From UHGV virus genome UHGV-0106827: a stretch of 35,998 nucleotides of DNA. The stretch is one strand, 5' to 3'. The position numbers were made by a program, and so were the translations under genes. The stretch's first letter is position 1. The number at the start of each line of letters is the position of its first letter. Source of the DNA: a virus. The notes beneath the pieces are model-generated. The model saw only the letters and a program-made list of their open reading frames with translations, searched no databases and was not told the origin of the DNA. Positions 1-35,998 of the stretch are shown here, piece after piece.

Positions 1-412
1 CCGAATTGGTCAACATGAAGTATGTGCTTGAACCATCGTTTCGGATAAAGAATCCGTAGTCACCCTGTACGATGCGGAAGCCATTTCCTGACTTGGAGAC
101 AATCTCACCATCAACCGTTAAACCGCCGGTAAGAGTTCCTCCAGTTATTGGCAATGCATCAATATCTTCAGGCGTGAGGTTAATGTCTTTTGAACCATCA
201 AACGAAACGGAATTAATCTTTCTCGCGGTTTTCAGCTTTGTAGCCGTTGAGGCATTGCCGGACAGCTCACCAGAAATGCCACCAACAACTGTTAGATCAC
301 CAGTTATTGTGCCGCCTGAACTTTCCAGTTTTTTAGCAACATCACTCTTAATAGAGTCGATTTCTTTTTTCAGATTAGTTATATCTGCTGGTATCGTTGT
401 CACTGTTGCCAT
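1..412 (-). CDS. Tail-fibre-like protein, N-terminal part (gene runs off the left edge)
   Basis: ATG at 410-412 with AAGGA 7 nt upstream; translation MATVTTIPADITNLKK...GNASTATKLKTARKINSVSFDGSKDINLT carries the fibre repeat motif also present in the 700-2196 ORF. Not in the ORF track because no stop falls in the window. Confidence 0.6.
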   Translation of the reverse strand, partial: MATVTTIPADITNLKKEIDSIKSDVAKKLESSGGTITGDLTVVGGISGELSGNASTATKLKTARKINSVSFDGSKDINLTPEDIDALPITGGTLTGGLTVDGEIVSKSGNGFRIVQGDYGFFIRNDGSSTYFMLTNS

Positions 413-421
413 ATTAATTCC

Positions 422-700
422 TTACGCCCATTCCCGCAGCGGTTGTTCTAATTGAACTTCAAAACAATCAAACATTTGTTGTTTCAAACTGTTGTTTAAA
501 ATACGAACATTAACGAAGAAGCCATCATTTTTAATCACTGTTGGTTCTTCGTTCTCGCCGTTAGATATTTCGGTATATGTAATACCTACAACATCAAGAA
601 GGATGTTGTTTTGCAGTTCTTCGTTATCGTGCCAGGATATACTCTCTAAAAAAGAGTCGTATTCTTCCCTGTCTCTGAATTTCAACGTAATATCTTTCAT
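422..700 (-). CDS. Hypothetical acidic 92-aa protein, translationally coupled to the upstream fibre segment (U'-like position; possible fibre chaperone)
   Basis: ATG at 698-700 overlaps the TAA of the upstream ORF (TAATG); its own stop lies inside the RBS of the next gene. No recognisable motif. Confidence 0.45.
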   Translation of the reverse strand: MKDITLKFRDREEYDSFLESISWHDNEELQNNILLDVVGITYTEISNGENEEPTVIKNDGFFVNVRILNNSLKQQMFDCFEVQLEQPLREWA

Positions 701-2196
701 TAAATAACCTCAGCCATTTGTTGGTCTGTTAATGCTTTATGCCATATTCTGAAATTCCTGATATGACCAAATAAATGACGTAACCCTGCTGTAGTCTGGC
801 CTCCAATACGGATGGTTGCAGAGTTCTGAATATAGGACCATGTAGTCTTTGTTTCGCTGGATATGCGCCCGTTACTTACTGAGCACGTAGACTGATCTGA
901 TTTTACACGCATCCCCATAACCATTTTTTCAAGCAATGCGTTTTCGTTTACCCGTCTGTTAGCTCCTCCAATATCGCAATAAGGAAATCCGTCGTAATCT
1001 GCTGAAGAACCGAAGCCAAGAATAATAGCCGCTCCGGTTTGATGACCGCCGGTATCAAAAACACGTGGCGCTGCATTTGGCGTTTTATACCAGTTCTTAT
1101 GTACCTCACAAAGAACCGTAAAAGGAAGATTATAAAGATTATTATTAATTGGAACTGTAACTATATCGCTTGCGCGGGTAGCCGCCGTCGTTCCTGAGAT
1201 AATAAAAGATGATGCACACGAACCATCCTCAACCTGAGGGGTGGACAGATAAATATAGTCTCCAGATACGGTTGCTCCGCCCTGCTTAGGAGAATACTGT
1301 ATCTGAGATCCTATTTTTAACTCATCATCAATTGCCTGGATTGTTGCCTCTGCAAAAATCCATCCGGTAGCTTCGTCCTTTCTGACTCTCGCTGTAATCC
1401 TTGAGGCCGCGCCACCTGTCATATTAATTTCAAGCGTTTGTGTATCAATATATGCATCACCAAGAAAAGTTGTTGCACTACCATCATATTTATCAAAGCG
1501 GATACGCAACCTTACCTGTCGTTCTGTTTTAAAACGACATGAGGTTGTCACGTACTTGTTATCGCCTGAAACATCAACTGACTTTGTAGCAGCAATTGAT
1601 GCCATATTAATGGCTGATGTTTGCCCAATCAGAGAATCGTTACAGACAAACTTTCCATAGGTAAAACCAAAACTATCCGTCCCGGTTTCGGGAACATCCA
1701 TATTTGACGATCGCCCCCAACTGGCAGGGTTTTCCGAATTGAGCATGTAGTTTGTTCGTTGTCCCTCAATAAGCAGGCCATCACGTTCAAATCGTGGCTC
1801 GTCAATGGCAGCCTCTGTCAGCACACCAGATTTATTTATATAGGTTGCTTTCGATGCGCGTTTAAACTTAACAACCTTGTCGCCAGGCATTGTTATTTCG
1901 TCGTCGCCAATAACAATCTTTTTATATGATGGAGAAAAGCCCGCAATCATATCCAGTGAATCATTAAACGGTATCCACACATCTGGCAGCGGTTGAATAA
2001 TCTTCCTGGCATCCTCCAGTGACAATGCTTCGACATCCGAGGCTGTTAAAGAAATATCTGCCGAACCGTCAAATGAAACGTTGTTAATCTTCCGCGCTGT
2101 TTTTAATTTTGTTGCGGTATCGGCATTCCCTGTCAGCGCCCCGGTGATCCCGCCGTTGAAAGTCTGGCGTGCACTCCATGTGTTAGCCGTGCTCAA
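700..2196 (-). CDS. Tail-fibre variable segment (Sv'-type cassette) of the Cin-invertible C segment
   Basis: Frame is open upstream of the TTG at 2194-2196 through the cix site to a stop at 2275-2277, so there is no independent start. Begins with the conserved fibre motif TANTWSARQTFNGG and ends with a jelly-roll/LamG-like tail (TIRIGGQTTAGLRHLFGHIRNFRIWHKALTDQQMAEV). Confidence 0.7.
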   Translation of the reverse strand: MSTANTWSARQTFNGGITGALTGNADTATKLKTARKINNVSFDGSADISLTASDVEALSLEDARKIIQPLPDVWIPFNDSLDMIAGFSPSYKKIVIGDDEITMPGDKVVKFKRASKATYINKSGVLTEAAIDEPRFERDGLLIEGQRTNYMLNSENPASWGRSSNMDVPETGTDSFGFTYGKFVCNDSLIGQTSAINMASIAATKSVDVSGDNKYVTTSCRFKTERQVRLRIRFDKYDGSATTFLGDAYIDTQTLEINMTGGAASRITARVRKDEATGWIFAEATIQAIDDELKIGSQIQYSPKQGGATVSGDYIYLSTPQVEDGSCASSFIISGTTAATRASDIVTVPINNNLYNLPFTVLCEVHKNWYKTPNAAPRVFDTGGHQTGAAIILGFGSSADYDGFPYCDIGGANRRVNENALLEKMVMGMRVKSDQSTCSVSNGRISSETKTTWSYIQNSATIRIGGQTTAGLRHLFGHIRNFRIWHKALTDQQMAEVI

Positions 2197-2226
2197 CAGG
2201 GGGATCTTTTCACCGCTGGTACCGAG

Positions 2227-2252
2227 TTCTCTTAAACCAAGGTTTAGGATTG
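2227..2252. other. Cin crossover site (cix), 26 bp with central AA
   Basis: TTCTCTTAAACCAAGGTTTAGGATTG closely matches the Hin/Gin/Cin crossover consensus (compare hixL TTCTTGAAAACCAAGGTTTTTGATAA); overlaps the cin stop codon. Confidence 0.75.
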
Positions 2253-2804
2253 AAATGATGACGCCGGAAACTTCTTATAAAGCGTGGAAACAGCCACATC
2301 ATAGATGATTGCAACCTGCTTACGGGGGATACCCTTCTCCAGCAATCGCCGCATTTGCTGCCATGTTTCTTCTTGGTATTTAGGCCGACGCCCACCTATA
2401 CGACCTTCTGCGCGAGCTACATCAAGTCCAGCGCGTGTACGTTCAACGATAAGCTCACGTTCCATTTCTGCCAGCGCACCCATTACGTGAAAGAAAAAGC
2501 GCCCCATTGGTGTACTGGTGTCGATGGAGTCAGTGAGACTCCGGAAGTTAATGCCTCTGTCACGCAGTTCTTCCACCAGCACAACTAAGTGACGCATGCT
2601 GCGCCCAAGACGATCTAACTTCCATACGACCAGGGTGTCACCTCTGGAAAGCATACGGAGAACCTTTTTTAACCCAGGGCGTTCAGCCTTTTTGCCGCTC
2701 GCCTTGTCCTCAAAAATTAGCTCACATCCTGCGCTTTCAAGGGCATTTCGTTGCAAAGCAGTGTTTTGTTCATTTGTTGATACGCGTACATAGCCTATTA
2801 GCAT
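2244..2804 (-). CDS. cin: Cin serine DNA invertase
   Basis: 186 aa; MLIGYVRVSTNEQ... N-terminal serine-recombinase catalytic region and C-terminal HTH ending STLYKKFPASSFQS, typical of the Hin/Gin/Cin family. Confidence 0.9.
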   Translation of the reverse strand: MLIGYVRVSTNEQNTALQRNALESAGCELIFEDKASGKKAERPGLKKVLRMLSRGDTLVVWKLDRLGRSMRHLVVLVEELRDRGINFRSLTDSIDTSTPMGRFFFHVMGALAEMERELIVERTRAGLDVARAEGRIGGRRPKYQEETWQQMRRLLEKGIPRKQVAIIYDVAVSTLYKKFPASSFQS

Positions 2805-2930
2805 ATTTTCTGCTCACTATTGTTATTTATAGCAAGCTGCGGATTTTAATTAACAAAACCAGTGTGTGTGGAAATCACAAAGTACATACCGTTTCCCAAT
2901 GATGTTTATTTAATCATTAAGGAAATAGTT

Positions 2931-3212
2931 ATGTTTGATCTAAAAATCATTTTCATATCCATCTTTGGCGGAGTGCATTCGTTTCTGAATGGGGTTCGTG
3001 AAAAACGTTACGAAGCATCATGCAGGCAATTGCTGGCCGAGTGTCTTGCTGCCGTACTTGCAGGCTTTATAGGCATGTGTTTCGCGGAATATAAGGGTAT
3101 GGATGAAAGTCTTCAGAATTGCGTGACTCTTATTTGCAGCATCAATAACAGGCTCATTTTTGAAAGGTTACAAAGGATTATCGATTCGTACCTCAATAGA
3201 AATGCCTCTTAA
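2931..3212 (+). CDS. Small membrane protein with two predicted TM helices (holin-like, possibly lysis-associated)
   Basis: ATG at 2931 with AAGGA 7 nt upstream; hydrophobic stretches IIFISIFGGVHSFL and LLAECLAAVLAGFIGMCFA; lies just upstream of lydA in an AT-rich stretch. Confidence 0.45.
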   Translation: MFDLKIIFISIFGGVHSFLNGVREKRYEASCRQLLAECLAAVLAGFIGMCFAEYKGMDESLQNCVTLICSINNRLIFERLQRIIDSYLNRNAS

Positions 3213-3232
3213 GCAACAAATGACCGGTTGAG

Positions 3233-3244
3233 AAGTTACTTTGC
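3233..3244 (+). promoter_or_regulatory. Candidate late-promoter box (AAGTTACTTTGC) upstream of lydA and the dar operon
   Basis: Shares a motif with sites upstream of lyz, prt and pacA; sits 36 nt before the lydA GTG. Assignment as an Lpa-dependent element is inference. Confidence 0.35.
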
Positions 3245-3279
3245 ATACCATTACCTCCTGACAACGTAGGAGGGAACTT

Positions 3280-3609
3280 GTGCTTGACACACAGGAATTA
3301 GCTCCAGTTGCTATTGCGCTCCTGCTTTCAGTAATTGGTGGGATAGGCACGTTCCTGATGGATGTCCGAGATGGTCGCCAGTCTGGCAATTTGTTGGGAT
3401 TGGTTACGGAGATCTTTGTTGCAGTGACAGCTGGCGCGGTGGCGTACCTATTGGGGCAACACGAAGGCTGGGAGTTATCAATTACGTACTTAATGGTAAC
3501 GATAGCCAGCAATAACGGTCATGAGGTGATTTCAGGGATGAAACGAGTGAATATCGATAGCATTCTGAATGTTCTTACAAGTTTGGTGAAAAAGGGAGGT
3601 GGGAAATGA
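3280..3609 (+). CDS. lydA: LydA holin
   Basis: 109 aa; GTG start with AGGAGG 6 nt upstream; two hydrophobic helices; size and position match P1 LydA as first gene of the dar operon. Confidence 0.8.
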   Translation: MLDTQELAPVAIALLLSVIGGIGTFLMDVRDGRQSGNLLGLVTEIFVAVTAGAVAYLLGQHEGWELSITYLMVTIASNNGHEVISGMKRVNIDSILNVLTSLVKKGGGK

Positions 3610-4049
3610 TTGGCTGGGGTGTATGCGTTCTTGCGTTAGCCTTAGCCGATCGCTATTTGCTAAAACGCAAGGACATCACGCATTTAGAACTTGGTGATGT
3701 GGAAATTAAACAGGGCTTCATCCGGGTGCCGTTCAAATACCGGTCTAAATTCCCGTTTTTGCGCGGCGCAACGGTCAGATATTGGATCCGCGATGTTCAG
3801 AAGCCAACGACAGTGATTGAAGGCGAACAACGTTGTCTGACGTCGGCTGAACAGGGCGAAAACAGTGAATGGTTGTACATACCCACTGAATATATGGGTA
3901 AAGGAGAGCGACTGTGGCATTTCAACGTCATGGTTACGCATGGCGACTCGTTCATTAACCCGTTGTATCGGATTTTCCCTGTTACTCAGAAAATCCGCAG
4001 AAGTTACGTAATAAATCTCGCACAGGATGTGTCAGATGACGAAAAATAA
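3606..4049 (+). CDS. lydB: LydB antiholin
   Basis: 147 aa with N-terminal TM segment, overlapping the lydA stop; matches P1 LydB in size and position. Confidence 0.75.
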   Translation: MIGWGVCVLALALADRYLLKRKDITHLELGDVEIKQGFIRVPFKYRSKFPFLRGATVRYWIRDVQKPTTVIEGEQRCLTSAEQGENSEWLYIPTEYMGKGERLWHFNVMVTHGDSFINPLYRIFPVTQKIRRSYVINLAQDVSDDEK

Positions 4050-4638
4050 GTATGCAACGGTCGATTTTGACCAGGTTAATGAAAAGGGGCTGAAATCCCT
4101 TATCGCGGCGATCAATAAAACCGGTGTTACGGTAATTGAGGTTGACTCCAGCAACCGCGCAACAACGAAAGATGGCGTTAAAGTTAAAACCGCAAAGCTG
4201 GTTCTTAACGACGGACAAATTCTTGCCATACAGGTAAACGATACTGGTGATATATCGGCTGTGAAACTGAATGGAAAATCTATTCCTAACGCACAGTCGC
4301 CAGATATCAAGACGCTTGGTACCGTCATGGGGCAAGCGGCCCGCAAAAACTCTGCGAAATTCCAGAAATCACTGATCGCCAAAGCGAAGCGTGTTGCCAA
4401 TCCGGTAGACAAGAAACCGGCAGTTAAATCCAACTTTCAGCGCCTGCAAGAAGCAAAACAGCGGAATGCTCAGGTGGTTGCCGCTTATAAGTCCGCGCAG
4501 AATTCGGTGTCTTTCAATCAACAGCAGATCACAGATTTGCGGGCGAAGTTGGATAAGGAGACTGGCCGACTCAATAACGAAAAGGCACGGAATGGCGAAC
4601 TCAAACGCCGTCTTAAGCAACTGAAAGCAGGAAATTAA
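4027..4638 (+). CDS. hdf: Hdf (DarA-homologous antirestriction/head protein)
   Basis: 203 aa (likelier start at ATG 4036, with AGGA 8 nt upstream). Shares the motif ARKNSAKFQKS with DarA (AEKNSAKFQRA); directly precedes darA. Confidence 0.6.
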   Translation: MCQMTKNKYATVDFDQVNEKGLKSLIAAINKTGVTVIEVDSSNRATTKDGVKVKTAKLVLNDGQILAIQVNDTGDISAVKLNGKSIPNAQSPDIKTLGTVMGQAARKNSAKFQKSLIAKAKRVANPVDKKPAVKSNFQRLQEAKQRNAQVVAAYKSAQNSVSFNQQQITDLRAKLDKETGRLNNEKARNGELKRRLKQLKAGN

Positions 4639-4639
4639 C

Positions 4640-6559
4640 ATGGAACAGTTCAATATCAATAAAGGGGTGACGATTAAGCCGGGGCTTGACGTGCTTCCCC
4701 CGCCGGTGACTGATGATGAATATCGCGCATTAATGGCTGGTGAGGACCGCTATCTGATGACGGAATCCAACACCCTGGAGGAAATCGAGGCAACGTTCTT
4801 CTATGACACGCCGATCCACTGGTGTGCTACGGATTTATTGGAGGCGATTAGTTCTACTCGTTTGCAGTTACACCGGACCATGCAGGCATTTGTCCGGGCA
4901 TTGAACCAGAAGCTGAATGGTACCGGAATCTCTGCGGGGAGTGATAAAACGGGGGATGTGGCCCAGAGCGGCGCGCGCGCGATCGGCGGCGCTGAAATTG
5001 GCCGGGCACGTAACGTTAACGGGCTGCCAGTCCTGCCAGCCATTATTCCGCTCAGTGATGGTCAGACTATCAGCATTCTGTTTCATAGCCCGACAGCGGA
5101 AAACCGGATCACCAATAGCGATACGCTGGTTGCTTTCCAGTTCTTACTGAATAAAAAAGACGTTACTCACACCGTTGCTCCGATGAGTGGACGTGATATG
5201 ACGCTGGCGCAGGTCACCATGAAACTTGCCAACCTTGCAGAGAAAAACTCGGCAAAATTCCAGCGTGCGCAGAAGAAGAAAAAAGCCCTTGTTGATGAAA
5301 TAACCCAACTACAGGCTGACAGTGACCAGAAAGAGGATGCCATGAGCGACCTCGCGGATCAGGTGGCAGCGGTAGAAGGGCAGAAGGCAGATCTGGAGCA
5401 GAAAATTAACGCTGTTGCATCGGAAGCGGATTCTCTTTATGAAGAGAATGAGCGTTTGCAGACGGAGATTGATCAGCTCAATCGCACTGGTGGGCGCGAT
5501 ACCATTGCTCCAGCGGGGATGACTGGTGGGCACTCTCGCGCGCTGACGGATCGCCTTGCCAGTATCAAAAATCGTATGCATATGGAAGGGGAAGCGATGC
5601 TCAGTAATGGTGCATCAATGAAGCAATTCATTGGGGATGGCGAAGGGTATATCCAGTTAACCGATCCGGATGGCAGCGTATACATGATCAAGGCTAAATC
5701 CATACAGGGTGTGGACATGGCAGATGCGATCGGCAAGCTGTTTAAAGCCTATAAAGCGGGTAATGTATCGGAATATCTGGTCCAACCAGAAGAACATAAA
5801 CCGGAAAACGTCGAACCTGAACCAGCGGAGGATACCGGTAGCTCTTCGCCTGAACCAGAAGTCTCTGTAGGTGCATATCGATATGCCCTGCAAATGCGTC
5901 CGGCGGCCCCTGGCGCAATACCTGAAGGTAACAAAGCAATTCTGCCGCGCCCTGATGAAGGTGACCCGTATTATGAATATGCACGCTACGGCATTGCTAC
6001 TTTCGATACCCCGCTTTCTGATCAGCAAATGAGTGAGTACGACCTGAAGTTATTGCCTCGCGAGGATTCTTTCGACTTCCTGGCGAAGACACTTACTAAT
6101 GGTCCGTTTGGCAAATATGCACAAAAAGCTCTGGAGCTGGCCACCAGCTCACCAGACGAGTTCCGCGTAATGCTGAAAACTCAGTTTCAAAAAACTTTCC
6201 CCAATATTGCGTTTCCTGGGGGCGCTGGCACCGAGAAAATGGTGCAGAGCATGATCAATGCATTGCAGGCCGAAGTCGGTGAGATTACTCAGCCAGAACC
6301 GGCCCCGGCACAGCCTGATGAAACGGTTAGCGAAGCAGATGCAGAGGCTAATAAAGCCATTGAATATCTCAATAACGTGATGGATATACAAAGCACTGAC
6401 ATGGCGGAGATCCGTAACGCCCGGGGCAATGTCCGGGAAGCGATTGCAGCCCTTCAGGCTGCCGGACGTTTTGAGGAAAACGAAGAGCTGGTTAACGGCG
6501 CAGCTCGCCACCTGGCTGATCTGTTGGTAGCAATCCAGAAAGCGGGGGTAGCGGCATGA
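4640..6559 (+). CDS. darA: DarA antirestriction protein (virion internal protein)
   Basis: 639 aa, matching P1 DarA size and operon position; coiled-coil central region. Confidence 0.75.
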   Translation: MEQFNINKGVTIKPGLDVLPPPVTDDEYRALMAGEDRYLMTESNTLEEIEATFFYDTPIHWCATDLLEAISSTRLQLHRTMQAFVRALNQKLNGTGISAGSDKTGDVAQSGARAIGGAEIGRARNVNGLPVLPAIIPLSDGQTISILFHSPTAENRITNSDTLVAFQFLLNKKDVTHTVAPMSGRDMTLAQVTMKLANLAEKNSAKFQRAQKKKKALVDEITQLQADSDQKEDAMSDLADQVAAVEGQKADLEQKINAVASEADSLYEENERLQTEIDQLNRTGGRDTIAPAGMTGGHSRALTDRLASIKNRMHMEGEAMLSNGASMKQFIGDGEGYIQLTDPDGSVYMIKAKSIQGVDMADAIGKLFKAYKAGNVSEYLVQPEEHKPENVEPEPAEDTGSSSPEPEVSVGAYRYALQMRPAAPGAIPEGNKAILPRPDEGDPYYEYARYGIATFDTPLSDQQMSEYDLKLLPREDSFDFLAKTLTNGPFGKYAQKALELATSSPDEFRVMLKTQFQKTFPNIAFPGGAGTEKMVQSMINALQAEVGEITQPEPAPAQPDETVSEADAEANKAIEYLNNVMDIQSTDMAEIRNARGNVREAIAALQAAGRFEENEELVNGAARHLADLLVAIQKAGVAA

Positions 6560-6921
6560 CACTATCAGCTATTGAGTTAATGGATCTCAGCGATAAGTTG
6601 GATGCTCTGATGTCCAAAGCGGCGACCGCGAGTGGCATGGAGTTGCTGGATATCAGCGATGAAATTGACCAGATCATGCAACAGATGGGGTACGGCGCGT
6701 CCGGCGGTGGTAGTGGCGAGGAAAAACAACCTTCGGAACATGATGGTGTGCCAAAACTGGTTGCTGATTTCCTGGCTGATAAATTCGTCGATCAGAGCAC
6801 CGATGCATTTATCGGTACCTTGCAGGATTTGAGTCAATATGTTGGCACATACATCGACCTGGACCAGGTTAAACAGCACACGGCGGCATGGATAGCCGCC
6901 AACATTAAAGAGGCAGCATAA
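6556..6921 (+). CDS. ddrA: DdrA (dar operon)
   Basis: 121 aa, overlaps the darA stop; position in the operon. Confidence 0.6.
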   Translation: MTLSAIELMDLSDKLDALMSKAATASGMELLDISDEIDQIMQQMGYGASGGGSGEEKQPSEHDGVPKLVADFLADKFVDQSTDAFIGTLQDLSQYVGTYIDLDQVKQHTAAWIAANIKEAA

Positions 6922-6933
6922 GGCGTAACAGGG

Positions 6934-9921
6934 ATGAGCTTAAGCGATCAGGTGGTAATGGCCACCAGCATAGAAACGCTGATCGAGCTGCTAAAGAACC
7001 TGCCCGATTATGGGCGGGTTTCGTATGTGGTGACAGCGAAGGGAGACGAGGTAAAAACAGCGTTTGATATCGTCGATGCCTCAGTTCTTTTGGTATCCAA
7101 TACTCTGGATGGGAAAATTAATCCAGACTATCCCCAGGAACTTCAGCCGCGCGACCGGACCCGCGCATCCAGCCTTCTTCAGGTCAACCAGATATCCAAG
7201 GATTTGCGTCCTGCCCAGCTTACCGATTCCGGTTTATCCAGCCATGGCGCGCCAATAATTGGTGAGGACAATGCCGTTGAGTCAGGTAATGGGCGGACCA
7301 TGGGGATCATTAAAGCCTATCAGGACGGTAATGCGGATCGGTATCGGGAGTACCTGATTGAACATGCGACCGAATTCGGCATACGGCCTGAAAAGGTTGA
7401 ATCAATGACGGCTCCGGTACTGGTGCGCCGCCGGTTAACGAAGGTTGACCGTGTTCAGTTTGCCAAGGACTCAAATATTTCTGATCTCCAGGAAATGGCA
7501 GCCAGTGAAAAGGCTTTTGTTGATGCCGACAGCATAACACCGGCGATGATGGCGTTGTTTAACCCGTCAGAAAGTGGAGATCTGCTTAGCCGCAGTAATG
7601 ACGCGTTTATTCGCGGATTCATGACGCAAGTTGGTGCCACACAGGCTGCTGGCCTTGTAACGGAAGATGGGCGACCAACACGGCAACTTGTAGACCGTAT
7701 ACAAAACGCGATCTTTGCCAAGGCATATAAGGATGCGCGCCTGGTAAGGATGGTTGCAGAAGAACCTGATCCGGATATGCGTAATGTTCTGACGGCGCTT
7801 AATGCGGCAGCCAATGATTTTGTCCAGATGCAGGCTTTATCAGGAGAAGCGCACAAGCAGGCTGTGACAACTATTGTTGATGGCATTGAGACAGCGGATA
7901 GCCTCGATAAAAAGGCGCTGGCGGCATTGAAAGATGCGGTAGACCTGGTAAGGCAATCGAAGGAGTCAGGCCAGCATATTACCGATGTTATTGCTCAGGG
8001 GGATATGTTCAGCGAAACGGCCTCGGAAGTGAAAGCACTCGCGTTTTTCATCGTCGCGAATAACCGTAGTGCGAAGCGTATGGCCACCGCCTTTAAATTG
8101 ATGGCTCAACGTATCAATGATGAGTTACAGCACCAGGGCCAGGCGCTCGGGGATATGTTTGGCGGCGGCGATGTGTCGTTACAGGATATCCTTCGCCAGG
8201 TATCTCAGGAACTGGAAAACGAAGGTATGCAAGGGATATCCGGCGGTCTTTTCGAGTCCGTTTCCGGCGGTAGTTACAACGGTGTTGCTCCATATACCAG
8301 TTTGCTATTACATCGGGCATCCGGCATCAAAGACATTATTCATCTGATCAGGCTGCTTTCCCGTACAGATCCCCAGGATGAGCAGCTTGTACAAGTGCTT
8401 GCGCATTTTGTCCGAATGCCTGTTGCCGACGTGAAAAAATGGTGCCGATTATTCGGTATCAGCAATTCGTTACTTCGCGGCTTGTTAAATCACGCATCCT
8501 CCCTTGGGCGCGACGGCTTTGATGAGATAGCGCAGGCGATACAAAACGGAGATATGCCACCAGCTATTGACTGGTTTTCCATTCGCCCAACTAGGGTGAA
8601 AGCATTCCTTAGTGCGGCGCAATCAGCATCACCATTGGCAGAAATGGTTCAGAGGTTATCGCTCATATTCACAGACCATACCGCGTTGGGGGATCTGACT
8701 CTGGACGAGATGAAAGAAGCCTCCATTCAGTGGGCCGATCAACAAAATGAGGTTAACTCAGACTTCTTGCCAGCATTCAGGAAGGCCGTTAGTAAAGCGG
8801 ATGATGCCCGTGGAATTCTGAAGGCATTTAAGGCATTGCAAAGTCGTGTTAATAAACATGTCGGTGATATCGATGCGGTAACGGCGGAAGGCCGGGATAT
8901 CCTTAAAGAGCACGGCATAACGCCAGAGTTTATTGATGAGATCAGGACTGATATGCAGCGTGAGGTCGTATCGTCCCTGCAAATCGTAGCCAGAGCGTTG
9001 GCGGATGCTAATCCGAAGAGTGCGGCCATTGTTAACCGTGTTATTGGTGATATTGAAGCATCGGAGGGCATGGGGGCGCTGAAACTCTTCCTTTCGCGAG
9101 CGTTTAATCCTAACGGCAATATTCTTCCTGGCATTATTGGTGAGGCTAAAAGGTATGTCAGTGAAGAAGAACTTGAGCAGCTTGACCAGCTACTCAAACG
9201 ATTTTCATATATCCCGCAGAAACGCTGGCAAATGAATCAGCGAAGTATGGATTCGGTCTACGAGAAAGTGTTATCTGCCATGAACAGTGCGATCGCCAAC
9301 TCATCCGTATCAGAAGAAAAAGCTCTTGAGTGGGCCGACTCTTTTATCACGGAAGAAGTGGAAGAAGCCCGCGCTGGACAGAATGGTGGAATAGACTTGC
9401 GCAAGGAACTTTCTGATATTTACCGTCTGACAGGCGGGAAAATATCAACCTTATCAAGGGTAATTCACCACAAGGGTAGGGCGTATGCAAATCTTAATGG
9501 TGTTGTTGCTGTCGATTTGCACGATGAAAATGCAAATGCACTGTGGCACGAGCTGGGTCATCATCTTGAGTACAGTAACCCGGGTTTGTTAGAGAAAGCC
9601 AGGTCATTCCTGAAGGCCAATGTTGAAGGGGATAAGCCATCTTTCGTTAATATCGGTGGGCGTGGCAAGCCTGAATGGTGCTTCAGATCTCGATTGAGTG
9701 ATATTTATATGGCGAAGGTATACCCGCCTGTCTCAGTGAGTAATTCTGGTAAATTTCGACACAAATCTCCGACAATTTCCAAAACGTCAGCAACGGAAGT
9801 GTTCTCTATGGCTCTTCAGTTGTATCATGACAAAGAGGCCGCTGCCGCATCACTGATGAATGGTGACGGATTGCTGGAACTGTTATTAGGTGTGGCAAAG
9901 GAGCTAAATAATGCAGATTAA
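6934..9921 (+). CDS. ddrB: DdrB (dar operon, large protein)
   Basis: 995 aa ORF following ddrA; size and position consistent with P1 DdrB. Confidence 0.65.
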   Translation: MSLSDQVVMATSIETLIELLKNLPDYGRVSYVVTAKGDEVKTAFDIVDASVLLVSNTLDGKINPDYPQELQPRDRTRASSLLQVNQISKDLRPAQLTDSGLSSHGAPIIGEDNAVESGNGRTMGIIKAYQDGNADRYREYLIEHATEFGIRPEKVESMTAPVLVRRRLTKVDRVQFAKDSNISDLQEMAASEKAFVDADSITPAMMALFNPSESGDLLSRSNDAFIRGFMTQVGATQAAGLVTEDGRPTRQLVDRIQNAIFAKAYKDARLVRMVAEEPDPDMRNVLTALNAAANDFVQMQALSGEAHKQAVTTIVDGIETADSLDKKALAALKDAVDLVRQSKESGQHITDVIAQGDMFSETASEVKALAFFIVANNRSAKRMATAFKLMAQRINDELQHQGQALGDMFGGGDVSLQDILRQVSQELENEGMQGISGGLFESVSGGSYNGVAPYTSLLLHRASGIKDIIHLIRLLSRTDPQDEQLVQVLAHFVRMPVADVKKWCRLFGISNSLLRGLLNHASSLGRDGFDEIAQAIQNGDMPPAIDWFSIRPTRVKAFLSAAQSASPLAEMVQRLSLIFTDHTALGDLTLDEMKEASIQWADQQNEVNSDFLPAFRKAVSKADDARGILKAFKALQSRVNKHVGDIDAVTAEGRDILKEHGITPEFIDEIRTDMQREVVSSLQIVARALADANPKSAAIVNRVIGDIEASEGMGALKLFLSRAFNPNGNILPGIIGEAKRYVSEEELEQLDQLLKRFSYIPQKRWQMNQRSMDSVYEKVLSAMNSAIANSSVSEEKALEWADSFITEEVEEARAGQNGGIDLRKELSDIYRLTGGKISTLSRVIHHKGRAYANLNGVVAVDLHDENANALWHELGHHLEYSNPGLLEKARSFLKANVEGDKPSFVNIGGRGKPEWCFRSRLSDIYMAKVYPPVSVSNSGKFRHKSPTISKTSATEVFSMALQLYHDKEAAAASLMNGDGLLELLLGVAKELNNAD

Positions 9922-10219
9922 AATCGCAGCGCCATTAGGCGGAGATGCCATTATCGAATTTGATGATAATGAAGAAGTTTCCGGGCGTTTAAGCATTATC
10001 TCCGGTGACATTACCGAGGACATGATCGCTGAAGCCATAGCTGGGGCAAATCCCAATAGCTATATGGGATTCGTTAACACCCTTGATGCTCCCGCAAGTG
10101 ATGTTCTCCGAACGCTGCATCTTTACGCTGGCTGGTTTGTTGATTGGCCAGCAGTAGATGGTGGCGATGAGGACGACGACGATGATTTTGGTGATCATGT
10201 AGACCAGATCGTATATTGA
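9911..10219 (+). CDS. Small acidic protein, last gene of the dar operon (hxr position in P1)
   Basis: 102 aa, overlaps the ddrB stop, C-terminal DGGDEDDDDDFGD acidic patch; followed by a terminator. Confidence 0.5.
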   Translation: MQIKIAAPLGGDAIIEFDDNEEVSGRLSIISGDITEDMIAEAIAGANPNSYMGFVNTLDAPASDVLRTLHLYAGWFVDWPAVDGGDEDDDDDFGDHVDQIVY

Positions 10220-10221
10220 AG

Positions 10222-10247
10222 AAATCCCGCCAATCGGCGGGATTTTT
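10222..10247. terminator. Rho-independent terminator between the convergent dar operon and the minus-strand operon
   Basis: Perfect 10-bp stem AAATCCCGCC/GGCGGGATTT with loop AATC, followed by TTTTT on the plus strand; an A-run precedes it, so it may act in both directions. Confidence 0.7.
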
Positions 10248-10250
10248 ACC

Positions 10251-11345
10251 TCACGAGAAGCTTTTTTCTGATGTCAGCCAACAGTGCTCGTGCAAATCTC
10301 TTGGTGGTTTTTCGACAAATGCCTCTTCAGCCACATCCTGCCAGGGGATTTGTTTAGCCCATTCAGCTATAGCGTTATGGTTTGCCGAGAATAACGGTAT
10401 TGTATAGGCCTTCAGCCAGTCTAATGTGCTGGAGTTGTGTTTTTGAGCGTGATGTTTCGCATGGTGTTTGGCGATCACGATCGTAGGCACTACCCATTTA
10501 CTACCGTCAGTCATTGTGAAGTGCATATTACGGGGAACAGATGACTTTTCCATCAACTCCCGAATCCCGGGAAATTTCCCCAAGATCAATCGGCGATATT
10601 CATCGCTATTGCGCCCACCAAACTCTTTGGCTTTGAATTCAAGATATGCTTCAGAAACGAGAGGTGAATCCTCTGTGTTTAGAGTTATCGCCGTGAAAAA
10701 ACCAGCAGGATTGTTTTTACTATGGGCCAACCGGTGATGCGAATCATAAAAGTACCCTTTCTCGCGTTCCGATGGTTTCGACAGCAACAGCAGGCGCGAG
10801 TCATAATTGGTTAAATTGCCAGTTATCACTGCATGAGCGCGATCGCTGATTTCCGCCGAGTTAATAACGATGAAAAGATCGTGCGGTCCAGTAAAACCAG
10901 CCAGAGACTCTTCGTTATTCAGACAATAGGTTATATAGACGCATCCCCATGTTTCACTGATATGCACCAACCCTTTGTCAGGGTGTATTCTGAAATAATT
11001 GCCAAGAAAAGGGTGTTTTTGGGTAACTCGCTCCCAATAACGGAACATATAGTCAATTATTGTTTTTCGACTATCGTTAATCGCAGGAGAAACAACCACT
11101 GTACGGGAACACGAATACAGTATTGTTTGCAGGATGCTAATCACTGCCACAATAGAGGTTTCCCCAATACCATGTGGTGTGGTGGCAGTGACTTTGGCTC
11201 CGGTGTTCTTTATCGCGTTAATAATTTTTGCTTGATGAGGTGTTAACTCAATATCAAGCAACTCTTTTGCTGCCAGTTCCCAATTGTCTTTATACCGTTC
11301 TATCAGTGCTAACCAGGCAGATTCATTCTGTATACGATTAATCAC
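10251..11345 (-). CDS. PacB-like terminase large-subunit ATPase-domain paralogue with degenerate Walker motifs, no nuclease domain
   Basis: 364 aa, colinear with PacB (31266-32750) residues ~10-260, e.g. RLLLLSKPSEREKGYFYDSHHRLA...NPAGFFTAITLNTEDSPLV vs [23 protein letters not shown]...[19 protein letters not shown]. Walker A HGTGKS is HGIGET here; Walker B IIDEAS is VINSAE. Confidence 0.7.
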   Translation of the reverse strand: MINRIQNESAWLALIERYKDNWELAAKELLDIELTPHQAKIINAIKNTGAKVTATTPHGIGETSIVAVISILQTILYSCSRTVVVSPAINDSRKTIIDYMFRYWERVTQKHPFLGNYFRIHPDKGLVHISETWGCVYITYCLNNEESLAGFTGPHDLFIVINSAEISDRAHAVITGNLTNYDSRLLLLSKPSEREKGYFYDSHHRLAHSKNNPAGFFTAITLNTEDSPLVSEAYLEFKAKEFGGRNSDEYRRLILGKFPGIRELMEKSSVPRNMHFTMTDGSKWVVPTIVIAKHHAKHHAQKHNSSTLDWLKAYTIPLFSANHNAIAEWAKQIPWQDVAEEAFVEKPPRDLHEHCWLTSEKSFS

Positions 11346-12126
11346 TTTCCACCTCTTCCGTGGTGTTTTCTTGCAGTTCTGTTAATGCAGCACGACATAG
11401 GTTCCGGGCATTGGCTATAGCCACACTTTTGACTTCATCCGTCATCGTGCAGGTAATGTACTGATCGAGTTCTTCAGCGCGGATGATGCTTTTGCCAATC
11501 AGAAACTGTATTTGCCAGAGCAGATCGGCATCCATAATCAGAATTTCTGCCGGGCCTTCAGGGCCAGCCGGGAAGGAAACATAAGACTGTTTGCCCAGGC
11601 CGATAACTCGACAACTTGCTTCAAGAATTGCGCGCTTGAGGTTTGACTTTGTAACGGAAACAGGTTGGTTTTCACCAGTGATTATGCCGTTGATATGGAA
11701 GTGGAAGGGCATGTAGCTTGAAATTCGCTCTACTTTCCATACGCCAGCAAGCGATCCTTCATGCAGCACAATGGGGGTAACCGCGAGTTTCATCTCACCA
11801 TATAACTGCTGGCAGATAGCTGGATTGCTGAATACATCCAAAGGTTCACACTCAAACAGCGGCGCAATCTGCATGAGGTCCATCATGGTCATACCAGGGG
11901 TACGAGCAGTAATGAATCTGCGCATGCCAGTATCCATTGTGCGCCAGATAGCTACACCATGCTTTTTGCTCACTTCTTCAGTAAAGCCAAGGTGGCACAT
12001 GATGGTTTTTTCGATAGCCAGATCAGAGATCGAAACCTTTTCGCCAGGCACACCATCATTATTGATGGTCACTTCGACACTCTGACCATTACGCAGGCGG
12101 TATTGAATTGCTTTAGTATTTTCCAC
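11338..12126 (-). CDS. Hypothetical protein (middle gene of a three-gene operon)
   Basis: 262 aa; its stop overlaps the start of the downstream PacB-like gene by 8 nt; no recognisable motif. Confidence 0.55.
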   Translation of the reverse strand: MENTKAIQYRLRNGQSVEVTINNDGVPGEKVSISDLAIEKTIMCHLGFTEEVSKKHGVAIWRTMDTGMRRFITARTPGMTMMDLMQIAPLFECEPLDVFSNPAICQQLYGEMKLAVTPIVLHEGSLAGVWKVERISSYMPFHFHINGIITGENQPVSVTKSNLKRAILEASCRVIGLGKQSYVSFPAGPEGPAEILIMDADLLWQIQFLIGKSIIRAEELDQYITCTMTDEVKSVAIANARNLCRAALTELQENTTEEVESD

Positions 12127-12132
12127 GTTAAA

Positions 12133-12810
12133 TCACTCCACTACAAACCAGTCACATGCCAGTAAGTCGCCTACAGAAGGAACCCACGGAACAACTACAC
12201 CTTGTGCATTTTTTAAGGCGAAATAAGCACCATACGGAACGAGGTCACCGGGGAAATATCCCTTAATGGCTTCCATTCGTGCCGGGTACTGCCCTTCAGG
12301 AACCAGCCAGCAGAATTGGTTTTCGCCGTTCCACCCGCGTCGAGCAACTTTCTTGCCATCCTTCAGCCACATCAGCGCGTCAGAAAAGTCGGCTGCTTCA
12401 AGGTCGATTTCTTCTTGTAGAGTAGCGATACCGCCAGCAGAAATAGTTACGTCCCTGGCTGTAATGAATGTCACCCCGTTGTGACCTTCAATGCTGAGTA
12501 ATGCCCCATTTTCGAAGAAGTCGTTAGTCCGACTAAAGCCTTCTTCAAATGTTTTTTCTGGTGAATAGGACAGAGATCCGTCCTCATAAGCGACCAGATA
12601 TCCGCCAATTTCTGGTCGGTGTTTTTGCAAAAACATTTTATCAACATGGACTTTTAACCCTTCTGGCTCAACGACTTCGATGTTGCAAAGAAGGACCACA
12701 TCCATTAGGGCGATAATTTCGATATCTTTGATTTTTGAGGCACGAACTGTTTTATGGCTTTTGTATTTTGGAAGTGCCGTCAAAAGCTCTTTCGTTGTCA
12801 TATTATTCAT
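12133..12810 (-). CDS. Hypothetical protein with a Trp-rich C-terminal module
   Basis: Preferred start ATG 12808-12810 (GAGGAAAG 6 nt upstream) gives 225 aa; the track ORF extends to 12930. C-terminal KDGKKVARRGWNGENQFCWLVP...VVVPWVPSVGDLLACDWFVVE resembles small phage domains of unknown function. Confidence 0.55.
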   Translation of the reverse strand: MNNMTTKELLTALPKYKSHKTVRASKIKDIEIIALMDVVLLCNIEVVEPEGLKVHVDKMFLQKHRPEIGGYLVAYEDGSLSYSPEKTFEEGFSRTNDFFENGALLSIEGHNGVTFITARDVTISAGGIATLQEEIDLEAADFSDALMWLKDGKKVARRGWNGENQFCWLVPEGQYPARMEAIKGYFPGDLVPYGAYFALKNAQGVVVPWVPSVGDLLACDWFVVE

Positions 12811-12824
12811 AGTCTTTCCTCTGC

Positions 12825-13007
12825 TTAAAAACTGATGTATTGCGCCTTCAGGTGGGTCAGGAATGTTTTCCCACCAGCGAAAGCAATATCTCGGGGTGTT
12901 CTGTTCGTTAAAAACGCGTTCCATTGCCAACTTTGGCGTTTTTTAGCGAGTTCGTGCTTTTGTTGGCGTTTGGACCACCGCTTTTCTTTCAGTCGTTTTT
13001 TACTCAT
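12825..13007 (-). CDS. Possible small highly basic protein between ssb and the downstream operon
   Basis: 60 aa, MSKKRLKEKRWSKRQQKHELAKKRQ...; fits exactly between the ssb stop (13013) and the RBS of the 12810 gene; no strong SD. Confidence 0.3.
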   Translation of the reverse strand: MSKKRLKEKRWSKRQQKHELAKKRQSWQWNAFLTNRTPRDIAFAGGKTFLTHLKAQYISF

Positions 13008-13012
13008 AAACT

Positions 13013-13501
13013 CTAAAACGGAATATCGTCTTCAAAGTCCATTGGAGGTTCGTTATTGGCGCTGCTCTGAGGTTTGCCACCACCGCTGTATTGCTGGTGG
13101 TTTTGAGGTTGGTTTGACTGCCCCCAGCCATTTGAGGACTGTGAATCGTCGCGGCGAGCGCCGATCATTTGCATGGTGCCGCCCTGGCTGACGATAATTT
13201 CCGTCGTGTAACGTTCTACACCGGCGTCATCTGTCCACTTACGGGTTTTAAGTTTCCCTTCGATGTAGACCTGAGAACCTTTTCGTAAATACTCACTCGC
13301 AATTTCAGCAAGTTTTCCGAACAAAACGACTTTATGCCATTCTGTTTGCTCTTTCTGTTGGCCCGTTTGCTTGTCGCGCCATGATTCATTCGTTGCGATG
13401 CTGAGTCTTCCGACCGCGCCGCCATTTGGTATATACCTGATCTCCGGGTCTTGCCCCAGGGTACCAATCAGGATGACTTTGTTTACACCGCGTTGTGCCA
13501 C
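13013..13501 (-). CDS. ssb: Single-stranded DNA-binding protein
   Basis: 162 aa; OB-fold N-terminus [20 protein letters not shown], Gly/Gln-rich linker and acidic tail DFEDDIPF, all typical of bacterial/phage SSB. Confidence 0.92.
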
Positions 13502-13520
13502 TTATCTTACCTAATAAAAT

Positions 13521-13537
13521 AAATTAATTAGAGCAAT
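13521..13537 (-). promoter_or_regulatory. C1 repressor operator (16/17 match to ATTGCTCTAATAAATTT)
   Basis: Plus strand reads AAATTAATTAGAGCAAT; lies in the ssb-lyz divergent intergenic region. Confidence 0.6.
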
Positions 13538-13561
13538 AATGTATATCTTTGAAACGTAGCT

Positions 13562-13575
13562 AACAAGTGATTTGC
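13562..13575 (+). promoter_or_regulatory. Candidate late-promoter box (AACAAGTGATTTGC) upstream of lyz
   Basis: Motif shared with sites upstream of lydA, prt and pacA; followed by CATTAT as a possible -10. Confidence 0.35.
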
Positions 13576-13669
13576 ATTATCCTGTGTCTTCAAAAGGGAT
13601 CGAGTCAGTCGGTATTGGCTGTGAATGGGTGTTTGTCCTGGAGCGTAAAAATTCGCTTATGAGGTCTTT

Positions 13670-14227
13670 ATGAAGGGAAAAACAGCCGCAGGAGGCGGTG
13701 CAATTTGCGCTATCGCGGTGATGATTACCATCGTGATGGGTAATGGCAATGTGCGAACCAACCAGGCGGGGCTTGAGCTTATCGGAAACGCTGAAGGTTG
13801 CCGACGTGACCCATACATGTGCCCGGCGGGTGTATGGACTGACGGGATTGGTAATACACACGGGGTAACGCCGGGCGTGCGAAAAACCGACCAGCAAATC
13901 GCCGCTGATTGGGAAAAGAATATCCTGATCGCTGAACGCTGTATTAACCAGCACTTCCGGGGCAAAGACATGCCCGATAATGCCTTTAGCGCAATGACAA
14001 GCGCGGCATTCAATATGGGATGCAATAGTTTACGGACCTACTACAGCAAAGCGCGAGGCATGCGAGTAGAAACGTCCATCCACAAGTGGGCGCAGAAAGG
14101 AGAATGGGTGAATATGTGTAACCATCTCCCTGATTTCGTGAACAGTAACGGCGTGCCCCTGCGAGGTTTAAAGATTCGCCGTGAAAAAGAACGCCAGCTT
14201 TGCCTGACGGGACTGGTCAATGAATAA
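13670..14227 (+). CDS. lyz: Lyz endolysin (SAR-type lysozyme)
   Basis: 185 aa; N-terminal signal-anchor-release segment KTAAGGGAICAIAVMITIVMG followed by a T4-lysozyme-like catalytic region (ELIGNAEGCRRDPY); matches P1 Lyz. Confidence 0.9.
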   Translation: MKGKTAAGGGAICAIAVMITIVMGNGNVRTNQAGLELIGNAEGCRRDPYMCPAGVWTDGIGNTHGVTPGVRKTDQQIAADWEKNILIAERCINQHFRGKDMPDNAFSAMTSAAFNMGCNSLRTYYSKARGMRVETSIHKWAQKGEWVNMCNHLPDFVNSNGVPLRGLKIRREKERQLCLTGLVNE

Positions 14228-14474
14228 ACTCCGGCAGCTCCGCCGACTTTCGACAATGAAGTTATCGCTGGCGGCGATAGTTTTCGACTCGATTTTCATG
14301 GCGGTATATGTGCTCAATGAGACGTGGCCACTGGAACCGCTATTATATGCCGGGCTTCGGCTGTGCCTGACATTTTTGAGCATGGCTGCAAGATTGATGC
14401 AGCAGAAAGAAACCGCTTCAGATTGCCCACGTCGCGCGGTGCGAAAATATATGGCACGCAGACGAAGGCGATAA
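14220..14474 (+). CDS. Small membrane protein downstream of lyz (lysis-associated, LydD-like position)
   Basis: 84 aa overlapping the lyz stop; two hydrophobic segments and a poly-Arg C-terminus. Confidence 0.45.
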   Translation: MNKLRQLRRLSTMKLSLAAIVFDSIFMAVYVLNETWPLEPLLYAGLRLCLTFLSMAARLMQQKETASDCPRRAVRKYMARRRRR

Positions 14475-14485
14475 TAGTTAACGAG

Positions 14486-14513
14486 AACCCCGGCAGCCGC
14501 CGGGGTTATTTTT
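14486..14513 (+). terminator. Rho-independent terminator of the lyz transcription unit
   Basis: 9-bp GC-rich stem AACCCCGGC/GCCGGGGTT, loop AGCC, then ATTTTT. Confidence 0.75.
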
Positions 14514-14518
14514 GATGG

Positions 14519-17249
<2,731 letters not shown>

Positions 17250-17294
17250 TTAATTAGAATAATTCGCATCGTGTTTGAACGGAATTTAACACTA

Positions 17295-17304
17295 GTCACT
17301 TGTT
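17295..17304 (-). promoter_or_regulatory. Candidate late-promoter box (AACAAGTGAC on the minus strand) upstream of prt
   Basis: Same AAGTGA core as the lyz box, about 55 nt upstream of the prt ATG. Confidence 0.3.
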
Positions 17305-17315
17305 AAGGATTACCA

Positions 17316-20300
17316 ATGAACAAGCTATCTATGGGGGTGTTTCGCTGTTCAAGTGTCAGCGAAATATTGAAATACATTAGGGCAATAACATCTCACCGAG
17401 CGCCGATTAGATACGGCGTGGAAAAGGTGGAAGGCAAAAGCTATGACCGACTACGCCGGGAGGCGAATCAGAAGGCGATAGATTTGCTTAATTCGCTGGT
17501 GGACGGCGCGACACTGACAGATGAACAGCGCCAGATCCTGGCTGGGTACACCGGTGAAGGCGGCATTGGCGGGTCCGTCTCCGAATATTACACACCAAAG
17601 CCGATCGCTGAAGGTGTCTGGGAGATCATGAAGCTCTACGGCGCGGACGTAGGTAACACTCTGGAACCATCGGCGGGAACCGGCGTTTTTAATGAGACAA
17701 AACCGGTTGGTACGGTGATGACCGCGACTGAGATCAGCAGTGTTTCCGGTCGTATAAACCAGTTGTTACACCCGGAAGACAGCGTACAGATTTCCCCGTT
17801 CGAACAGCTGGCTATAAGCACGCCTAACGATTCATTCGACCATGTTGTGGGTAACGTTCCGTTCGGCGGTCGTGATAACACACGCAACATCGATAAGCCT
17901 TACGCAGAAGAAACGGACATGGGTTCTTACTTCATGCTCCGCATGCTGGACAAGATAAAGCCAGGCGGATTCATGTGCGTGATTGTGCCGCCGTCCATTG
18001 TTTCAGGTTCAAACATGAAGCGGTTACGCCTGCGCCTATCACGGAAAGCTGAATTTCTTGGTGCCCACCGCTTGCCTACCGGTACTTTTGACGCAAACGG
18101 GACCAGTACAGTCGTTGATGTGGTGCTGATGCGCAAACATCCGGCAGAGATGGCTGAGAAAATCCCCCTGGTGGATGAAAGCACTCTTGAATCGGCAAAT
18201 GTGCTTTGGCCAACGTTTATTTCTGGCAAGTGGTTTGAAAAGGATGGCCGCCGGTTTGTTCATGGCACCCAGGAAAAGGGCTTCCAGGGGCGTATTGAGG
18301 TTCGTGCCGACGGTCAGATTGATAACCAGGCTCTTAAAGCGAAGCTGATTCATCGTTTCGAAAGCCGTATCGACTGGTCTTTGCTCGATATGGCTGAACC
18401 GTCACTGACCGCAGACGTTGTTGGTGAAGGGGAAATGCGCCTGATTAATGGCGTATGGCAAAAATATGCTGGTGGTCGCTGGATTGAAGCTGATGCCGGG
18501 AAGGAACTTAAAATTGATGCTGCCAGTTATGGCGCGGATAGCTGGGAGGCTCTTCAGCGTAACCTGACTACAACAGAAGGCCGTCTCGGTATGACATTTA
18601 CCCAGATGGCAAATGTCCGCGATAAGTACACCACATCAATCAGCGACGATATGGTGCAGCTGGTGGACTGGATTAACAGCCAGCCTGAAAAATACCGTGA
18701 ACGCTTGTATCGTGGGGCGATGATTGGCCGGATGTTAATTGAATATCAGGATATGAAGGCCGCCGGGCATAGTGCTGAACAAATCGAACAGCAGCGCCTT
18801 TCTCTGGTATCCCGTTTGCAGGCAGAGATTGACCGTTTTGGTAACCCTGGTCGCGGTCCGATAGCTAAATTATCGGGAAGCGGTGCGCGCGCCTGGTTTG
18901 CTTTCCGTGGTGCAATTAAGCTGGATGGCACTATTTCTGACGAGCTGACAGGAAAGCTGGTTACGCATGATTCCAGCGCCAGTTATGACTCCACCAGCTA
19001 TCAGGACACCCTGCGTTATCTCTATAGCGATCTTACCCGCGATCCAATCCAGCTCGATGATTTCCGCCTTGCGTTTACCGGCGAATTGCCAGCCAGTGAT
19101 GAAGAGTTGCTTAATTTATTGGCCAGCACTCCTGGTATTGCGGTTTCACCGTATGGCGGGATTGTTCCGTTCGCCCGCGCCACCAGCGGCGACATTAACG
19201 AGATAGTGGCTCCAAAACAGGAATTCCTCGCCACGCTCCCCGACGGTCCAGTAAAGAACAACGTCCTTAATCAGCTGGCAGCGATCGAAGAGAAGCGCAT
19301 CAAGACGCCAGCAGAGAATATCCGGTTTAAGCTCAATAGCCGTTGGTTCGACCGTTCCGTCATTCTGGAGTTTTTGCAGGAAAACGGCTATCCGGATCTG
19401 CGCTATGTGCAGTCAGTGCAGCTGGAAGGCGACGAAATGGTTTCTGACACCTATCACGGTGGTGATGGCCTGTTCGTCGGGCACCGATACGGTGTCGTCC
19501 AGCGCAAGGATAAAGAAACAGGCGAGATCCGCTACGAGTGGGACCGTAAATCAGGTGAAAACGCGACCGGGTTCCCGGCACAGCTGGAAAAGTATCTCAA
19601 TGGTGCGCGTATCGGTGGCAAAGATAGCGCGACGGCGAACGGCTACCGCGAGCAGATGGCACTGCTTGAGGACCAGTTCAATAAGTGGATCAAGACGCAC
19701 GATCGCTACGATGAGCTGGTTGCCAAATACAACGATGTGTTCAATAGCAATATCCCGTTTGAACACTCTGGCGATCCGCTTGGGTTGAAGGGATTAAGCG
19801 GTAAGCGCCAGCCATTTGATTACCAGAATAGCGAGGTGCGCCGACTGTCCGAAGATGGGCGCGGCATCCTGGGCTTCGGCACCGGGCTGGGTAAAACCAC
19901 GACCGCGCTGGCGCTTGAGGCGTTCAACTATGAGAACGGTCGCTCCACCCGTACTGCTTATGTAGTGCCTAAATCAGTGCTGGAAAATTGGTATTACGAA
20001 GCTAAAGAATTCCTGAGTGAAGAGGCATTCAGTAACTACTTGTTCGTCGGTCTTGATGTGCTGATGGATGGCGATCAGATTCGCCAGGTGCCGGTGCTCG
20101 ATGAGAACGGTAAACCTGTTCTTGGTACTGATGGCACTCCAGTTATGCGCGATGCTCTTAAGCTGGCAGATGAAGCCACTATCACGGCGCGGATGAATGC
20201 GATCCCGCACTCAAATTACCGTGCAGTCGTGTTTACCAAAGAACAATACGCCCGCATTCCGCTACGTGATGACACCGTAGATGAGCATGCACAAGACATG

Positions 20301-23300
20301 CTTTATGACTTCGTTGCTGCCGGACGTGTGGCCAGCGCAATGGATTCCGATTCCCATCGCAAAGAGGCGGCGCGTCGCCGGGTATTGTCGGAGTATTCAG
20401 ATACCGGTACCGAAAAAGCAGAGAAGTATCCGTACTTTGAGGATATGGGCTTCGACAGCGTGATCGCCGACGAAGGCCACAACTACCGCAATAGCTATAA
20501 AAATGGTCGCGAAGCGTCACAGCTGGCCTATCTGCCCACCAGCGCGGTGGCGCAATCGGCGCGAGATATGGCAATCAAAAACGCGTACCTGATGAAAAAG
20601 AATGGCGGGCGCGGACCGGTTCTCCTGACTGCAACGCCAGTCGTTAACACCCCGATCGATGCATACAACATGCTTTCTCATGTTCTGCCGAAAGAATACT
20701 GGCAGAAGATGGGGATCTACGGTCCTGATGACTTCGTTAAATTCTTCGGCAAGACCAGGCTGGAAACGGTACAGAAAATCAGCGGTGAAGTTGAAGAAAA
20801 AATGGCGCTGGTGGGCTTTGAAAACCTTGATGCGCTGCGCGGCATATTCCATCGCTGGACAACGCTTAAAACGGCGGAAGACGTTAAGGATACCGTGGAG
20901 ATCCCGGAACTGGACGAACACCAGCAGGATGCACCACTTACGGAAGAACAACTGGCGGCGTATGAAGAATTGCGTCAGCAGGCGGAAGCGGCAGCCAAAG
21001 CCAACAATGGCGTAACGACCTCGGTCAATGAAGACGGCGTGATTGAGCACGAGAAAGCCCGTCCGATCTTCTCAATAATCAGGGATATGGACCGCGTATG
21101 TACTGACATGGACCTGTACTATCGCAGGATCACCTATCGTTTCCTGCCGGAGTACGCCGATGCGGTGCAGCAGCTGGCGGACAGTTTGCCTAAACAAGCC
21201 ACCAGCGAAGACGACGACAGTGATGATTCGATCACGCAGCAATCGCAATACTCCCTGATAGATAAGGGCGAGTTTATTCAGTTGCAGGTACCGGAAGCAT
21301 TTGAGCAGGAAGTGAATAAGCGCCTGGCCAAGTTTGGCATTGACGAACAGACCGTAACTCACCCCGTTACACCCAAATACGCGAAGCTGATCGCCACGCT
21401 GAAGGAGTTTTTCCCGGAAGGTAAGCAAATCATCTTCACCGATGAAAAAACGCAGCACCAGAAGCTCAAGCGCATTATCTGCAATGCTCTTAACCTTGAA
21501 CCTTCAAAGGTGGGTATCCTGAATGCTCAGACGGTTGCCGAGGCAGGTAAAACCGGTAAGAAACTGAAAGCGGTTAAACCACCGAAAGAGCTACCGGATG
21601 AACCAACAGATGCACAGATAGCGAAATACAACGAGCAAATGGCTCTGTATGACGCCTATATCGCGCAGCAAAATGAAATGTCGCTGGGTGGGCTGGAAAA
21701 GATTGCTGCCGACTTCCAGGAGGGCCGGACTCCGATCATCATCTGCAACAAAAAGGCAGAGGTGGGTATCAACCTGCATCGAGGAACGACTGACATCCAT
21801 CATCTGACGTTGCCATGGACACCAGCCAGTATCGCACAGCGTAACGGTCGCGGTGCCCGAGTTGGTTCCAACCGTGCAAGCGTTCGCGTTCACTACTACT
21901 GCGGCAAGGGTTCTTTCGATGAATACCGACTGAAGACGCTGAAGCGTAAAGCAGGCTGGATCTCCGATATCCTCCGTTCAGATAAGTCAGAAATGGAGAA
22001 CGCCGACGCCAACGATATGATCGAAATGCAGATGTATACCGCTAAGGATGATGGCGAACGTCTGGCAATGATGCAGGTTCAAATGGATAAGGCGAAAGCC
22101 GCGCAACGCGCTCGCCAGAAAGAACAGGCTACTATCGACCTTCAGAACTACATCAAGGCGCAGCACGCAGCTGGCGAGGATGTGGAGGTACTTACCGCTG
22201 AATTAGAGCGAAGCAAAGCGGAACTTGAAAAGACCACCGCCGAGGTAGCTAAATTCAAACAGGCGGTAATGGCCAAAGCAGCTGATAACGCAGACTGGAA
22301 GGCCCGCTGGGGGAGCGTCCATCACACAGACCGTATGTTGTTAGCACAGTATCGCGCGTCGTTGAAAAACGCCATTCAGCGCAAGGCTAATATCTCTCAA
22401 GCCATCTCCCGCTATGAGAAATTATTGAACCGTACTCAGAAGGCCGCGACGGATATCAAACGCCTGCGCCCGCTGGTGGAGGATGCAATAAATAAAGGCA
22501 TTCTGGATGTTGATCCTGACCTGGTTAACCATGCGAGTGAGTTCCTTGTTATCGGCGATCGCTCATGGCGTGTAGGCCAATACTACGATTGTGCCGGTGA
22601 TATCGTTCGCATTAAGTCGCTGGACTTCGACAGCCAGCGCGCAGACGTGGAGATCATCTTTACCTTCAAAGGCACCAAATCGGGTAACTGGGATGTGAAG
22701 ACGCTGGATAAACAGGTGGATGTAACTCCCGATGAAGATGCTGTTATGCAGAAAATCAGTGGTGGCGTCTCCATCGCCGGGATTAACGACATCATTTCCT
22801 GTGACGATTTCTACCGTTTCCAGCAGCGCGGCATGATCAAAATCACTGACTCGTACGGCGTTCAGACTACAGAGTCAGGCTATAGCATTGATTTTGTTGG
22901 TACCTATACGGACCCACTGAAGCATGCGGTTTACCCGGATCGCCGTGACGGCGCGCTGAAGTCGTCAATTGCAAAATGGGTGCTTGGTATGATGTCGGAA
23001 GGGAATAACCGCCAGATCCGTTCGGCAGAAACATTCCTGGTTGAATTGTTTGGCTCCAATTATGGCGATGTAATCGCGTCATACGGAGATACGCTATCCC
23101 CTGAAGCAATTCAGGAGAAAATAGCGGATGCGATCGCCAGAATGCCGGAAAAAACAAGCCAGGGGGCTACTCGTAACGGGGATTCTGAACTTGAAGTCAC
23201 CAATGCCATTTTCGGTACCAATGAGTTCCGGGCGTCAGATTATGAGATCACCACAGCACAGTTTGGCACCATTGGCATTTACAGCAATAAAGCCGAGATC

Positions 23301-24083
23301 AAGCAGGCAATGGACGCAGCAAGCGCGCGCATCGCAGCAGAACGGGAAGCCAATCTGAATCATGCAGTCGCCGCGCTGACTCAATCGTGGGTAACAGCAA
23401 TCAGGGAGGCCGCCACCACAGGGAAAATCACACCTGCAATAGCGGATGTCGTAAACGACGGCTCTAAATTTATGGATGCCTATCAAATGGATGCGGTGAA
23501 GTTGCCATCAGCCTATGGTCAACTCAGCTATCGCATGACCTACAACCTGGTATCAATGTTTTCCGACCTTGCCATCCTTGGGCTGGTGGATCTTAACGAG
23601 GTTACGCCGGAATTGCTCAGCATGCGCAAGAATCATGTGGAGATATTGCAGAGAATTAACACGGTTCTTGCCGGGCGCACCGATGAAGAGAAACAGGCCG
23701 ACGCTGATCGGATAAACCTGGCCCTTGGCAACATCACGGAGGAAGAGATTGCCGCCAGAAACGAGAAACAAGAAGAGTTATCATCAATACAGGGTGATGC
23801 CACCAGCATAGCTCAGTCTCTTGGTCTGAATTATCGCGTATCCACCGCCGACCTGAAGATGATGTACGCACCAAAATTCGCCGCTGGCGAGGTATTTGGG
23901 CTTCAGGAAGCCTCAGGCATGAAAGGCGTTCTTTTCCGTGCGAAAGACGCAATCAAGGCGAAATTCGGCGCTCGCTGGCTGCCAGCGAAGGCGAAGAACA
24001 GCGATTTCCCGGGTAACTGGTGGATTATCGAGACAAAACACAACGTGGCGGACGTTCTGGCCGTCATCCAACAATACGCATAA
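17316..24083 (+). CDS. darB: DarB antirestriction protein (methyltransferase plus DExH helicase giant protein)
   Basis: 2255 aa; ATG with AAGGA 6 nt upstream; SAM-binding-like LEPSAGTGVF and VGNVPFGG motif N-terminally; helicase Walker A GFGTGLGKTTT and DExH box VIADEGHNY; size matches P1 DarB. Confidence 0.85.
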   Translation: MNKLSMGVFRCSSVSEILKYIRAITSHRAPIRYGVEKVEGKSYDRLRREANQKAIDLLNSLVDGATLTDEQRQILAGYTGEGGIGGSVSEYYTPKPIAEGVWEIMKLYGADVGNTLEPSAGTGVFNETKPVGTVMTATEISSVSGRINQLLHPEDSVQISPFEQLAISTPNDSFDHVVGNVPFGGRDNTRNIDKPYAEETDMGSYFMLRMLDKIKPGGFMCVIVPPSIVSGSNMKRLRLRLSRKAEFLGAHRLPTGTFDANGTSTVVDVVLMRKHPAEMAEKIPLVDESTLESANVLWPTFISGKWFEKDGRRFVHGTQEKGFQGRIEVRADGQIDNQALKAKLIHRFESRIDWSLLDMAEPSLTADVVGEGEMRLINGVWQKYAGGRWIEADAGKELKIDAASYGADSWEALQRNLTTTEGRLGMTFTQMANVRDKYTTSISDDMVQLVDWINSQPEKYRERLYRGAMIGRMLIEYQDMKAAGHSAEQIEQQRLSLVSRLQAEIDRFGNPGRGPIAKLSGSGARAWFAFRGAIKLDGTISDELTGKLVTHDSSASYDSTSYQDTLRYLYSDLTRDPIQLDDFRLAFTGELPASDEELLNLLASTPGIAVSPYGGIVPFARATSGDINEIVAPKQEFLATLPDGPVKNNVLNQLAAIEEKRIKTPAENIRFKLNSRWFDRSVILEFLQENGYPDLRYVQSVQLEGDEMVSDTYHGGDGLFVGHRYGVVQRKDKETGEIRYEWDRKSGENATGFPAQLEKYLNGARIGGKDSATANGYREQMALLEDQFNKWIKTHDRYDELVAKYNDVFNSNIPFEHSGDPLGLKGLSGKRQPFDYQNSEVRRLSEDGRGILGFGTGLGKTTTALALEAFNYENGRSTRTAYVVPKSVLENWYYEAKEFLSEEAFSNYLFVGLDVLMDGDQIRQVPVLDENGKPVLGTDGTPVMRDALKLADEATITARMNAIPHSNYRAVVFTKEQYARIPLRDDTVDEHAQDMLYDFVAAGRVASAMDSDSHRKEAARRRVLSEYSDTGTEKAEKYPYFEDMGFDSVIADEGHNYRNSYKNGREASQLAYLPTSAVAQSARDMAIKNAYLMKKNGGRGPVLLTATPVVNTPIDAYNMLSHVLPKEYWQKMGIYGPDDFVKFFGKTRLETVQKISGEVEEKMALVGFENLDALRGIFHRWTTLKTAEDVKDTVEIPELDEHQQDAPLTEEQLAAYEELRQQAEAAAKANNGVTTSVNEDGVIEHEKARPIFSIIRDMDRVCTDMDLYYRRITYRFLPEYADAVQQLADSLPKQATSEDDDSDDSITQQSQYSLIDKGEFIQLQVPEAFEQEVNKRLAKFGIDEQTVTHPVTPKYAKLIATLKEFFPEGKQIIFTDEKTQHQKLKRIICNALNLEPSKVGILNAQTVAEAGKTGKKLKAVKPPKELPDEPTDAQIAKYNEQMALYDAYIAQQNEMSLGGLEKIAADFQEGRTPIIICNKKAEVGINLHRGTTDIHHLTLPWTPASIAQRNGRGARVGSNRASVRVHYYCGKGSFDEYRLKTLKRKAGWISDILRSDKSEMENADANDMIEMQMYTAKDDGERLAMMQVQMDKAKAAQRARQKEQATIDLQNYIKAQHAAGEDVEVLTAELERSKAELEKTTAEVAKFKQAVMAKAADNADWKARWGSVHHTDRMLLAQYRASLKNAIQRKANISQAISRYEKLLNRTQKAATDIKRLRPLVEDAINKGILDVDPDLVNHASEFLVIGDRSWRVGQYYDCAGDIVRIKSLDFDSQRADVEIIFTFKGTKSGNWDVKTLDKQVDVTPDEDAVMQKISGGVSIAGINDIISCDDFYRFQQRGMIKITDSYGVQTTESGYSIDFVGTYTDPLKHAVYPDRRDGALKSSIAKWVLGMMSEGNNRQIRSAETFLVELFGSNYGDVIASYGDTLSPEAIQEKIADAIARMPEKTSQGATRNGDSELEVTNAIFGTNEFRASDYEITTAQFGTIGIYSNKAEIKQAMDAASARIAAEREANLNHAVAALTQSWVTAIREAATTGKITPAIADVVNDGSKFMDAYQMDAVKLPSAYGQLSYRMTYNLVSMFSDLAILGLVDLNEVTPELLSMRKNHVEILQRINTVLAGRTDEEKQADADRINLALGNITEEEIAARNEKQEELSSIQGDATSIAQSLGLNYRVSTADLKMMYAPKFAAGEVFGLQEASGMKGVLFRAKDAIKAKFGARWLPAKAKNSDFPGNWWIIETKHNVADVLAVIQQYA

Positions 24084-24116
24084 CAGGAGCGCCCGGTTCG
24101 CCGGGCGTCGCATAAT

Positions 24117-24557
24117 ATGGCCACACTATCTGATACAATAAAACCGAATAAAACATATCTTGAGGCGGTACTCCGTACAGCGTTGTTAGGAAAGACAGAA
24201 GACGAATACGTTGATTTCTTCCTGTCAGGGCTACGCGGGCGATTACTGAAAAATCCCCGCCTGTACCGCAGCTATGGTCCATACTGGCCGGAAATTAAAA
24301 AATTATTACTGGAGCGCGGTTATGGTAATTTCGGTCGTCTCGTTGACCGTGACGTTCGCAAAATTTACCGTTATGACCGCCCGGCGCTAACACTCATAGC
24401 CGCGACGCTCTACAGCCAGGAGCGTTTTGATAATGGTCAGATATACTCAGCCTGGCATTTACTGCCAGTGCCTGAAGAAGTTGACGACCAGGACTATGAG
24501 TTTGAGTCTTACGATTTGGAAGTTGAAGCCTTGGCACAGGCTGGAGAGAAAACTTGA
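24117..24557 (+). CDS. Small protein downstream of darB (ulx-like position)
   Basis: 146 aa, normal GC content, immediately follows darB. Confidence 0.45.
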   Translation: MATLSDTIKPNKTYLEAVLRTALLGKTEDEYVDFFLSGLRGRLLKNPRLYRSYGPYWPEIKKLLLERGYGNFGRLVDRDVRKIYRYDRPALTLIAATLYSQERFDNGQIYSAWHLLPVPEEVDDQDYEFESYDLEVEALAQAGEKT

Positions 24558-24802
24558 AAAAGCGATACTACACAGTAAAGCATGGGACGCTACGAGCATT
24601 ACAAGAGTTTGCTGACAAGCATAACGTTGAGGTGCGCAGGGAAGGGGGAAGTAAAGCTCTGCGCATGTACCGTCCGGACGGGAAATGGCGTACGGTCGTC
24701 GATTTCAAAACTAACAGTGTTCCCCAGGGCGTCCGCGATCGGGCATTCGAAGAATGGGAGCAGATCATCATAGATAACGCATTGCTCCTGAATGCTGATT
24801 AA
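24554..24802 (+). CDS. Small basic protein (lxc-like position)
   Basis: 82 aa overlapping the upstream stop; followed by a hairpin. Confidence 0.45.
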   Translation: MKKRYYTVKHGTLRALQEFADKHNVEVRREGGSKALRMYRPDGKWRTVVDFKTNSVPQGVRDRAFEEWEQIIIDNALLLNAD

Positions 24803-24806
24803 GAAC

Positions 24807-24835
24807 TCTCCGGCCTAGGGAGATTAGGCCGGAGA
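24807..24835. terminator. Hairpin at the left border of the AT-rich island (possible bidirectional terminator or insertion junction)
   Basis: 10-bp perfect inverted repeat TCTCCGGCCT / AGGCCGGAGA with a 9-nt loop, between two convergent genes; no strong U-tract. Confidence 0.45.
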
Positions 24836-24843
24836 TAAATATA

Positions 24844-26148
24844 CTATATAAACTTAGATACAATATCGTGAATCTGTTGTAGCGGGATATCTTCCATCTC
24901 ATTCTTAATAAGAGAGCGGTTAGATGCTGTCAGTGAAGGCCATTTTGTTTTCCAGGCTAGATATGCTCGCCATGAGTAGCCTGTTTCGTAAGGTTTATTC
25001 ATATAAGTCATTGAGTGTTCAACCGCATGTATGTATTTTTTCTCAAAATTGGTTCCTTTTACTTCAAATAAACTACCGAAATAAATAAGCCATTTTGCCA
25101 GGTGTTCATACTGCTCCCATGCGCCAGGCTTTTTAGTAAGCTCTATTTTTTTATCTATTATATTACAAAAAACATTTAATACATTTTCATTATTCCAGCT
25201 ATATCCAGATGATGAAATGGAGGAAATGATATGATAAAAAGAATCCTCTAGCTTCAAGAACTCTATTTTATACTCTCTTCCGTTTTTTATTACCGATTTG
25301 ATTGAGTGCCTCAATTTGTCTTTTATTTTTTTTGCTTCTGGAATTTTATCGTTAAGTTTTCTAAAGAAATCAGATACCTCTGTTTTATCTATAACCCTAA
25401 CCCCATAGCAGGAAAAATAGTAATCTTTAATAGGTTGCAATAGTTCCCCTCGGGAAACAAGGAAAATATTGGAGGACATTACGTTGTCCCGTGAAAATAC
25501 CTTATATTCATTTATAATAGCCTTTAGGTTCGCGTCACTTAGAGAATAGCCAAGGATAACAATAGTGTTTTCATGTAGAACTGTGCTTAGTTTATTAGAA
25601 AAGTAAGAATTACCATTTATAAATCTGAAATAATCCTCGCTAGTAACAACCATGTCTGATGGGGAGTCTATAGAACCGTGAACATGGTAGACTTTAACCT
25701 CACAATTATATTTTGGAATTGGCAGGCCGGGGGTGATTGTACAAGTTCGATTCTCTCCAGCCAGCTTTTCTGCTAACTTGTCATAATTTGTCGTAATTAC
25801 TTTAAATGTGTTTTCTTTGAAAAAGTCTTGAATATATTCAATTGATGGATCAAGTTCGATTGAGGCTATGATTTTCTCAATCTCTTGGTAAATATTTTTC
25901 CCCGAAAGTATAAGTTTTAGTGCAATAACCTGAGCAGCTTCTTCAAGGCTAAGGTCTTTTGCTTTTCCATCAGGAAATAATTCCTCTTTGAGTGAGTCAC
26001 CATCCTTCAATAAACCGCACAGTTGCTCCAATAAAGATTGCCAACTTGGGGCTTTATCATCAGAAACAGCCTTTGAAAATCCAGTGCCTGTAAGAAAGCA
26101 CAGCCTATGTGTAGCCGCTGCATAGGCAATTTCTATATACTCGCTCAT
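24844..26148 (-). CDS. SIR2-like (ThsA-type, SIR2_2 family) NAD+-hydrolase domain protein with an uncharacterised C-terminal domain; candidate defence effector
   Basis: 434 aa. Motifs FLTGTGFS (res ~18-25), VITTNYDKL (catalytic Asn) and VYHVHGSIDSPSDMVVTSEDY (catalytic His) occur with the spacing seen in ThsA/DSR sirtuin-like domains; IVILGYSLSDANL matches the family's FVGFSFTDPNL strand. The gene is markedly AT-rich relative to its flanks. Confidence 0.8.
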   Translation of the reverse strand: MSEYIEIAYAAATHRLCFLTGTGFSKAVSDDKAPSWQSLLEQLCGLLKDGDSLKEELFPDGKAKDLSLEEAAQVIALKLILSGKNIYQEIEKIIASIELDPSIEYIQDFFKENTFKVITTNYDKLAEKLAGENRTCTITPGLPIPKYNCEVKVYHVHGSIDSPSDMVVTSEDYFRFINGNSYFSNKLSTVLHENTIVILGYSLSDANLKAIINEYKVFSRDNVMSSNIFLVSRGELLQPIKDYYFSCYGVRVIDKTEVSDFFRKLNDKIPEAKKIKDKLRHSIKSVIKNGREYKIEFLKLEDSFYHIISSISSSGYSWNNENVLNVFCNIIDKKIELTKKPGAWEQYEHLAKWLIYFGSLFEVKGTNFEKKYIHAVEHSMTYMNKPYETGYSWRAYLAWKTKWPSLTASNRSLIKNEMEDIPLQQIHDIVSKFI

Positions 26149-26204
26149 TACTTACTCCATTTACTTATAGTTCTACGGAGAAGTATACCCTAATGCATTG
26201 ACGT

Positions 26205-26993
26205 TTATAGATAATTTCCTTTTCCTGTTAATACTCCCTTAGGCACCTGTTTTTGTGCCAGCGTTTGGGTCCCGCGAATTATGTTAATCAGAGGGCTTAG
26301 TAACGATGGTTCCTGGCGTGCCTCAACTTCTCCAGCCATTGCCCTGATGTAGTCGGCGCTGGCAACGTTGTTGTATTCCGTCGCAAAGCAACATAGTAAC
26401 GTCAGAACATGCTCTGTCGTTATTTCGCTCCAGTTGATGTTGAAAAATTCATCGCCTTTTTTATCGTGTTCGGAATCGAAGATGCTTTGGTGGAGGATGT
26501 ATTTGCCGGATTCCTTGCGCGGTAACTTGATTGCTTTCTGGCGTTCCAGCTCCTTATAAATCTGCATTGCCTCAATTAGTACCGGCCTGCCGTTCATGAA
26601 GGGATCGCGCAACCTTACACGCTGGCCAACTCGACCAGTAATAAAGCTGTTTTCCTCTTCCACCAGCACGATAAAACCCTTTTCCTCTTTTTCTCGCAAT
26701 TCGCGCAGCAGCTGGAGTTCCATATCGCGGCGGCGTTCAGGGTAGCTGGTCCGCTCAGCCATTATTAGCTCATTGTTGATCCATGCAGCAGTCATTGACG
26801 CCGGTTTGCCGACGCTCATCGAAACAACGCATATTTTCTTATCCATAGCGCCCCCTACAAAAAAGAAAAGCCACCAGCGGCGGCTTAGCAATACAACTGA
26901 AGGTAGCGCCCGGTACTCAGACTGTGCCGTCCATGGAATATTTGAAAAGGGATCCATCCGTACCGGGCATGTGATGATTCTGACTGAAGTCAC
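26205..26993 (-). CDS. Mat-like protein (position of the P1 particle maturation gene; identity not verified)
   Basis: Track ORF 262 aa; a likelier start is ATG 26844-26846 (213 aa) with a G-rich SD. Normal GC; lies between ref and the island. Confidence 0.45.
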   Translation of the reverse strand: MTSVRIITCPVRMDPFSNIPWTAQSEYRALPSVVLLSRRWWLFFFVGGAMDKKICVVSMSVGKPASMTAAWINNELIMAERTSYPERRRDMELQLLRELREKEEKGFIVLVEEENSFITGRVGQRVRLRDPFMNGRPVLIEAMQIYKELERQKAIKLPRKESGKYILHQSIFDSEHDKKGDEFFNINWSEITTEHVLTLLCCFATEYNNVASADYIRAMAGEVEARQEPSLLSPLINIIRGTQTLAQKQVPKGVLTGKGNYL

Positions 26994-27035
26994 TTGTCAG
27001 TTGTCAATTATTTCAGATTAAAAATAATATATTTA

Positions 27036-27596
27036 TTAGTGCATGATGTTTGCCATCTCATAGGCGTCAGCCAGCAACTCCATCTCTGACTTGTTCAGCA
27101 AGGTGAATTCTTTCTTGCCTCCAACCACACCATCGGCATGAACAGGGACCAGCCAGGGGTATTTTTCTCTTACTTCAGCCGGTGCTGCATGCTGGTGGTG
27201 CCATCTACAAAGGGGCAATTGCTTTTTGTGACAACCCGGCGCGGTACGACCGGAGATATGGTGCAGAGATACCTCTTCAGATATTACTCCATGCATGTGG
27301 CAGGCAATGCAGGGGAGAGCGCCAAGAGCATTGGCGATGCTCCGTTCCTCCGCTGTCGATGTTCGCCCCTTCAAGCCACGAGATTTTATCTTTACCGCAC
27401 TTTTCCGCGTTTTGCTGGCTGGTGGGCGCTCTTTCTGTTTAGCGATACGGCGGTCGATAGAATCCCGCATTTTCTGATATTGCGATTCTCGCCAGGCGGG
27501 GTCAGCCAACTTTTCCCGTTGCCGAGCGATCGCTCGTTCTCTGGCTGCCTTCTGCCACTCGCGGCGCTGTTCAAGTTTTTGTTCGATTGTTTTCAT
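27036..27596 (-). CDS. ref: Ref recombination enhancement function (HNH-type endonuclease)
   Basis: 186 aa from MKTIEQKLEQRR, the size I recall for P1 Ref; very basic N-terminus and C-terminal Cys/His cluster CIACHMHG...HHISGR...CHKKQLPLCRWHH; downstream of a C1 operator. Confidence 0.8.
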   Translation of the reverse strand: MKTIEQKLEQRREWQKAARERAIARQREKLADPAWRESQYQKMRDSIDRRIAKQKERPPASKTRKSAVKIKSRGLKGRTSTAEERSIANALGALPCIACHMHGVISEEVSLHHISGRTAPGCHKKQLPLCRWHHQHAAPAEVREKYPWLVPVHADGVVGGKKEFTLLNKSEMELLADAYEMANIMH

Positions 27597-27601
27597 ATGG
27601 C

Positions 27602-27627
27602 AAAAAAAAGGCGGCCTAATGGCCGCC
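27602..27627 (-). terminator. Terminator-like hairpin plus U8 tract in the ref leader (candidate attenuator)
   Basis: On the minus strand GGCGGCC-ATTA-GGCCGCC followed by TTTTTTTT, ending 5 nt before the ref ATG and about 55 nt downstream of the predicted promoter. Confidence 0.5.
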
Positions 27628-27687
27628 AATGATGTCAAGGAGTTAAGTAATGGCAACGTCTTCGTAGTTGACAAAAACTGCGGCTTA

Positions 27688-27696
27688 ATTATAGCA
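27688..27696 (-). promoter_or_regulatory. Extended -10 promoter (TGCTATAAT) for ref, overlapping a C1 operator
   Basis: Minus strand reads ATTGCTCTAATTGATTGCTATAAT; no good -35, consistent with an extended -10 promoter. Confidence 0.5.
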
Positions 27697-27711
27697 ATCA
27701 ATTAGAGCAAT
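27695..27711 (-). promoter_or_regulatory. C1 operator (14/17 to consensus) upstream of ref
   Basis: Minus strand ATTGCTCTAATTGATTG. Confidence 0.55.
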
Positions 27712-27842
27712 GGTAGATATTTTGTTAATCGCGAATCACATTTTTTCACTTCAGTACCTGTGTGCTATACTCCTTCTTGATTGATTGGATGCGGAATACA
27801 AACCCGCTCTTTTGTGCAGCCTGGCTCCTTGCCAGGCTTTTT

Positions 27843-28154
27843 TTATTTCATCATGGAAGCTGTTAACGCTTTGGATCTTGCTGAACTGATTGAAAGGGCA
27901 TTGTTTACCTTACCCAGGAGTTCGCCAAATTCCACCATCACTCTAGTAAGCCCGCGCCGCGCTTCCTCCTCCGTTGCATTCATCACAAAATGTTCAGCAC
28001 TCCGCATGCTTTTAACGGGGAACGCAACAGATATCGAGTCGATATCAGGCATCCTATCGCTCAACTTTACGGTGACAATGACAGATGGTGACTGAATTTG
28101 AGAGCTTACAGACAGCACCACATATTTTCCGTCTATTTTGAAATCCTTCCGCAT
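27843..28154 (-). CDS. Hypothetical protein between cre and ref (cra-like position)
   Basis: 103 aa; a C1 operator and a TTGATT-15-TATTTA promoter-like sequence lie immediately upstream; the mRNA would be nearly leaderless. Confidence 0.4.
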   Translation of the reverse strand: MRKDFKIDGKYVVLSVSSQIQSPSVIVTVKLSDRMPDIDSISVAFPVKSMRSAEHFVMNATEEEARRGLTRVMVEFGELLGKVNNALSISSARSKALTASMMK

Positions 28155-28170
28155 GCGTCACCATAAATAT

Positions 28171-28187
28171 CAAATAATTAGAGCAAT
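28171..28187 (-). promoter_or_regulatory. C1 operator (14/17) between cre and the cra-like gene
   Basis: Minus strand ATTGCTCTAATTATTTG. Confidence 0.55.
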
Positions 28188-28204
28188 CAAGCGCAAATGA
28201 ACGG

Positions 28205-29236
28205 CTAATCGCCATCTTCCAGCAGGCGCACCATTGCCCCCGTTTCACTATCCAGGTTACGGATATAGTTCATGACAATATTTACGTTGGTCCAGCCACC
28301 AGCTTGCATGATCTCCGGTATTGAAACTCCGGCGCGGGCCATATCTCGCGCGGCTCCGACACGGGCACTGTGTCCAGACCAGGCCAGGTATCTCTGACCA
28401 GAGTCATCCTTAGCGCCGTAAATCAATCGATGAGTTGCTTCAAAAATCCCTTCCAGGGCGCGAGTTGATAGCTGGCTGGTGGCAGATGGCGCGGCAACAC
28501 CATTTTTTCTGACACGGCAAAACAAGTAGTTATTCGGATCATCAGCCACACCAGAGACAGAAATCCATCGCTCGACCAGTTTAGTTACCCCCAGGCTAAG
28601 TGCCTTCTCTACACCTGCGGTGCTAACCAGCGTTTTCGTTCTGCCAATATGGATTAACATTCTCCCACCGTCAGTACGTGAGATATCTTTAACCCTGATC
28701 CTGGCAATTTCGGCTATACGTAATAGGGTGTTATAAGCAATCCCCAGAAATGCCAGATTACGTATATCCTGGCAGCGATCGCTATTTTCCATGAGTGAAC
28801 GAACCTGGTCGAAATCAGTGCGTTCGAACGCCAGTGCCTGTTTTGCACGTTCACCGGCATCAACGTTTTCTTTTCGGATCCGCCGCATAACCAGTGAAAC
28901 AGCATTGCTGTCACTTGGTCGTGGCAGCCCGGACCGACGATGAAGCATGTTTAGCTGGCCCAAATGTTGCTGGATAGTTTTTACTGCCAGACCGCGCGCC
29001 TGAAGATATAGAAGATAATCGCGAACATCTTCAGGTTCTGCGGGAAACCATTTCCGGTTATTCAACTTGCACCATGCCGCCCACGACCGGCAAACGGACA
29101 GAAGCATTTTCCAGGTATGCTCAGAAAACGCTTGGCGATCCCTGAACATGTCCATCAGGTTCTTGCGAACCTCATCACTCGTTGCATCGACCGGTAATGC
29201 AGGCAAATTTTGGTGTACGGTCAGTAAATTGGACAT
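28205..29236 (-). CDS. cre: Cre tyrosine site-specific recombinase
   Basis: 343 aa, MSNLLTVHQNLPALPVDATSDEVRKNLMDMFRDRQAFSEHTWKMLLSVCRSW... ending ...MVRLLEDGD: the Cre sequence as I recall it, adjacent to loxP. Confidence 0.97.
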   Translation of the reverse strand: MSNLLTVHQNLPALPVDATSDEVRKNLMDMFRDRQAFSEHTWKMLLSVCRSWAAWCKLNNRKWFPAEPEDVRDYLLYLQARGLAVKTIQQHLGQLNMLHRRSGLPRPSDSNAVSLVMRRIRKENVDAGERAKQALAFERTDFDQVRSLMENSDRCQDIRNLAFLGIAYNTLLRIAEIARIRVKDISRTDGGRMLIHIGRTKTLVSTAGVEKALSLGVTKLVERWISVSGVADDPNNYLFCRVRKNGVAAPSATSQLSTRALEGIFEATHRLIYGAKDDSGQRYLAWSGHSARVGAARDMARAGVSIPEIMQAGGWTNVNIVMNYIRNLDSETGAMVRLLEDGD

Positions 29237-29497
29237 TTAACACTCAGATAATGGTTTTAAGTAAAGTGTACAGGATCGGCTCTGCCTTTACCTGTTTATG
29301 GTTCTCGTCATAGAAACGCCAGCGACCGCGCGTGCGTTCTATTTTCTCTTCACCGCGCGATAATGACAGTTGACAACTATCACGATCAAACCCTTTTGCC
29401 CGCCAGTAACCACGGTTTTTCTCAAGCTCAAGATGAGTGGACACTTTAGCAGTTGAATATCCCATTTTTCACCTCTGATTGATTGGTGGTGCTAAGT

Positions 29498-29556
29498 GCG
29501 CTACGCGAAATCTGTAGGACTAACACCGCCAATTTTTCACAGATTTTACGTAGCGC
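29498..29556. repeat. 18-bp inverted repeat with 23-bp spacer upstream of cre
   Basis: GCGCTACGCGAAATCTGT ... ACAGATTTTACGTAGCGC, 16/18 complementary. Confidence 0.5.
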
Positions 29557-29562
29557 AACCTT

Positions 29563-29635
29563 GATCAAATGATCAAGTGATCACTATTTGACCTGCCAAG
29601 GTATTGAACTGTATGGATTTACAGGTAAATTGATC
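29563..29635. promoter_or_regulatory. Cluster of four Dam (GATC) sites in the cre upstream region
   Basis: TTGATCAAATGATCAAGTGATCAC plus a fourth TGATCA; I recall cre promoters being modulated by Dam methylation in P1. Confidence 0.5.
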
Positions 29636-29654
29636 ATATTCAATAACCCTTAAT

Positions 29655-29688
29655 ATAACTTCGTATAATGTATGCTATACGAAGTTAT
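29655..29688 (+). other. loxP recombination site
   Basis: Exact 34-bp ATAACTTCGTATA-ATGTATGC-TATACGAAGTTAT. Confidence 0.98.
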
Positions 29689-29731
29689 TAGGTCTGAAGA
29701 GGAGTTTACGTCCAGCTGCGCATAAAAATCA

Positions 29732-29748
29732 AGAATTATTAGAGCAAT
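29732..29748 (-). promoter_or_regulatory. C1 operator (15/17), Op99 region
   Basis: Minus strand ATTGCTCTAATAATTCT. Confidence 0.6.
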
Positions 29749-29808
29749 AAATTTTGAGAGAAAAATCCCACTCCACCAGCCAAAAACTGGATTGTTTTTC
29801 ATAGTTGT

Positions 29809-29835
29809 TTGACAATTGCTCTAATAAATTATAGT
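29809..29835 (+). promoter_or_regulatory. C1-repressible promoter: -35 TTGACA, operator ATTGCTCTAATAAATTA in the spacer, -10 TATAGT
   Basis: 16/17 operator match at 29815-29831 flanked by near-consensus -35 and -10 hexamers; reads towards coi and c1. Confidence 0.6.
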
Positions 29836-30069
29836 TTTGCCGCCGTTTCGTAATACGACTTTGGATTCACTATTTAATGTGTCTTCAGCGTTGTAGAGCG
29901 GCTCAGAAGGAAATGAGCAAACAGGGAAACCTTATACAACGGCATTACAGCTATGCATTGCTCATCTTACACACAGCGCAATGTTGTTAGATTACCCCAG
30001 CATGGATCATGGGTGAAACAGTAGGTCAGAGCTTCAGGCTCTGTGTTGTCAATACAGTGAGGCATAATT

Positions 30070-30279
30070 ATGGCTTTCATTCCACCAACCATCGACGACG
30101 TTAGACATTGCTCTAACGCTTTATCTGTAGACCCCGCCGAAACCGACGCTGCCCGCGCCATTGCTGAACACTACTCAAAGATATCCAATCAGGAGTACCG
30201 CATCACCCAAGACGACCTGGATGATCTCACTGACACAATCGAATATCTCATGGCCACTAACCAGCCAGACTCACAATAA
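30070..30279 (+). CDS. coi: Coi (C1 inactivator)
   Basis: 69 aa ORF immediately upstream of c1, matching P1 Coi in size and position. Confidence 0.75.
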   Translation: MAFIPPTIDDVRHCSNALSVDPAETDAARAIAEHYSKISNQEYRITQDDLDDLTDTIEYLMATNQPDSQ

Positions 30280-30295
30280 ATGCACTAATAAATCT
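30279..30295 (+). promoter_or_regulatory. C1 operator-like site (14/17) between coi and c1
   Basis: AATGCACTAATAAATCT directly after the coi stop, upstream of a TATAAT at 30317-30322. Confidence 0.4.
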
Positions 30296-30324
30296 ATTAT
30301 TTTCGTTGGATCCTTCTATAATGG

Positions 30325-30367
30325 TGGCCAACAACTCCCAGTGTAATCCGCTGTGAGTTGTTGGCCA
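30325..30367 (+). other. 13-bp perfect inverted repeat (stem-loop) in the c1 leader
   Basis: TGGCCAACAACTC ... GAGTTGTTGGCCA with a 17-nt loop, between the TATAAT (30317-30322) and the c1 RBS GGAGGAGGA. Confidence 0.55.
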
Positions 30368-30389
30368 TGTCAATTCTGGAGGAGGATCA

Positions 30390-31241
30390 ATGATAAATTA
30401 TGTCTACGGCGAACAACTGTACCAGGAGTTCGTCAGCTTCAGGGATCTCTTTCTAAAAAAAGCTGTTGCACGCGCCCAACACGTTGATGCCGCCAGCGAC
30501 GGTCGTCCTGTTCGCCCGGTTGTCGTTCTGCCGTTCAAAGAAACGGACAGCATTCAGGCTGAAATTGATAAATGGACTTTAATGGCGCGGGAACTGGAAC
30601 AGTACCCAGACCTCAATATCCCAAAGACTATTTTATATCCAGTGCCTAACATCCTTCGCGGTGTGCGTAAGGTTACGACTTATCAGACAGAAGCTGTGAA
30701 CAGCGTCAACATGACCGCTGGCCGCATTATTCATCTGATTGATAAGGACATTCGCATCCAGAAAAGCGCGGGGATCAATGAGCACAGTGCGAAATACATA
30801 GAGAACCTGGAAGCAACAAAAGAGCTAATGAAGCAGTACCCGGAGGATGAAAAATTCCGTATGCGTGTACACGGCTTTAGCGAAACAATGCTACGCGTCC
30901 ATTACATTTCCAGTAGCCCTAACTACAATGATGGTAAATCAGTTAGTTACCATGTGCCGCTGTGTGGTGTGTTTATCTGCGATGAAACTCTCCGTGATGG
31001 AATCATCATCAACGGTGAATTCGAGAAAGCAAAATTTAGCCTTTATGACTCCATAGAACCGATCATCTGCGACCGCTGGCCGCAGGCAAAAATATATCGC
31101 CTGGCAGATATTGAAAATGTAAAAAAACAAATTGCCATCACTCGCGAAGAGAAAAAGGTCAAATCAGCCGCATCAGTTACGCGCAGCCGTAAAACTAAGA
31201 AGGGGCAGCCGGTAAACGACAACCCCGAAAGCGCGCAATAG
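30390..31241 (+). CDS. c1: C1 repressor of lysogeny
   Basis: 283 aa (P1 C1 size), strong RBS, next to coi and surrounded by operators matching its binding consensus. Confidence 0.9.
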   Translation: MINYVYGEQLYQEFVSFRDLFLKKAVARAQHVDAASDGRPVRPVVVLPFKETDSIQAEIDKWTLMARELEQYPDLNIPKTILYPVPNILRGVRKVTTYQTEAVNSVNMTAGRIIHLIDKDIRIQKSAGINEHSAKYIENLEATKELMKQYPEDEKFRMRVHGFSETMLRVHYISSSPNYNDGKSVSYHVPLCGVFICDETLRDGIIINGEFEKAKFSLYDSIEPIICDRWPQAKIYRLADIENVKKQIAITREEKKVKSAASVTRSRKTKKGQPVNDNPESAQ

Positions 31242-31265
31242 TTTCTATCCGGCATGGTCAATGAG

Positions 31266-32750
31266 TTATTCATTAAGCCATGCCAGAGCTTCATCAACCT
31301 GCGCTTCGTCTTCGACGCTAAGCACTTCATCCTGGGGAACATAATCCGCCAGCATAGCGAAACAATATGTATCCCAATGGTCTGGTGAGTGCAGGTTGAG
31401 TTTTTTCTTCATATCCTCCTTACTCATCACCTTCCATTGACCTGCGGAGTTAATCCCTACAGGGATTTTCGACGCTTCCTCAATAGTTTCATTACCCTTA
31501 TCCAGTCTCATACGACCAGATTTTACGGCCTCTGCGGCTTGAACGTTGGCATAAGCACGTTTATCAAAGTACAGGCTCTTATCTTCACGGCTATGCATCT
31601 TTTTACCCCAGCGTATACGCTGTACGGTAATACCATAATACTCGTACATCAGATCCGCCGTTGCTTTACCCAGGCCATCGCCGTCTATCGCTATGGTGAT
31701 ATTTGGGAATCGCTCAGGATTACATTCTGCGAAAATTTTGGCGGCAAGCTGCGTTTCTGTAACGTCTGTGTATTCCAGCATTCGATAGTTGATTACACGG
31801 CGTTTATTTCGCTGGCCGGACACCATCATGATATTGATAACGGACTTATCCCGTCCCGTACCACCAGCAACGTCCACACATGCAAGCCAGCCCCATCCTT
31901 TTGCAATCTTGACTTTCCGCCGCGTTGCACGTTCAACCTCATCACGTCCAAGAAGGAAGCCATCCTGTGATTTAGGGAATAGGCCGCGTACCTTAATCAT
32001 GTACATAGGGTTATCACGCCCGCCGTACTCCGCCAGCTTCATTTTGATAAATGCTGGCGTTACCAACGGTGATTCCTCACTGTTAAGCGTGATCGCCGTA
32101 TAAACGCCATCAGGGTTACCAGGACGCTTGGCCAGTTTATGGTGTGTATCGTAGAAATAGCCGCTTGGGCGTGTAGGCTGTGACAGCAATAAGATGCGGT
32201 TATCCTGTCCGGTAAGAGCACCGGTGATGATACCGAAAGCTCTATCACTGACACCGGAGGCTTCATCGATAATATACAGAAGATGATCTGCGTGTTCACC
32301 GGCGAGAGCTTCTTCACTTCCCAGACGAAAGCCCTTCGGTACTACAGTCCATACACCTTTACCAGTAATCTCATAGAAAGCGGTTTCTGTCAGAACAAAA
32401 TAATCAGCAAGCCATGGGAAACGGCTGGTGGCAGTAGCCCAGTTTATCTTGATGTACTTGAATATACCGGTCATTACCTGCTGAATTTTGTTCGCAACGA
32501 TAATGGCACGGGCACCTGGATACATGATTATGAACAACATGATCATGATAGAAGTCATGTCTGATTTCCCGGTACCGTGACCAGACGAAACAGATGTCTT
32601 GCTACCCTGTTCCTGCACAGACTCAATAATCAGATCCTGCTGCCAGGTAGGTGTTTTGCCGAACAAAACATCAGCGGCCGCAATCCAGTCATAACGATAT
32701 AGCGCCACCAGCTCGCGCCAACGTGGATCCGTTACGCAACTTCTGGCCAT
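31266..32750 (-). CDS. pacB: PacB terminase large subunit
   Basis: 494 aa; Walker [11 protein letters not shown], Walker [10 protein letters not shown]-terminal nuclease region; start overlaps the pacA stop (TAATG). Confidence 0.9.
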
Positions 32751-33943
32751 TAATCATCATCCCCGTATAGCTTGCGGGTAACTTCTTCGTCTTCCTCCTC
32801 GTCTTCGTCCAGGTCTTGTTCCAGCCATGGGTCGTTTGATACACCTTCAGTATCAACATCTCCATAACCGCCTGTATCAACGATATCGGCGATTTCTTCC
32901 CTACGCTGCTCAATCCACAATGCGGCATCGGCGCGGCGGTTGGCGGCCCGTTCTCGCGCAACTTTGTCCAGATCTTCAAGAGAAGGGCCACCGACGGCTG
33001 TTTGCCTTTCCTCATCATCGGTATTGGTCTTAGGAGCACGCAGATCGGCTTTGATTTGCTCCAGCATCAGGGGCGGCACTTTCCCGCCATGCGCCTCGAT
33101 GAATTCAGCTGCTTCCAGCACTGACCAGTTATTTTCACGCTTTCGTTCGTATGCCAGCTTAACAATGCCAGCTTGCCCCATAGACAAAGCGTGCTTTTCC
33201 GCCTCCCGGCTTTCTTTTCGATAGTTATTCCGGATGCTGTAAATGGTGTTGATCAGGCTGCTTATCTGCGCGGAACAGCTGTTTAGCATGCTCGCGATAC
33301 GGTATTCAGGCGGAGTACCTTCATCATCGTCTTTTTGCTGATCGCGCATTTCCTGCACCAGGCGAATACACGTATCCCTGGCGTTCTCCAGCATAAGGAG
33401 ATGAGAAAGAGACTTTTCCAGAAGAGTGGTTTCCAGAACATCGGCCCCGGACCGACGCAACATAGCGCGCGCGGCCTTCCGCGCTTCAACGTTATCTATC
33501 AGGTAATCGCCAGCTTCGAATTCAAAGCGTTCACCATCATCATCCAGGGTGTCGCGTTCCAGGCGATCACGTAAGGTCCGGTGGGCGCGGGTGATCACGT
33601 CATGATCATCAGAACGATCATTTATGCGCTTATTCTGGCGCTTCGCGTTCTCGACTGCGGCACTGACAACAGCATTAACTCTTTGTTTTTCAGCCATTTC
33701 AGCCACAATGTGATCACCTGCACGTTGATCATTAGCGTGATCAATGATCATGCTTTTTAGTGGTTTTCTGACAGGCTTATTTGGCTTACGGCTGTCCGCT
33801 GTTCCGGTGTCTTCTTTGAATGCACGGAGATAACGACGTGCGGTGTTTGGGTTGAGATTAAACTCGGCGGCATATTGTGCGATGGTGTAACCACCATCTC
33901 GCGCCAGGCGAGCAAAATTCTTCTTGTGATCGTCCCAGGTCAC
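32750..33943 (-). CDS. pacA: PacA terminase small subunit (pac-recognition)
   Basis: 397 aa, GTG start; N-terminal HTH-like region, acidic C-terminus; contains the pac hexamer cluster. Confidence 0.9.
33592..33751. other. pac packaging site: two clusters of TGATCA hexamers inside the pacA 5' region
   Basis: Three hexamers at 33592-33620 and four at 33711-33751, about 90 bp apart, each with a Dam GATC; matches the described P1 pac architecture. Confidence 0.75.
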
Positions 33944-33986
33944 TTATGCTTCCTTTCGTATAAAACTCTTTTTGACGCGAGGGTAA

Positions 33987-33998
33987 CGAAAGTCACAT
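33987..33998 (-). promoter_or_regulatory. Candidate late-promoter box (ATGTGACTTTCG on the minus strand) upstream of pacA
   Basis: Shares the GTGACTTT core with the lydA/lyz/prt boxes, about 43 nt upstream of the pacA GTG. Confidence 0.3.
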
Positions 33999-34029
33999 GT
34001 CAAAAGGCCCGGAACGGGCAAGCAATCAA

Positions 34030-34482
34030 TCAGATACGTGCGGATGTGGCATTACCGTAATGACGGTGCTGACGGACCACCTTATTGAAAAGTTGACGCG
34101 CCATCACCCAAGGCTGGTGCTCCCGGCGTTCCTTTTCGTCCTGCGTCATATAGAGTTCGTTCTGGAGTTTTTCATCAAACCGGCGCGGAGCGCGGCTGCG
34201 GCGAAAGAATTCAGGATTCAGAGAGTGGATCTGAAATCTACGTGGGCGTGTACTGTCATCAATCAAAACAGACGAATACTTAGACACAGCGATAGCCTTT
34301 AAGCGCAGATAAACATCGCGCTTATCGACATCCAGATGCGGGTATTCCTTTTCAAGAATTGCTGCGAGATCTTTCGCTGATAGAAGAGATTTAGTGCGGA
34401 TCATGTAATCCGCAATCTCGTACGATGTTATTCGTGAGTGATTTATTTCCATGAAGTGGCGTCCCTGCCAGTTAAGTAACAT
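34030..34482 (-). CDS. lpa: Lpa late promoter activator
   Basis: 150 aa; AGGTGA SD; a C1 operator lies about 70 nt upstream and the gene directly precedes pacA, as for P1 gene 10. Confidence 0.6.
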   Translation of the reverse strand: MLLNWQGRHFMEINHSRITSYEIADYMIRTKSLLSAKDLAAILEKEYPHLDVDKRDVYLRLKAIAVSKYSSVLIDDSTRPRRFQIHSLNPEFFRRSRAPRRFDEKLQNELYMTQDEKERREHQPWVMARQLFNKVVRQHRHYGNATSARI

Positions 34483-34552
34483 CCTGTCACCTACTGATTA
34501 GCCCATGTCAACTAATCAACGTCGAATATAATACCCTCGATTAAAGAAATAG

Positions 34553-34569
34553 CAATACATTAGAGCAAT
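34553..34569 (-). promoter_or_regulatory. C1 operator (14/17) upstream of lpa
   Basis: Minus strand ATTGCTCTAATGTATTG. Confidence 0.55.
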
Positions 34570-34570
34570 T

Positions 34571-35614
34571 TTATCTAACGCTCGACGAATGACTTGTGAT
34601 AGCGCCGACTCCAAGCGCGTAATCAAAGAACAATCGTTGATGCATCGCCAGCCTACCGTGCGTCTTCTCCCAATTATCGCGGTCACGCTCAATATCACGC
34701 TGGCATGACTGGCACAGAGGAACAGCATAAATGTCATGCGCGCATAATCGACTATGACGAACGATATAAGGCGTAATGTGAGCGCCAGCTCCCGCAGCTC
34801 CACAGCCACAGCATGGACGGGAAGCCACAAAATCCATGTACTCGGGCAATTTTAGCGATTGAAGTTTTGGTATTTTGAAATGCGCCATGCCAGGGTCGGC
34901 GTCAACATCCACAGGGCATACTTTTGCACGCATCGGCGCGGCGCGTTCTTCCATCATCTGAACATATGCTGTAGCGCGATCGTCATACGGGCGAATATCC
35001 GCCTCTTTCAGAGGTCCGCTATCCTGCGGAGTAGCCTTCATCTTATTTATTGATATGCGGCAGACTTCTTCCGGCATCAGGTGCATCATGTTGCGCATGA
35101 AAGCCCACCAGCACAGCTCCTGAATACTTAAATCATGGCTATTTGAAAGGCCCATTTCCTGACGGGCGACATCCAGTATCCAGTTAACGCGATTATTGTG
35201 CAGCGTTTCTTTCAGCTCATTAAAACCACGCATCCGGTAATGGTTATCGTGATGCCAGCACAACAACACCGCGCTATTGTCTCGTTCAGCGTGGACAATA
35301 TGGTTGTCACACCAACTACGATCTGCGGCCTGGCATTGACCCTCTTTCCTACGCAACCACGCCACCAGCGCGTCAATTCCACCAATACGGCGAAACAGTT
35401 CATCGCTGTTAAAAAACGGCTGCAACGCCTCATTTGTTGCCATGGTTTGCTCGGTAACAACGAGGCCGTCTTCCATGTGCTCGATTAACTCACGCGGCAC
35501 CGGCTCCATAATAAATTTACGGCCAGCCTCCACCAGTTTTCTGACCTCCTGATCCACTTTGAACGTGGCGAGGCCAAGCTCTTTCTGTACAAAGGGAGTA
35601 ATTACGGCTTTCAC
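34571..35614 (-). CDS. Hypothetical protein with C-terminal Cys-rich (zinc-ribbon/HNH-like) cluster
   Basis: 347 aa; C-terminal [40 protein letters not shown]. Confidence 0.55.
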
Positions 35615-35641
35615 ATCACACCTTTAATCACTGATTGGGCT

Positions 35642-35842
35642 TTATCTGCTGCCCGGCATTCTCTGTTTAAGCACAACCATTTCCTGACGGCATAACACAG
35701 CAATAGCGGTCCTGACTCCAATTTGCTTACCAACCAGGTATTGCTTTACCTTGCGGCGACTCACGCCATCAAGAAGCATCTTTAACGCTTCACGGGACAA
35801 TTTGTTGTATTTGCGTGCCATTAATCTACTCCGCAGAACCAT
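35642..35842 (-). CDS. Small basic protein, possible HTH
   Basis: 66 aa; its ATG overlaps the stop of an upstream partial ORF. Confidence 0.4.
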   Translation of the reverse strand: MVLRSRLMARKYNKLSREALKMLLDGVSRRKVKQYLVGKQIGVRTAIAVLCRQEMVVLKQRMPGSR

Positions 35843-35998
35843 ACAATCTACGTAACGTGTCGGCGACAGAAGATACAGATATCTCGCCAGTCGCAGCGCC
35901 TACAGTAAGGTCTGCCAGTTCAGGTGAATCAAATACCTGCACCCCGTTACGGCGTAGAAATAGCAGCGCACTGTTTAGCGCGGTACGCTTATTGGCAT
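35826..35998 (-). CDS. C-terminal end of a gene that starts beyond the right edge
   Basis: Open frame entering from the right edge, ending at TAG 35826-35828 (...VADTLRRLYGSAE*), coupled to the 66-aa ORF. Confidence 0.3.
   Translation of the reverse strand, partial: ANKRTALNSALLFLRRNGVQVFDSPELADLTVGAATGEISVSSVADTLRRLYGSAE

Follow-up and report, generated by a model that had tools for sequence, protein, structure and literature searches.

A P1-type Cin switch with a four-gene tail fibre arm that is shared in part with other coliphages

The question raised by the left end of the virus genome UHGV-0106827, a stretch of 35,998 nt that is referred to here as the window, is what kind of invertible tail fibre segment lies beside its cin gene. 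Phage P1 and related phage-plasmids are important agents of transduction and also carry resistance genes. The C segment determines their host range, and the G segment of Mu (gin) and the P segment of e14 (pin) are relatives of that segment. A reading made from the sequence alone had described the fibre genes next to cin as arranged in a non-canonical manner, and had proposed either a different set of host range cassettes or a multi-cassette arrangement like the Min system of p15B. We can conclude that the locus is a real but modest variant of the known P1 Cin switch, one arm of which holds a borrowed four-gene module that is common in other coliphages.

As is characteristic of Din-family switches, a serine invertase gene lies directly beside the segment. 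This gene, cin, is found at 2244-2804 on the minus strand, its product shares 185 of 186 residues with P1 Cin, and the DNA of positions 2096-2900 is 97.9% identical to that of P1. The Fis-dependent recombinational enhancer in the 5' part of the gene is by the same comparison conserved, the first 100 nt of cin, which span the annotated P1 enhancer, being identical to P1 at 97 of 100 positions. The cin-proximal crossover site, cixL in P1 nomenclature, is found at 2227-2252 and consists of two 12-bp half-sites, TTCTCTTAAACC-AA-GGTTTAGGATTG, with the central AA at 2239-2240. It does not differ from P1 cixL across the 24 nt that were searched (chance expectation 0) and is the only match in the window. 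Invertase, enhancer and crossover site being conserved, the parts of the switch appear to be intact. The lydC-lydA-darA neighbours are likewise common to the element in the window and to P1.

The variable cassette next to cin is open in frame on the minus strand from a stop codon at 2275-2277, across cix, to a stop codon at 700-702, and no ATG or ribosome binding site of its own was found for this frame in 700-2274, in agreement with its original description as an Sv' cassette that is open through the crossover site. Sv' (700-2274) is accordingly the start-less C-terminal moiety of a tail fibre protein S'. The frame reads ...LGLRELGTSGEKIPLLSTANTW..., which agrees in frame and residues with the S protein of a relative, and in plasmid U2501 (KU980950) the same sequence is joined to Sc in an intact S protein of 966 aa. 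Sv' is made up of a P1-like conserved stretch (2096-2250), the fibre-repeat motif GNADTATKLKTARKINNVSFDGS and, at its distal end, a foreign domain of about 430 aa. Homology to P1 ends at 2096, some 130 nt inside cix, and the sequence to the left of this point is unrelated to P1, which bears out the proposal of a different host range cassette set. The cassette matches phrog_1419 (E 4.5e-235), has more than 2500 homologues that are mainly side tail fibres of E. coli prophages, and ends in a sequence that fits the HLFGHxRNxRIWHK motif conserved in the ~430-aa module domain. The additional claim of a LamG or jelly-roll-like end is supported in part, since residues 142-342 of Sv' (1171-1773, minus strand) are recognised as a head-spike-fibre or CBM-like domain by NCBIfam NF048003 (GTA_spike_fiber, 55 bits against a cut-off of 36), but a LamG domain at the extreme C-terminus is unconfirmed, Pfam Laminin_G_3 on residues 446-493 remaining below threshold (E 0.0025). 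The β-sandwich furthermore matches the RcGTA head spike fibre (PDB 6tb9, E 3.6e-6) and is the sole confidently modelled part of an otherwise poor AF2 model of the distal region (mean pLDDT 48.9), with Foldseek matches to fibre domains of phages Pa193/E217 and to CBM4/6/16. The corresponding domain of a homologue has been termed galectin-like (PMC11990801).

The stop codon of Sv' overlaps the ATG of orf92, a minus-strand ORF of 92 aa at 422-700 with GAGG upstream, and judging from this TAATG junction orf92 is translationally coupled to Sv', just as the sequence-only reading had it. Also as anticipated, a second fibre-like gene with its own ribosome binding site and start codon follows on the same strand. 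This gene, fibre2, begins at 412, 9 nt beyond the orf92 stop, with its ATG (412-410) placed 6 nt past AAGGA (419-423), and 137 codons of its 5' part (1-412) are contained in the window before it runs off the left edge. The protein starts with the peptide MATVTTIPADITNLK, followed by a fibre-repeat motif and then by a Gp34_trimer-type shaft, and carries the N-terminal motif M.T.T.IP.DI..LK. Full-length relatives of fibre2 comprise 326-365 aa and match Pfam Gp34_trimer (E 3.8e-31). Residues 29-326 are homologous to the variable (Sv) part of S only and residues 1-28 are unique, and a comparison with Sc gave no similarity, i.e. fibre2 is devoid of an Sc-like part for baseplate attachment.

Since the window ends within fibre2, the Tfa gene, the other arm and the second cix site are known from relatives only. 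In near-identical plasmids a Caudo_TAP protein of 171-185 aa follows fibre2 just beyond the window, and a U'-type Tfa is found 3' of fibre2 in all complete relatives examined. The assertion that a U-type assembly protein is wanting after the cassette is therefore right in that none is adjacent to Sv', but the protein is displaced beyond fibre2 rather than missing. The notion that orf92 has replaced U' was likewise rejected, since the U'-type Tfa stands two genes further on. As to transcription, no P1 late-promoter motif was found in 1-2300, LPdar is intact at 3233-3251, and sigma-70-like and terminator-like matches for orf92 and fibre2 are no commoner than in shuffled sequences. Because cin lies upstream on the same strand, orf92 and fibre2 may nonetheless be expressed to some extent by read-through in the "off" orientation. 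Searches for tRNAs and Rfam families across the full window returned nothing.

The remainder of the segment is seen in the plasmids pCFSAN058545_02 (98.4% identical) and p2022H047-2 (99.3% identical), each of which has two cix sites and the order Sv-U> <Tfa-fibre2-orf92-Sv' beside cin. A second cix site and an Sv-U arm are thus present in near-identical plasmids, and the gene at the left edge of the window is not simply the standard U/Sv partner, that pair being found further left and on the other strand. In the 98.4% identical relative there are exactly two cix sites, inverted and 6.07 kb apart, and the partner of the site in the window is deduced from such relatives. The segment measures about 6.1 kb in relatives compared to 4.26 kb (4256 bp) in P1, and its terminal inverted repeats span only some 200 nt. 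Both orientations are found in nature, which lends indirect support to inversion in the population: the cassette is adjacent to cin in the window, NZ_CP077708, AP029607, AP045735 and CP195366, and is joined to Sc in KU980950, CP098912, AP027414, CP124376 and CP123334. The junctions between the two orientations switch exactly at the cix core, homology between isolates of opposite orientation ending right after AAACCAAGGT. The four-gene arrangement is rare: of 603 matching PLSDB records six are P1-like plasmids that have it, and the complete RefSeq E. coli genomes yielded seven, the two sets overlapping in some records.

In addition to Cin, cix and enhancer, the locus shares with the P1 C segment (cin, cixL/cixR, Sv-U / Sv'-U') a constant Sc outside the segment, start-less alternative C-terminal cassettes in opposed orientation inside it, and one Caudo_TAP assembly gene in each arm. 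The cin-proximal arm however consists of four genes, Sv'-orf92-fibre2-Tfa, where P1 has two, Sv'-U'. The 92-aa gene and the separate second fibre gene set it apart from P1, and Sv' furthermore differs in ending in a head-spike/galectin-like domain and in having no adjacent Tfa. In the full-text literature that was searched, surveys of P1-like elements list cin-Sv'-U'-U-S as the variable region, and a description of the four-gene arm was found nowhere.

The first three genes of this arm are by contrast well represented outside the P1 group. Sv', orf92 and fibre2 are found together in T5-like, T1-like, lambdoid, Queuovirinae and P2-tailed elements, among them the lambdoid phage Tritos, the Nonagvirus ESCO3, a 48-kb phage-plasmid with a P2-type tail and the T5-like phage IrisVonRoten, and from the sequence comparisons we regard them as a horizontally mobile module of proximal tip, small protein and distal fibre that is widespread in coliphages. 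The linkage within the module is strict. In all of 121 non-redundant modules orf92 lies directly 3' of a fibre with the same end domain, and each of the 116 assessable fibres with an N-terminal M.T.T.IP.DI..LK has orf92 and that fibre end ahead of it, although many of these loci are closely related E. coli prophages, so that independent cases are fewer than the counts suggest. The end of Sv' is moreover 37-100% identical to every assessable upstream fibre among 83 loci fetched via orf92. The converse does not hold, as a second fibre is absent from 43 of those 83 loci.

The closest precedent is the lateral tail fibre of IrisVonRoten (Bas32, Tequintavirus), in which the same three genes occur in the same order as Gp22-Gp23-Gp24. 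The C-terminus of Gp22 is 65% identical over 437 aa to residues 67-498 of Sv', Gp23 is an orf92 homologue (55% identical), and Gp24 begins 9 nt past Gp23 with the same N-terminal motif, MVTKTVIPTDITKLK. AlphaFold-Multimer modelling of this fibre has the distal Gp24 attached to the proximal Gp22, the galectin-like C-terminal domain of Gp22 has been described as a possible extra receptor-binding domain, and homologous modules in other phages have been linked to O-antigen recognition (Humolli et al. 2025, PMC11990801). IrisVonRoten differs, however, in being a virulent siphovirus with constitutive expression of a module that is not invertible, in its T5-type proximal N-terminus, and in its distal fibre, which is a T-shaped protein of 574 aa with an intramolecular chaperone, whereas fibre2 has a Mu/P1-type tip and a separate Tfa. 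The branched, L-shaped LtfA/LtfB fibres of the T5-like phages DT57C and DT571/2 share the general idea that a second fibre protein reaches the virion via the first and adds a second receptor specificity (PMC4728585, PMC10713586). Homology to these fibres was rejected, as LtfA matches Sv' by BLASTP at E 0.64 only. The N-terminus of DT57C LtfB (MSRPLMPKSG...) is furthermore without the motif, no small ORF separates LtfA from LtfB, and both Ltf proteins carry C-terminal intramolecular chaperones.

On these grounds we consider it probable that the locus is a P1-type Cin switch with a cin-proximal arm of four genes (Sv', orf92, fibre2 and a U'-type Tfa), and that after inversion an Sc::Sv' proximal fibre carries a docked fibre2 with orf92 at its end. 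In the orientation of the window the cassette would be silent, Sv' having no start and no late promoter having been found. Inversion by Cin at cix would fuse Sv' in frame to Sc, whereupon the late promoter upstream of R-S would drive Sc::Sv', orf92, fibre2 and Tfa as a single operon. The Sc::Sv' trimer would then form the baseplate-attached proximal fibre, orf92 would act on or at its C-terminal end as an assembly factor or joint, and fibre2, its folding aided by Tfa, would dock onto that end by way of its conserved N-terminus of about 15-28 aa. The outcome would be a composite fibre that could bind receptors through two modules, whereas the opposite orientation would give an ordinary one-protein fibre (Sv + U). 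Cin would hence alternate a fibre of one protein with a composite of two, and the switch would alter fibre architecture besides tip specificity. The docking of fibre2 is suggested by the gene linkage and by the published model of the 65% identical homologue. In addition, particles with unrelated baseplates (T5-like, T1-like, lambdoid, Queuovirinae, P2-tailed and P1-like) have the N-terminal motif in common, and in all 116 assessable cases it is found behind orf92 and the same fibre end, which favours the module over the baseplate as the docking site.

What orf92 contributes to such a fibre is less readily read from its relatives. The protein matches phrog_1361 over its full length (E 1.7e-35), a family annotated as being of unknown function, and orf92 is present in 196 phage records, none of them P1-like. 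Searches against Pfam and NCBIfam families gave no match, a PDB sequence search returned E > 1 throughout, the AF2 model (pLDDT 85.5) has no informative fold relative, and a BFVD search with this model found uncharacterised phage proteins only. A candidate role, which we infer from its position, is that of a small accessory protein of the proximal fibre tip, either chaperone or joint. As many lambdoid prophages have orf92 without a second fibre, its primary role may be to chaperone the proximal tip rather than to join two fibres. It is conceivable, although we find it rather doubtful, that orf92 is instead a structural joint and not a folding chaperone, and that, together with the last ~40 conserved residues of the proximal fibre, it makes up a universal socket into which interchangeable distal fibres plug by their N-terminal peptide, on siphovirus and myovirus tails alike, in which case the Cin switch would toggle a whole second receptor-binding protein.

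The chief alternative to a composite fibre is that the arm encodes two independent fibres, with orf92 as a dedicated chaperone of the head-spike-type tip and with fibre2 attaching to the virion by itself and not via Sv'. This would agree with the fact that orf92 always accompanies the upstream domain, often with no second fibre, and with fibre2 having its own ribosome binding site, ATG and Tfa. It is however unlikely, since apart from its unique 28-aa N-terminus fibre2 has no Sc-like or other recognisable anchor, and since that N-terminal motif is conserved on unrelated baseplates and stands behind orf92 and the same fibre end without exception (116/116).

It is highly improbable that the arrangement is a decaying or non-functional rearrangement, i.e. 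a scar of illegitimate recombination in which Sv' is a pseudogene. Such a view could draw on the PGAP label of Sv' ("incomplete; missing N-terminus", a pseudogene in RefSeq), on the presence of IS2 in the region of one relative, and on the degraded C segments reported in surveys of some P1-like plasmids (PMC6906374). At least nine P1-like plasmids (91-99.9% identity) however have all four ORFs intact, the S fusion of U2501 is likewise an intact ORF, and both the translational coupling and the parts of the switch have been kept. The pseudogene flag is moreover an artefact to be expected for a start-less invertible cassette, which annotation pipelines mislabel in this way, and indeed the Sv' of P1 itself is annotated as a miscellaneous feature and not as a coding sequence.

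The Min system of p15B, a P1-related plasmid, has a Din-family invertase that acts on tail fibre 3' ends through six crossover sites and several nested invertible segments, as opposed to the two sites and one segment found here. Searches for cix by exact match, with three mismatches and by a looser consensus scan revealed no further credible site, the AAACC-NN-GGTTT core occurring just twice in the complete 6.1-kb segment of the closest relative and once in the window. A weak look-alike at 23-48, mirrored inside a 260-nt inverted repeat in that relative, agrees with the consensus at 14 of 20 positions but matches poorly in its left half and has AT at its core in place of the AA of cix, and chance alone would yield about 1.9 hits with a score of at least 13 in 8.4 kb. 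A multi-site shufflon of this kind, in which several fibre 3' cassettes are permuted by further crossover sites, is hence the least credible explanation, for although three fibre-type coding segments do lie within one invertible region, the look-alike is at chance level, fibre2 has a start codon and ribosome binding site unlike a shufflon 3' cassette, and ten natural isolates show just two arrangements.

The finding thus implies that a Cin switch can carry a complete composite-fibre module borrowed from lambdoid and T5-like phages, beyond alternative tips of one fibre. If the composite-fibre reading is true, one orientation may present two receptor-binding modules, and should the socket reading of orf92 hold as well, phase variation would change fibre valency and not tip specificity alone. 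For P1-based delivery vectors the arm offers a natural template for a second receptor-binding protein, and orf92 together with the conserved N-terminal peptide of fibre2 are candidate "connector" parts for fibre engineering.

The window belongs to a P1-like phage-plasmid, its positions 2900-27000 being about 98% identical to P1-type phages and positions 2096-2900 97.9% identical to P1. The minus-strand cin gene (2244-2804) encodes a product sharing 185 of 186 residues with P1 Cin, and the 5' 100 nt of the gene, where the enhancer is annotated, are identical to P1 at 97 of 100 positions. The cix site at 2227-2252 (TTCTCTTAAACC-AA-GGTTTAGGATTG) is the sole match in the window, with none expected by chance, and is identical to P1 cixL across the 24 nt searched. 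On the minus strand, the variable fibre cassette Sv', which has no ATG or ribosome binding site of its own, is open across cix, in a frame bounded by stops at 2275-2277 and 700-702. It is followed by orf92 (422-700, minus strand, 92 codons), whose ATG overlaps the Sv' stop (TAATG) and has a GAGG upstream, and 9 nt past orf92 by a second minus-strand fibre gene, fibre2, with AAGGA at 419-423 and an ATG at 412-410, which is fibre-like to the window end. These coordinates agree with the layout described in the sequence-only reading, namely a start-less frame through cix, a coupled 92-aa ORF and a fibre gene with its own RBS and ATG. In addition, LPdar (AAGTTACTTTGCATACCAT), a late promoter of P1, lies unchanged at 3233-3251, between lydC and lydA, which confirms a P1-type late transcription signal beside the fibre region.

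The whole segment is found in the Salmonella plasmid pCFSAN058545_02 (98.4% identity over 1-2900) and the E. coli plasmid p2022H047-2 (99.3% identity), both in the orientation of the window. In both, one strand carries R, S (a constant part, Sc, and a variable part, Sv) and U (171-181 aa), and the opposite strand carries a U'-type assembly protein of the Caudo_TAP family, Tfa (171-181 aa), fibre2 (326-365 aa), orf92 and Sv', then cix and cin; the segment has only two cix sites, in inverted orientation and 6.07 kb apart. The P1 C segment differs in having Sv'-U' and U-Sv within 4256 bp, whereas the relatives have an Sv'-orf92-fibre2-Tfa arm. The earlier observation of a 92-aa ORF rather than a U-type protein downstream of Sv' is accurate, but orf92 is not a replacement, since the U-type protein is found two genes further on in the relatives, beyond the window. 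Nor is the left gene in these relatives the standard convergent U/Sv partner, which would have refuted the earlier reading. P1-like plasmids that barely differ in Sv' and orf92 vary in the distal end of fibre2 and in Tfa: one locus (L001 7905-9412) encodes a fibre2 of 326 aa with a Tfa of 171 aa, two others (L002 1281-2942 and L205, NZ_AP029607, 6751-8412) a fibre2 of 365 aa with a Tfa of 181-185 aa, and residues 1-137 of fibre2 are almost identical across the three. The distal tip itself has therefore been exchanged in this lineage, and the window edge falls before the fibre2/Tfa allele becomes distinguishable.

Both orientations occur in natural isolates, since complete plasmids have the cassette either beside cin (NZ_CP077708, AP029607, AP045735 and CP195366) or joined to Sc (KU980950, CP098912, AP027414, CP124376 and CP123334), the Sc-joined S of U2501 (KU980950) being intact at 966 aa. 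When the junctions are aligned, the sequences are shared up to ...AAACCAAGGT and then continue into the flank of cin or that of Sc, as would be expected if recombination takes place at the cix core. We regard the architecture and its control by Cin as highly probable. The arm is rare: of 603 PLSDB records that matched, 6 are P1-like plasmids with it, and 7 such plasmids are found among complete RefSeq E. coli genomes, the two sets overlapping in part. The arrangement is already present in RefSeq, where PGAP labels the start-less Sv' an 'incomplete; missing N-terminus' pseudogene (L205 8700-10001), a systematic annotation artefact of invertible fibre cassettes; PLSDB leaves Sv' in NZ_CP077708 without annotation. 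In the P1-like NZ_AP045735, which has the cassette, an IS2 inserted in the matched region may inactivate the module.

A multi-cassette system like the Min system of p15B, as had been proposed, is unsupported, since neither a search allowing 3 mismatches nor a looser consensus scan found a further site with the AAACC-NN-GGTTT core, and a look-alike at 23-48 within fibre2 (TGTGCTTGAACC-AT-CGTTTCGGATAA), with a poor left half and AT as core vs AA in cix, agrees at 14 of 20 consensus positions, a chance-level score given that about 1.9 matches scoring at least 13 are expected per 8.4 kb. Cin quasi-sites are known, and the look-alike (L001 9023-9048) is mirrored in the Sv gene (L001 6523-6548) inside a 260-nt inverted repeat that is 83% complementary; inversion there, if it occurred, would exchange distal tips together with the Tfa genes. 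A cix-like site is also found outside the P1-like plasmids. Phage-plasmids of a ~48-kb family that combines P2-type tails with repA have Sv'-orf92-fibre2-Tfa at 96% identity, matching window 1-2243. In one of them, the 48.9-kb plasmid pMB9880_3 (NZ_CP103765), the fibre gene contains a complete cix-like site (TTCTCTTAAACCAAGGTACTGGATAA, about 8227-8252 of locus L004), after which comes flanking sequence resembling P1 Sc. The 14-kb stretch that was examined has no annotated invertase gene. The site could be what is left of an invertible system, now fixed, or the target of an invertase acting in trans.

Homology to P1 stops at window 2096, within the conserved fibre-repeat motif GNADTATKLKTAR..., and the remainder of Sv' matches phrog_1419 (E 4.5e-235). 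Homologues of this part number more than 2500, the majority being side tail fibres of E. coli prophages that have N-termini of lambda type. Residues 142-342 of Sv' match NCBIfam GTA_spike_fiber (55 bits, cut-off 36), the PDB match is the RcGTA head spike fibre (E 3.6e-6), and in the AF2 model only this beta-sandwich is confident, for which Foldseek returns phage fibre domains and CBM4/6/16 modules; Pfam Laminin_G_3 at the extreme end falls below threshold. The orf92 product matches phrog_1361 (function unknown) over its full length and no family in Pfam or NCBIfam, and its good AF2 model (pLDDT 85.5) has no informative structural relative. Fibre2 contains a Gp34_trimer domain and no Sc-like part; its residues 1-28 are unique, and from residue 29 on it is homologous to the Sv part of the other-arm S, with blocks at 81% identity. 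Since the arm has two copies of the fibre-repeat motif, one opening Sv' and the other behind the fibre2 N-terminal peptide, a unit of head-spike domain, orf92 and N-terminal peptide was apparently inserted into a once-continuous Sv'.

The three-gene order recurs in the lambdoid phage Tritos, the Nonagvirus ESCO3, the 48-kb phage-plasmids with P2-type tails and the T5-like IrisVonRoten, and the module occurs on at least six unrelated tail types. An orf92 homologue is present in 196 phage records, among them T5-like, T1-like, Queuovirinae, Dhillonvirus and lambdoid phages but none that is P1-like; the matches in rV5-like phages are partial. Module loci were gathered in two independent ways, by means of orf92 and by searching DNA for a pattern that encodes the N-terminal motif of fibre2, and many are related E. 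coli prophages, so that the counts are partly non-independent. In the loci fetched with orf92, all upstream fibres of assessable length end in an Sv'-type domain (37-100% identity over ~420 aa, conserved terminus HLFGHxRNxRIWHK), and orf92 is followed by a distal fibre in 37 of 83 and instead by a 97-aa membrane-like ORF in 43. M.T.T.IP.DI..LK is immediately preceded by an orf92 homologue and an Sv'-type fibre end in all 116 assessable loci, yet the distal fibre follows in only those 37 orf92 loci. The dependence is thus one-way, in that a distal fibre requires the upstream pair and the pair does not require a distal fibre. Furthermore, across 121 non-redundant modules the sequence class of orf92 corresponds one-to-one to the downstream gene, and within one such class most of the upstream domain varies between 31 and 100% identity; Tritos, for example, shares 94% identity with Sv' in this domain and only 46% in orf92. 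The apparently membrane-spanning 97-aa ORF (MDISPLLHALCAVAAQILVG..., L039 6292-6585 and 42 other loci), found in many lambdoid E. coli prophages, may be a moron or exclusion gene; in L039, the one locus read further, it is the last prophage gene and is followed by host sitABCD-like transporter genes. Records that bear the names of Campylobacter phage C13/C14, and some that bear those of Listeria phages, have fibre sequence typical of E. coli phages, about 80% identical to Sv', as well as orf92 homologues, and are probably mislabelled or contaminated.

Each component is of a known kind, the module is widespread, and modelling of a homologue has already been published. In the AlphaFold-Multimer model of the IrisVonRoten lateral fibre (Humolli et al. 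2025, PMC11990801), the distal fibre Gp24, which is T-shaped, is attached to Gp22, the proximal one, whose C-terminus forms a protruding 'galectin-like' domain proposed as an additional receptor-binding domain. This C-terminus is 65% identical to Sv' residues 67-498, between the two fibre genes lies an ORF homologous to orf92 (55% identity), and the Gp24 N-terminus reads MVTKTVIPTDITKLK. The branched LtfA/LtfB fibre of DT57C is similar in principle, without homology to the present module. Surveys of P1-like plasmids give cin-Sv'-U'-U-S as a variable region and do not describe the four-gene layout, and we found no other description of the four-gene arm in the literature.

In the window orientation the cassette would be silent, as expected from the lack of a start in Sv' and from the absence of the P1 late-promoter motif from 1-2300, in contrast to its detection at LPdar. 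Once inverted, the cassette would be expressed from LPs, which lies upstream of R-S, giving Sc::Sv', orf92, fibre2 and Tfa. The resulting composite fibre would consist of an Sc::Sv' trimer on the baseplate with a lectin-like domain at its end, orf92 acting there in assembly or as a joint, and a Tfa-dependent distal fibre plugged in via its conserved N-terminus, a physical docking that we regard as moderately probable. The opposite orientation would give the conventional Sv and U fibre, and a DNA inversion switch may toggle a second receptor-binding protein on and off.

Follow-up and report, generated by a model that had tools for sequence, protein, structure and literature searches.

No hallmark of tailed phages is better conserved than the large terminase, which is also a main target of bacterial pattern-recognition immunity. 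Proteins that interfere with packaging or redirect it, such as SaPI Ppi and the TerS variants of PICIs, are encoded by satellites; they target TerS of the helper and are not derived from TerL. It has been reported that the TerL ATPase domain alone suffices for recognition by EcAvs2 and Upx, that both the ATP bound to the terminase and a bridging ATP are part of the EcAvs2 interface, and that T4 vs.8, a TerL-ATPase paralogue which keeps Walker A and Walker B, engages EcAvs2 and is toxic with it (bioRxiv 10.64898/2026.04.30.721860). In P1 the large terminase gene pacB is essential according to CRISPRi (PMC10695390).

Here we describe a second PacB-like protein, encoded in UHGV virus genome UHGV-0106827 (35,998 nucleotides, referred to as the window) in addition to PacB itself. 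This protein, pseudo-TerL, derives from the ATPase domain of the P1-type large terminase; it is non-catalytic and has kept the TerL ATPase fold and the lid. It is a conserved and selected terminase-ATPase pseudoenzyme that has so far gone unnoticed in a much-studied phage group. A search of the literature for earlier descriptions of a dead-terminase paralogue in P1-like elements gave none, with the term "pacB" swamped by PacBio papers.

A terminase ATPase domain without catalytic residues

The relevant features of the window are the following.

10251..11345, minus strand: pseudo-TerL gene (364 aa; ORF call with GTG start and TGA stop), a PacB-derived, Walker-dead ATPase-fold domain followed by a small early-phage domain
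10560..11345, minus strand: residues 1-262, TerL-type ATPase fold (RecA-like core and lid) without the catalytic residues
11157..11177, minus strand: Walker A remnant P57-H-G-I-G-E62-T63 (PacB: G-H-G-T-G-K62-S), from alignments
10854..10877, minus strand: Walker B remnant L157-F-I-V-I161-N162-S-A164 (PacB: L-Y-I-I-D162-E163-A-S), from alignments
10254..10544, minus strand: tail domain, residues 268-364, including a His-rich helix (293-303); member of a family without Pfam entry whose standalone forms are early-region phage proteins of ~100 aa
31266..32750, minus strand: pacB, gene for the actual large terminase (494 aa) of the same element and the type from which the paralogue derives, with canonical GHGTGKS and IIDEAS; matches phrog_2, "terminase large subunit", with E=2.5e-40

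The original prediction of colinear paralogy to the N-terminal ATPase part of PacB was borne out by BLASTP, which aligned residues 11-272 of pseudo-TerL with residues 11-274 of the PacB of the window (36% identity and 58% positives over 266 aa, E=6e-55). Judged by this score, the similarity is far above chance. The best-conserved stretch runs from the C-motif to the lid (residues ~180-260), where identity is visibly above that of the rest of the alignment.

The predicted degeneracy of Walker A, from HGTGKS to HGIGET, was likewise found: PacB reads S56-G-H-G-T-G-K62-S and pseudo-TerL T56-P-H-G-I-G-E62-T, so that Lys62 is replaced by Glu. At Walker B, L-L-Y-I-I-D162-E163-A-S of PacB is aligned with D-L-F-I-V-I161-N162-S-A, the Asp being replaced by Ile and the catalytic Glu by Asn. 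Both acidic residues are therefore lost as predicted, but the proposed pairing of IIDEAS with VINSAE was one residue off and has to be corrected to IVINSA. Neither retained Walker residues nor an insignificant similarity to PacB, the two outcomes named beforehand as contradicting the prediction, was seen in the alignments. The C-motif threonine and the conserved H153 are missing as well, and the protein ends at residue 364 without the C-terminal RNase H-like nuclease domain. In a motif comparison, all 29 canonical TerLs had the P-loop Lys, which was missing from every one of the 11 members of the degenerate clade described below; S56, G57, H58, K62, Q91, H153, D162, E163, S165 and T193 are 90–100% conserved in the 29 canonical TerLs and lost in this clade.

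The AF2 model of pseudo-TerL is confident and compact (pLDDT 91.5, pTM 0.87), and its best Foldseek matches are TerL structures, namely Sf6 gp2 (E=2.3e-9), the P74-26 TerL ATPase domain (TMt 0.65-0.67), D6E TerL and T4 gp17. Of the hallmarks of a TerL the protein thus shows the ASCE/RecA-like ATPase fold, but not the Walker A Lys, the Walker B DE pair, the nuclease or the location in a packaging module. It matches phrog_5902 over its full length, and the defence-system models of the PADLOC library gave no match.

The tail domain, the clade and its distribution

The C-terminal ~97 aa (residues 268-364) are unrelated to the PacB nuclease region, as had been predicted; the description of the tail as His-rich holds for one helix only. 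No similarity to the C-terminal region of PacB (residues 275-494) was detectable by BLASTP or by hhalign of the tail profile against PacB (probability 0.1). An origin as a frameshifted or diverged nuclease remnant was rejected since this similarity is lacking and the tail falls into a separate family of standalone proteins. The family comprises at least 934 clusters and corresponds to the C-terminal part of the phrog_17928 profile; its core, MPDGS-W-VP...IA..A...PLF...W...W, was aligned over the full length of the tail. Standalone proteins of the type of Cronobacter phage JK004 gp35 align end to end with residues 268-364, and D280, S282, W284, P287, I291, A292, F319, W329 and W356 are invariant in both. 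The His-rich helix, K293-H-H-A-K-H-H-A-Q-K-H303, contains five His in 11 residues and is also found in the fused relatives P0002 and P0124, whereas the standalone family has R/Y at these positions; in these alignments it is specific to the fused P1/D6-type versions. A comparison of the tail with solved structures gave no match.

In lambdoid prophages, genes for standalone tail homologues come just behind those for DnaB or O/P replication proteins; an Acinetobacter prophage has one after YqaJ-RecT-UvrD genes. The domain also forms the end of a DUF1351-like coiled-coil protein in Xanthomonas CP2-like phages, where it is encoded beside recombinase, exonuclease and SSB genes.

Pseudo-TerL is one of at least 11 PacB-like proteins that lack the Walker residues and the nuclease and form a clade of their own (NJ bootstrap 90%), nested among PacB-like TerLs, long-branch effects being possible. 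The clade was defined by a PacB-like ATPase domain without P-loop Lys, Walker B DE pair and nuclease, encoded on a P1/D6-like phage-plasmid. Its members beside the window protein are P0124, P0002, P0126, P0127, P0129, P0130, P0133, P0134, P0163 and P0180, with clade lengths of 230-444 aa. The clade was revealed by an exhaustive phmmer search; word-indexed searches were insensitive (three matches with the full protein, nine with the family profile). Wherever the contig was long enough for typing, the member was located on a P1/D6-like phage-plasmid, and every typed carrier also encodes PacA/PacB. The contexts of P0124, P0126 and P0134 were typed by the C1-repressor Pfam PF27008, a Cre-like integrase and PacA/PacB; the contigs of P0127, P0129, P0130, P0133 and P0163 were too short or untypable. 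The window protein is 49% identical to P0124, the cognate PacBs are 56% identical, and homologues at ~50% identity have the same length and architecture. A tail-less form (P0126) and other truncated forms exist. The tail was also sought as a separate gene beside tail-less members, but the small ORFs up- or downstream in the loci L089, L090 and L101 proved unrelated. The two families defined here, the dead-PacB clade and the early-region domain, are both uncharacterised.

Pseudo-TerL was found in ~120 P1-like plasmids and three phage records, and in 100 of 5426 complete E. coli genomes; a CP024817-type plasmid and vB_EcoM-813R1 are examples of carriers. It is intact (at least 80% query coverage) in 119 of the 120 PLSDB plasmids that carry the gene. 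The dN/dS of the window gene is 0.17-0.27, and values over two lineages range from 0.07 to 0.27. The gene is under purifying selection and is no decaying pseudogene.

Whether the protein corresponds to a known P1 gene had been left open, and a check against the P1 reference NC_005856 showed that it has no counterpart there: the slot between hxr and isaA is occupied by IS1 and the unrelated isaB. P1 IsaB was considered as a diverged counterpart and rejected (BLASTP E=0.084 against pseudo-TerL, no match against PacB). The occupation of this site in the reference is the reason why pseudo-TerL was overlooked. The slot is a known variable region, RD-2 or region 2 (PMC6906374, PMC9603915). P1, SJ46 and D6 lack the gene, and many P1-like elements do without it; thus, it is dispensable for packaging.

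Gene neighbourhood and predicted expression

Pseudo-TerL lies between isaA and hxr, ~20 kb from pacA/pacB, and is the last gene of a presumed operon with the following elements.

13521..13537, minus strand: C1 operator-like site upstream of ssb, one mismatch to the consensus; equivalent to P1 Ossb/Op21, Ossb being annotated at the equivalent place in P1
13013..13501, minus strand: ssb, first gene of the presumed operon, in the position and orientation of the annotated ssb in P1 and MH422554
12133..12930, minus strand: Tad2-like (DUF2829) gene, first of a recurring cassette; Pfam PF11195 with E=2.3e-22, 70% identical to its counterpart in locus L103
11338..12126, minus strand: isaA (262 aa), directly upstream of pseudo-TerL and 96% identical to P1 IsaA; its stop overlaps the pseudo-TerL GTG start
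10222..10245, no strand assigned: 10-bp GC-rich hairpin AAATCCCGCC-GATT-GGCGGGATTT, read from the sequence, between the convergent 3' ends of pseudo-TerL and hxr

The junction of isaA and pseudo-TerL reads GAGGTGGAAAGTGATTAA, with an SD-like GAGGTGG upstream of the start. The search with the C1 operator pattern gave eight matches in the window, compared with 0.17 expected by chance. On the minus strand, a consensus scan found no terminator-like site before pseudo-TerL and no sigma-70-like promoter within the cassette. The hairpin downstream of the gene was not flagged by the consensus terminator scan; from its sequence and position it is likely a bidirectional terminator. The operator upstream of ssb, the lack of an intervening terminator-like site, the overlap of the start with the isaA stop and the hairpin after the gene together point to early, C1-controlled expression, and pseudo-TerL is predicted to be repressed in the prophage state.

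The order Tad2-like gene, isaA, pseudo-TerL, in the window all in the same orientation, recurs as a cassette at two different hotspots: here in the ssb operon downstream of the C1 operator, and, in D6-like elements, beside doc-phd or humD. There it comes after dUTPase, close to humD and hot. Its carriers are phage-plasmids of E. coli, Salmonella and Klebsiella that are widespread in the clinic. In L017 and L098 the gene in front of the pseudo-TerL homologue encodes an IsaA homologue with 47-48% identity; in L103 a 268-aa gene stands at the isaA position. Upstream of other clade members, unrelated genes were found, encoding a Ref-like RecA-dependent nuclease or a radical-SAM protein, or none at all; the start of P0133 falls within the stop region of the Ref-like nuclease gene. 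IsaA itself had no sequence match in Pfam, NCBIfam, PADLOC or the PDB, and the idea that it is a paralogue of PacA (TerS), forming a pseudo-terminase pair, was rejected at the sequence level. The true start of the Tad2-like gene is probably Met41 (~12810), as the phrog_872 alignment begins at residue 41. The darA/ddrB anti-restriction operon adjoins the cassette. In a published survey of phage-plasmids, 56% of the P1-type and 93% of the D6-type elements were scored as having Tad2 as an anti-Thoeris gene (bioRxiv 10.1101/2025.09.12.675607).

Possible functions and comparison with known systems

The original prediction had proposed modulation of packaging, a decoy for Avs-type sensors or interference with competitors, and all three remain candidate functions. 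Interference exerted from the lysogen is disfavoured, since the gene lies behind a C1 operator without an own sigma-70-like promoter being found. We favour, with a probability of about 0.35, a mimic of the TerL ATPase domain that acts by binding only. Such a protein would be made early after derepression, ahead of the late-expressed PacAB, and would compete with the real terminase for a TerL-binding partner. The preferred partner would be a host terminase-sensing immune receptor of the Avs1-3 or Upx type, which would be occupied non-productively, the mimic being unable to present the terminase-bound ATP/Mg site contacted by EcAvs2; PacA or the portal would be the second choice, in which case pac cleavage and packaging might be tempered or timed. 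Whichever the partner, the tail domain may add a second contact or a steric block. The homology with loss of catalysis, the TerL fold, the maintenance under selection, the existence of a whole clade and the predicted early expression speak for the mimic. So does an accessory setting with a flavour of anti-defence: the variable slot, the Tad2-like gene two genes upstream, the return of the three-gene order at a second hotspot and the adjoining darA/ddrB operon. The reported recognition of the TerL ATPase domain by EcAvs2 and Upx makes the mechanism plausible. It is a doubtful but attractive extension that P1/D6-like phage-plasmids keep a dedicated family of early-made dead terminases, the ATP site having been erased so that they would bind Avs1-3 or Upx without triggering them and shield the late real terminase, and that these form, together with the Tad2-like protein and IsaA, a portable counter-defence cassette. 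If true, no earlier anti-defence protein would be known to stem from the very viral protein which its sensor detects. Against a decoy counts that the TerL-like non-terminase proteins T4 vs.8 and Ksap1/2 activate Avs2 and do not inhibit it, that no anti-Avs decoy of the TerL-mimic kind is known to have been described, and that PADLOC gave no match.

A close rival, possible although on the unlikely side, is a repurposed scaffold in early DNA metabolism, active in replication, recombination or repair and not as a terminase mimic, with the dead fold serving as a DNA- or protein-binding module and the tail docking to SSB, helicase or RecA filaments, possibly with IsaA. The location in the ssb operon, the standalone tail homologues beside replication and recombination genes in phages without a TerL-like partner, the joining of P0133 to the Ref-like nuclease gene and the D6-type neighbourhood of dUTPase, humD and hot argue for this role; the varied upstream genes and the contexts of the tail family fit it at least as well as they fit a mimic. 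Early regions gather accessory genes of many kinds, though, which makes adjacency weak evidence, neither a DNA- nor a partner-binding motif was found, solved structures gave no match to the tail, and most P1-like elements lack pseudo-TerL and replicate normally. P1 isaA and ssb are non-essential by CRISPRi (PMC10695390), which also counts against it. A variant of the mimic reading is that pseudo-TerL regulates or poisons the packaging of its own element: inactive complexes with PacA, PacB or the portal would delay pac cleavage or modulate headful packaging. The origin from PacB, the presence of PacA/PacB in every typed carrier and a divergence between lineages similar to that of the cognate PacBs, consistent with long co-residence, speak for it, as does the conservation between C-motif and lid, a region that contributes to subunit contacts in TerL ring models. 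We nevertheless regard it as improbable: the gene is accessory and distant from pacA/pacB, its predicted early expression contrasts with the late action of PacAB, the first 50 residues show no preferential conservation with the cognate PacB, and with only 36% identity to the latter the contact surfaces for PacA or the portal may be lost. A relic without function, left by a duplication of pacB, or an artefact of annotation would fit the loss of catalytic residues and nuclease, the absence from many relatives and the existence of tail-less and truncated forms, but is hardly credible in view of the low dN/dS in two lineages, the intact plasmid copies, the homologues with unchanged length and architecture, the confident compact model, and a start that overlaps the isaA stop behind an SD-like sequence. 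The protein offers a concrete handle on two questions, the use of phage mimics of own conserved proteins against terminase sensors and the control of terminase assembly.

Compared with known systems, pseudo-TerL shares with P1-type PacB the fold, the Q-motif Q38, G59 and G61 of the P-loop, E147-x-L-A-G151, GYFYD, SPLV and YGGR. Unlike PacB, it has neither Walker A Lys, Walker B Asp/Glu, C-motif Thr and H153 nor a nuclease, it is not encoded beside pacA but in a C1-controlled accessory early operon, and it carries a foreign C-terminal domain. The standalone tail proteins of lambdoid, Xanthomonas and other phages are single-domain and have no TerL-like partner, whereas in pseudo-TerL the domain is fused. 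T4 vs.8 is similar in that this uncharacterised standalone protein is a paralogue of the ATPase domain of gp17, the TerL of the same phage, that it lacks the nuclease and that its gene lies apart from those of the terminase; the likeness is in concept only, since in pseudo-TerL the Walker motifs are degenerate, the parent is PacB-type and not gp17-type, and an extra domain is fused. With SaPI Ppi and the PICI TerS variants, pseudo-TerL would have in common the concept of a small accessory protein that binds the terminase machinery without catalysis, but it sits on the phage-plasmid itself.

The pseudo-TerL protein and PacB

The protein under study had been predicted to be a degenerate paralogue of the ATPase part of PacB, the true large terminase of the window. 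The two genes are:

10251-11345, minus strand: pseudo-TerL gene, 364 aa
31266-32750, minus strand: pacB, 494 aa

BLASTP bore out the claimed relationship: the 364-aa protein aligned colinearly with PacB, starting at residue 11 of each protein, with 36% identity across 266 aa (E=6e-55). In Walker A, G57-H-G-T-G-K62-S of PacB is changed to P57-H-G-I-G-E62-T, and in Walker B, I-I-D162-E163-A-S is changed to I-V-I161-N162-S-A. The degeneration of Walker A, with K62 replaced by E62, had thus been read correctly, and the loss of Walker B also holds, although its residues had originally been paired with a shift of one. The tail (residues 268-364) showed no similarity to the C-terminal half of PacB in BLASTP and profile comparison, in agreement with the proposed replacement of the nuclease domain by an unrelated sequence. 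The AlphaFold2 model is confident (pLDDT 91.5, pTM 0.87), and its best Foldseek matches are solved TerL structures, including Sf6 gp2 (E=2.3e-9), D6E TerL and T4 gp17; the P74-26 TerL ATPase domain gave a TM score of 0.65-0.67, normalised to the target. Together, the PacB alignment, the lost Walker residues and the TerL-like model confirm the original prediction. The protein can thus be neither an ATPase of the canonical kind nor a nuclease, and it retains the TerL ATPase shape. Though homologous to PacB, it fails four of the five features defining a working TerL, and the label 'terminase large subunit' should therefore not be applied to it. This misleading annotation is found in the public record MH422554.1 (16006-17100; L002 4352-5446); RefSeq/PGAP uses 'hypothetical protein'.

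Walker-dead homologues and the tail family

An exhaustive phmmer search over 1.84 billion representatives returned 742 matches, and Walker motifs were tabulated for the best 150. Among these, the near-full-length TerLs (~400-860 aa) keep the P-loop lysine and the acidic Walker B pair with few exceptions, mostly as GxGK[ST] and DE; in a few, the pair is EE or the P-loop glycine is displaced. Neither motif is retained in a group of short proteins from the same 150.

Table. Walker remnants of the degenerate proteins (cluster representative; length; Walker A; Walker B)
P0001 (pseudo-TerL protein); 364 aa; GIGET; IVINSA
P0124; 366 aa; GIGHK; IVMDAA
P0002; 438 aa as called, ~364 from the likely start; GIGRP; IIVDSA
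P0126; 266 aa; GIGRA; IVVNAA
P0127; 264 aa; GVGTH; IVL-HAA
P0129; 264 aa; GVGMH; IITDAA
P0130; 444 aa; GTGIS; IIPDAT
P0133; 263 aa; GIGCK; ICPNAN
P0134; 252 aa; GVGTN; IVPQAS
P0163; 244 aa; GMGRS; IVDNAA
P0180; 230 aa; GMGRN; IVDNAA
P0162; 268 aa; not alignable; VVSKAA

Column statistics (PacB numbering) compared 29 canonical TerLs with 11 degenerate proteins. Ten positions that are 90-100% conserved in the former are lost in the latter (S56, G57, H58, K62, Q91, H153, D162, E163, S165, T193), while structural positions are kept (Q38, G59, G61, E147, G151, G197, F199, S227, P228, G256). With P0162 excluded, the eleven degenerate proteins form one clade nested among PacB-like TerLs (90% bootstrap), in a neighbour-joining tree of the ATPase domain that is open to long-branch attraction. 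P0162 (L090 644-1450) falls close to P0143 in another TerL group of this tree (support low, 38%), and appears to be an independent case of a Walker-degenerate, nuclease-less TerL ATPase-domain protein. P0130 (L101 7001-8335) has a different C-terminal extension of ~185 aa, part of which (GWFPGMEKATN...) was aligned by MAFFT to the start of the PacB nuclease domain, the catalytic Asp being absent; it may be an evolutionary intermediate with a degenerate nuclease remnant.

Only three clade members have the tail: the pseudo-TerL protein, P0002 (together with the L017 group) and P0124. It has been lost from P0126, which nests with P0002. A tblastn search with residues 256-364 matched the standalone 98-aa gp35 of Cronobacter phage JK004, encoded shortly downstream of a DnaB helicase gene, and the C-terminus of a 471-aa coiled-coil, DUF1351-like protein of Xanthomonas CP2-like phages, whose gene adjoins recombinase, exonuclease and SSB genes. 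A profile from four tail sequences retrieved 934 protein clusters; among the 120 listed (P0004-P0123; for example L003 4010-4306, L005 6001-6315, L009 6001-6315 and L004 1885-3300), almost all are 94-123 aa long, and a Pfam domain is found in none. The family shares the conserved core MPDGS-W-VP..IA..RA..YA...PLF...DWA.NNMNWSDV. The tail is modelled at high confidence (pLDDT 76-93) as two short strands, 3-4 helices and a terminal strand pair, and no solved-structure match was found for the family. Its members are located in early replication or recombination regions, such as between the replication genes and ninB in Enterobacter-type lambdoid prophages, or after YqaJ-RecT-UvrD genes in an Acinetobacter prophage.

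Predicted operon setting and the recurring cassette

The window is from a P1-like phage-plasmid (Punavirus) with ddrB, hxr, isaA, ssb, pro/prt, darB and pacA/pacB; a DNA search found 9900-12200 to be 95-99% identical to P1-type phages. Features relevant here are:

13521-13537, 17370-17386, 27695-27711, 28171-28187, 29732-29748, 29815-29831, 30279-30295, 34553-34569: eight C1-operator-like sites (0.17 expected by chance)
12133-12930, minus strand: Tad2-like gene (DUF2829, PF11195, E=2e-22), between ssb and isaA
10222-10245: perfect 10-bp GC-rich hairpin, AAATCCCGCC GATT GGCGGGATTT, between the convergent stops of hxr (10219) and the pseudo-TerL gene (10251)

The operator-like sites are predicted to mark immunity-controlled promoters across the window. 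On the minus strand, the first of them (one mismatch) is followed by ssb, the Tad2-like gene, isaA and the pseudo-TerL gene, whose GTG start lies 8 nt before the end of the isaA stop codon and is preceded by a Shine-Dalgarno-like GAGGTGG. No terminator-like site was found on this strand inside the cassette. The hairpin, which the consensus terminator scan did not pick up, is likely a bidirectional terminator. The pseudo-TerL gene is predicted to be transcribed together with these genes from the ssb promoters that C1 represses; if so, it would be switched on early after induction or infection and stay off in the lysogen.

The Tad2-like gene carries an extra N-terminal domain, and its true start is likely at ~12810. 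Reference P1 is without this gene. The annotated 58-aa N-terminal extension of P1 IsaA matches the in-frame leader of the Tad2-like ORF (NTPRYCFRWWENIPDPPEGAIHQFLSR); P1 isaA has therefore probably been given too early a start, the leader being shared.

Whether the pseudo-TerL gene corresponds to a known P1 gene had been left open originally. It has no P1 name because reference P1 has IS1 and isaB at this place, with hxr and isaA on either side; IsaB, which is not related to the pseudo-TerL protein, was ruled out as its counterpart. Published comparisons of P1-like phage-plasmids have already described the isaA-IS1-isaB region as a variable hotspot, under the names RD-2 (PMC6906374) and region 2 (PMC9603915); a terminase-like gene is mentioned in neither paper. 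The order Tad2-like gene, IsaA homologue, pseudo-TerL homologue was found again in L017, L098 and L103, which are D6-like or more distantly related; in these elements it occupies another hotspot, flanked by cre-dUTPase on one side and by doc-phd or humD on the other. The pseudo-TerL homologues there are 49-53% identical to ours, and the IsaA homologues of L017 and L098 47-48% to that of the window; L103 has a 268-aa gene at the IsaA position. SJ46 and D6 have only the Tad2-like gene and IsaA.

Other clade members have other neighbours. P0133 begins in the stop region of a gene for a Ref-like RecA-dependent nuclease (PF16786, phrog_2321; L092 6336-7792, also L093 and L094, contigs up to 84 kb), and the two may form a nuclease-plus-dead-ATPase pair. 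P0127 comes after a radical-SAM gene, and P0134 stands alone near parM; directly upstream of it, on a P1-like contig, ~880 bp are without a called gene (L095 6119-7001). Typable contigs of clade members have a P1/P7 C1-repressor domain, a Cre-like integrase and PacA/PacB-sized genes.

Selection, possible function and relation to known systems

Pairwise dN/dS is 0.17-0.27 among P1-type orthologues (the window and L015 differ by 31 synonymous and 27 non-synonymous changes) and 0.07-0.12 for the most diverged pairs in a second lineage. The gene is present in 120 PLSDB plasmids (Escherichia 106, Salmonella 9, Klebsiella 4, Shigella 1), with at least 80% query coverage in 119 of them; by comparison, 406 records have isaA and 617 have pacB. 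Of 5426 complete E. coli genomes, 100 also have the gene, annotated in RefSeq as 'hypothetical protein'. The gene is conserved and accessory. The low dN/dS and the retained frame make a relic highly improbable, and the protein is a selectively maintained pseudoenzyme, its gene not a decaying pseudogene.

We infer that the protein acts by binding. Our main reading, tentative at a probability of about 0.35, is that it mimics TerL and competes for a TerL-binding partner. If so, we prefer a host terminase sensor as this partner. EcAvs2 and Upx need no more than the ATPase domain to recognise TerL, a bridging ATP connects EcAvs2 with the terminase-bound ATP, and T4 vs.8, a TerL ATPase-domain paralogue with intact Walker motifs, engages EcAvs2 (bioRxiv 10.64898/2026.04.30.721860). 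An early-expressed copy with an erased ATP site could occupy such sensors non-productively; alternatively, loss of the site may merely keep the paralogue itself invisible to them. With PacA or the portal as partner, it would be a packaging modulator. The predicted operon also contains the SSB gene and a gene of a recognised anti-defence type. The main rival is a role in early DNA metabolism, suggested by ssb, by the settings in which tail-family genes occur and by the Ref-like nuclease gene next to P0133; we consider it somewhat less probable than the mimic.

We classify the protein as a TerL-derived accessory paralogue or pseudoenzyme. A non-exhaustive literature search turned up no paper on a family of Walker-dead TerL paralogues in P1-like elements. 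Among described proteins, T4 vs.8 comes closest; its Walker motifs are intact and its TerL clade is a different one, whereas the protein described here is Walker-dead and PacB-like.

What the first reader, a model, noticed from the sequence alone, without database searches (positions are those of the whole stretch)
24803..26204. AT-rich island at the position where P1 carries its type III restriction-modification genes
The segment between the lxc-like gene and the mat-like gene is far more AT-rich than its flanks and holds only the SIR2-like gene. From my recollection of the P1 map, res and mod lie between lxc and mat, and I see no Res or Mod homologues anywhere in the window. This points to cassette exchange at a defence hotspot. 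The left border is a 10-bp perfect hairpin (24807-24835) and the right border is only 56 bp from the mat-like stop.
Basis: partly seen in the sequence, partly recalled or inferred. Interest (0 to 1): 0.7.

Follow-up and report, generated by a model that had tools for sequence, protein, structure and literature searches.

The report
SIR2 defence-like gene in P1 slot
In this P1-like phage-plasmid the restriction-modification genes of phage P1 are replaced by an AT-rich, one-gene cassette for a compact SIR2 enzyme that probably aborts infection by rival phages; the swap site is already known as variable, but this occupant has not been tested.

Summary
Window 24803-26204 has 35.8% GC against 48.9% for the rest, and it is the lowest 1.4-kb stretch in the window. 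It holds one real gene and sits exactly where P1 and P7 carry mod-res.

Homology to P1 stops at the lxc stop codon (24802) and resumes at 26211, two codons inside mat. No Res or Mod homologue exists in the window or in a complete near-identical plasmid.

The slot is already published as P1 variable region "RD-1". Among 72 P1-like contigs I found 13 cargo types plus empty slots. They include type III R-M, CapRel, JukA and several uncharacterised genes, all AT-rich.

The cargo here is a 434-aa protein. Its N-terminal SIR2_2 domain keeps the GTGFS, TTNYD and HxHGS motifs, and its closest solved structures are DSR2, ThsA and KomC. Its C-terminal 180 residues form a HEAT-like alpha-solenoid found only fused to SIR2.

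Homologues stand alone at a prophage end, in a satellite-like element and beside Gabija. I infer a single-protein, phage-triggered NAD+-depleting abortive-infection defence, a "mini-DSR". That function is untested, and the protein is not a member of DSR2, Thoeris or PDC-S25.

It is a new member of a known kind, of moderate interest.

The parts
24554..24802 (+). lxc (C1 modulator). This is the conserved left flank of the slot, and homology to P1 ends at its stop codon.
   Evidence: 98.5-99% nucleotide identity to P1 and RCS47 up to 24802; annotated lxc in P1, RCS47, SJ46 and P7.
24803..26210 (.). AT-rich replaceable cassette occupying P1 variable region RD-1. It corresponds to P1 3463-9749 (res-mod::IS5).
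   Evidence: GC 0.358 against 0.489; breakpoints from blastn against P1 and RCS47; the same cassette in 65 of 686 PLSDB P1-like plasmids and 69 of 689 P1-positive complete E. coli genomes.
24807..24835 (.). Stem-loop of 11 perfect pairs with a 7-nt loop, between the convergent lxc and SIR2 genes. It is a likely terminator for the SIR2 gene (minus strand) and a stop for lxc read-through.
   Evidence: Inverted repeat I7; dG -22.2 / -20.8 kcal/mol, z -4.8 / -4.5; flagged terminator-like on the minus strand; 12 of 13 cargo types and both empty-slot variants folded have their own, different stem-loop here.
24844..26148 (-). SIR2_2-family ORF of 434 aa (stop codon at 24844-24846).
   Evidence: Pfam PF13289 E 2e-23; PHROG phrog_7567 full length, function unknown; 661 homologues, typically 431-437 aa; dN/dS 0.2-0.35 between cassette variants.
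25384..26148 (-). N-terminal SIR2 (Rossmann) domain, aa 1-255. It has invariant T20-G-T-G-F-S25, T119-T-N121-Y-D123 and H155-x-H157-G-S159.
   Evidence: Invariant columns in 49 homologues. N121 and H157 align with ThsA positions 112 and 152. Foldseek top hits are DSR2, ThsA and KomC.
24847..25383 (-). C-terminal all-helical domain, aa 256-434: a HEAT/ARM-like alpha-solenoid and the putative sensor.
26149..26204 (-). 56-bp spacer upstream of the SIR2 gene. It holds the RBS GGAG (26156-26159, 7 nt from the ATG) and a weak -10-like TATACT (26182-26187). No terminator separates it from mat.
   Evidence: Sequence. Almost identical in the second, 57%-identical SIR2 allele. No consensus promoter was found by the scan, so the promoter is unresolved.
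26205..26993 (-). mat (maturation control), the conserved right flank. The likely true start is 26846. The last ~60 nt co-vary with the cargo type.
   Evidence: Annotated mat in P1, RCS47, SJ46 and CP088419.1; 3'-end comparison; terminator-like site at 26868-26886 inside the long ORF.

Best explanation
The island is the current occupant of the P1 'RD-1' accessory slot between lxc and mat. Different P1-like phage-plasmids carry alternative, mostly anti-phage, AT-rich cassettes at this locus. They swap them by homologous recombination in the conserved flanks.

Here the cargo is one gene for a 434-aa two-domain protein: an N-terminal SIR2 NAD+-glycohydrolase-type domain and a C-terminal HEAT-like alpha-solenoid.

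The most likely mechanism is inferred by analogy with DSR2. In a lysogen the protein is made in an inactive state. The fast-evolving solenoid binds a protein of a superinfecting phage. This releases or assembles the SIR2 domain, which hydrolyses NAD+ and aborts the infection, protecting the clonal population and the resident P1 plasmid.

What is shown: the cassette replacement, the domain architecture, conservation of the catalytic motifs, stand-alone occurrence in defence or mobile-element contexts, and purifying selection.

What is inferred: NADase activity, the trigger, the abortive-infection outcome, and expression in the lysogen.
For: Slot and exchange
- Breakpoints at the lxc stop and the mat 3' end against P1, and an empty slot in RCS47.
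- 13 cargo types plus empty slots in 72 contigs, all with GC 0.32-0.43.
- Cargos include type III R-M (P1, P7) and CapRel. CapRel-SJ46 is experimentally anti-phage (PMC9712102) and sits in this slot in SJ46.
- Other cargos match JukA, PDC-S31 and PDC-S34.

Protein
- SIR2_2 domain, with GTGFS, TTNYD and HxHGS invariant in 49 homologues.
- N121 and H157 align with ThsA positions 112 and 152.
- The closest PDB sequences and folds are all defence NADases: DSR2, ThsA and KomC.
- The C-terminal domain is an alpha-solenoid. The DSR2 C-terminal domain is also described as an alpha-solenoid (abstract of PMC11850899).
- The C-terminal domain occurs only fused to SIR2_2.
- It diverges faster than the enzyme domain: 0.56 against 0.70 mean pairwise identity, lower in 100% of pairs. 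11 of the 16 substitutions between cassette sub-variants lie in it.

Context of homologues
- Always a lone gene with changing neighbours.
- Seen at an E. coli lambdoid prophage end next to int, in a K. oxytoca primase/integrase/capsid satellite-like element, beside Gabija-like AAA_21-TOPRIM plus UvrD genes in P. putida, and among nuclease and restriction domains in Halomonas.

Selection
- dN/dS 0.2-0.35.
Against: - No experiment on this family was found in the searchable literature.
- It is not called by any named system. PADLOC gives only SIR2-domain-level hits (PDC-S25, ThsA, LmuA). NCBIfam Dsr2 scores 30 bits against a cut-off of 1400.
- A DefenseFinder survey of P1 phage-plasmids does not mention SIR2.
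- No recognisable sigma-70 promoter lies in the 56-bp spacer, and no terminator separates the gene from mat. In P1, mat is under a C1 operator and a late promoter. Expression in the lysogen is therefore unproven.
- The solenoid has about 4 repeats, far smaller than the DSR2 sensor.
- 2 of 11 IMG/VR copies are frameshifted at A-runs.
Confidence: 0.65

Rival explanations
1. The gene is an orphan Thoeris-type ThsA effector. It would be switched on by a gcADPR-like signal made by a TIR protein (ThsB) encoded elsewhere.
For: The ThsA HMMs of PADLOC hit at E 9e-18. ThsA chains are among the best PDB matches.
Against: - The matches cover only the SIR2 domain (profile positions 107-215 of 478).
- The C-terminal domain is an alpha-solenoid, not a SLOG/STALD fold.
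- No TIR gene lies next to the gene in the window or in the five homologue neighbourhoods read.
- The same element encodes a Tad2-like anti-Thoeris domain protein (12133-12930), which would sequester such a signal.
Confidence: 0.04
2. The protein is a SIR2-fold enzyme with a non-depleting activity, such as ADP-ribosylation or deacylation of a specific host, P1 or invader target. It would give direct immunity, plasmid addiction or lysogeny control rather than NAD+ depletion and abortive infection.
For: SIR2 folds support several NAD-dependent chemistries. The gene lies downstream of mat with no intervening terminator, so it could be co-regulated with a P1 developmental gene. Some cargos in the slot are not obviously defensive (GNAT, AraC plus EAL, a lipoprotein).
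Against: - It belongs to PF13289, not the canonical sirtuin family, and has no CxxC zinc-ribbon motifs.
- All close structural relatives are NADase defence effectors.
- Its distribution in unrelated mobile elements and next to Gabija argues for an element-independent function.
Confidence: 0.2
3. The island is a decaying or neutral hitch-hiker: AT-rich foreign DNA that happens to fill a permissive gap, with no current function.
For: The empty slot is viable (RCS47 and 8 of 72 contigs). 2 of 11 copies are frameshifted.
Against: - The ORF is intact in the window and in 9 of 11 sampled copies.
- dN/dS is 0.2-0.35.
- The family is conserved at 53-59% identity across gammaproteobacterial genera and one Delftia (betaproteobacterial) member, with invariant catalytic motifs.
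- The cassette is present in about 10% of P1-like elements.
- A second, 57%-identical allele occupies the same slot.
Confidence: 0.04

Closest known systems
P1 variable region RD-1 / 'region 1 (res-mod)' (Venturini et al. 2019, PMC6906374; PMC9603915; PMC10865808)
   Same: It is the same locus: bounded by mat and lxc, low G+C, and with res-mod replaced by element-specific ORFs. My breakpoints (P1 3463-9749) match their 3,469-9,749.
   Different: Those papers describe the variability but not a SIR2 occupant (0 mentions). They also do not frame the slot as a defence-cargo hotspot with a catalogue of cargos.
DSR2 (defence-associated sirtuin 2, Bacillus subtilis)
   Same: It is a single-protein system with an N-terminal SIR2 NADase domain, followed by helical and alpha-solenoid parts that sense a phage protein. 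It gives the best Foldseek hits (E 6e-11), and the catalytic Asn and His are conserved.
   Different: DSR2 is about 1000 aa with MID and CTD domains; this protein is 434 aa with about 180 aa of solenoid. NCBIfam Dsr2 scores 30 bits against a cut-off of 1400. Identity is 14-16%. The trigger is unknown.
Thoeris ThsA
   Same: The SIR2 domain is of the same subfamily (PF13289), the catalytic residues align, and the overall length is similar (about 476 aa).
   Different: ThsA has a C-terminal SLOG domain and needs ThsB (TIR). Here the C-terminus is an alpha-solenoid and there is no TIR partner.
Defence hotspots of P2 phages and P4 satellites (Rousset et al. 2022, PMC9122126)
   Same: It follows the same logic: a fixed position between conserved genes of a temperate element holds interchangeable anti-phage cassettes, including uncharacterised SIR2-domain genes.
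   Different: The element is different (a P1 phage-plasmid), and the flanks are lxc and mat. No systematic experimental screen of this slot was found.
CapRel-SJ46 (PMC9712102)
   Same: It occupies the identical lxc-mat slot in the same orientation in phage SJ46. It is a single-protein sensor-effector abortive-infection defence.
   Different: Its effector is a tRNA-pyrophosphorylating toxSAS domain, not SIR2, and there is no sequence relation.

Membership tests
P1 RD-1 variable slot | Located between lxc and mat of a P1-like backbone | tested here: met
   Flanks are 98-99% identical to P1 and RCS47; gene order is darB-ulx-lxc-[cargo]-mat-ref-c8-cre.
P1 RD-1 variable slot | Cargo differs between otherwise collinear P1-like genomes and has low G+C | tested here: met
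   13 cargo clusters plus empty slots, GC 0.32-0.43; this island has GC 0.358.
SIR2_2 (PF13289) defence-type SIR2 domain | Pfam match above the gathering score, with the NAD-binding GxG and catalytic Asn and His conserved | tested here: met
   83.4 bits against a cut-off of 24.5; G21/G23, N121 and H157 are invariant in 49 homologues; alignment to ThsA positions 112 and 152.
DSR2 | Full-length match to the Dsr2 equivalog model (about 1000-1200 aa; SIR2 + MID + CTD) | tested here: not met
   NF041819 scores 30.5 bits against a cut-off of 1400, and the match covers only residues 117-212. The protein is 434 aa.
DSR2 | [quoted passage not shown] | not testable with these tools
   This needs biochemistry or phage genetics.
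Thoeris (ThsA/ThsB) | C-terminal SLOG/STALD signal-binding domain | tested here: not met
Thoeris (ThsA/ThsB) | Adjacent TIR-domain ThsB gene | tested here: not met
   None is present in the window slot or in the five homologue neighbourhoods read.
Canonical sirtuin deacylase (CobB/Sir2, PF02146) | PF02146 match and a Cys4 zinc-ribbon module | tested here: not met
   Only PF13289 is reported. There is no CxxC motif; the Cys residues are at 17, 44, 136, 149, 247 and 328.
PADLOC candidate PDC-S25 | Full-length match to the 517-528-aa PDC-S25 models | tested here: not met
   The best hit aligns residues 100-247 to profile positions 127-278 of 517 only.
SIR2-HerA / Lamassu (LmuA-SIR2) | Partner HerA ATPase or LmuB (SMC) gene in the same operon | tested here: not met
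   This is a single-gene cassette. No conserved partner appears in the homologue contexts.

The most novel reading that the evidence does not exclude
The 434-aa SIR2 plus mini alpha-solenoid protein is a self-contained, single-gene anti-phage sensor-effector family, a 'mini-DSR'. It is absent from current defence catalogues, yet it is the commonest cargo of the P1 lxc-mat slot and is carried by about 1.3% of complete E. coli genomes.

By extension, RD-1 would be the P1 counterpart of the P2/P4 defence hotspots. Its other uncharacterised cargos (DUF2971, PIN_12, YaaC plus NDT-like, GNAT, AraC plus EAL) would then be candidate new systems.
Probability: 0.55. Interest if true: 0.5.

Novelty: new member of a known kind. 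Interest (0 to 1): 0.38.

Why it matters
P1-like phage-plasmids are present in about 13% of complete E. coli genomes (689 of 5426) and move between Escherichia, Salmonella, Klebsiella and Shigella.

A fixed slot that shuffles anti-phage cargo determines which other phages, including therapeutic ones, can grow on lysogens. It also offers a compact place to mine for new immune genes.

A 434-aa SIR2 sensor-effector would be one of the smallest self-contained NADase defences. That would make it a tractable model for how a short helical-repeat sensor gates a SIR2 active site.

The value is incremental. The slot's variability and SIR2-based defence are both established.

Tried and rejected
- Transposon or integron origin of the island. 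No flanking direct repeats or terminal inverted repeats were found. The lxc-side hairpins differ in sequence between cargos and look like terminators rather than a shared recombination site. Rejected.
- res/mod relocated elsewhere. None in the window or in the complete sister plasmid. Rejected.
- A deposited phage genome with the same gene. There is no full-length homologue in 50,697 phage records, and BFVD gives no match at E<=0.001.
- Sequence relatives of the C-terminal domain in the PDB. None; best E is 0.3.
- Domain shuffling of the C-terminal domain onto other effectors. A profile search of 1.84 billion representatives found only SIR2 fusions and fragments.
- A promoter in the 56-bp spacer. 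The consensus scan found none, so this is unresolved.
- The afdb50 fold library was unavailable.
- Literature searches for an experimentally tested member of this family found none. These covered PDC-S25, single-gene SIR2, and P1 SIR2. The Sir2 homologue in Vassallo et al. could not be assigned to a named system from the text read, so identity with this family is not excluded by that paper alone. None of the PADLOC models matches this protein full-length.

Full report
**1. What the window is**

The ORFs around the finding are, in order:
- a 2255-aa DarB (17316-24083, +)
- Ulx (24117-24557, +)
- Lxc (24554-24802, +)
- a 434-aa ORF (24844-26148, -)
- Mat (26205-26993, -)
- Ref (27036-27701, -; Pfam RecA_dep_nuc)
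- C8 (27843-28154, -)
- Cre (28205-29236, -)

This is the P1 map read backwards. Megablast finds 95-99% identity to P1, P7, RCS47, SJ46 and other Punavirus records on both flanks, but never across the middle.

**2. The observation**

Window 24803-26204 has GC 0.358 against 0.489 for the rest. It is the lowest-GC 1.4-kb stretch of the 36 kb (next lowest 0.404; z about -4.5). The ORF's GC3 is 0.32, against 0.46-0.58 in neighbouring genes.

The inverted repeat at 24807-24817 / 24825-24835 is perfect over 11 bp with a 7-nt loop. As RNA it folds at -22 kcal/mol, z -4.8.

The ORF's ATG is 56 bp from the mat stop codon. Every factual element of the finding is correct.

**3. Breakpoints**

Against P1 (NC_005856):
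- Window 22052-24802 aligns to P1 12500-9750.
- Window 26211-29671 aligns to P1 3462-1.
- The 1.4-kb island therefore replaces P1 3463-9749, which is res, mod and the IS5 of the mod749::IS5 reference.

Against other relatives:
- RCS47 has the same two flanks separated by only 39 bp that form a small hairpin, an empty slot.
- P7 has mod-res in the slot.
- SJ46 has a RelA/SpoT-family gene there, in the same orientation as the ORF here.

P1 Res and Mod proteins find nothing in the window (best E 0.56). They find nothing at E<=0.01 in the complete 94.6-kb IncY plasmid CP088419.1, which carries the same cassette and matches the window at 97.8% over 24.7 kb.

There are no flanking direct repeats or terminal inverted repeats.

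**4. The slot across P1-like elements**

Using Lxc as a probe I fetched 80 IMG/VR loci, of which 72 contained both anchors. They fall into 13 cargo clusters plus 8 empty slots.

| Cargo | Loci |
|---|---|
| This SIR2 cassette | 11 |
| DUF2971 protein (PADLOC PDC-S31-like) | 10 |
| Type III R-M | 7 |
| PIN_12 protein | 6 |
| CapRel-type toxSAS, two variants (PDC-S33, E 8e-87) | 6 + 3 |
| 3.5-kb JukA + HTH + antirepressor-like unit | 4 |
| GNAT acetyltransferases, two variants | 4 + 3 |
| YaaC + nucleoside-deoxyribosyltransferase-like pair | 4 |
| AraC + EAL pair | 4 |
| Second SIR2 allele (435 aa, 57% identical) | 2 |
| Lipoprotein | 1 |

All cargos are AT-rich (0.32-0.43).

12 of 13 cargo types start with their own, sequence-unrelated stem-loop within 45 nt of the lxc stop. 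The exception is the co-oriented R-M operon.

The last ~60 nt of mat vary with the cargo, as expected if recombination breakpoints fall in the flanks.

Prevalence:
- 65 of 686 P1-type plasmids in PLSDB carry this cassette.
- 69 of the 689 complete E. coli genomes (out of 5426) that have the flanks carry it.

**5. Prior knowledge of the slot**

The locus is published. Venturini et al. 2019 define 'RD-1' as P1 3,469-9,749 (res-mod). It is replaced by element-specific ORFs, at a boundary of low G+C (PMC6906374).

PMC9603915 lists res-mod as 'highly variable region 1' of 54 P1-like elements and notes the low G+C.

CapRel-SJ46, which I place in this slot, is an experimentally proven anti-phage protein (PMC9712102).

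A 2025 DefenseFinder survey of P1 phage-plasmids reports type III R-M, dGTPase, PrrC and CapRel, but has no mention of SIR2. None of these papers mentions a SIR2 occupant.

**6. The protein**

Family hits:
- Pfam gives SIR2_2 (PF13289) over residues 117-253.
- PADLOC gives only domain-level hits: PDC-S25 residues 100-247, ThsA, LmuA and Dsr2.
- NCBIfam Dsr2 and Dsr1 score 30 and 21 bits against cut-offs of 1400.
- PHROGs has a full-length family of unknown function, phrog_7567.

The big protein database returns 661 homologues, mostly 431-437 aa. The 48 aligned members are 52-59% identical (up to 61% by BLASTP) and come from Vibrio, Halomonas, Xenorhabdus, Marinobacter, Pseudoalteromonas, Klebsiella, Pantoea, Pseudomonas and E. 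coli chromosomes.

In 49 aligned members the motifs T20-G-T-G-F-S25, T119-T-N121-Y-D123 and H155-x-H157-G-S159 are invariant. N121 and H157 align with positions 112 and 152 of B. cereus ThsA. From my own knowledge of the ThsA literature these are its catalytic Asn and His. The PDB also holds catalytic-His mutants of the related enzymes: DSR2 H171A and KomC H146N.

There is no CxxC zinc-ribbon motif.

AlphaFold2 with this alignment gives pLDDT 84.9 and pTM 0.81. Foldseek against the PDB ranks DSR2, ThsA and KomC chains first (E 6e-11 to 1e-8), all of them NAD+-degrading defence effectors.

The same profile finds only 95 clusters among 1.84 billion representatives. All full-length members place the domain at about 255-435 behind a SIR2_2 domain. 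One eukaryotic repeat protein is a weak, spurious hit.

The C-terminal domain is less conserved than the enzyme domain in every sequence pair (0.56 against 0.70). It holds 11 of the 16 substitutions between cassette sub-variants. dN/dS between sub-variants is 0.2-0.35.

**7. Contexts of homologues**

The gene is always alone, with different neighbours:
- At the int-proximal end of a lambdoid prophage near narP/ccm in E. coli.
- Between a P4-alpha-type primase/integrase and a P2-type capsid gene in K. oxytoca.
- Directly downstream of Gabija-like AAA_21/TOPRIM and UvrD genes in P. putida.
- Among HNH, HSDR_N and DUF87 genes in Halomonas.
- In a non-descript chromosomal spot in Pseudoalteromonas.

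**8. Interpretation**

The simplest reading has two parts.

(i) A known recombination-prone accessory slot of P1 is here loaded with a single-gene cassette.

(ii) The gene is a stand-alone SIR2 sensor-effector that works like a miniature DSR2. The variable alpha-solenoid would recognise a phage component, and the SIR2 domain would deplete NAD+ and abort the infection.

Part (i) is demonstrated. Part (ii) rests on architecture, motif conservation, structural neighbours, genomic context and evolutionary rates. It is untested.

Weak points are expression and self-compatibility. No consensus promoter was found in the 56-bp spacer, and the gene could be read through from mat, which in P1 is C1-repressed and late-activated. 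There is also no information on whether P1's own lytic growth triggers the protein.

The near-identity of the spacer between the two 57%-identical alleles suggests it is functionally constrained or a recombination boundary.

**9. Membership**

The protein fails the defining tests of several named families:
- DSR2: length, and the equivalog model.
- Thoeris ThsA: no SLOG domain and no ThsB partner.
- Canonical sirtuins: no PF02146 match and no zinc ribbon.
- PDC-S25: no full-length match.
- SIR2-HerA and Lamassu: no partner gene.

It works like a DSR-type protein but is not a member of that family. It is best filed as an unnamed SIR2_2 + alpha-solenoid family (phrog_7567).

**10. Verdict**

The cassette-exchange locus is already in the literature. 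The SIR2 occupant is a plausible but unvalidated new member of the known class of SIR2 NADase defences. Interest is moderate.

Noticed in passing
window 12133-12930 (-): A 265-aa ORF has a C-terminal Tad2-like (Thoeris anti-defence 2) domain, PF11195, E 2e-22. The same element therefore carries an anti-Thoeris candidate and a ThsA-like SIR2 gene.
   Followed up: partly
window 10248-11337: A 1090-bp segment with ORF 10251-11345 (-), 364 aa and no Pfam or PADLOC hit, is absent from the otherwise collinear plasmid CP088419.1. It is another variable spot, in the area of P1 RD-2 (isaA-IS1-isaB).
   Followed up: partly
L054 and L085 (IMG/VR), lxc-mat slot: A second SIR2 allele (435 aa, 57% aa identity) occupies the same slot. 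It shares the ~56-bp upstream spacer and the mat 3' end almost exactly, but it has a different lxc-side hairpin.
   Followed up: partly
L057, L019, L031 (empty slots) versus L017, L018: Empty slots retain only a hairpin. The 29-bp filler of L057 equals the first 25 nt of the CapRel-variant cargo c11, and the filler of L019 resembles the c7 left edge. This suggests cargo gain and loss occur on the mat side of the lxc terminator.
   Followed up: partly
L040 and L092 (IMG/VR copies of the SIR2 cassette); the equivalent window runs are the T-runs near 25331-25338 and 25147-25153 on the + strand: Two of 11 sampled copies are frameshifted by 1 nt in A8 and A7 homopolymers of the ORF (ORF nt ~815 and ~1003). 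This is either sequencing error or slippage-prone inactivation.
   Followed up: no
L026, L014, L025, L018/L016, L027, L036 (lxc-mat slot in other P1-like contigs): Uncharacterised alternative cargos occupy the slot: DUF2971 (PDC-S31-like), PIN_12, YaaC plus nucleoside-deoxyribosyltransferase-like, GNAT, AraC plus EAL, and a lipoprotein. They are candidates for new defence or accessory functions.
   Followed up: partly
window 26868-26886 (-): A terminator-like hairpin followed by a T-run lies inside the 262-aa 'mat' ORF. It probably ends ref transcription, so the true mat start is likely 26846 (213 aa), as annotated in RCS47 and CP088419.1.
   Followed up: no
window 201-950, 2651-3200, 12551-12850, 29376-30025: These are further low-GC (<0.40) segments in the window. 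They may mark other P1 variable regions.
   Followed up: no
L003-L006 (E. coli chromosomes): A 56%-identical homologue sits as the last gene of a lambdoid prophage next to its integrase, near narP/ccmH. In one strain an AIDA-type autotransporter is inserted downstream.
   Followed up: no

Follow-up and report, generated by a model that had tools for sequence, protein, structure and literature searches.

A SIR2 NADase-type protein with a small helical C-terminal domain carried by a P1-like phage-plasmid

The DNA analysed here (UHGV virus genome UHGV-0106827, 35,998 nucleotides, called the window below) belongs to a P1-like phage-plasmid and carries the gene of a SIR2 NADase-type protein with a new small helical domain of putative sensor or regulatory type. 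SIR2 effectors are well documented in many architectures, and this protein does not form a new category among them. On balance we favour the reading that it is a one-protein abortive-infection module of the NADase kind, directed against phages in the competition between mobile genetic elements and carried as cargo by the phage-plasmid. According to the list of open reading frames, the gene is intact, and its product matches phrog_7567 along the full length. The features of the gene are as follows.

24844–26148, minus strand: SIR2-family open reading frame, 434 amino acids, ATG start, stop codon within the span
25384–26148, minus strand: SIR2 (NADase-type) domain, residues 1–255, delimited by the profile alignment to DSR2, Foldseek and the AlphaFold2 pattern
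26074–26091, minus strand: glycine-rich loop T20-G-T-G-F-S25, putatively NAD-binding, invariant in 34 members
25786–25788, minus strand: codon of Asn121, predicted catalytic Asn, aligned with BcThsA N112 in TTNYD
25678–25680, minus strand: codon of His157, predicted catalytic His, aligned with BcThsA H152 and DSR2 H171
24847–25383, minus strand: all-helical HEAT-like solenoid, residues 256–434, putative sensor or regulatory domain

The sequence-only reading had recognised three SIR2 motifs in their proper order, and the translation has them where they were placed (F18-L-T-G-T-G-F-S25, T119-T-N-Y-D123 and Y154-H-V-H-G-S159). The domain assignment is borne out by Pfam SIR2_2 (PF13289), which matches residues 117–253 with 83.4 bits (E=2.2e-23), far above its gathering score in Pfam of 24.5 bits; SIR2_2 was the only family reported in the Pfam scan of the protein, and no canonical sirtuin family was found. 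HMMER alignments to solved structures, with positions counted by hand, put N121 and H157 (the second His of YHVHGS) at the positions of the ThsA and DSR2 residues, in agreement with the catalytic Asn and His proposed earlier, and the residue aligned to H155 is a Lys in both ThsA and DSR2. Across 34 aligned family members, N121, H157 and the other named motif residues do not vary. From general knowledge of sirtuins, the TGTGFS loop would have an NAD-binding role. The protein has no CxxC pairs, its cysteines being at positions 17, 44, 136, 149, 247 and 327.

An AlphaFold2 model of the full-length protein (pLDDT 85.4, pTM 0.85) consists of an alpha/beta SIR2 domain (residues ~1–255) followed by nine helices (258–432). 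Residues 11–257 of the family profile align to DSR2 36–272 with E=8e-11 and the alignment ends at the domain boundary, whereas ThsA and KomC are matched over the core only. A Foldseek search with the full model retrieved DSR2 (the best match), ThsA and KomC, with TM-scores that are accounted for by the SIR2 domain alone. These closest solved relatives are all defence NADases, and the best PADLOC matches are likewise to defence models (PDC-S25, ThsA, LmuA and Dsr2). The SIR2_2 match, the aligned and invariant N121 and H157, and the kinship with defence NADases of solved structure together argue for a function in defence.

The C-terminal domain had been called unrecognised. It is indeed helical and new by sequence, and searches with it against Pfam, PADLOC and PDB chains gave no match; its fold, however, is an ordinary HEAT-like alpha-solenoid. 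Modelled alone with AlphaFold, the ~180 residues form a confident all-helical structure (pLDDT 86.3), for which a fold search of the PDB returned generic helical repeats only and no described family. The earlier remark that the domain does not resemble a SLOG, HerA, STAND or pAgo partner agrees with the lack of any Pfam, PADLOC or PDB-family match. When 1.84 billion representatives were searched exhaustively with phmmer, the domain turned up in only 76 clusters, always at residues ~250–430 of ~430–480-residue proteins or in fragments, and an N-terminal SIR2_2 domain is present in each of the ten most distant carriers. Since the C-terminal domain is confined to SIR2_2 proteins, the two-domain architecture is fixed, with no shuffling of the domain to other effectors. 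Relative to the window protein, the mean identity is 44% in the C-terminal domain versus 62% in the enzyme domain. The residues that are invariant in the 34-member alignment (W344, Q346, Y347, W353, Y356, S392, W393, Y396, W399, W403, N410 and R411) map, on the model, to the helices 344–360 and 391–405. That the domain is exclusive to this architecture and more divergent than the enzyme domain is a further argument for a defence role, as are the intact alleles under purifying selection described below.

Judged from its sequence, the protein would work most like DSR2 of Bacillus subtilis, and it falls outside every named system that we considered. Both DSR2 and the present protein are single polypeptides in which an N-terminal SIR2 NADase domain is followed by an all-helical repeat region, and the sensor region of DSR2 is described as being of the same broad fold kind as the solenoid. 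However, the NCBIfam Dsr2 model scores 30.5 bits against a cut-off of 1400 bits, from the SIR2 core only, and DSR2 (SIR2 + MID + CTD) has ~1000–1200 residues compared with 434 here. The Dsr1 model of NCBIfam, with the same cut-off of 1400 bits, scores 21.2 bits. The description of the enzyme as ThsA-type was correct as regards the SIR2 core: as in ThsA (Thoeris type I, SIR2-SLOG), it is an immune-type SIR2 with the TTNYD and HG motifs, matched by the PADLOC ThsA1 models at 9e-18 and by PDB ThsA chains at 1e-9 to 4e-6. Those matches are nevertheless limited to the core, the protein has no SLOG domain, the window has no ThsB/TIR neighbour, and DSR2 is the closest solved relative over the whole SIR2 domain.

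The best PADLOC match (6.4e-24) is to PDC-S25, also a single-gene SIR2 candidate, with which phrog_2695 is grouped here; the alignment to PDC-S25 covers only model positions 127–278 of 517, the SIR2 core, and leaves the rest and the C-terminal domain of the query unaligned. Lamassu LmuA with a SIR2 effector has a model length of 433 and matches residues 20–219 at 1.5e-13; the match takes in only model positions 21–221 of 433, the C-terminal half is unmatched, LmuB/SMC and LmuC genes are absent from the surroundings, and the neighbours in the window have no PADLOC matches. SIR2-HerA (Nezha) differs in its partner, as no HerA gene is present in the cassette or its flanks. A canonical sirtuin deacylase would differ in having the canonical profile and a Cys4 zinc-binding module, neither of which is found here. 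The hedged interpretation offered by the sequence-only reading is thus supported, with a significant SIR2 profile match, catalytic residues that align and a C-terminal domain outside the described families.

If the protein acts in defence, its N-terminal SIR2 domain would be an NAD+ glycohydrolase, held in check as long as the lysogen is healthy, and the C-terminal HEAT-like solenoid of ~180 residues would be the sensor or regulatory part. The solenoid would bind a cue from a competing phage, for which the example of DSR2 makes a phage protein the most plausible candidate, and inhibition would be lifted on binding, probably because the oligomeric state changes. The resulting depletion of NAD+ would make the infected cell abort the infection, to the benefit of sister lysogens and of the plasmid. 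The precedent is DSR2, for which passages of two reports describe a SIR2 domain combined with a helical-repeat region, to which the tail tube protein of the phage binds as activator (PMC11263360, PMC11850899). As far as those passages go, this example of a phage-protein-activated SIR2 with a helical-repeat sensor argues for the defence reading.

A search of 5.8 billion proteins identified 661 relatives. The best 120 of these are 405–465 residues long, nearly all of them 431–445, and 54–61% identical apart from one near-identical cluster; their sources include Vibrio, Halomonas, Marinobacter, Pseudoalteromonas, Klebsiella, Pantoea, Pseudomonas and Delftia. In a scan with one genome per species, relatives were present in at least 181 species, which span the Gamma-, Beta-, Alpha-, Zeta- and Deltaproteobacteria; single metagenome-assembled genomes (MAGs) with relatives are assigned to Bacteroidota, Actinobacteria and Caenarcaniphilales.

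The genomic neighbourhood was surveyed at 65 loci from different species with full-length members, where the 920 open reading frames within 3 kb were clustered. No neighbour family occurred in more than three loci and nothing recurred beyond congeneric synteny. Neighbour clusters that Pfam identified are of housekeeping context, namely aconitase (three Acinetobacter loci), histidine kinases and FecR, the last common to two Pseudomonas loci and an Asticcacaulis MAG. An open reading frame of ~870 residues upstream of the gene in Acinetobacter was considered as a partner and rejected, being the aconitase. In Halomonas a relative lies in a defence island with HNH, DUF4145, HSDR_N and DUF87 (HerA-type ATPase) genes, in Delftia one adjoins an Mrr nuclease in a small island, and in lambdoid prophages of E. 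coli one is at the integrase-proximal end. PADLOC matches of the 122 nearest flanking open reading frames are scattered among TIR/PDC-S66, PDC-S02, type IV REase, dGTPase, MADS, PDC-S31 and ZorD. In the window, no TIR, HerA, SMC, STAND or pAgo gene adjoins the SIR2 gene, whose neighbours are P1 core genes. The claim that the gene stands alone, with no TIR partner next to it, therefore holds in the window, and the 65 loci have no recurring partner.

A different view of the C-terminal domain is that the protein is a signal-activated, ThsA-like effector that has dispensed with SLOG, its aromatic C-terminal domain binding a small molecule (a TIR-made nucleotide or a host metabolite) whose generator acts in trans. 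The invariant residues of this domain make aromatic and polar stripes on their two helices, PADLOC ThsA models match the SIR2 domain, and a TIR protein (PDC-S66/ThsB-like, best E=1.5e-109) is the immediate neighbour in three of the 65 loci, with no SLOG-type, canonical ThsA near any of the three. However, spacing and orientation vary among these three cases, PDC-S66 is listed by PADLOC as a separate single-gene candidate, and neither the other 62 loci nor any P1-like plasmid examined has an adjacent TIR gene. Moreover, fold comparison of the domain gave only a generic solenoid, and nothing like SLOG, Macro, SAVED or CARF. We regard such small-molecule activation as unlikely.

The position of the gene in its carrier is shown by the following features.

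24554–24802, plus strand: lxc (modulator of the C1 repressor), P1 core gene and boundary of the slot; phrog_2160, annotated in identical plasmids and in P1
~24803–26204, no strand: cargo cassette in the P1 lxc–mat slot, by alignment to the empty site of RCS47
24807–24835, minus strand: terminator-like hairpin with an 11-bp stem between the convergent SIR2 and lxc genes, from a terminator scan
26205–26846, minus strand: mat (maturation control), the P1 core gene directly upstream; phrog_1837, a 642-bp mat in identical plasmids

The neighbours on the plus strand are darB (17316–24083), ulx and lxc, and those on the minus strand are mat, ref, c8 and cre; phrog_1837 aligns to residues 50–262 of the naive mat open reading frame. 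Compared with the empty site of RCS47, homology stops just past the lxc stop codon and restarts at the mat stop codon, and the hairpin at 24807–24835 takes the place of a different hairpin at that site. The SIR2 gene is the sole gene of the 1.4-kb cassette, which has a GC content of 0.336 versus about 0.50 in the backbone flanks. An Rfam scan of the window gave 0 matches. The carrier had been taken for a prophage; it is a phage element, but a P1-like phage-plasmid (IncY in identical records) and not an integrated prophage.

The cargo of the lxc–mat slot differs between Punavirus genomes.

Phage P1: EcoP1I type III res/mod
RCS47: none
vB_EcoM-673R5: split RelA/SpoT pair matching PADLOC PDC-S33
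JL22: PIN-domain protein matching PDC-S34
Ro157c2YLVW and a P1 del-res del-mod isolate: AraC-type regulator and EAL protein

The SJ46 record also lists a RelA/SpoT gene in this slot. Because the cargo varies in this way, we regard the lxc–mat slot as a variable cargo site used mainly for defence genes. The SIR2 gene and EcoP1I res/mod share the slot, the phage-plasmid backbone and presumably the ecological role of excluding competing phages, although one gene stands against two and predicted NAD+ depletion against DNA restriction. The EcoP1I slot, the low GC content, the relatives in defence islands and the lack of a conserved partner all argue for the defence reading.

The gene was found at a nucleotide identity of at least 90% in 66 PLSDB plasmids, most of them ~95 kb in size and from E. 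coli; the one that was inspected is typed IncY. Among 5426 complete E. coli genomes 70 have the gene, and 71 of the 72 copies are on plasmids. Nucleotide and tblastn searches of the phage record collection found the gene in none of the records, despite the perfect match to phrog_7567.

Two further features concern expression of the gene.

26149–26204, minus strand: 56-bp spacer from the mat stop codon to the SIR2 ATG, defined from the sequence, with the GGAG ribosome-binding site at 26155–26158
26985–27044, minus strand: mat control region, with Omat at 27027–27044, the Pmat −35 element TTGACA at 27002–27007, and LPmat

The ribosome-binding site is 8 nt upstream of the ATG, and the spacer is identical between alleles whose coding sequences are up to 7.7% apart. 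The SIR2 gene is co-directional with mat, whereas res/mod in P1 is opposite to it. A minus-strand scan found no terminator-like hairpin between mat and the SIR2 gene, and a promoter scan found no consensus sigma-70 promoter upstream of the gene on the correct strand; TTAACA-16-TATAAA and TATACT, picked out by eye, were weak candidates and were set aside as unconvincing. The C1 operator Omat, Pmat and the late promoter LPmat are identical base for base to the annotated P1 elements. The SIR2 gene may thus be transcribed by read-through from the C1-controlled and late mat promoters, from a weak promoter of its own, or from both, and the lack of a terminator after mat makes its expression in lysogens uncertain, with consequences for whether a lysogen has an armed effector.

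This arrangement invites the explanation that the gene serves the life cycle of the phage-plasmid itself, or counter-defence, being co-transcribed with mat on derepression or in late lytic growth. Possible activities of its product would then be the degradation of NAD-derived signals of host immunity, the modification of a protein of host or phage, or an attack on co-infecting rivals in the course of lytic growth. The shared strand, the 56-bp distance with no terminator, the conserved Omat and Pmat/LPmat, and a slot that adjoins the anti-restriction genes darB and ulx speak for such a role. However, homologues are found in chromosomal islands without phage context, the slot otherwise carries defence cargo, and the characterised relatives of this SIR2 class are all host-killing NADases. 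A life-cycle role is in our opinion quite improbable. It would be just as much of a long shot to combine the two ideas, with the Trp/Tyr-lined C-terminal domain as a new ligand sensor through which an orphan SIR2 effector answers a diffusible signal (a nucleotide made elsewhere by a PDC-S66/ThsB-like TIR protein, or a host metabolite), the effector perhaps being wired to C1 through the mat promoters and armed only on derepression. If that were true, the phage-plasmid could plug a bare effector into the immune signalling that its host already has.

Public sources label the protein with generic names only. In the 66 PLSDB plasmids the gene is annotated as 'SIR2 family protein', and the RefSeq/PGAP name is 'SIR2 family NAD-dependent protein deacylase', which is a generic family label and not an equivalog. 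Among the PADLOC naming models v2 and the NCBIfam models searched there is none for the 434-residue SIR2 family, and for want of such a model genome annotations call its members 'deacylase'. It is very improbable that the protein has nothing to do with phage defence and is instead a housekeeping-type sirtuin deacylase or a plasmid-addiction toxin, for the RefSeq name and the gain from stabilisation for a low-copy plasmid carrier are outweighed by the match to SIR2_2 only, with no canonical sirtuin match and no CxxC Zn-ribbon, and by the absence of an antitoxin-like small open reading frame from the 1.4-kb cassette. In the literature that was searchable, no study on the family was found. A paper on NAD depletion in V. 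cholerae was set aside because its subject is SIR2-HerA, and where Vassallo 2022 and Rousset 2022 mention SIR2, other architectures are meant.

Should the gene protect its host, hardly any self-contained SIR2 defence protein would be smaller than this one, which has half the size of DSR1 or DSR2 and a sensor of only ~180 residues; it would be a convenient model for the gating of a SIR2 NADase by a helical-repeat module. The lxc–mat slot, where it stands beside EcoP1I, would then be a defence-cargo hotspot of P1-like phage-plasmids. The slot bears on phage therapy because P1-like elements, which bring resistance genes with them, are frequent in E. coli of clinical and livestock origin. The protein deserves study, as its family is broad, its size is small, its gene takes the place of EcoP1I in P1-like plasmids, and that gene may be linked to the mat promoters.

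The P1-borne alleles form three groups (100%, 97.6% and 92.3% nucleotide identity), each intact at 434 residues. Across alleles dN/dS is 0.12–0.31 (Nei-Gojobori), so the gene is under purifying selection. In one close pair of alleles the C-terminal domain has a dN/dS of 0.97, with a surplus of replacements there (N/S 11/3 vs 5/11, Fisher p=0.014, n=30 changes). Diversifying selection on this domain was considered and rejected, as more divergent allele pairs give dN/dS values of 0.13–0.20.

The cargo carried between lxc and mat was found to vary among the P1-like genomes compared with the window at 24803-26204 (L008-L013), and the occupants of this slot in the named genomes are:

P1 (L008): the EcoP1I type III genes res/mod
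RCS47 (L009): empty
673R5 (L010): a split RelA/SpoT pair, matching the PADLOC candidate defence-system model PDC-S33
JL22 (L011): a PIN_12 protein, matching the candidate model PDC-S34
Ro157c2YLVW (L012): an AraC-type regulator and an EAL-domain protein

The orientation of res/mod in P1 is opposite to that of the SIR2 gene in the window. The SIR2 gene lies downstream of, and on the same strand as, the control elements of mat, with no intervening terminator. These elements, at 26985-27044 upstream of mat, are the C1 operator Omat of P1 together with its Pmat/LPmat promoters, and every base is conserved. The start of mat itself depends on the annotation: a mechanical ORF call gives 262 residues from a GTG codon (26205-26993), while both the match to the PHROG family and the mat gene as annotated in identical plasmids begin at an internal ATG and give 213 residues (26205-26846), as against 250 residues in P1's own annotation.

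The immediate flanks of the SIR2 gene were compared with those of two other P1-borne alleles (L014 and L015). All three share exactly the same 56-bp upstream spacer (26149-26204). Over the 41 bp downstream (24803-24843), one of the two matches the window completely and the other differs from it by a single base. Whereas the P1 backbone flanks of these alleles diverge by only about 1.5-4%, their SIR2 coding sequences diverge by up to 7.7% (dS 0.25-0.28). The pattern suggests that alleles have been exchanged by recombination within the coding sequence, or else that the control regions on either side are strongly constrained.

Beyond P1-like elements, a TIR-domain protein adjoins the SIR2 homologue in three of the 65 related loci, each TIR gene being of the PADLOC PDC-S66/ThsB type:

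L018, 7406-8311: TIR gene (full-length match, E=1.5e-109)
L044, 4459-5208: TIR gene
L026, 7979-8845: TIR gene

The spacing and orientation of the TIR and SIR2 genes vary across these three loci, and none of them has a SLOG-type ThsA near the SIR2 homologue. At 44% identity, the members from Acinetobacter (L070, L071 and L077, at about 3300-5930) are the most divergent of the family, and an aconitase gene lies 46-51 bp upstream on the same strand in every case; this points to an insertion site particular to that lineage, not to a partner within an operon. A homologue of 56% identity resides in E. coli lambdoid-prophage contexts (L002 and L003). In both, about 3.3 kb 3' of the homologue (8311-11616) is without a called gene, whereas the same junction in locus L004 spans just about 0.5 kb.

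Follow-up and report, generated by a model that had tools for sequence, protein, structure and literature searches.

The hairpin in the ref leader of a P1-family phage is probably a working, leaky intrinsic terminator

The hairpin and the run of eight U residues that separate a C1-controlled promoter from the ref gene of this phage genome are best explained as a working intrinsic terminator in the ref leader, corresponding to the attenuator of P1 ref, and we consider it likely that this terminator is leaky and is passed mainly by passive read-through. The window (the whole stretch of DNA analysed, 35,998 nucleotides, from UHGV virus genome UHGV-0106827) belongs to a P1-family phage, read on the reverse strand, because it carries the genes for Cre, C8 and Ref, resembles phages RCS47, JL22 and P1, and encodes a Ref protein that matches the solved structure PDB 3PLW. 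A leader terminator is already known from P1, judging by the title of Windle, Laufer and Hays 1988 (J Bacteriol 170:4881), which states the attenuator reading for P1 ref, and the sequence described here is identical to that of P1 in every functional element. Among the papers searched, none maps transcripts for the ref region or describes the 1988 experiments.

The hairpin lies in the c8-ref intergenic region, and the open reading frames of the window place Cre at 28205..29236 and C8 at 27843..28154, both on the minus strand. The 1.2 kb around the hairpin showed 99.5-99.7% identity to phages RCS47 and JL22 and 93.4% identity to reference P1, while the 186-aa product matched the P1 Ref crystal structure over its full length (residues 1-186, E = 5e-117) and was 94% identical to P1 Ref. 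Alignment to the P1 record AF234172 gave four substitutions in about 300 nt, at 27727 (within the motif for H-NS described in P1), 27713 (in the -35), 27686 and 27644, which leave operator, -10, hairpin, U-tract and spacer unchanged. The P1 ref region, consisting of P2ref/Oref and the leader attenuator, is this locus as it occurs in a close relative and shows no functionally relevant difference. The features of the region are listed below.

27036..27596, minus strand: ref, whose 186-aa product is a RecA-dependent HNH nuclease, with an ATG 5 nt past the U-tract and no Shine-Dalgarno sequence (SD)
27597..27601, minus strand: spacer GCCAT, followed by the ATG at 27596..27594
27602..27609, minus strand: U8 tract immediately 3' of the stem, with 7 to 10 T residues in each of the 41 distinct leaders
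27610..27627, minus strand: terminator stem-loop GGCGGCC-ATTA-GGCCGCC, with G·C at 7 of 7 pairs and a 4-nt loop
27629..27634, minus strand: -10 of the predicted promoter P1ref, CATCAT preceded by TGn, given in AF234172 as 'predicted sigma 70 promoter P1ref' and scoring 9/12 plus TG in our scan
27639..27642, minus strand: CUCC, an anti-SD-like motif just 5' of the hairpin, present in 41 of 41 distinct leaders and unpaired in the minimum-energy fold
27651..27657, minus strand: GUUGCCA, a weak candidate antiterminator segment from prefix folds, coinciding with the P1ref -35 TTGCCA
27597..27681, minus strand: predicted ref 5' leader of about 85 nt, its start placed about 7 nt past the -10
27688..27696, minus strand: extended -10 of P2ref, TGCTATAAT, read from the sequence and mapped from the P1 annotation
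27695..27711, minus strand: C1 repressor operator (Oref of P1), ATTGCTCTAATTGATTG, overlapping the promoter spacer and TG
27716..27711, minus strand: weak -35 of P2ref, CTACCA

The operator matched the 17-bp asymmetric C1 consensus ATTGCTCTAATAAATTT at 14 of 17 positions and was identical to the Oref annotated in AF234172, which describes it as "controls transcription of ref", names the promoter P2ref, marks the predicted P1ref further downstream and gives no terminator. Across the window, eight C1-operator-like sites with at most 3 mismatches were observed, compared to 0.17 expected by chance. The TG of the extended -10 is formed by the final two operator bases, and the -10 hexamer occupies 27693..27688, an arrangement that fits the P1 type of C1-controlled promoter-operator, in which a predicted C1 site overlaps the promoter. 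Both elements proved highly conserved, as the operator core TTGCTCTAAT was found in all 41 distinct leaders, and TATAAT was invariant in 67 P1-type sequences and also present in the leaders of the JK004 and Salmonella types. A further C1-operator-like sequence, ATTGCTCTAATTATTTG (14/17), lies at 28171..28187 on the minus strand, 17 nt ahead of the start codon of c8, and the P1 record annotates no operator at its counterpart. At 27725..27731 on the minus strand the window reads CGATTAA, compared to the H-NS motif CGATAAA reported for the P1 ref regulatory region (PMC4713147).

The preliminary description of this DNA had placed a C1 operator over the extended -10 about 100 nt upstream of ref, and a 7-bp GC stem with eight U residues ending 5 nt before a start codon that had no obvious SD. 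Each of these elements was recovered on the minus strand where it had been placed, with 92 nt separating the end of the -10 from the ref ATG. As to translation, no SD was found upstream of the ref ATG when anti-SD duplex energies were calculated, the best duplex reaching -1.5 kcal/mol compared to -6.4 kcal/mol in a relative with GGAG. Read backwards from its ATG, the ref frame meets no stop over 35 codons, as far as a TTG at 27701, and so crosses both terminator and promoter; we do not think this meaningful, because a stop-free run of this length has a chance of about 0.2 and the TTG precedes the inferred start of transcription.

The hairpin (27627..27610) has a predicted ΔG of -16.2 kcal/mol (z = -4.1), none of 200 shuffled sequences folded equally well, and within the full leader, which folds at -23.4 kcal/mol (z = -3.3), its pair probability was about 1. 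When strict criteria were applied (7 or more Watson-Crick pairs, 6 or more of them G·C, and a T-run of 7 or more), only two terminators were found on both strands of the 36 kb, namely this one and another 190 bp away, at 27819..27837 on the plus strand. Downstream of cre and c8 the hairpin is the first terminator on the minus strand, and no other lies between cre and ref. Nothing speaks for a functionless palindrome that arose by chance except that lax terminator-like matches are common in the window (56 found, about 37 expected). By contrast, not one site of equal strict quality appeared in 300 first-order Markov simulations, and the stem is invariant beside a variable loop and carries compensatory changes between lineages, as described below; the chance explanation is effectively refuted. 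The GGCGGCC palindrome was also considered as a repeated DNA element and rejected, as it occurs only once in the window.

In order to compare the locus, Ref loci were gathered from phage, plasmid, genome and viral-contig collections, and the layout was found in three lineages. Among 67 distinct P1-type sequences, the 5' arm of the stem varied at none of its 7 columns and the -10 at none of its 6, and in the 3' arm only the basal C was changed, to T. Variation was seen instead in three of the four loop columns (ATTA, ATCA and TAAA all occur), in the length of the T-run (7-10), in about 50% of the other leader columns and in 61% of ref third-codon positions. In the second lineage, comprising Cronobacter phage JK004 and four Salmonella phage-plasmids, Ref is about 64% identical and the layout is retained: operator and TATAAT are followed by a leader of about 85 nt in which a stem of 7 bp with a loop of 4 nt leads into T7-8 just ahead of the start codon, with the stem itself reading differently (GACGGTC/GACCGTC). 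A Pantoea alvi contig carries a third version, GCCGCC-TCCG-GGCGGC followed by T7, about 45 nt past a near-consensus operator; no further Pantoea-type leader was matched in the plasmid collection.

RNAalifold, applied to 20 distinct diverged leaders, returned the hairpin as the sole consensus structure. All stem cells of this alignment were paired, compared to 14-79% pairing in slid controls, and in two of the seven pairs both partners had been replaced (G-C to A-U and C-G to U-A); these compensatory changes go back to what is essentially a single split between lineages and represent one or two events. The comparison shows that the pairing of the stem has been kept by selection, and the hairpin with its U8 tract has the G+C-rich stem, the U-run and the selected pairing that characterize predicted intrinsic terminators. 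The gene upstream of the leader is unrelated among the P1-type, JK004/Salmonella and Pantoea lineages, and the conserved unit is therefore limited to operator, promoter, terminator and ref; on the same ground, c8 was rejected as a linked regulator. Neither operator nor hairpin was found at the Ref homologues of the D6 type, of Klebsiella plasmids, of Pantoea pPSP-26e or of ten other genomes, and because these homologues do without it, the hairpin is not required for ref in general.

We propose the following sequence of events. When C1 leaves the operator, RNA polymerase would start at the extended -10 promoter P2ref and transcribe about 80 nt, after which most polymerases would be released at the U-tract and ref mRNA would be made by the read-through fraction only. 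This mRNA would be poorly translated because its start codon has no SD. C1 repression, joined by H-NS in P1, would stack on termination and set a low ceiling for a nuclease that is harmful to the host and to lysogeny, and the hairpin would additionally block read-through from cre and c8, because it is the first terminator that their transcripts would encounter. The claim of the preliminary description that C1-controlled transcripts would meet a terminator before ref gains support from the conservation of the stem and from the title of the 1988 paper.

Expression data from P1 bear on how often the terminator would be passed. In P1, ref is repressed by H-NS as well as by C1, and Ref lowers lysogenisation 40-fold; ref mRNA rises 73-fold after C1 inactivation, a value given without normalisation for phage replication, and peaks slightly later than the mRNAs of other C1-controlled genes (PMC4713147). 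This 73-fold rise makes it clear that transcription does get past the terminator in P1. In JK004-type phages, whose leaders have no room for an internal promoter, ref would be expressible solely through read-through of the terminator. On the other hand, a perfect stem of seven G·C pairs followed by U8 might terminate too well for a passive leak, which would argue for active relief.

Such relief is central to a second explanation, in which the terminator is a regulated switch that is efficient by itself and is overcome in lytic growth by a trans-acting antitermination function of the phage or of the induced host. The authors of the 1988 study of P1 ref are reported to have proposed that an antitermination function active during lytic growth relieves the terminator. 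Apparent terminator strength, the dependence of JK004-type phages on read-through and the slightly late peak of ref mRNA would all be accounted for in this way, and the wording of the 1988 title also agrees with it. In addition, a 2023 paper that cites the 1988 work speaks of 'strong indications' of an antitermination protein in P1, while noting that direct evidence for one is lacking (PMC10695390). Against this explanation, the leader contains no nut-, put- or other known cis family and, besides the terminator, no conserved structure. No candidate factor was identified either, and c8 is not conserved beside the module. An upstream competitor helix is present, as GUUGCC (27657..27652) can pair with the 5' arm before the 3' arm has been made, but this pairing is about 9-10 kcal/mol weaker than the terminator. 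Across lineages, the competitor helices are worth -2 to -8 kcal/mol and involve GUUGCC in P1-type and ACUGUC in JK004-type leaders at non-homologous positions; in 8 of 37 P1-type leaders the GUUGCC pairing is lost or rearranged, and by our estimate about 0.3 matches of this kind per leader would be expected by chance. We regard the regulated switch as possible, if rather doubtful.

Several specific devices were considered and set aside. A conserved RNA antiterminator helix is unsupported, since RNAalifold on the 20 leaders recovered the terminator and no antiterminator helix, and the competitor is weak and not conserved. Leader-peptide attenuation was rejected as well. The leaders of JK004 (L002) and of the Salmonella plasmid pCVMN1543 (L003) do contain small AUG-initiated frames, MTKSLYSPP* (9 codons) and MNSP* (4 codons), but the AUG is missing in two other Salmonella plasmids (L104 and L105) and P1-type leaders have no AUG frame. 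Both small frames (L002 759..788 and L003 764..778) end at a UGA that overlaps the first bases of the stem, and this overlap is probably coincidental because the frames are not conserved in the two other plasmids. A known RNA family was likewise rejected, because all Rfam matches were far below their gathering scores: the search of 26900..28300 returned no family at threshold, the best match reaching 22.4 bits against a gathering score of 41, and an E-value search of the same interval gave no match to a described nut-, qut- or put-like element. The preliminary description had suggested attenuation or antitermination at this site. Attenuation is supported by the conservation of the hairpin before ref; no self-contained antitermination device was found, with no conserved alternative helix, leader peptide or Rfam family detected.

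These results also place the ref leader among known systems. The terminator lies between the inferred transcription start and the start codon, as in leader attenuators, and the trp, pyrBI, T-box and riboswitch attenuators share an intrinsic terminator between promoter and start codon; unlike in them, no conserved antiterminator helix, leader peptide or ligand or tRNA domain was found in the ref leader. Because no sensing element was found in the leader, the sensor would have to lie outside the leader RNA itself if read-through is regulated, and if read-through is actively raised, the agent is probably a trans-acting factor. The lambdoid N/nut and Q/qut systems share an early phage terminator in a repressor-controlled lytic transcript, and a relief factor has been suspected for P1 too; the ref leader differs in that no nut-, qut- or put-like element was detected and in that its terminator guards one accessory gene, whereas those relieved by N or Q guard a long operon. 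No antiterminator protein has been demonstrated in P1 (PMC10695390), and the window takes in 36 kb of the genome, whose full size is about 95 kb.

Passive read-through at the terminator, the explanation that we favour, has a further competitor in the predicted promoter P1ref of the P1 record, a feature absent from the preliminary description, whose transcripts would skip the terminator. This promoter reads TTGCCA-16-TGaCATCAT, and transcripts from it would begin at about 27623..27620, within the 5' arm or the loop of the hairpin. If ref mRNA came from P1ref, starting inside the 5' arm, its transcripts would lack the terminator, and the hairpin would serve mainly as an insulator against transcripts from cre, c8 and P2ref, in keeping with its place as the first terminator on the minus strand past cre and c8. 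The promoter carries an annotation in AF234172, and only one of the six columns of its -10 varies among P1-type sequences. It is just a predicted promoter, however, and matches of 9/12 are no commoner here than in shuffled sequence. Moreover, it is not obvious that C1 would repress P1ref from a site about 40 bp upstream of its -35, yet ref is strongly C1-controlled, and the JK004/Salmonella-type leaders have no P1ref (an 11-nt gap falls at its -10) but keep the terminator. We hold the insulator explanation to be unlikely, and regard P1ref as a promoter that may supply basal expression in phages of the P1 type and not as the main explanation.

The leader might also matter as a product in its own right. 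The unit from promoter to terminator, about 80 nt in length, could yield a small RNA under C1 control, with the hairpin and U8 as an Hfq-type module at its 3' end and a single-stranded CUCC as its seed, and ref expression would be secondary. The CUCC motif is present and unpaired in every one of the 41 leaders, and a precedent exists in StxS, a small RNA that arises from early termination of a phage transcript (PMC7547250). That source gives the StxS RNA of the Shiga-toxin phage PR' transcript a phage promoter, a strong terminator within about 80 nt and a hairpin with a U-tail, and its likeness to the ref leader is one of sequence layout that bears on this speculative possibility only. Against a small RNA stand the poor conservation of the leader between lineages outside the operator, -10, CUCC and hairpin, the failure of any Rfam family to match, and the constant position of the module directly before ref. 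We give this possibility little credence. In Salmonella-type leaders (L003, L104 and L105) the CUCC could pair with an SD (GGAG or GGGA) past the U-tract and enclose the terminator; P1-type leaders have no SD available for such pairing.

A divergent unit adjoining the ref leader, with its own promoter-like site and terminator, is a further point in favour of small RNAs. Its elements are as follows.

27743 onward, plus strand: promoter-like sequence TTTTCA-17-TGcTATACT from a sequence scan, with its -10 at 27766..27771
27818..27845, plus strand: second strict terminator, AGCCTGGC-TCCTT-GCCAGGCT followed by T7, about 45 nt past the promoter-like site

The predicted product of this unit, unannotated in AF234172, is an RNA of about 68 nt (27778..27845), divergent from P2ref. 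Among P1-type loci the stems of its terminator are invariant and the loop is variable, and the unit is absent from JK004-type phages. In Rfam the sole match to the unit was SorX, below threshold at 22.6 bits against a gathering score of 46.6. Pairing of the plus-strand RNA with the ref leader or the 5' coding region was considered and rejected, being no better than for shuffled sequences (p about 0.57). By analogy with StxS, the c8-ref intergenic region could hold two divergent small-RNA genes, one for the C1-controlled leader of about 80 nt with its CUCC, acting in trans, and one for the plus-strand RNA of about 68 nt, a picture to which we attach even less weight than to the small-RNA reading of the leader by itself.

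Elsewhere in the window, the 434-aa product of 24844..26148 on the minus strand contains a SIR2-like domain (Pfam PF13289, E = 2e-23) and matches the PADLOC candidates PDC-S25, ThsA-like and LmuA-like. Its gene lies just beyond mat, at the position of res in reference P1, and is probably swapped defence cargo.

What the present analysis adds to the attenuator of P1 ref is comparative data, which indicate that a module of operator, promoter, terminator and ref travels as a unit and has been under selection in at least three diverged lineages of phage-plasmids. The compact leader would also offer a ready reporter with which to screen for a possible antitermination factor of P1.
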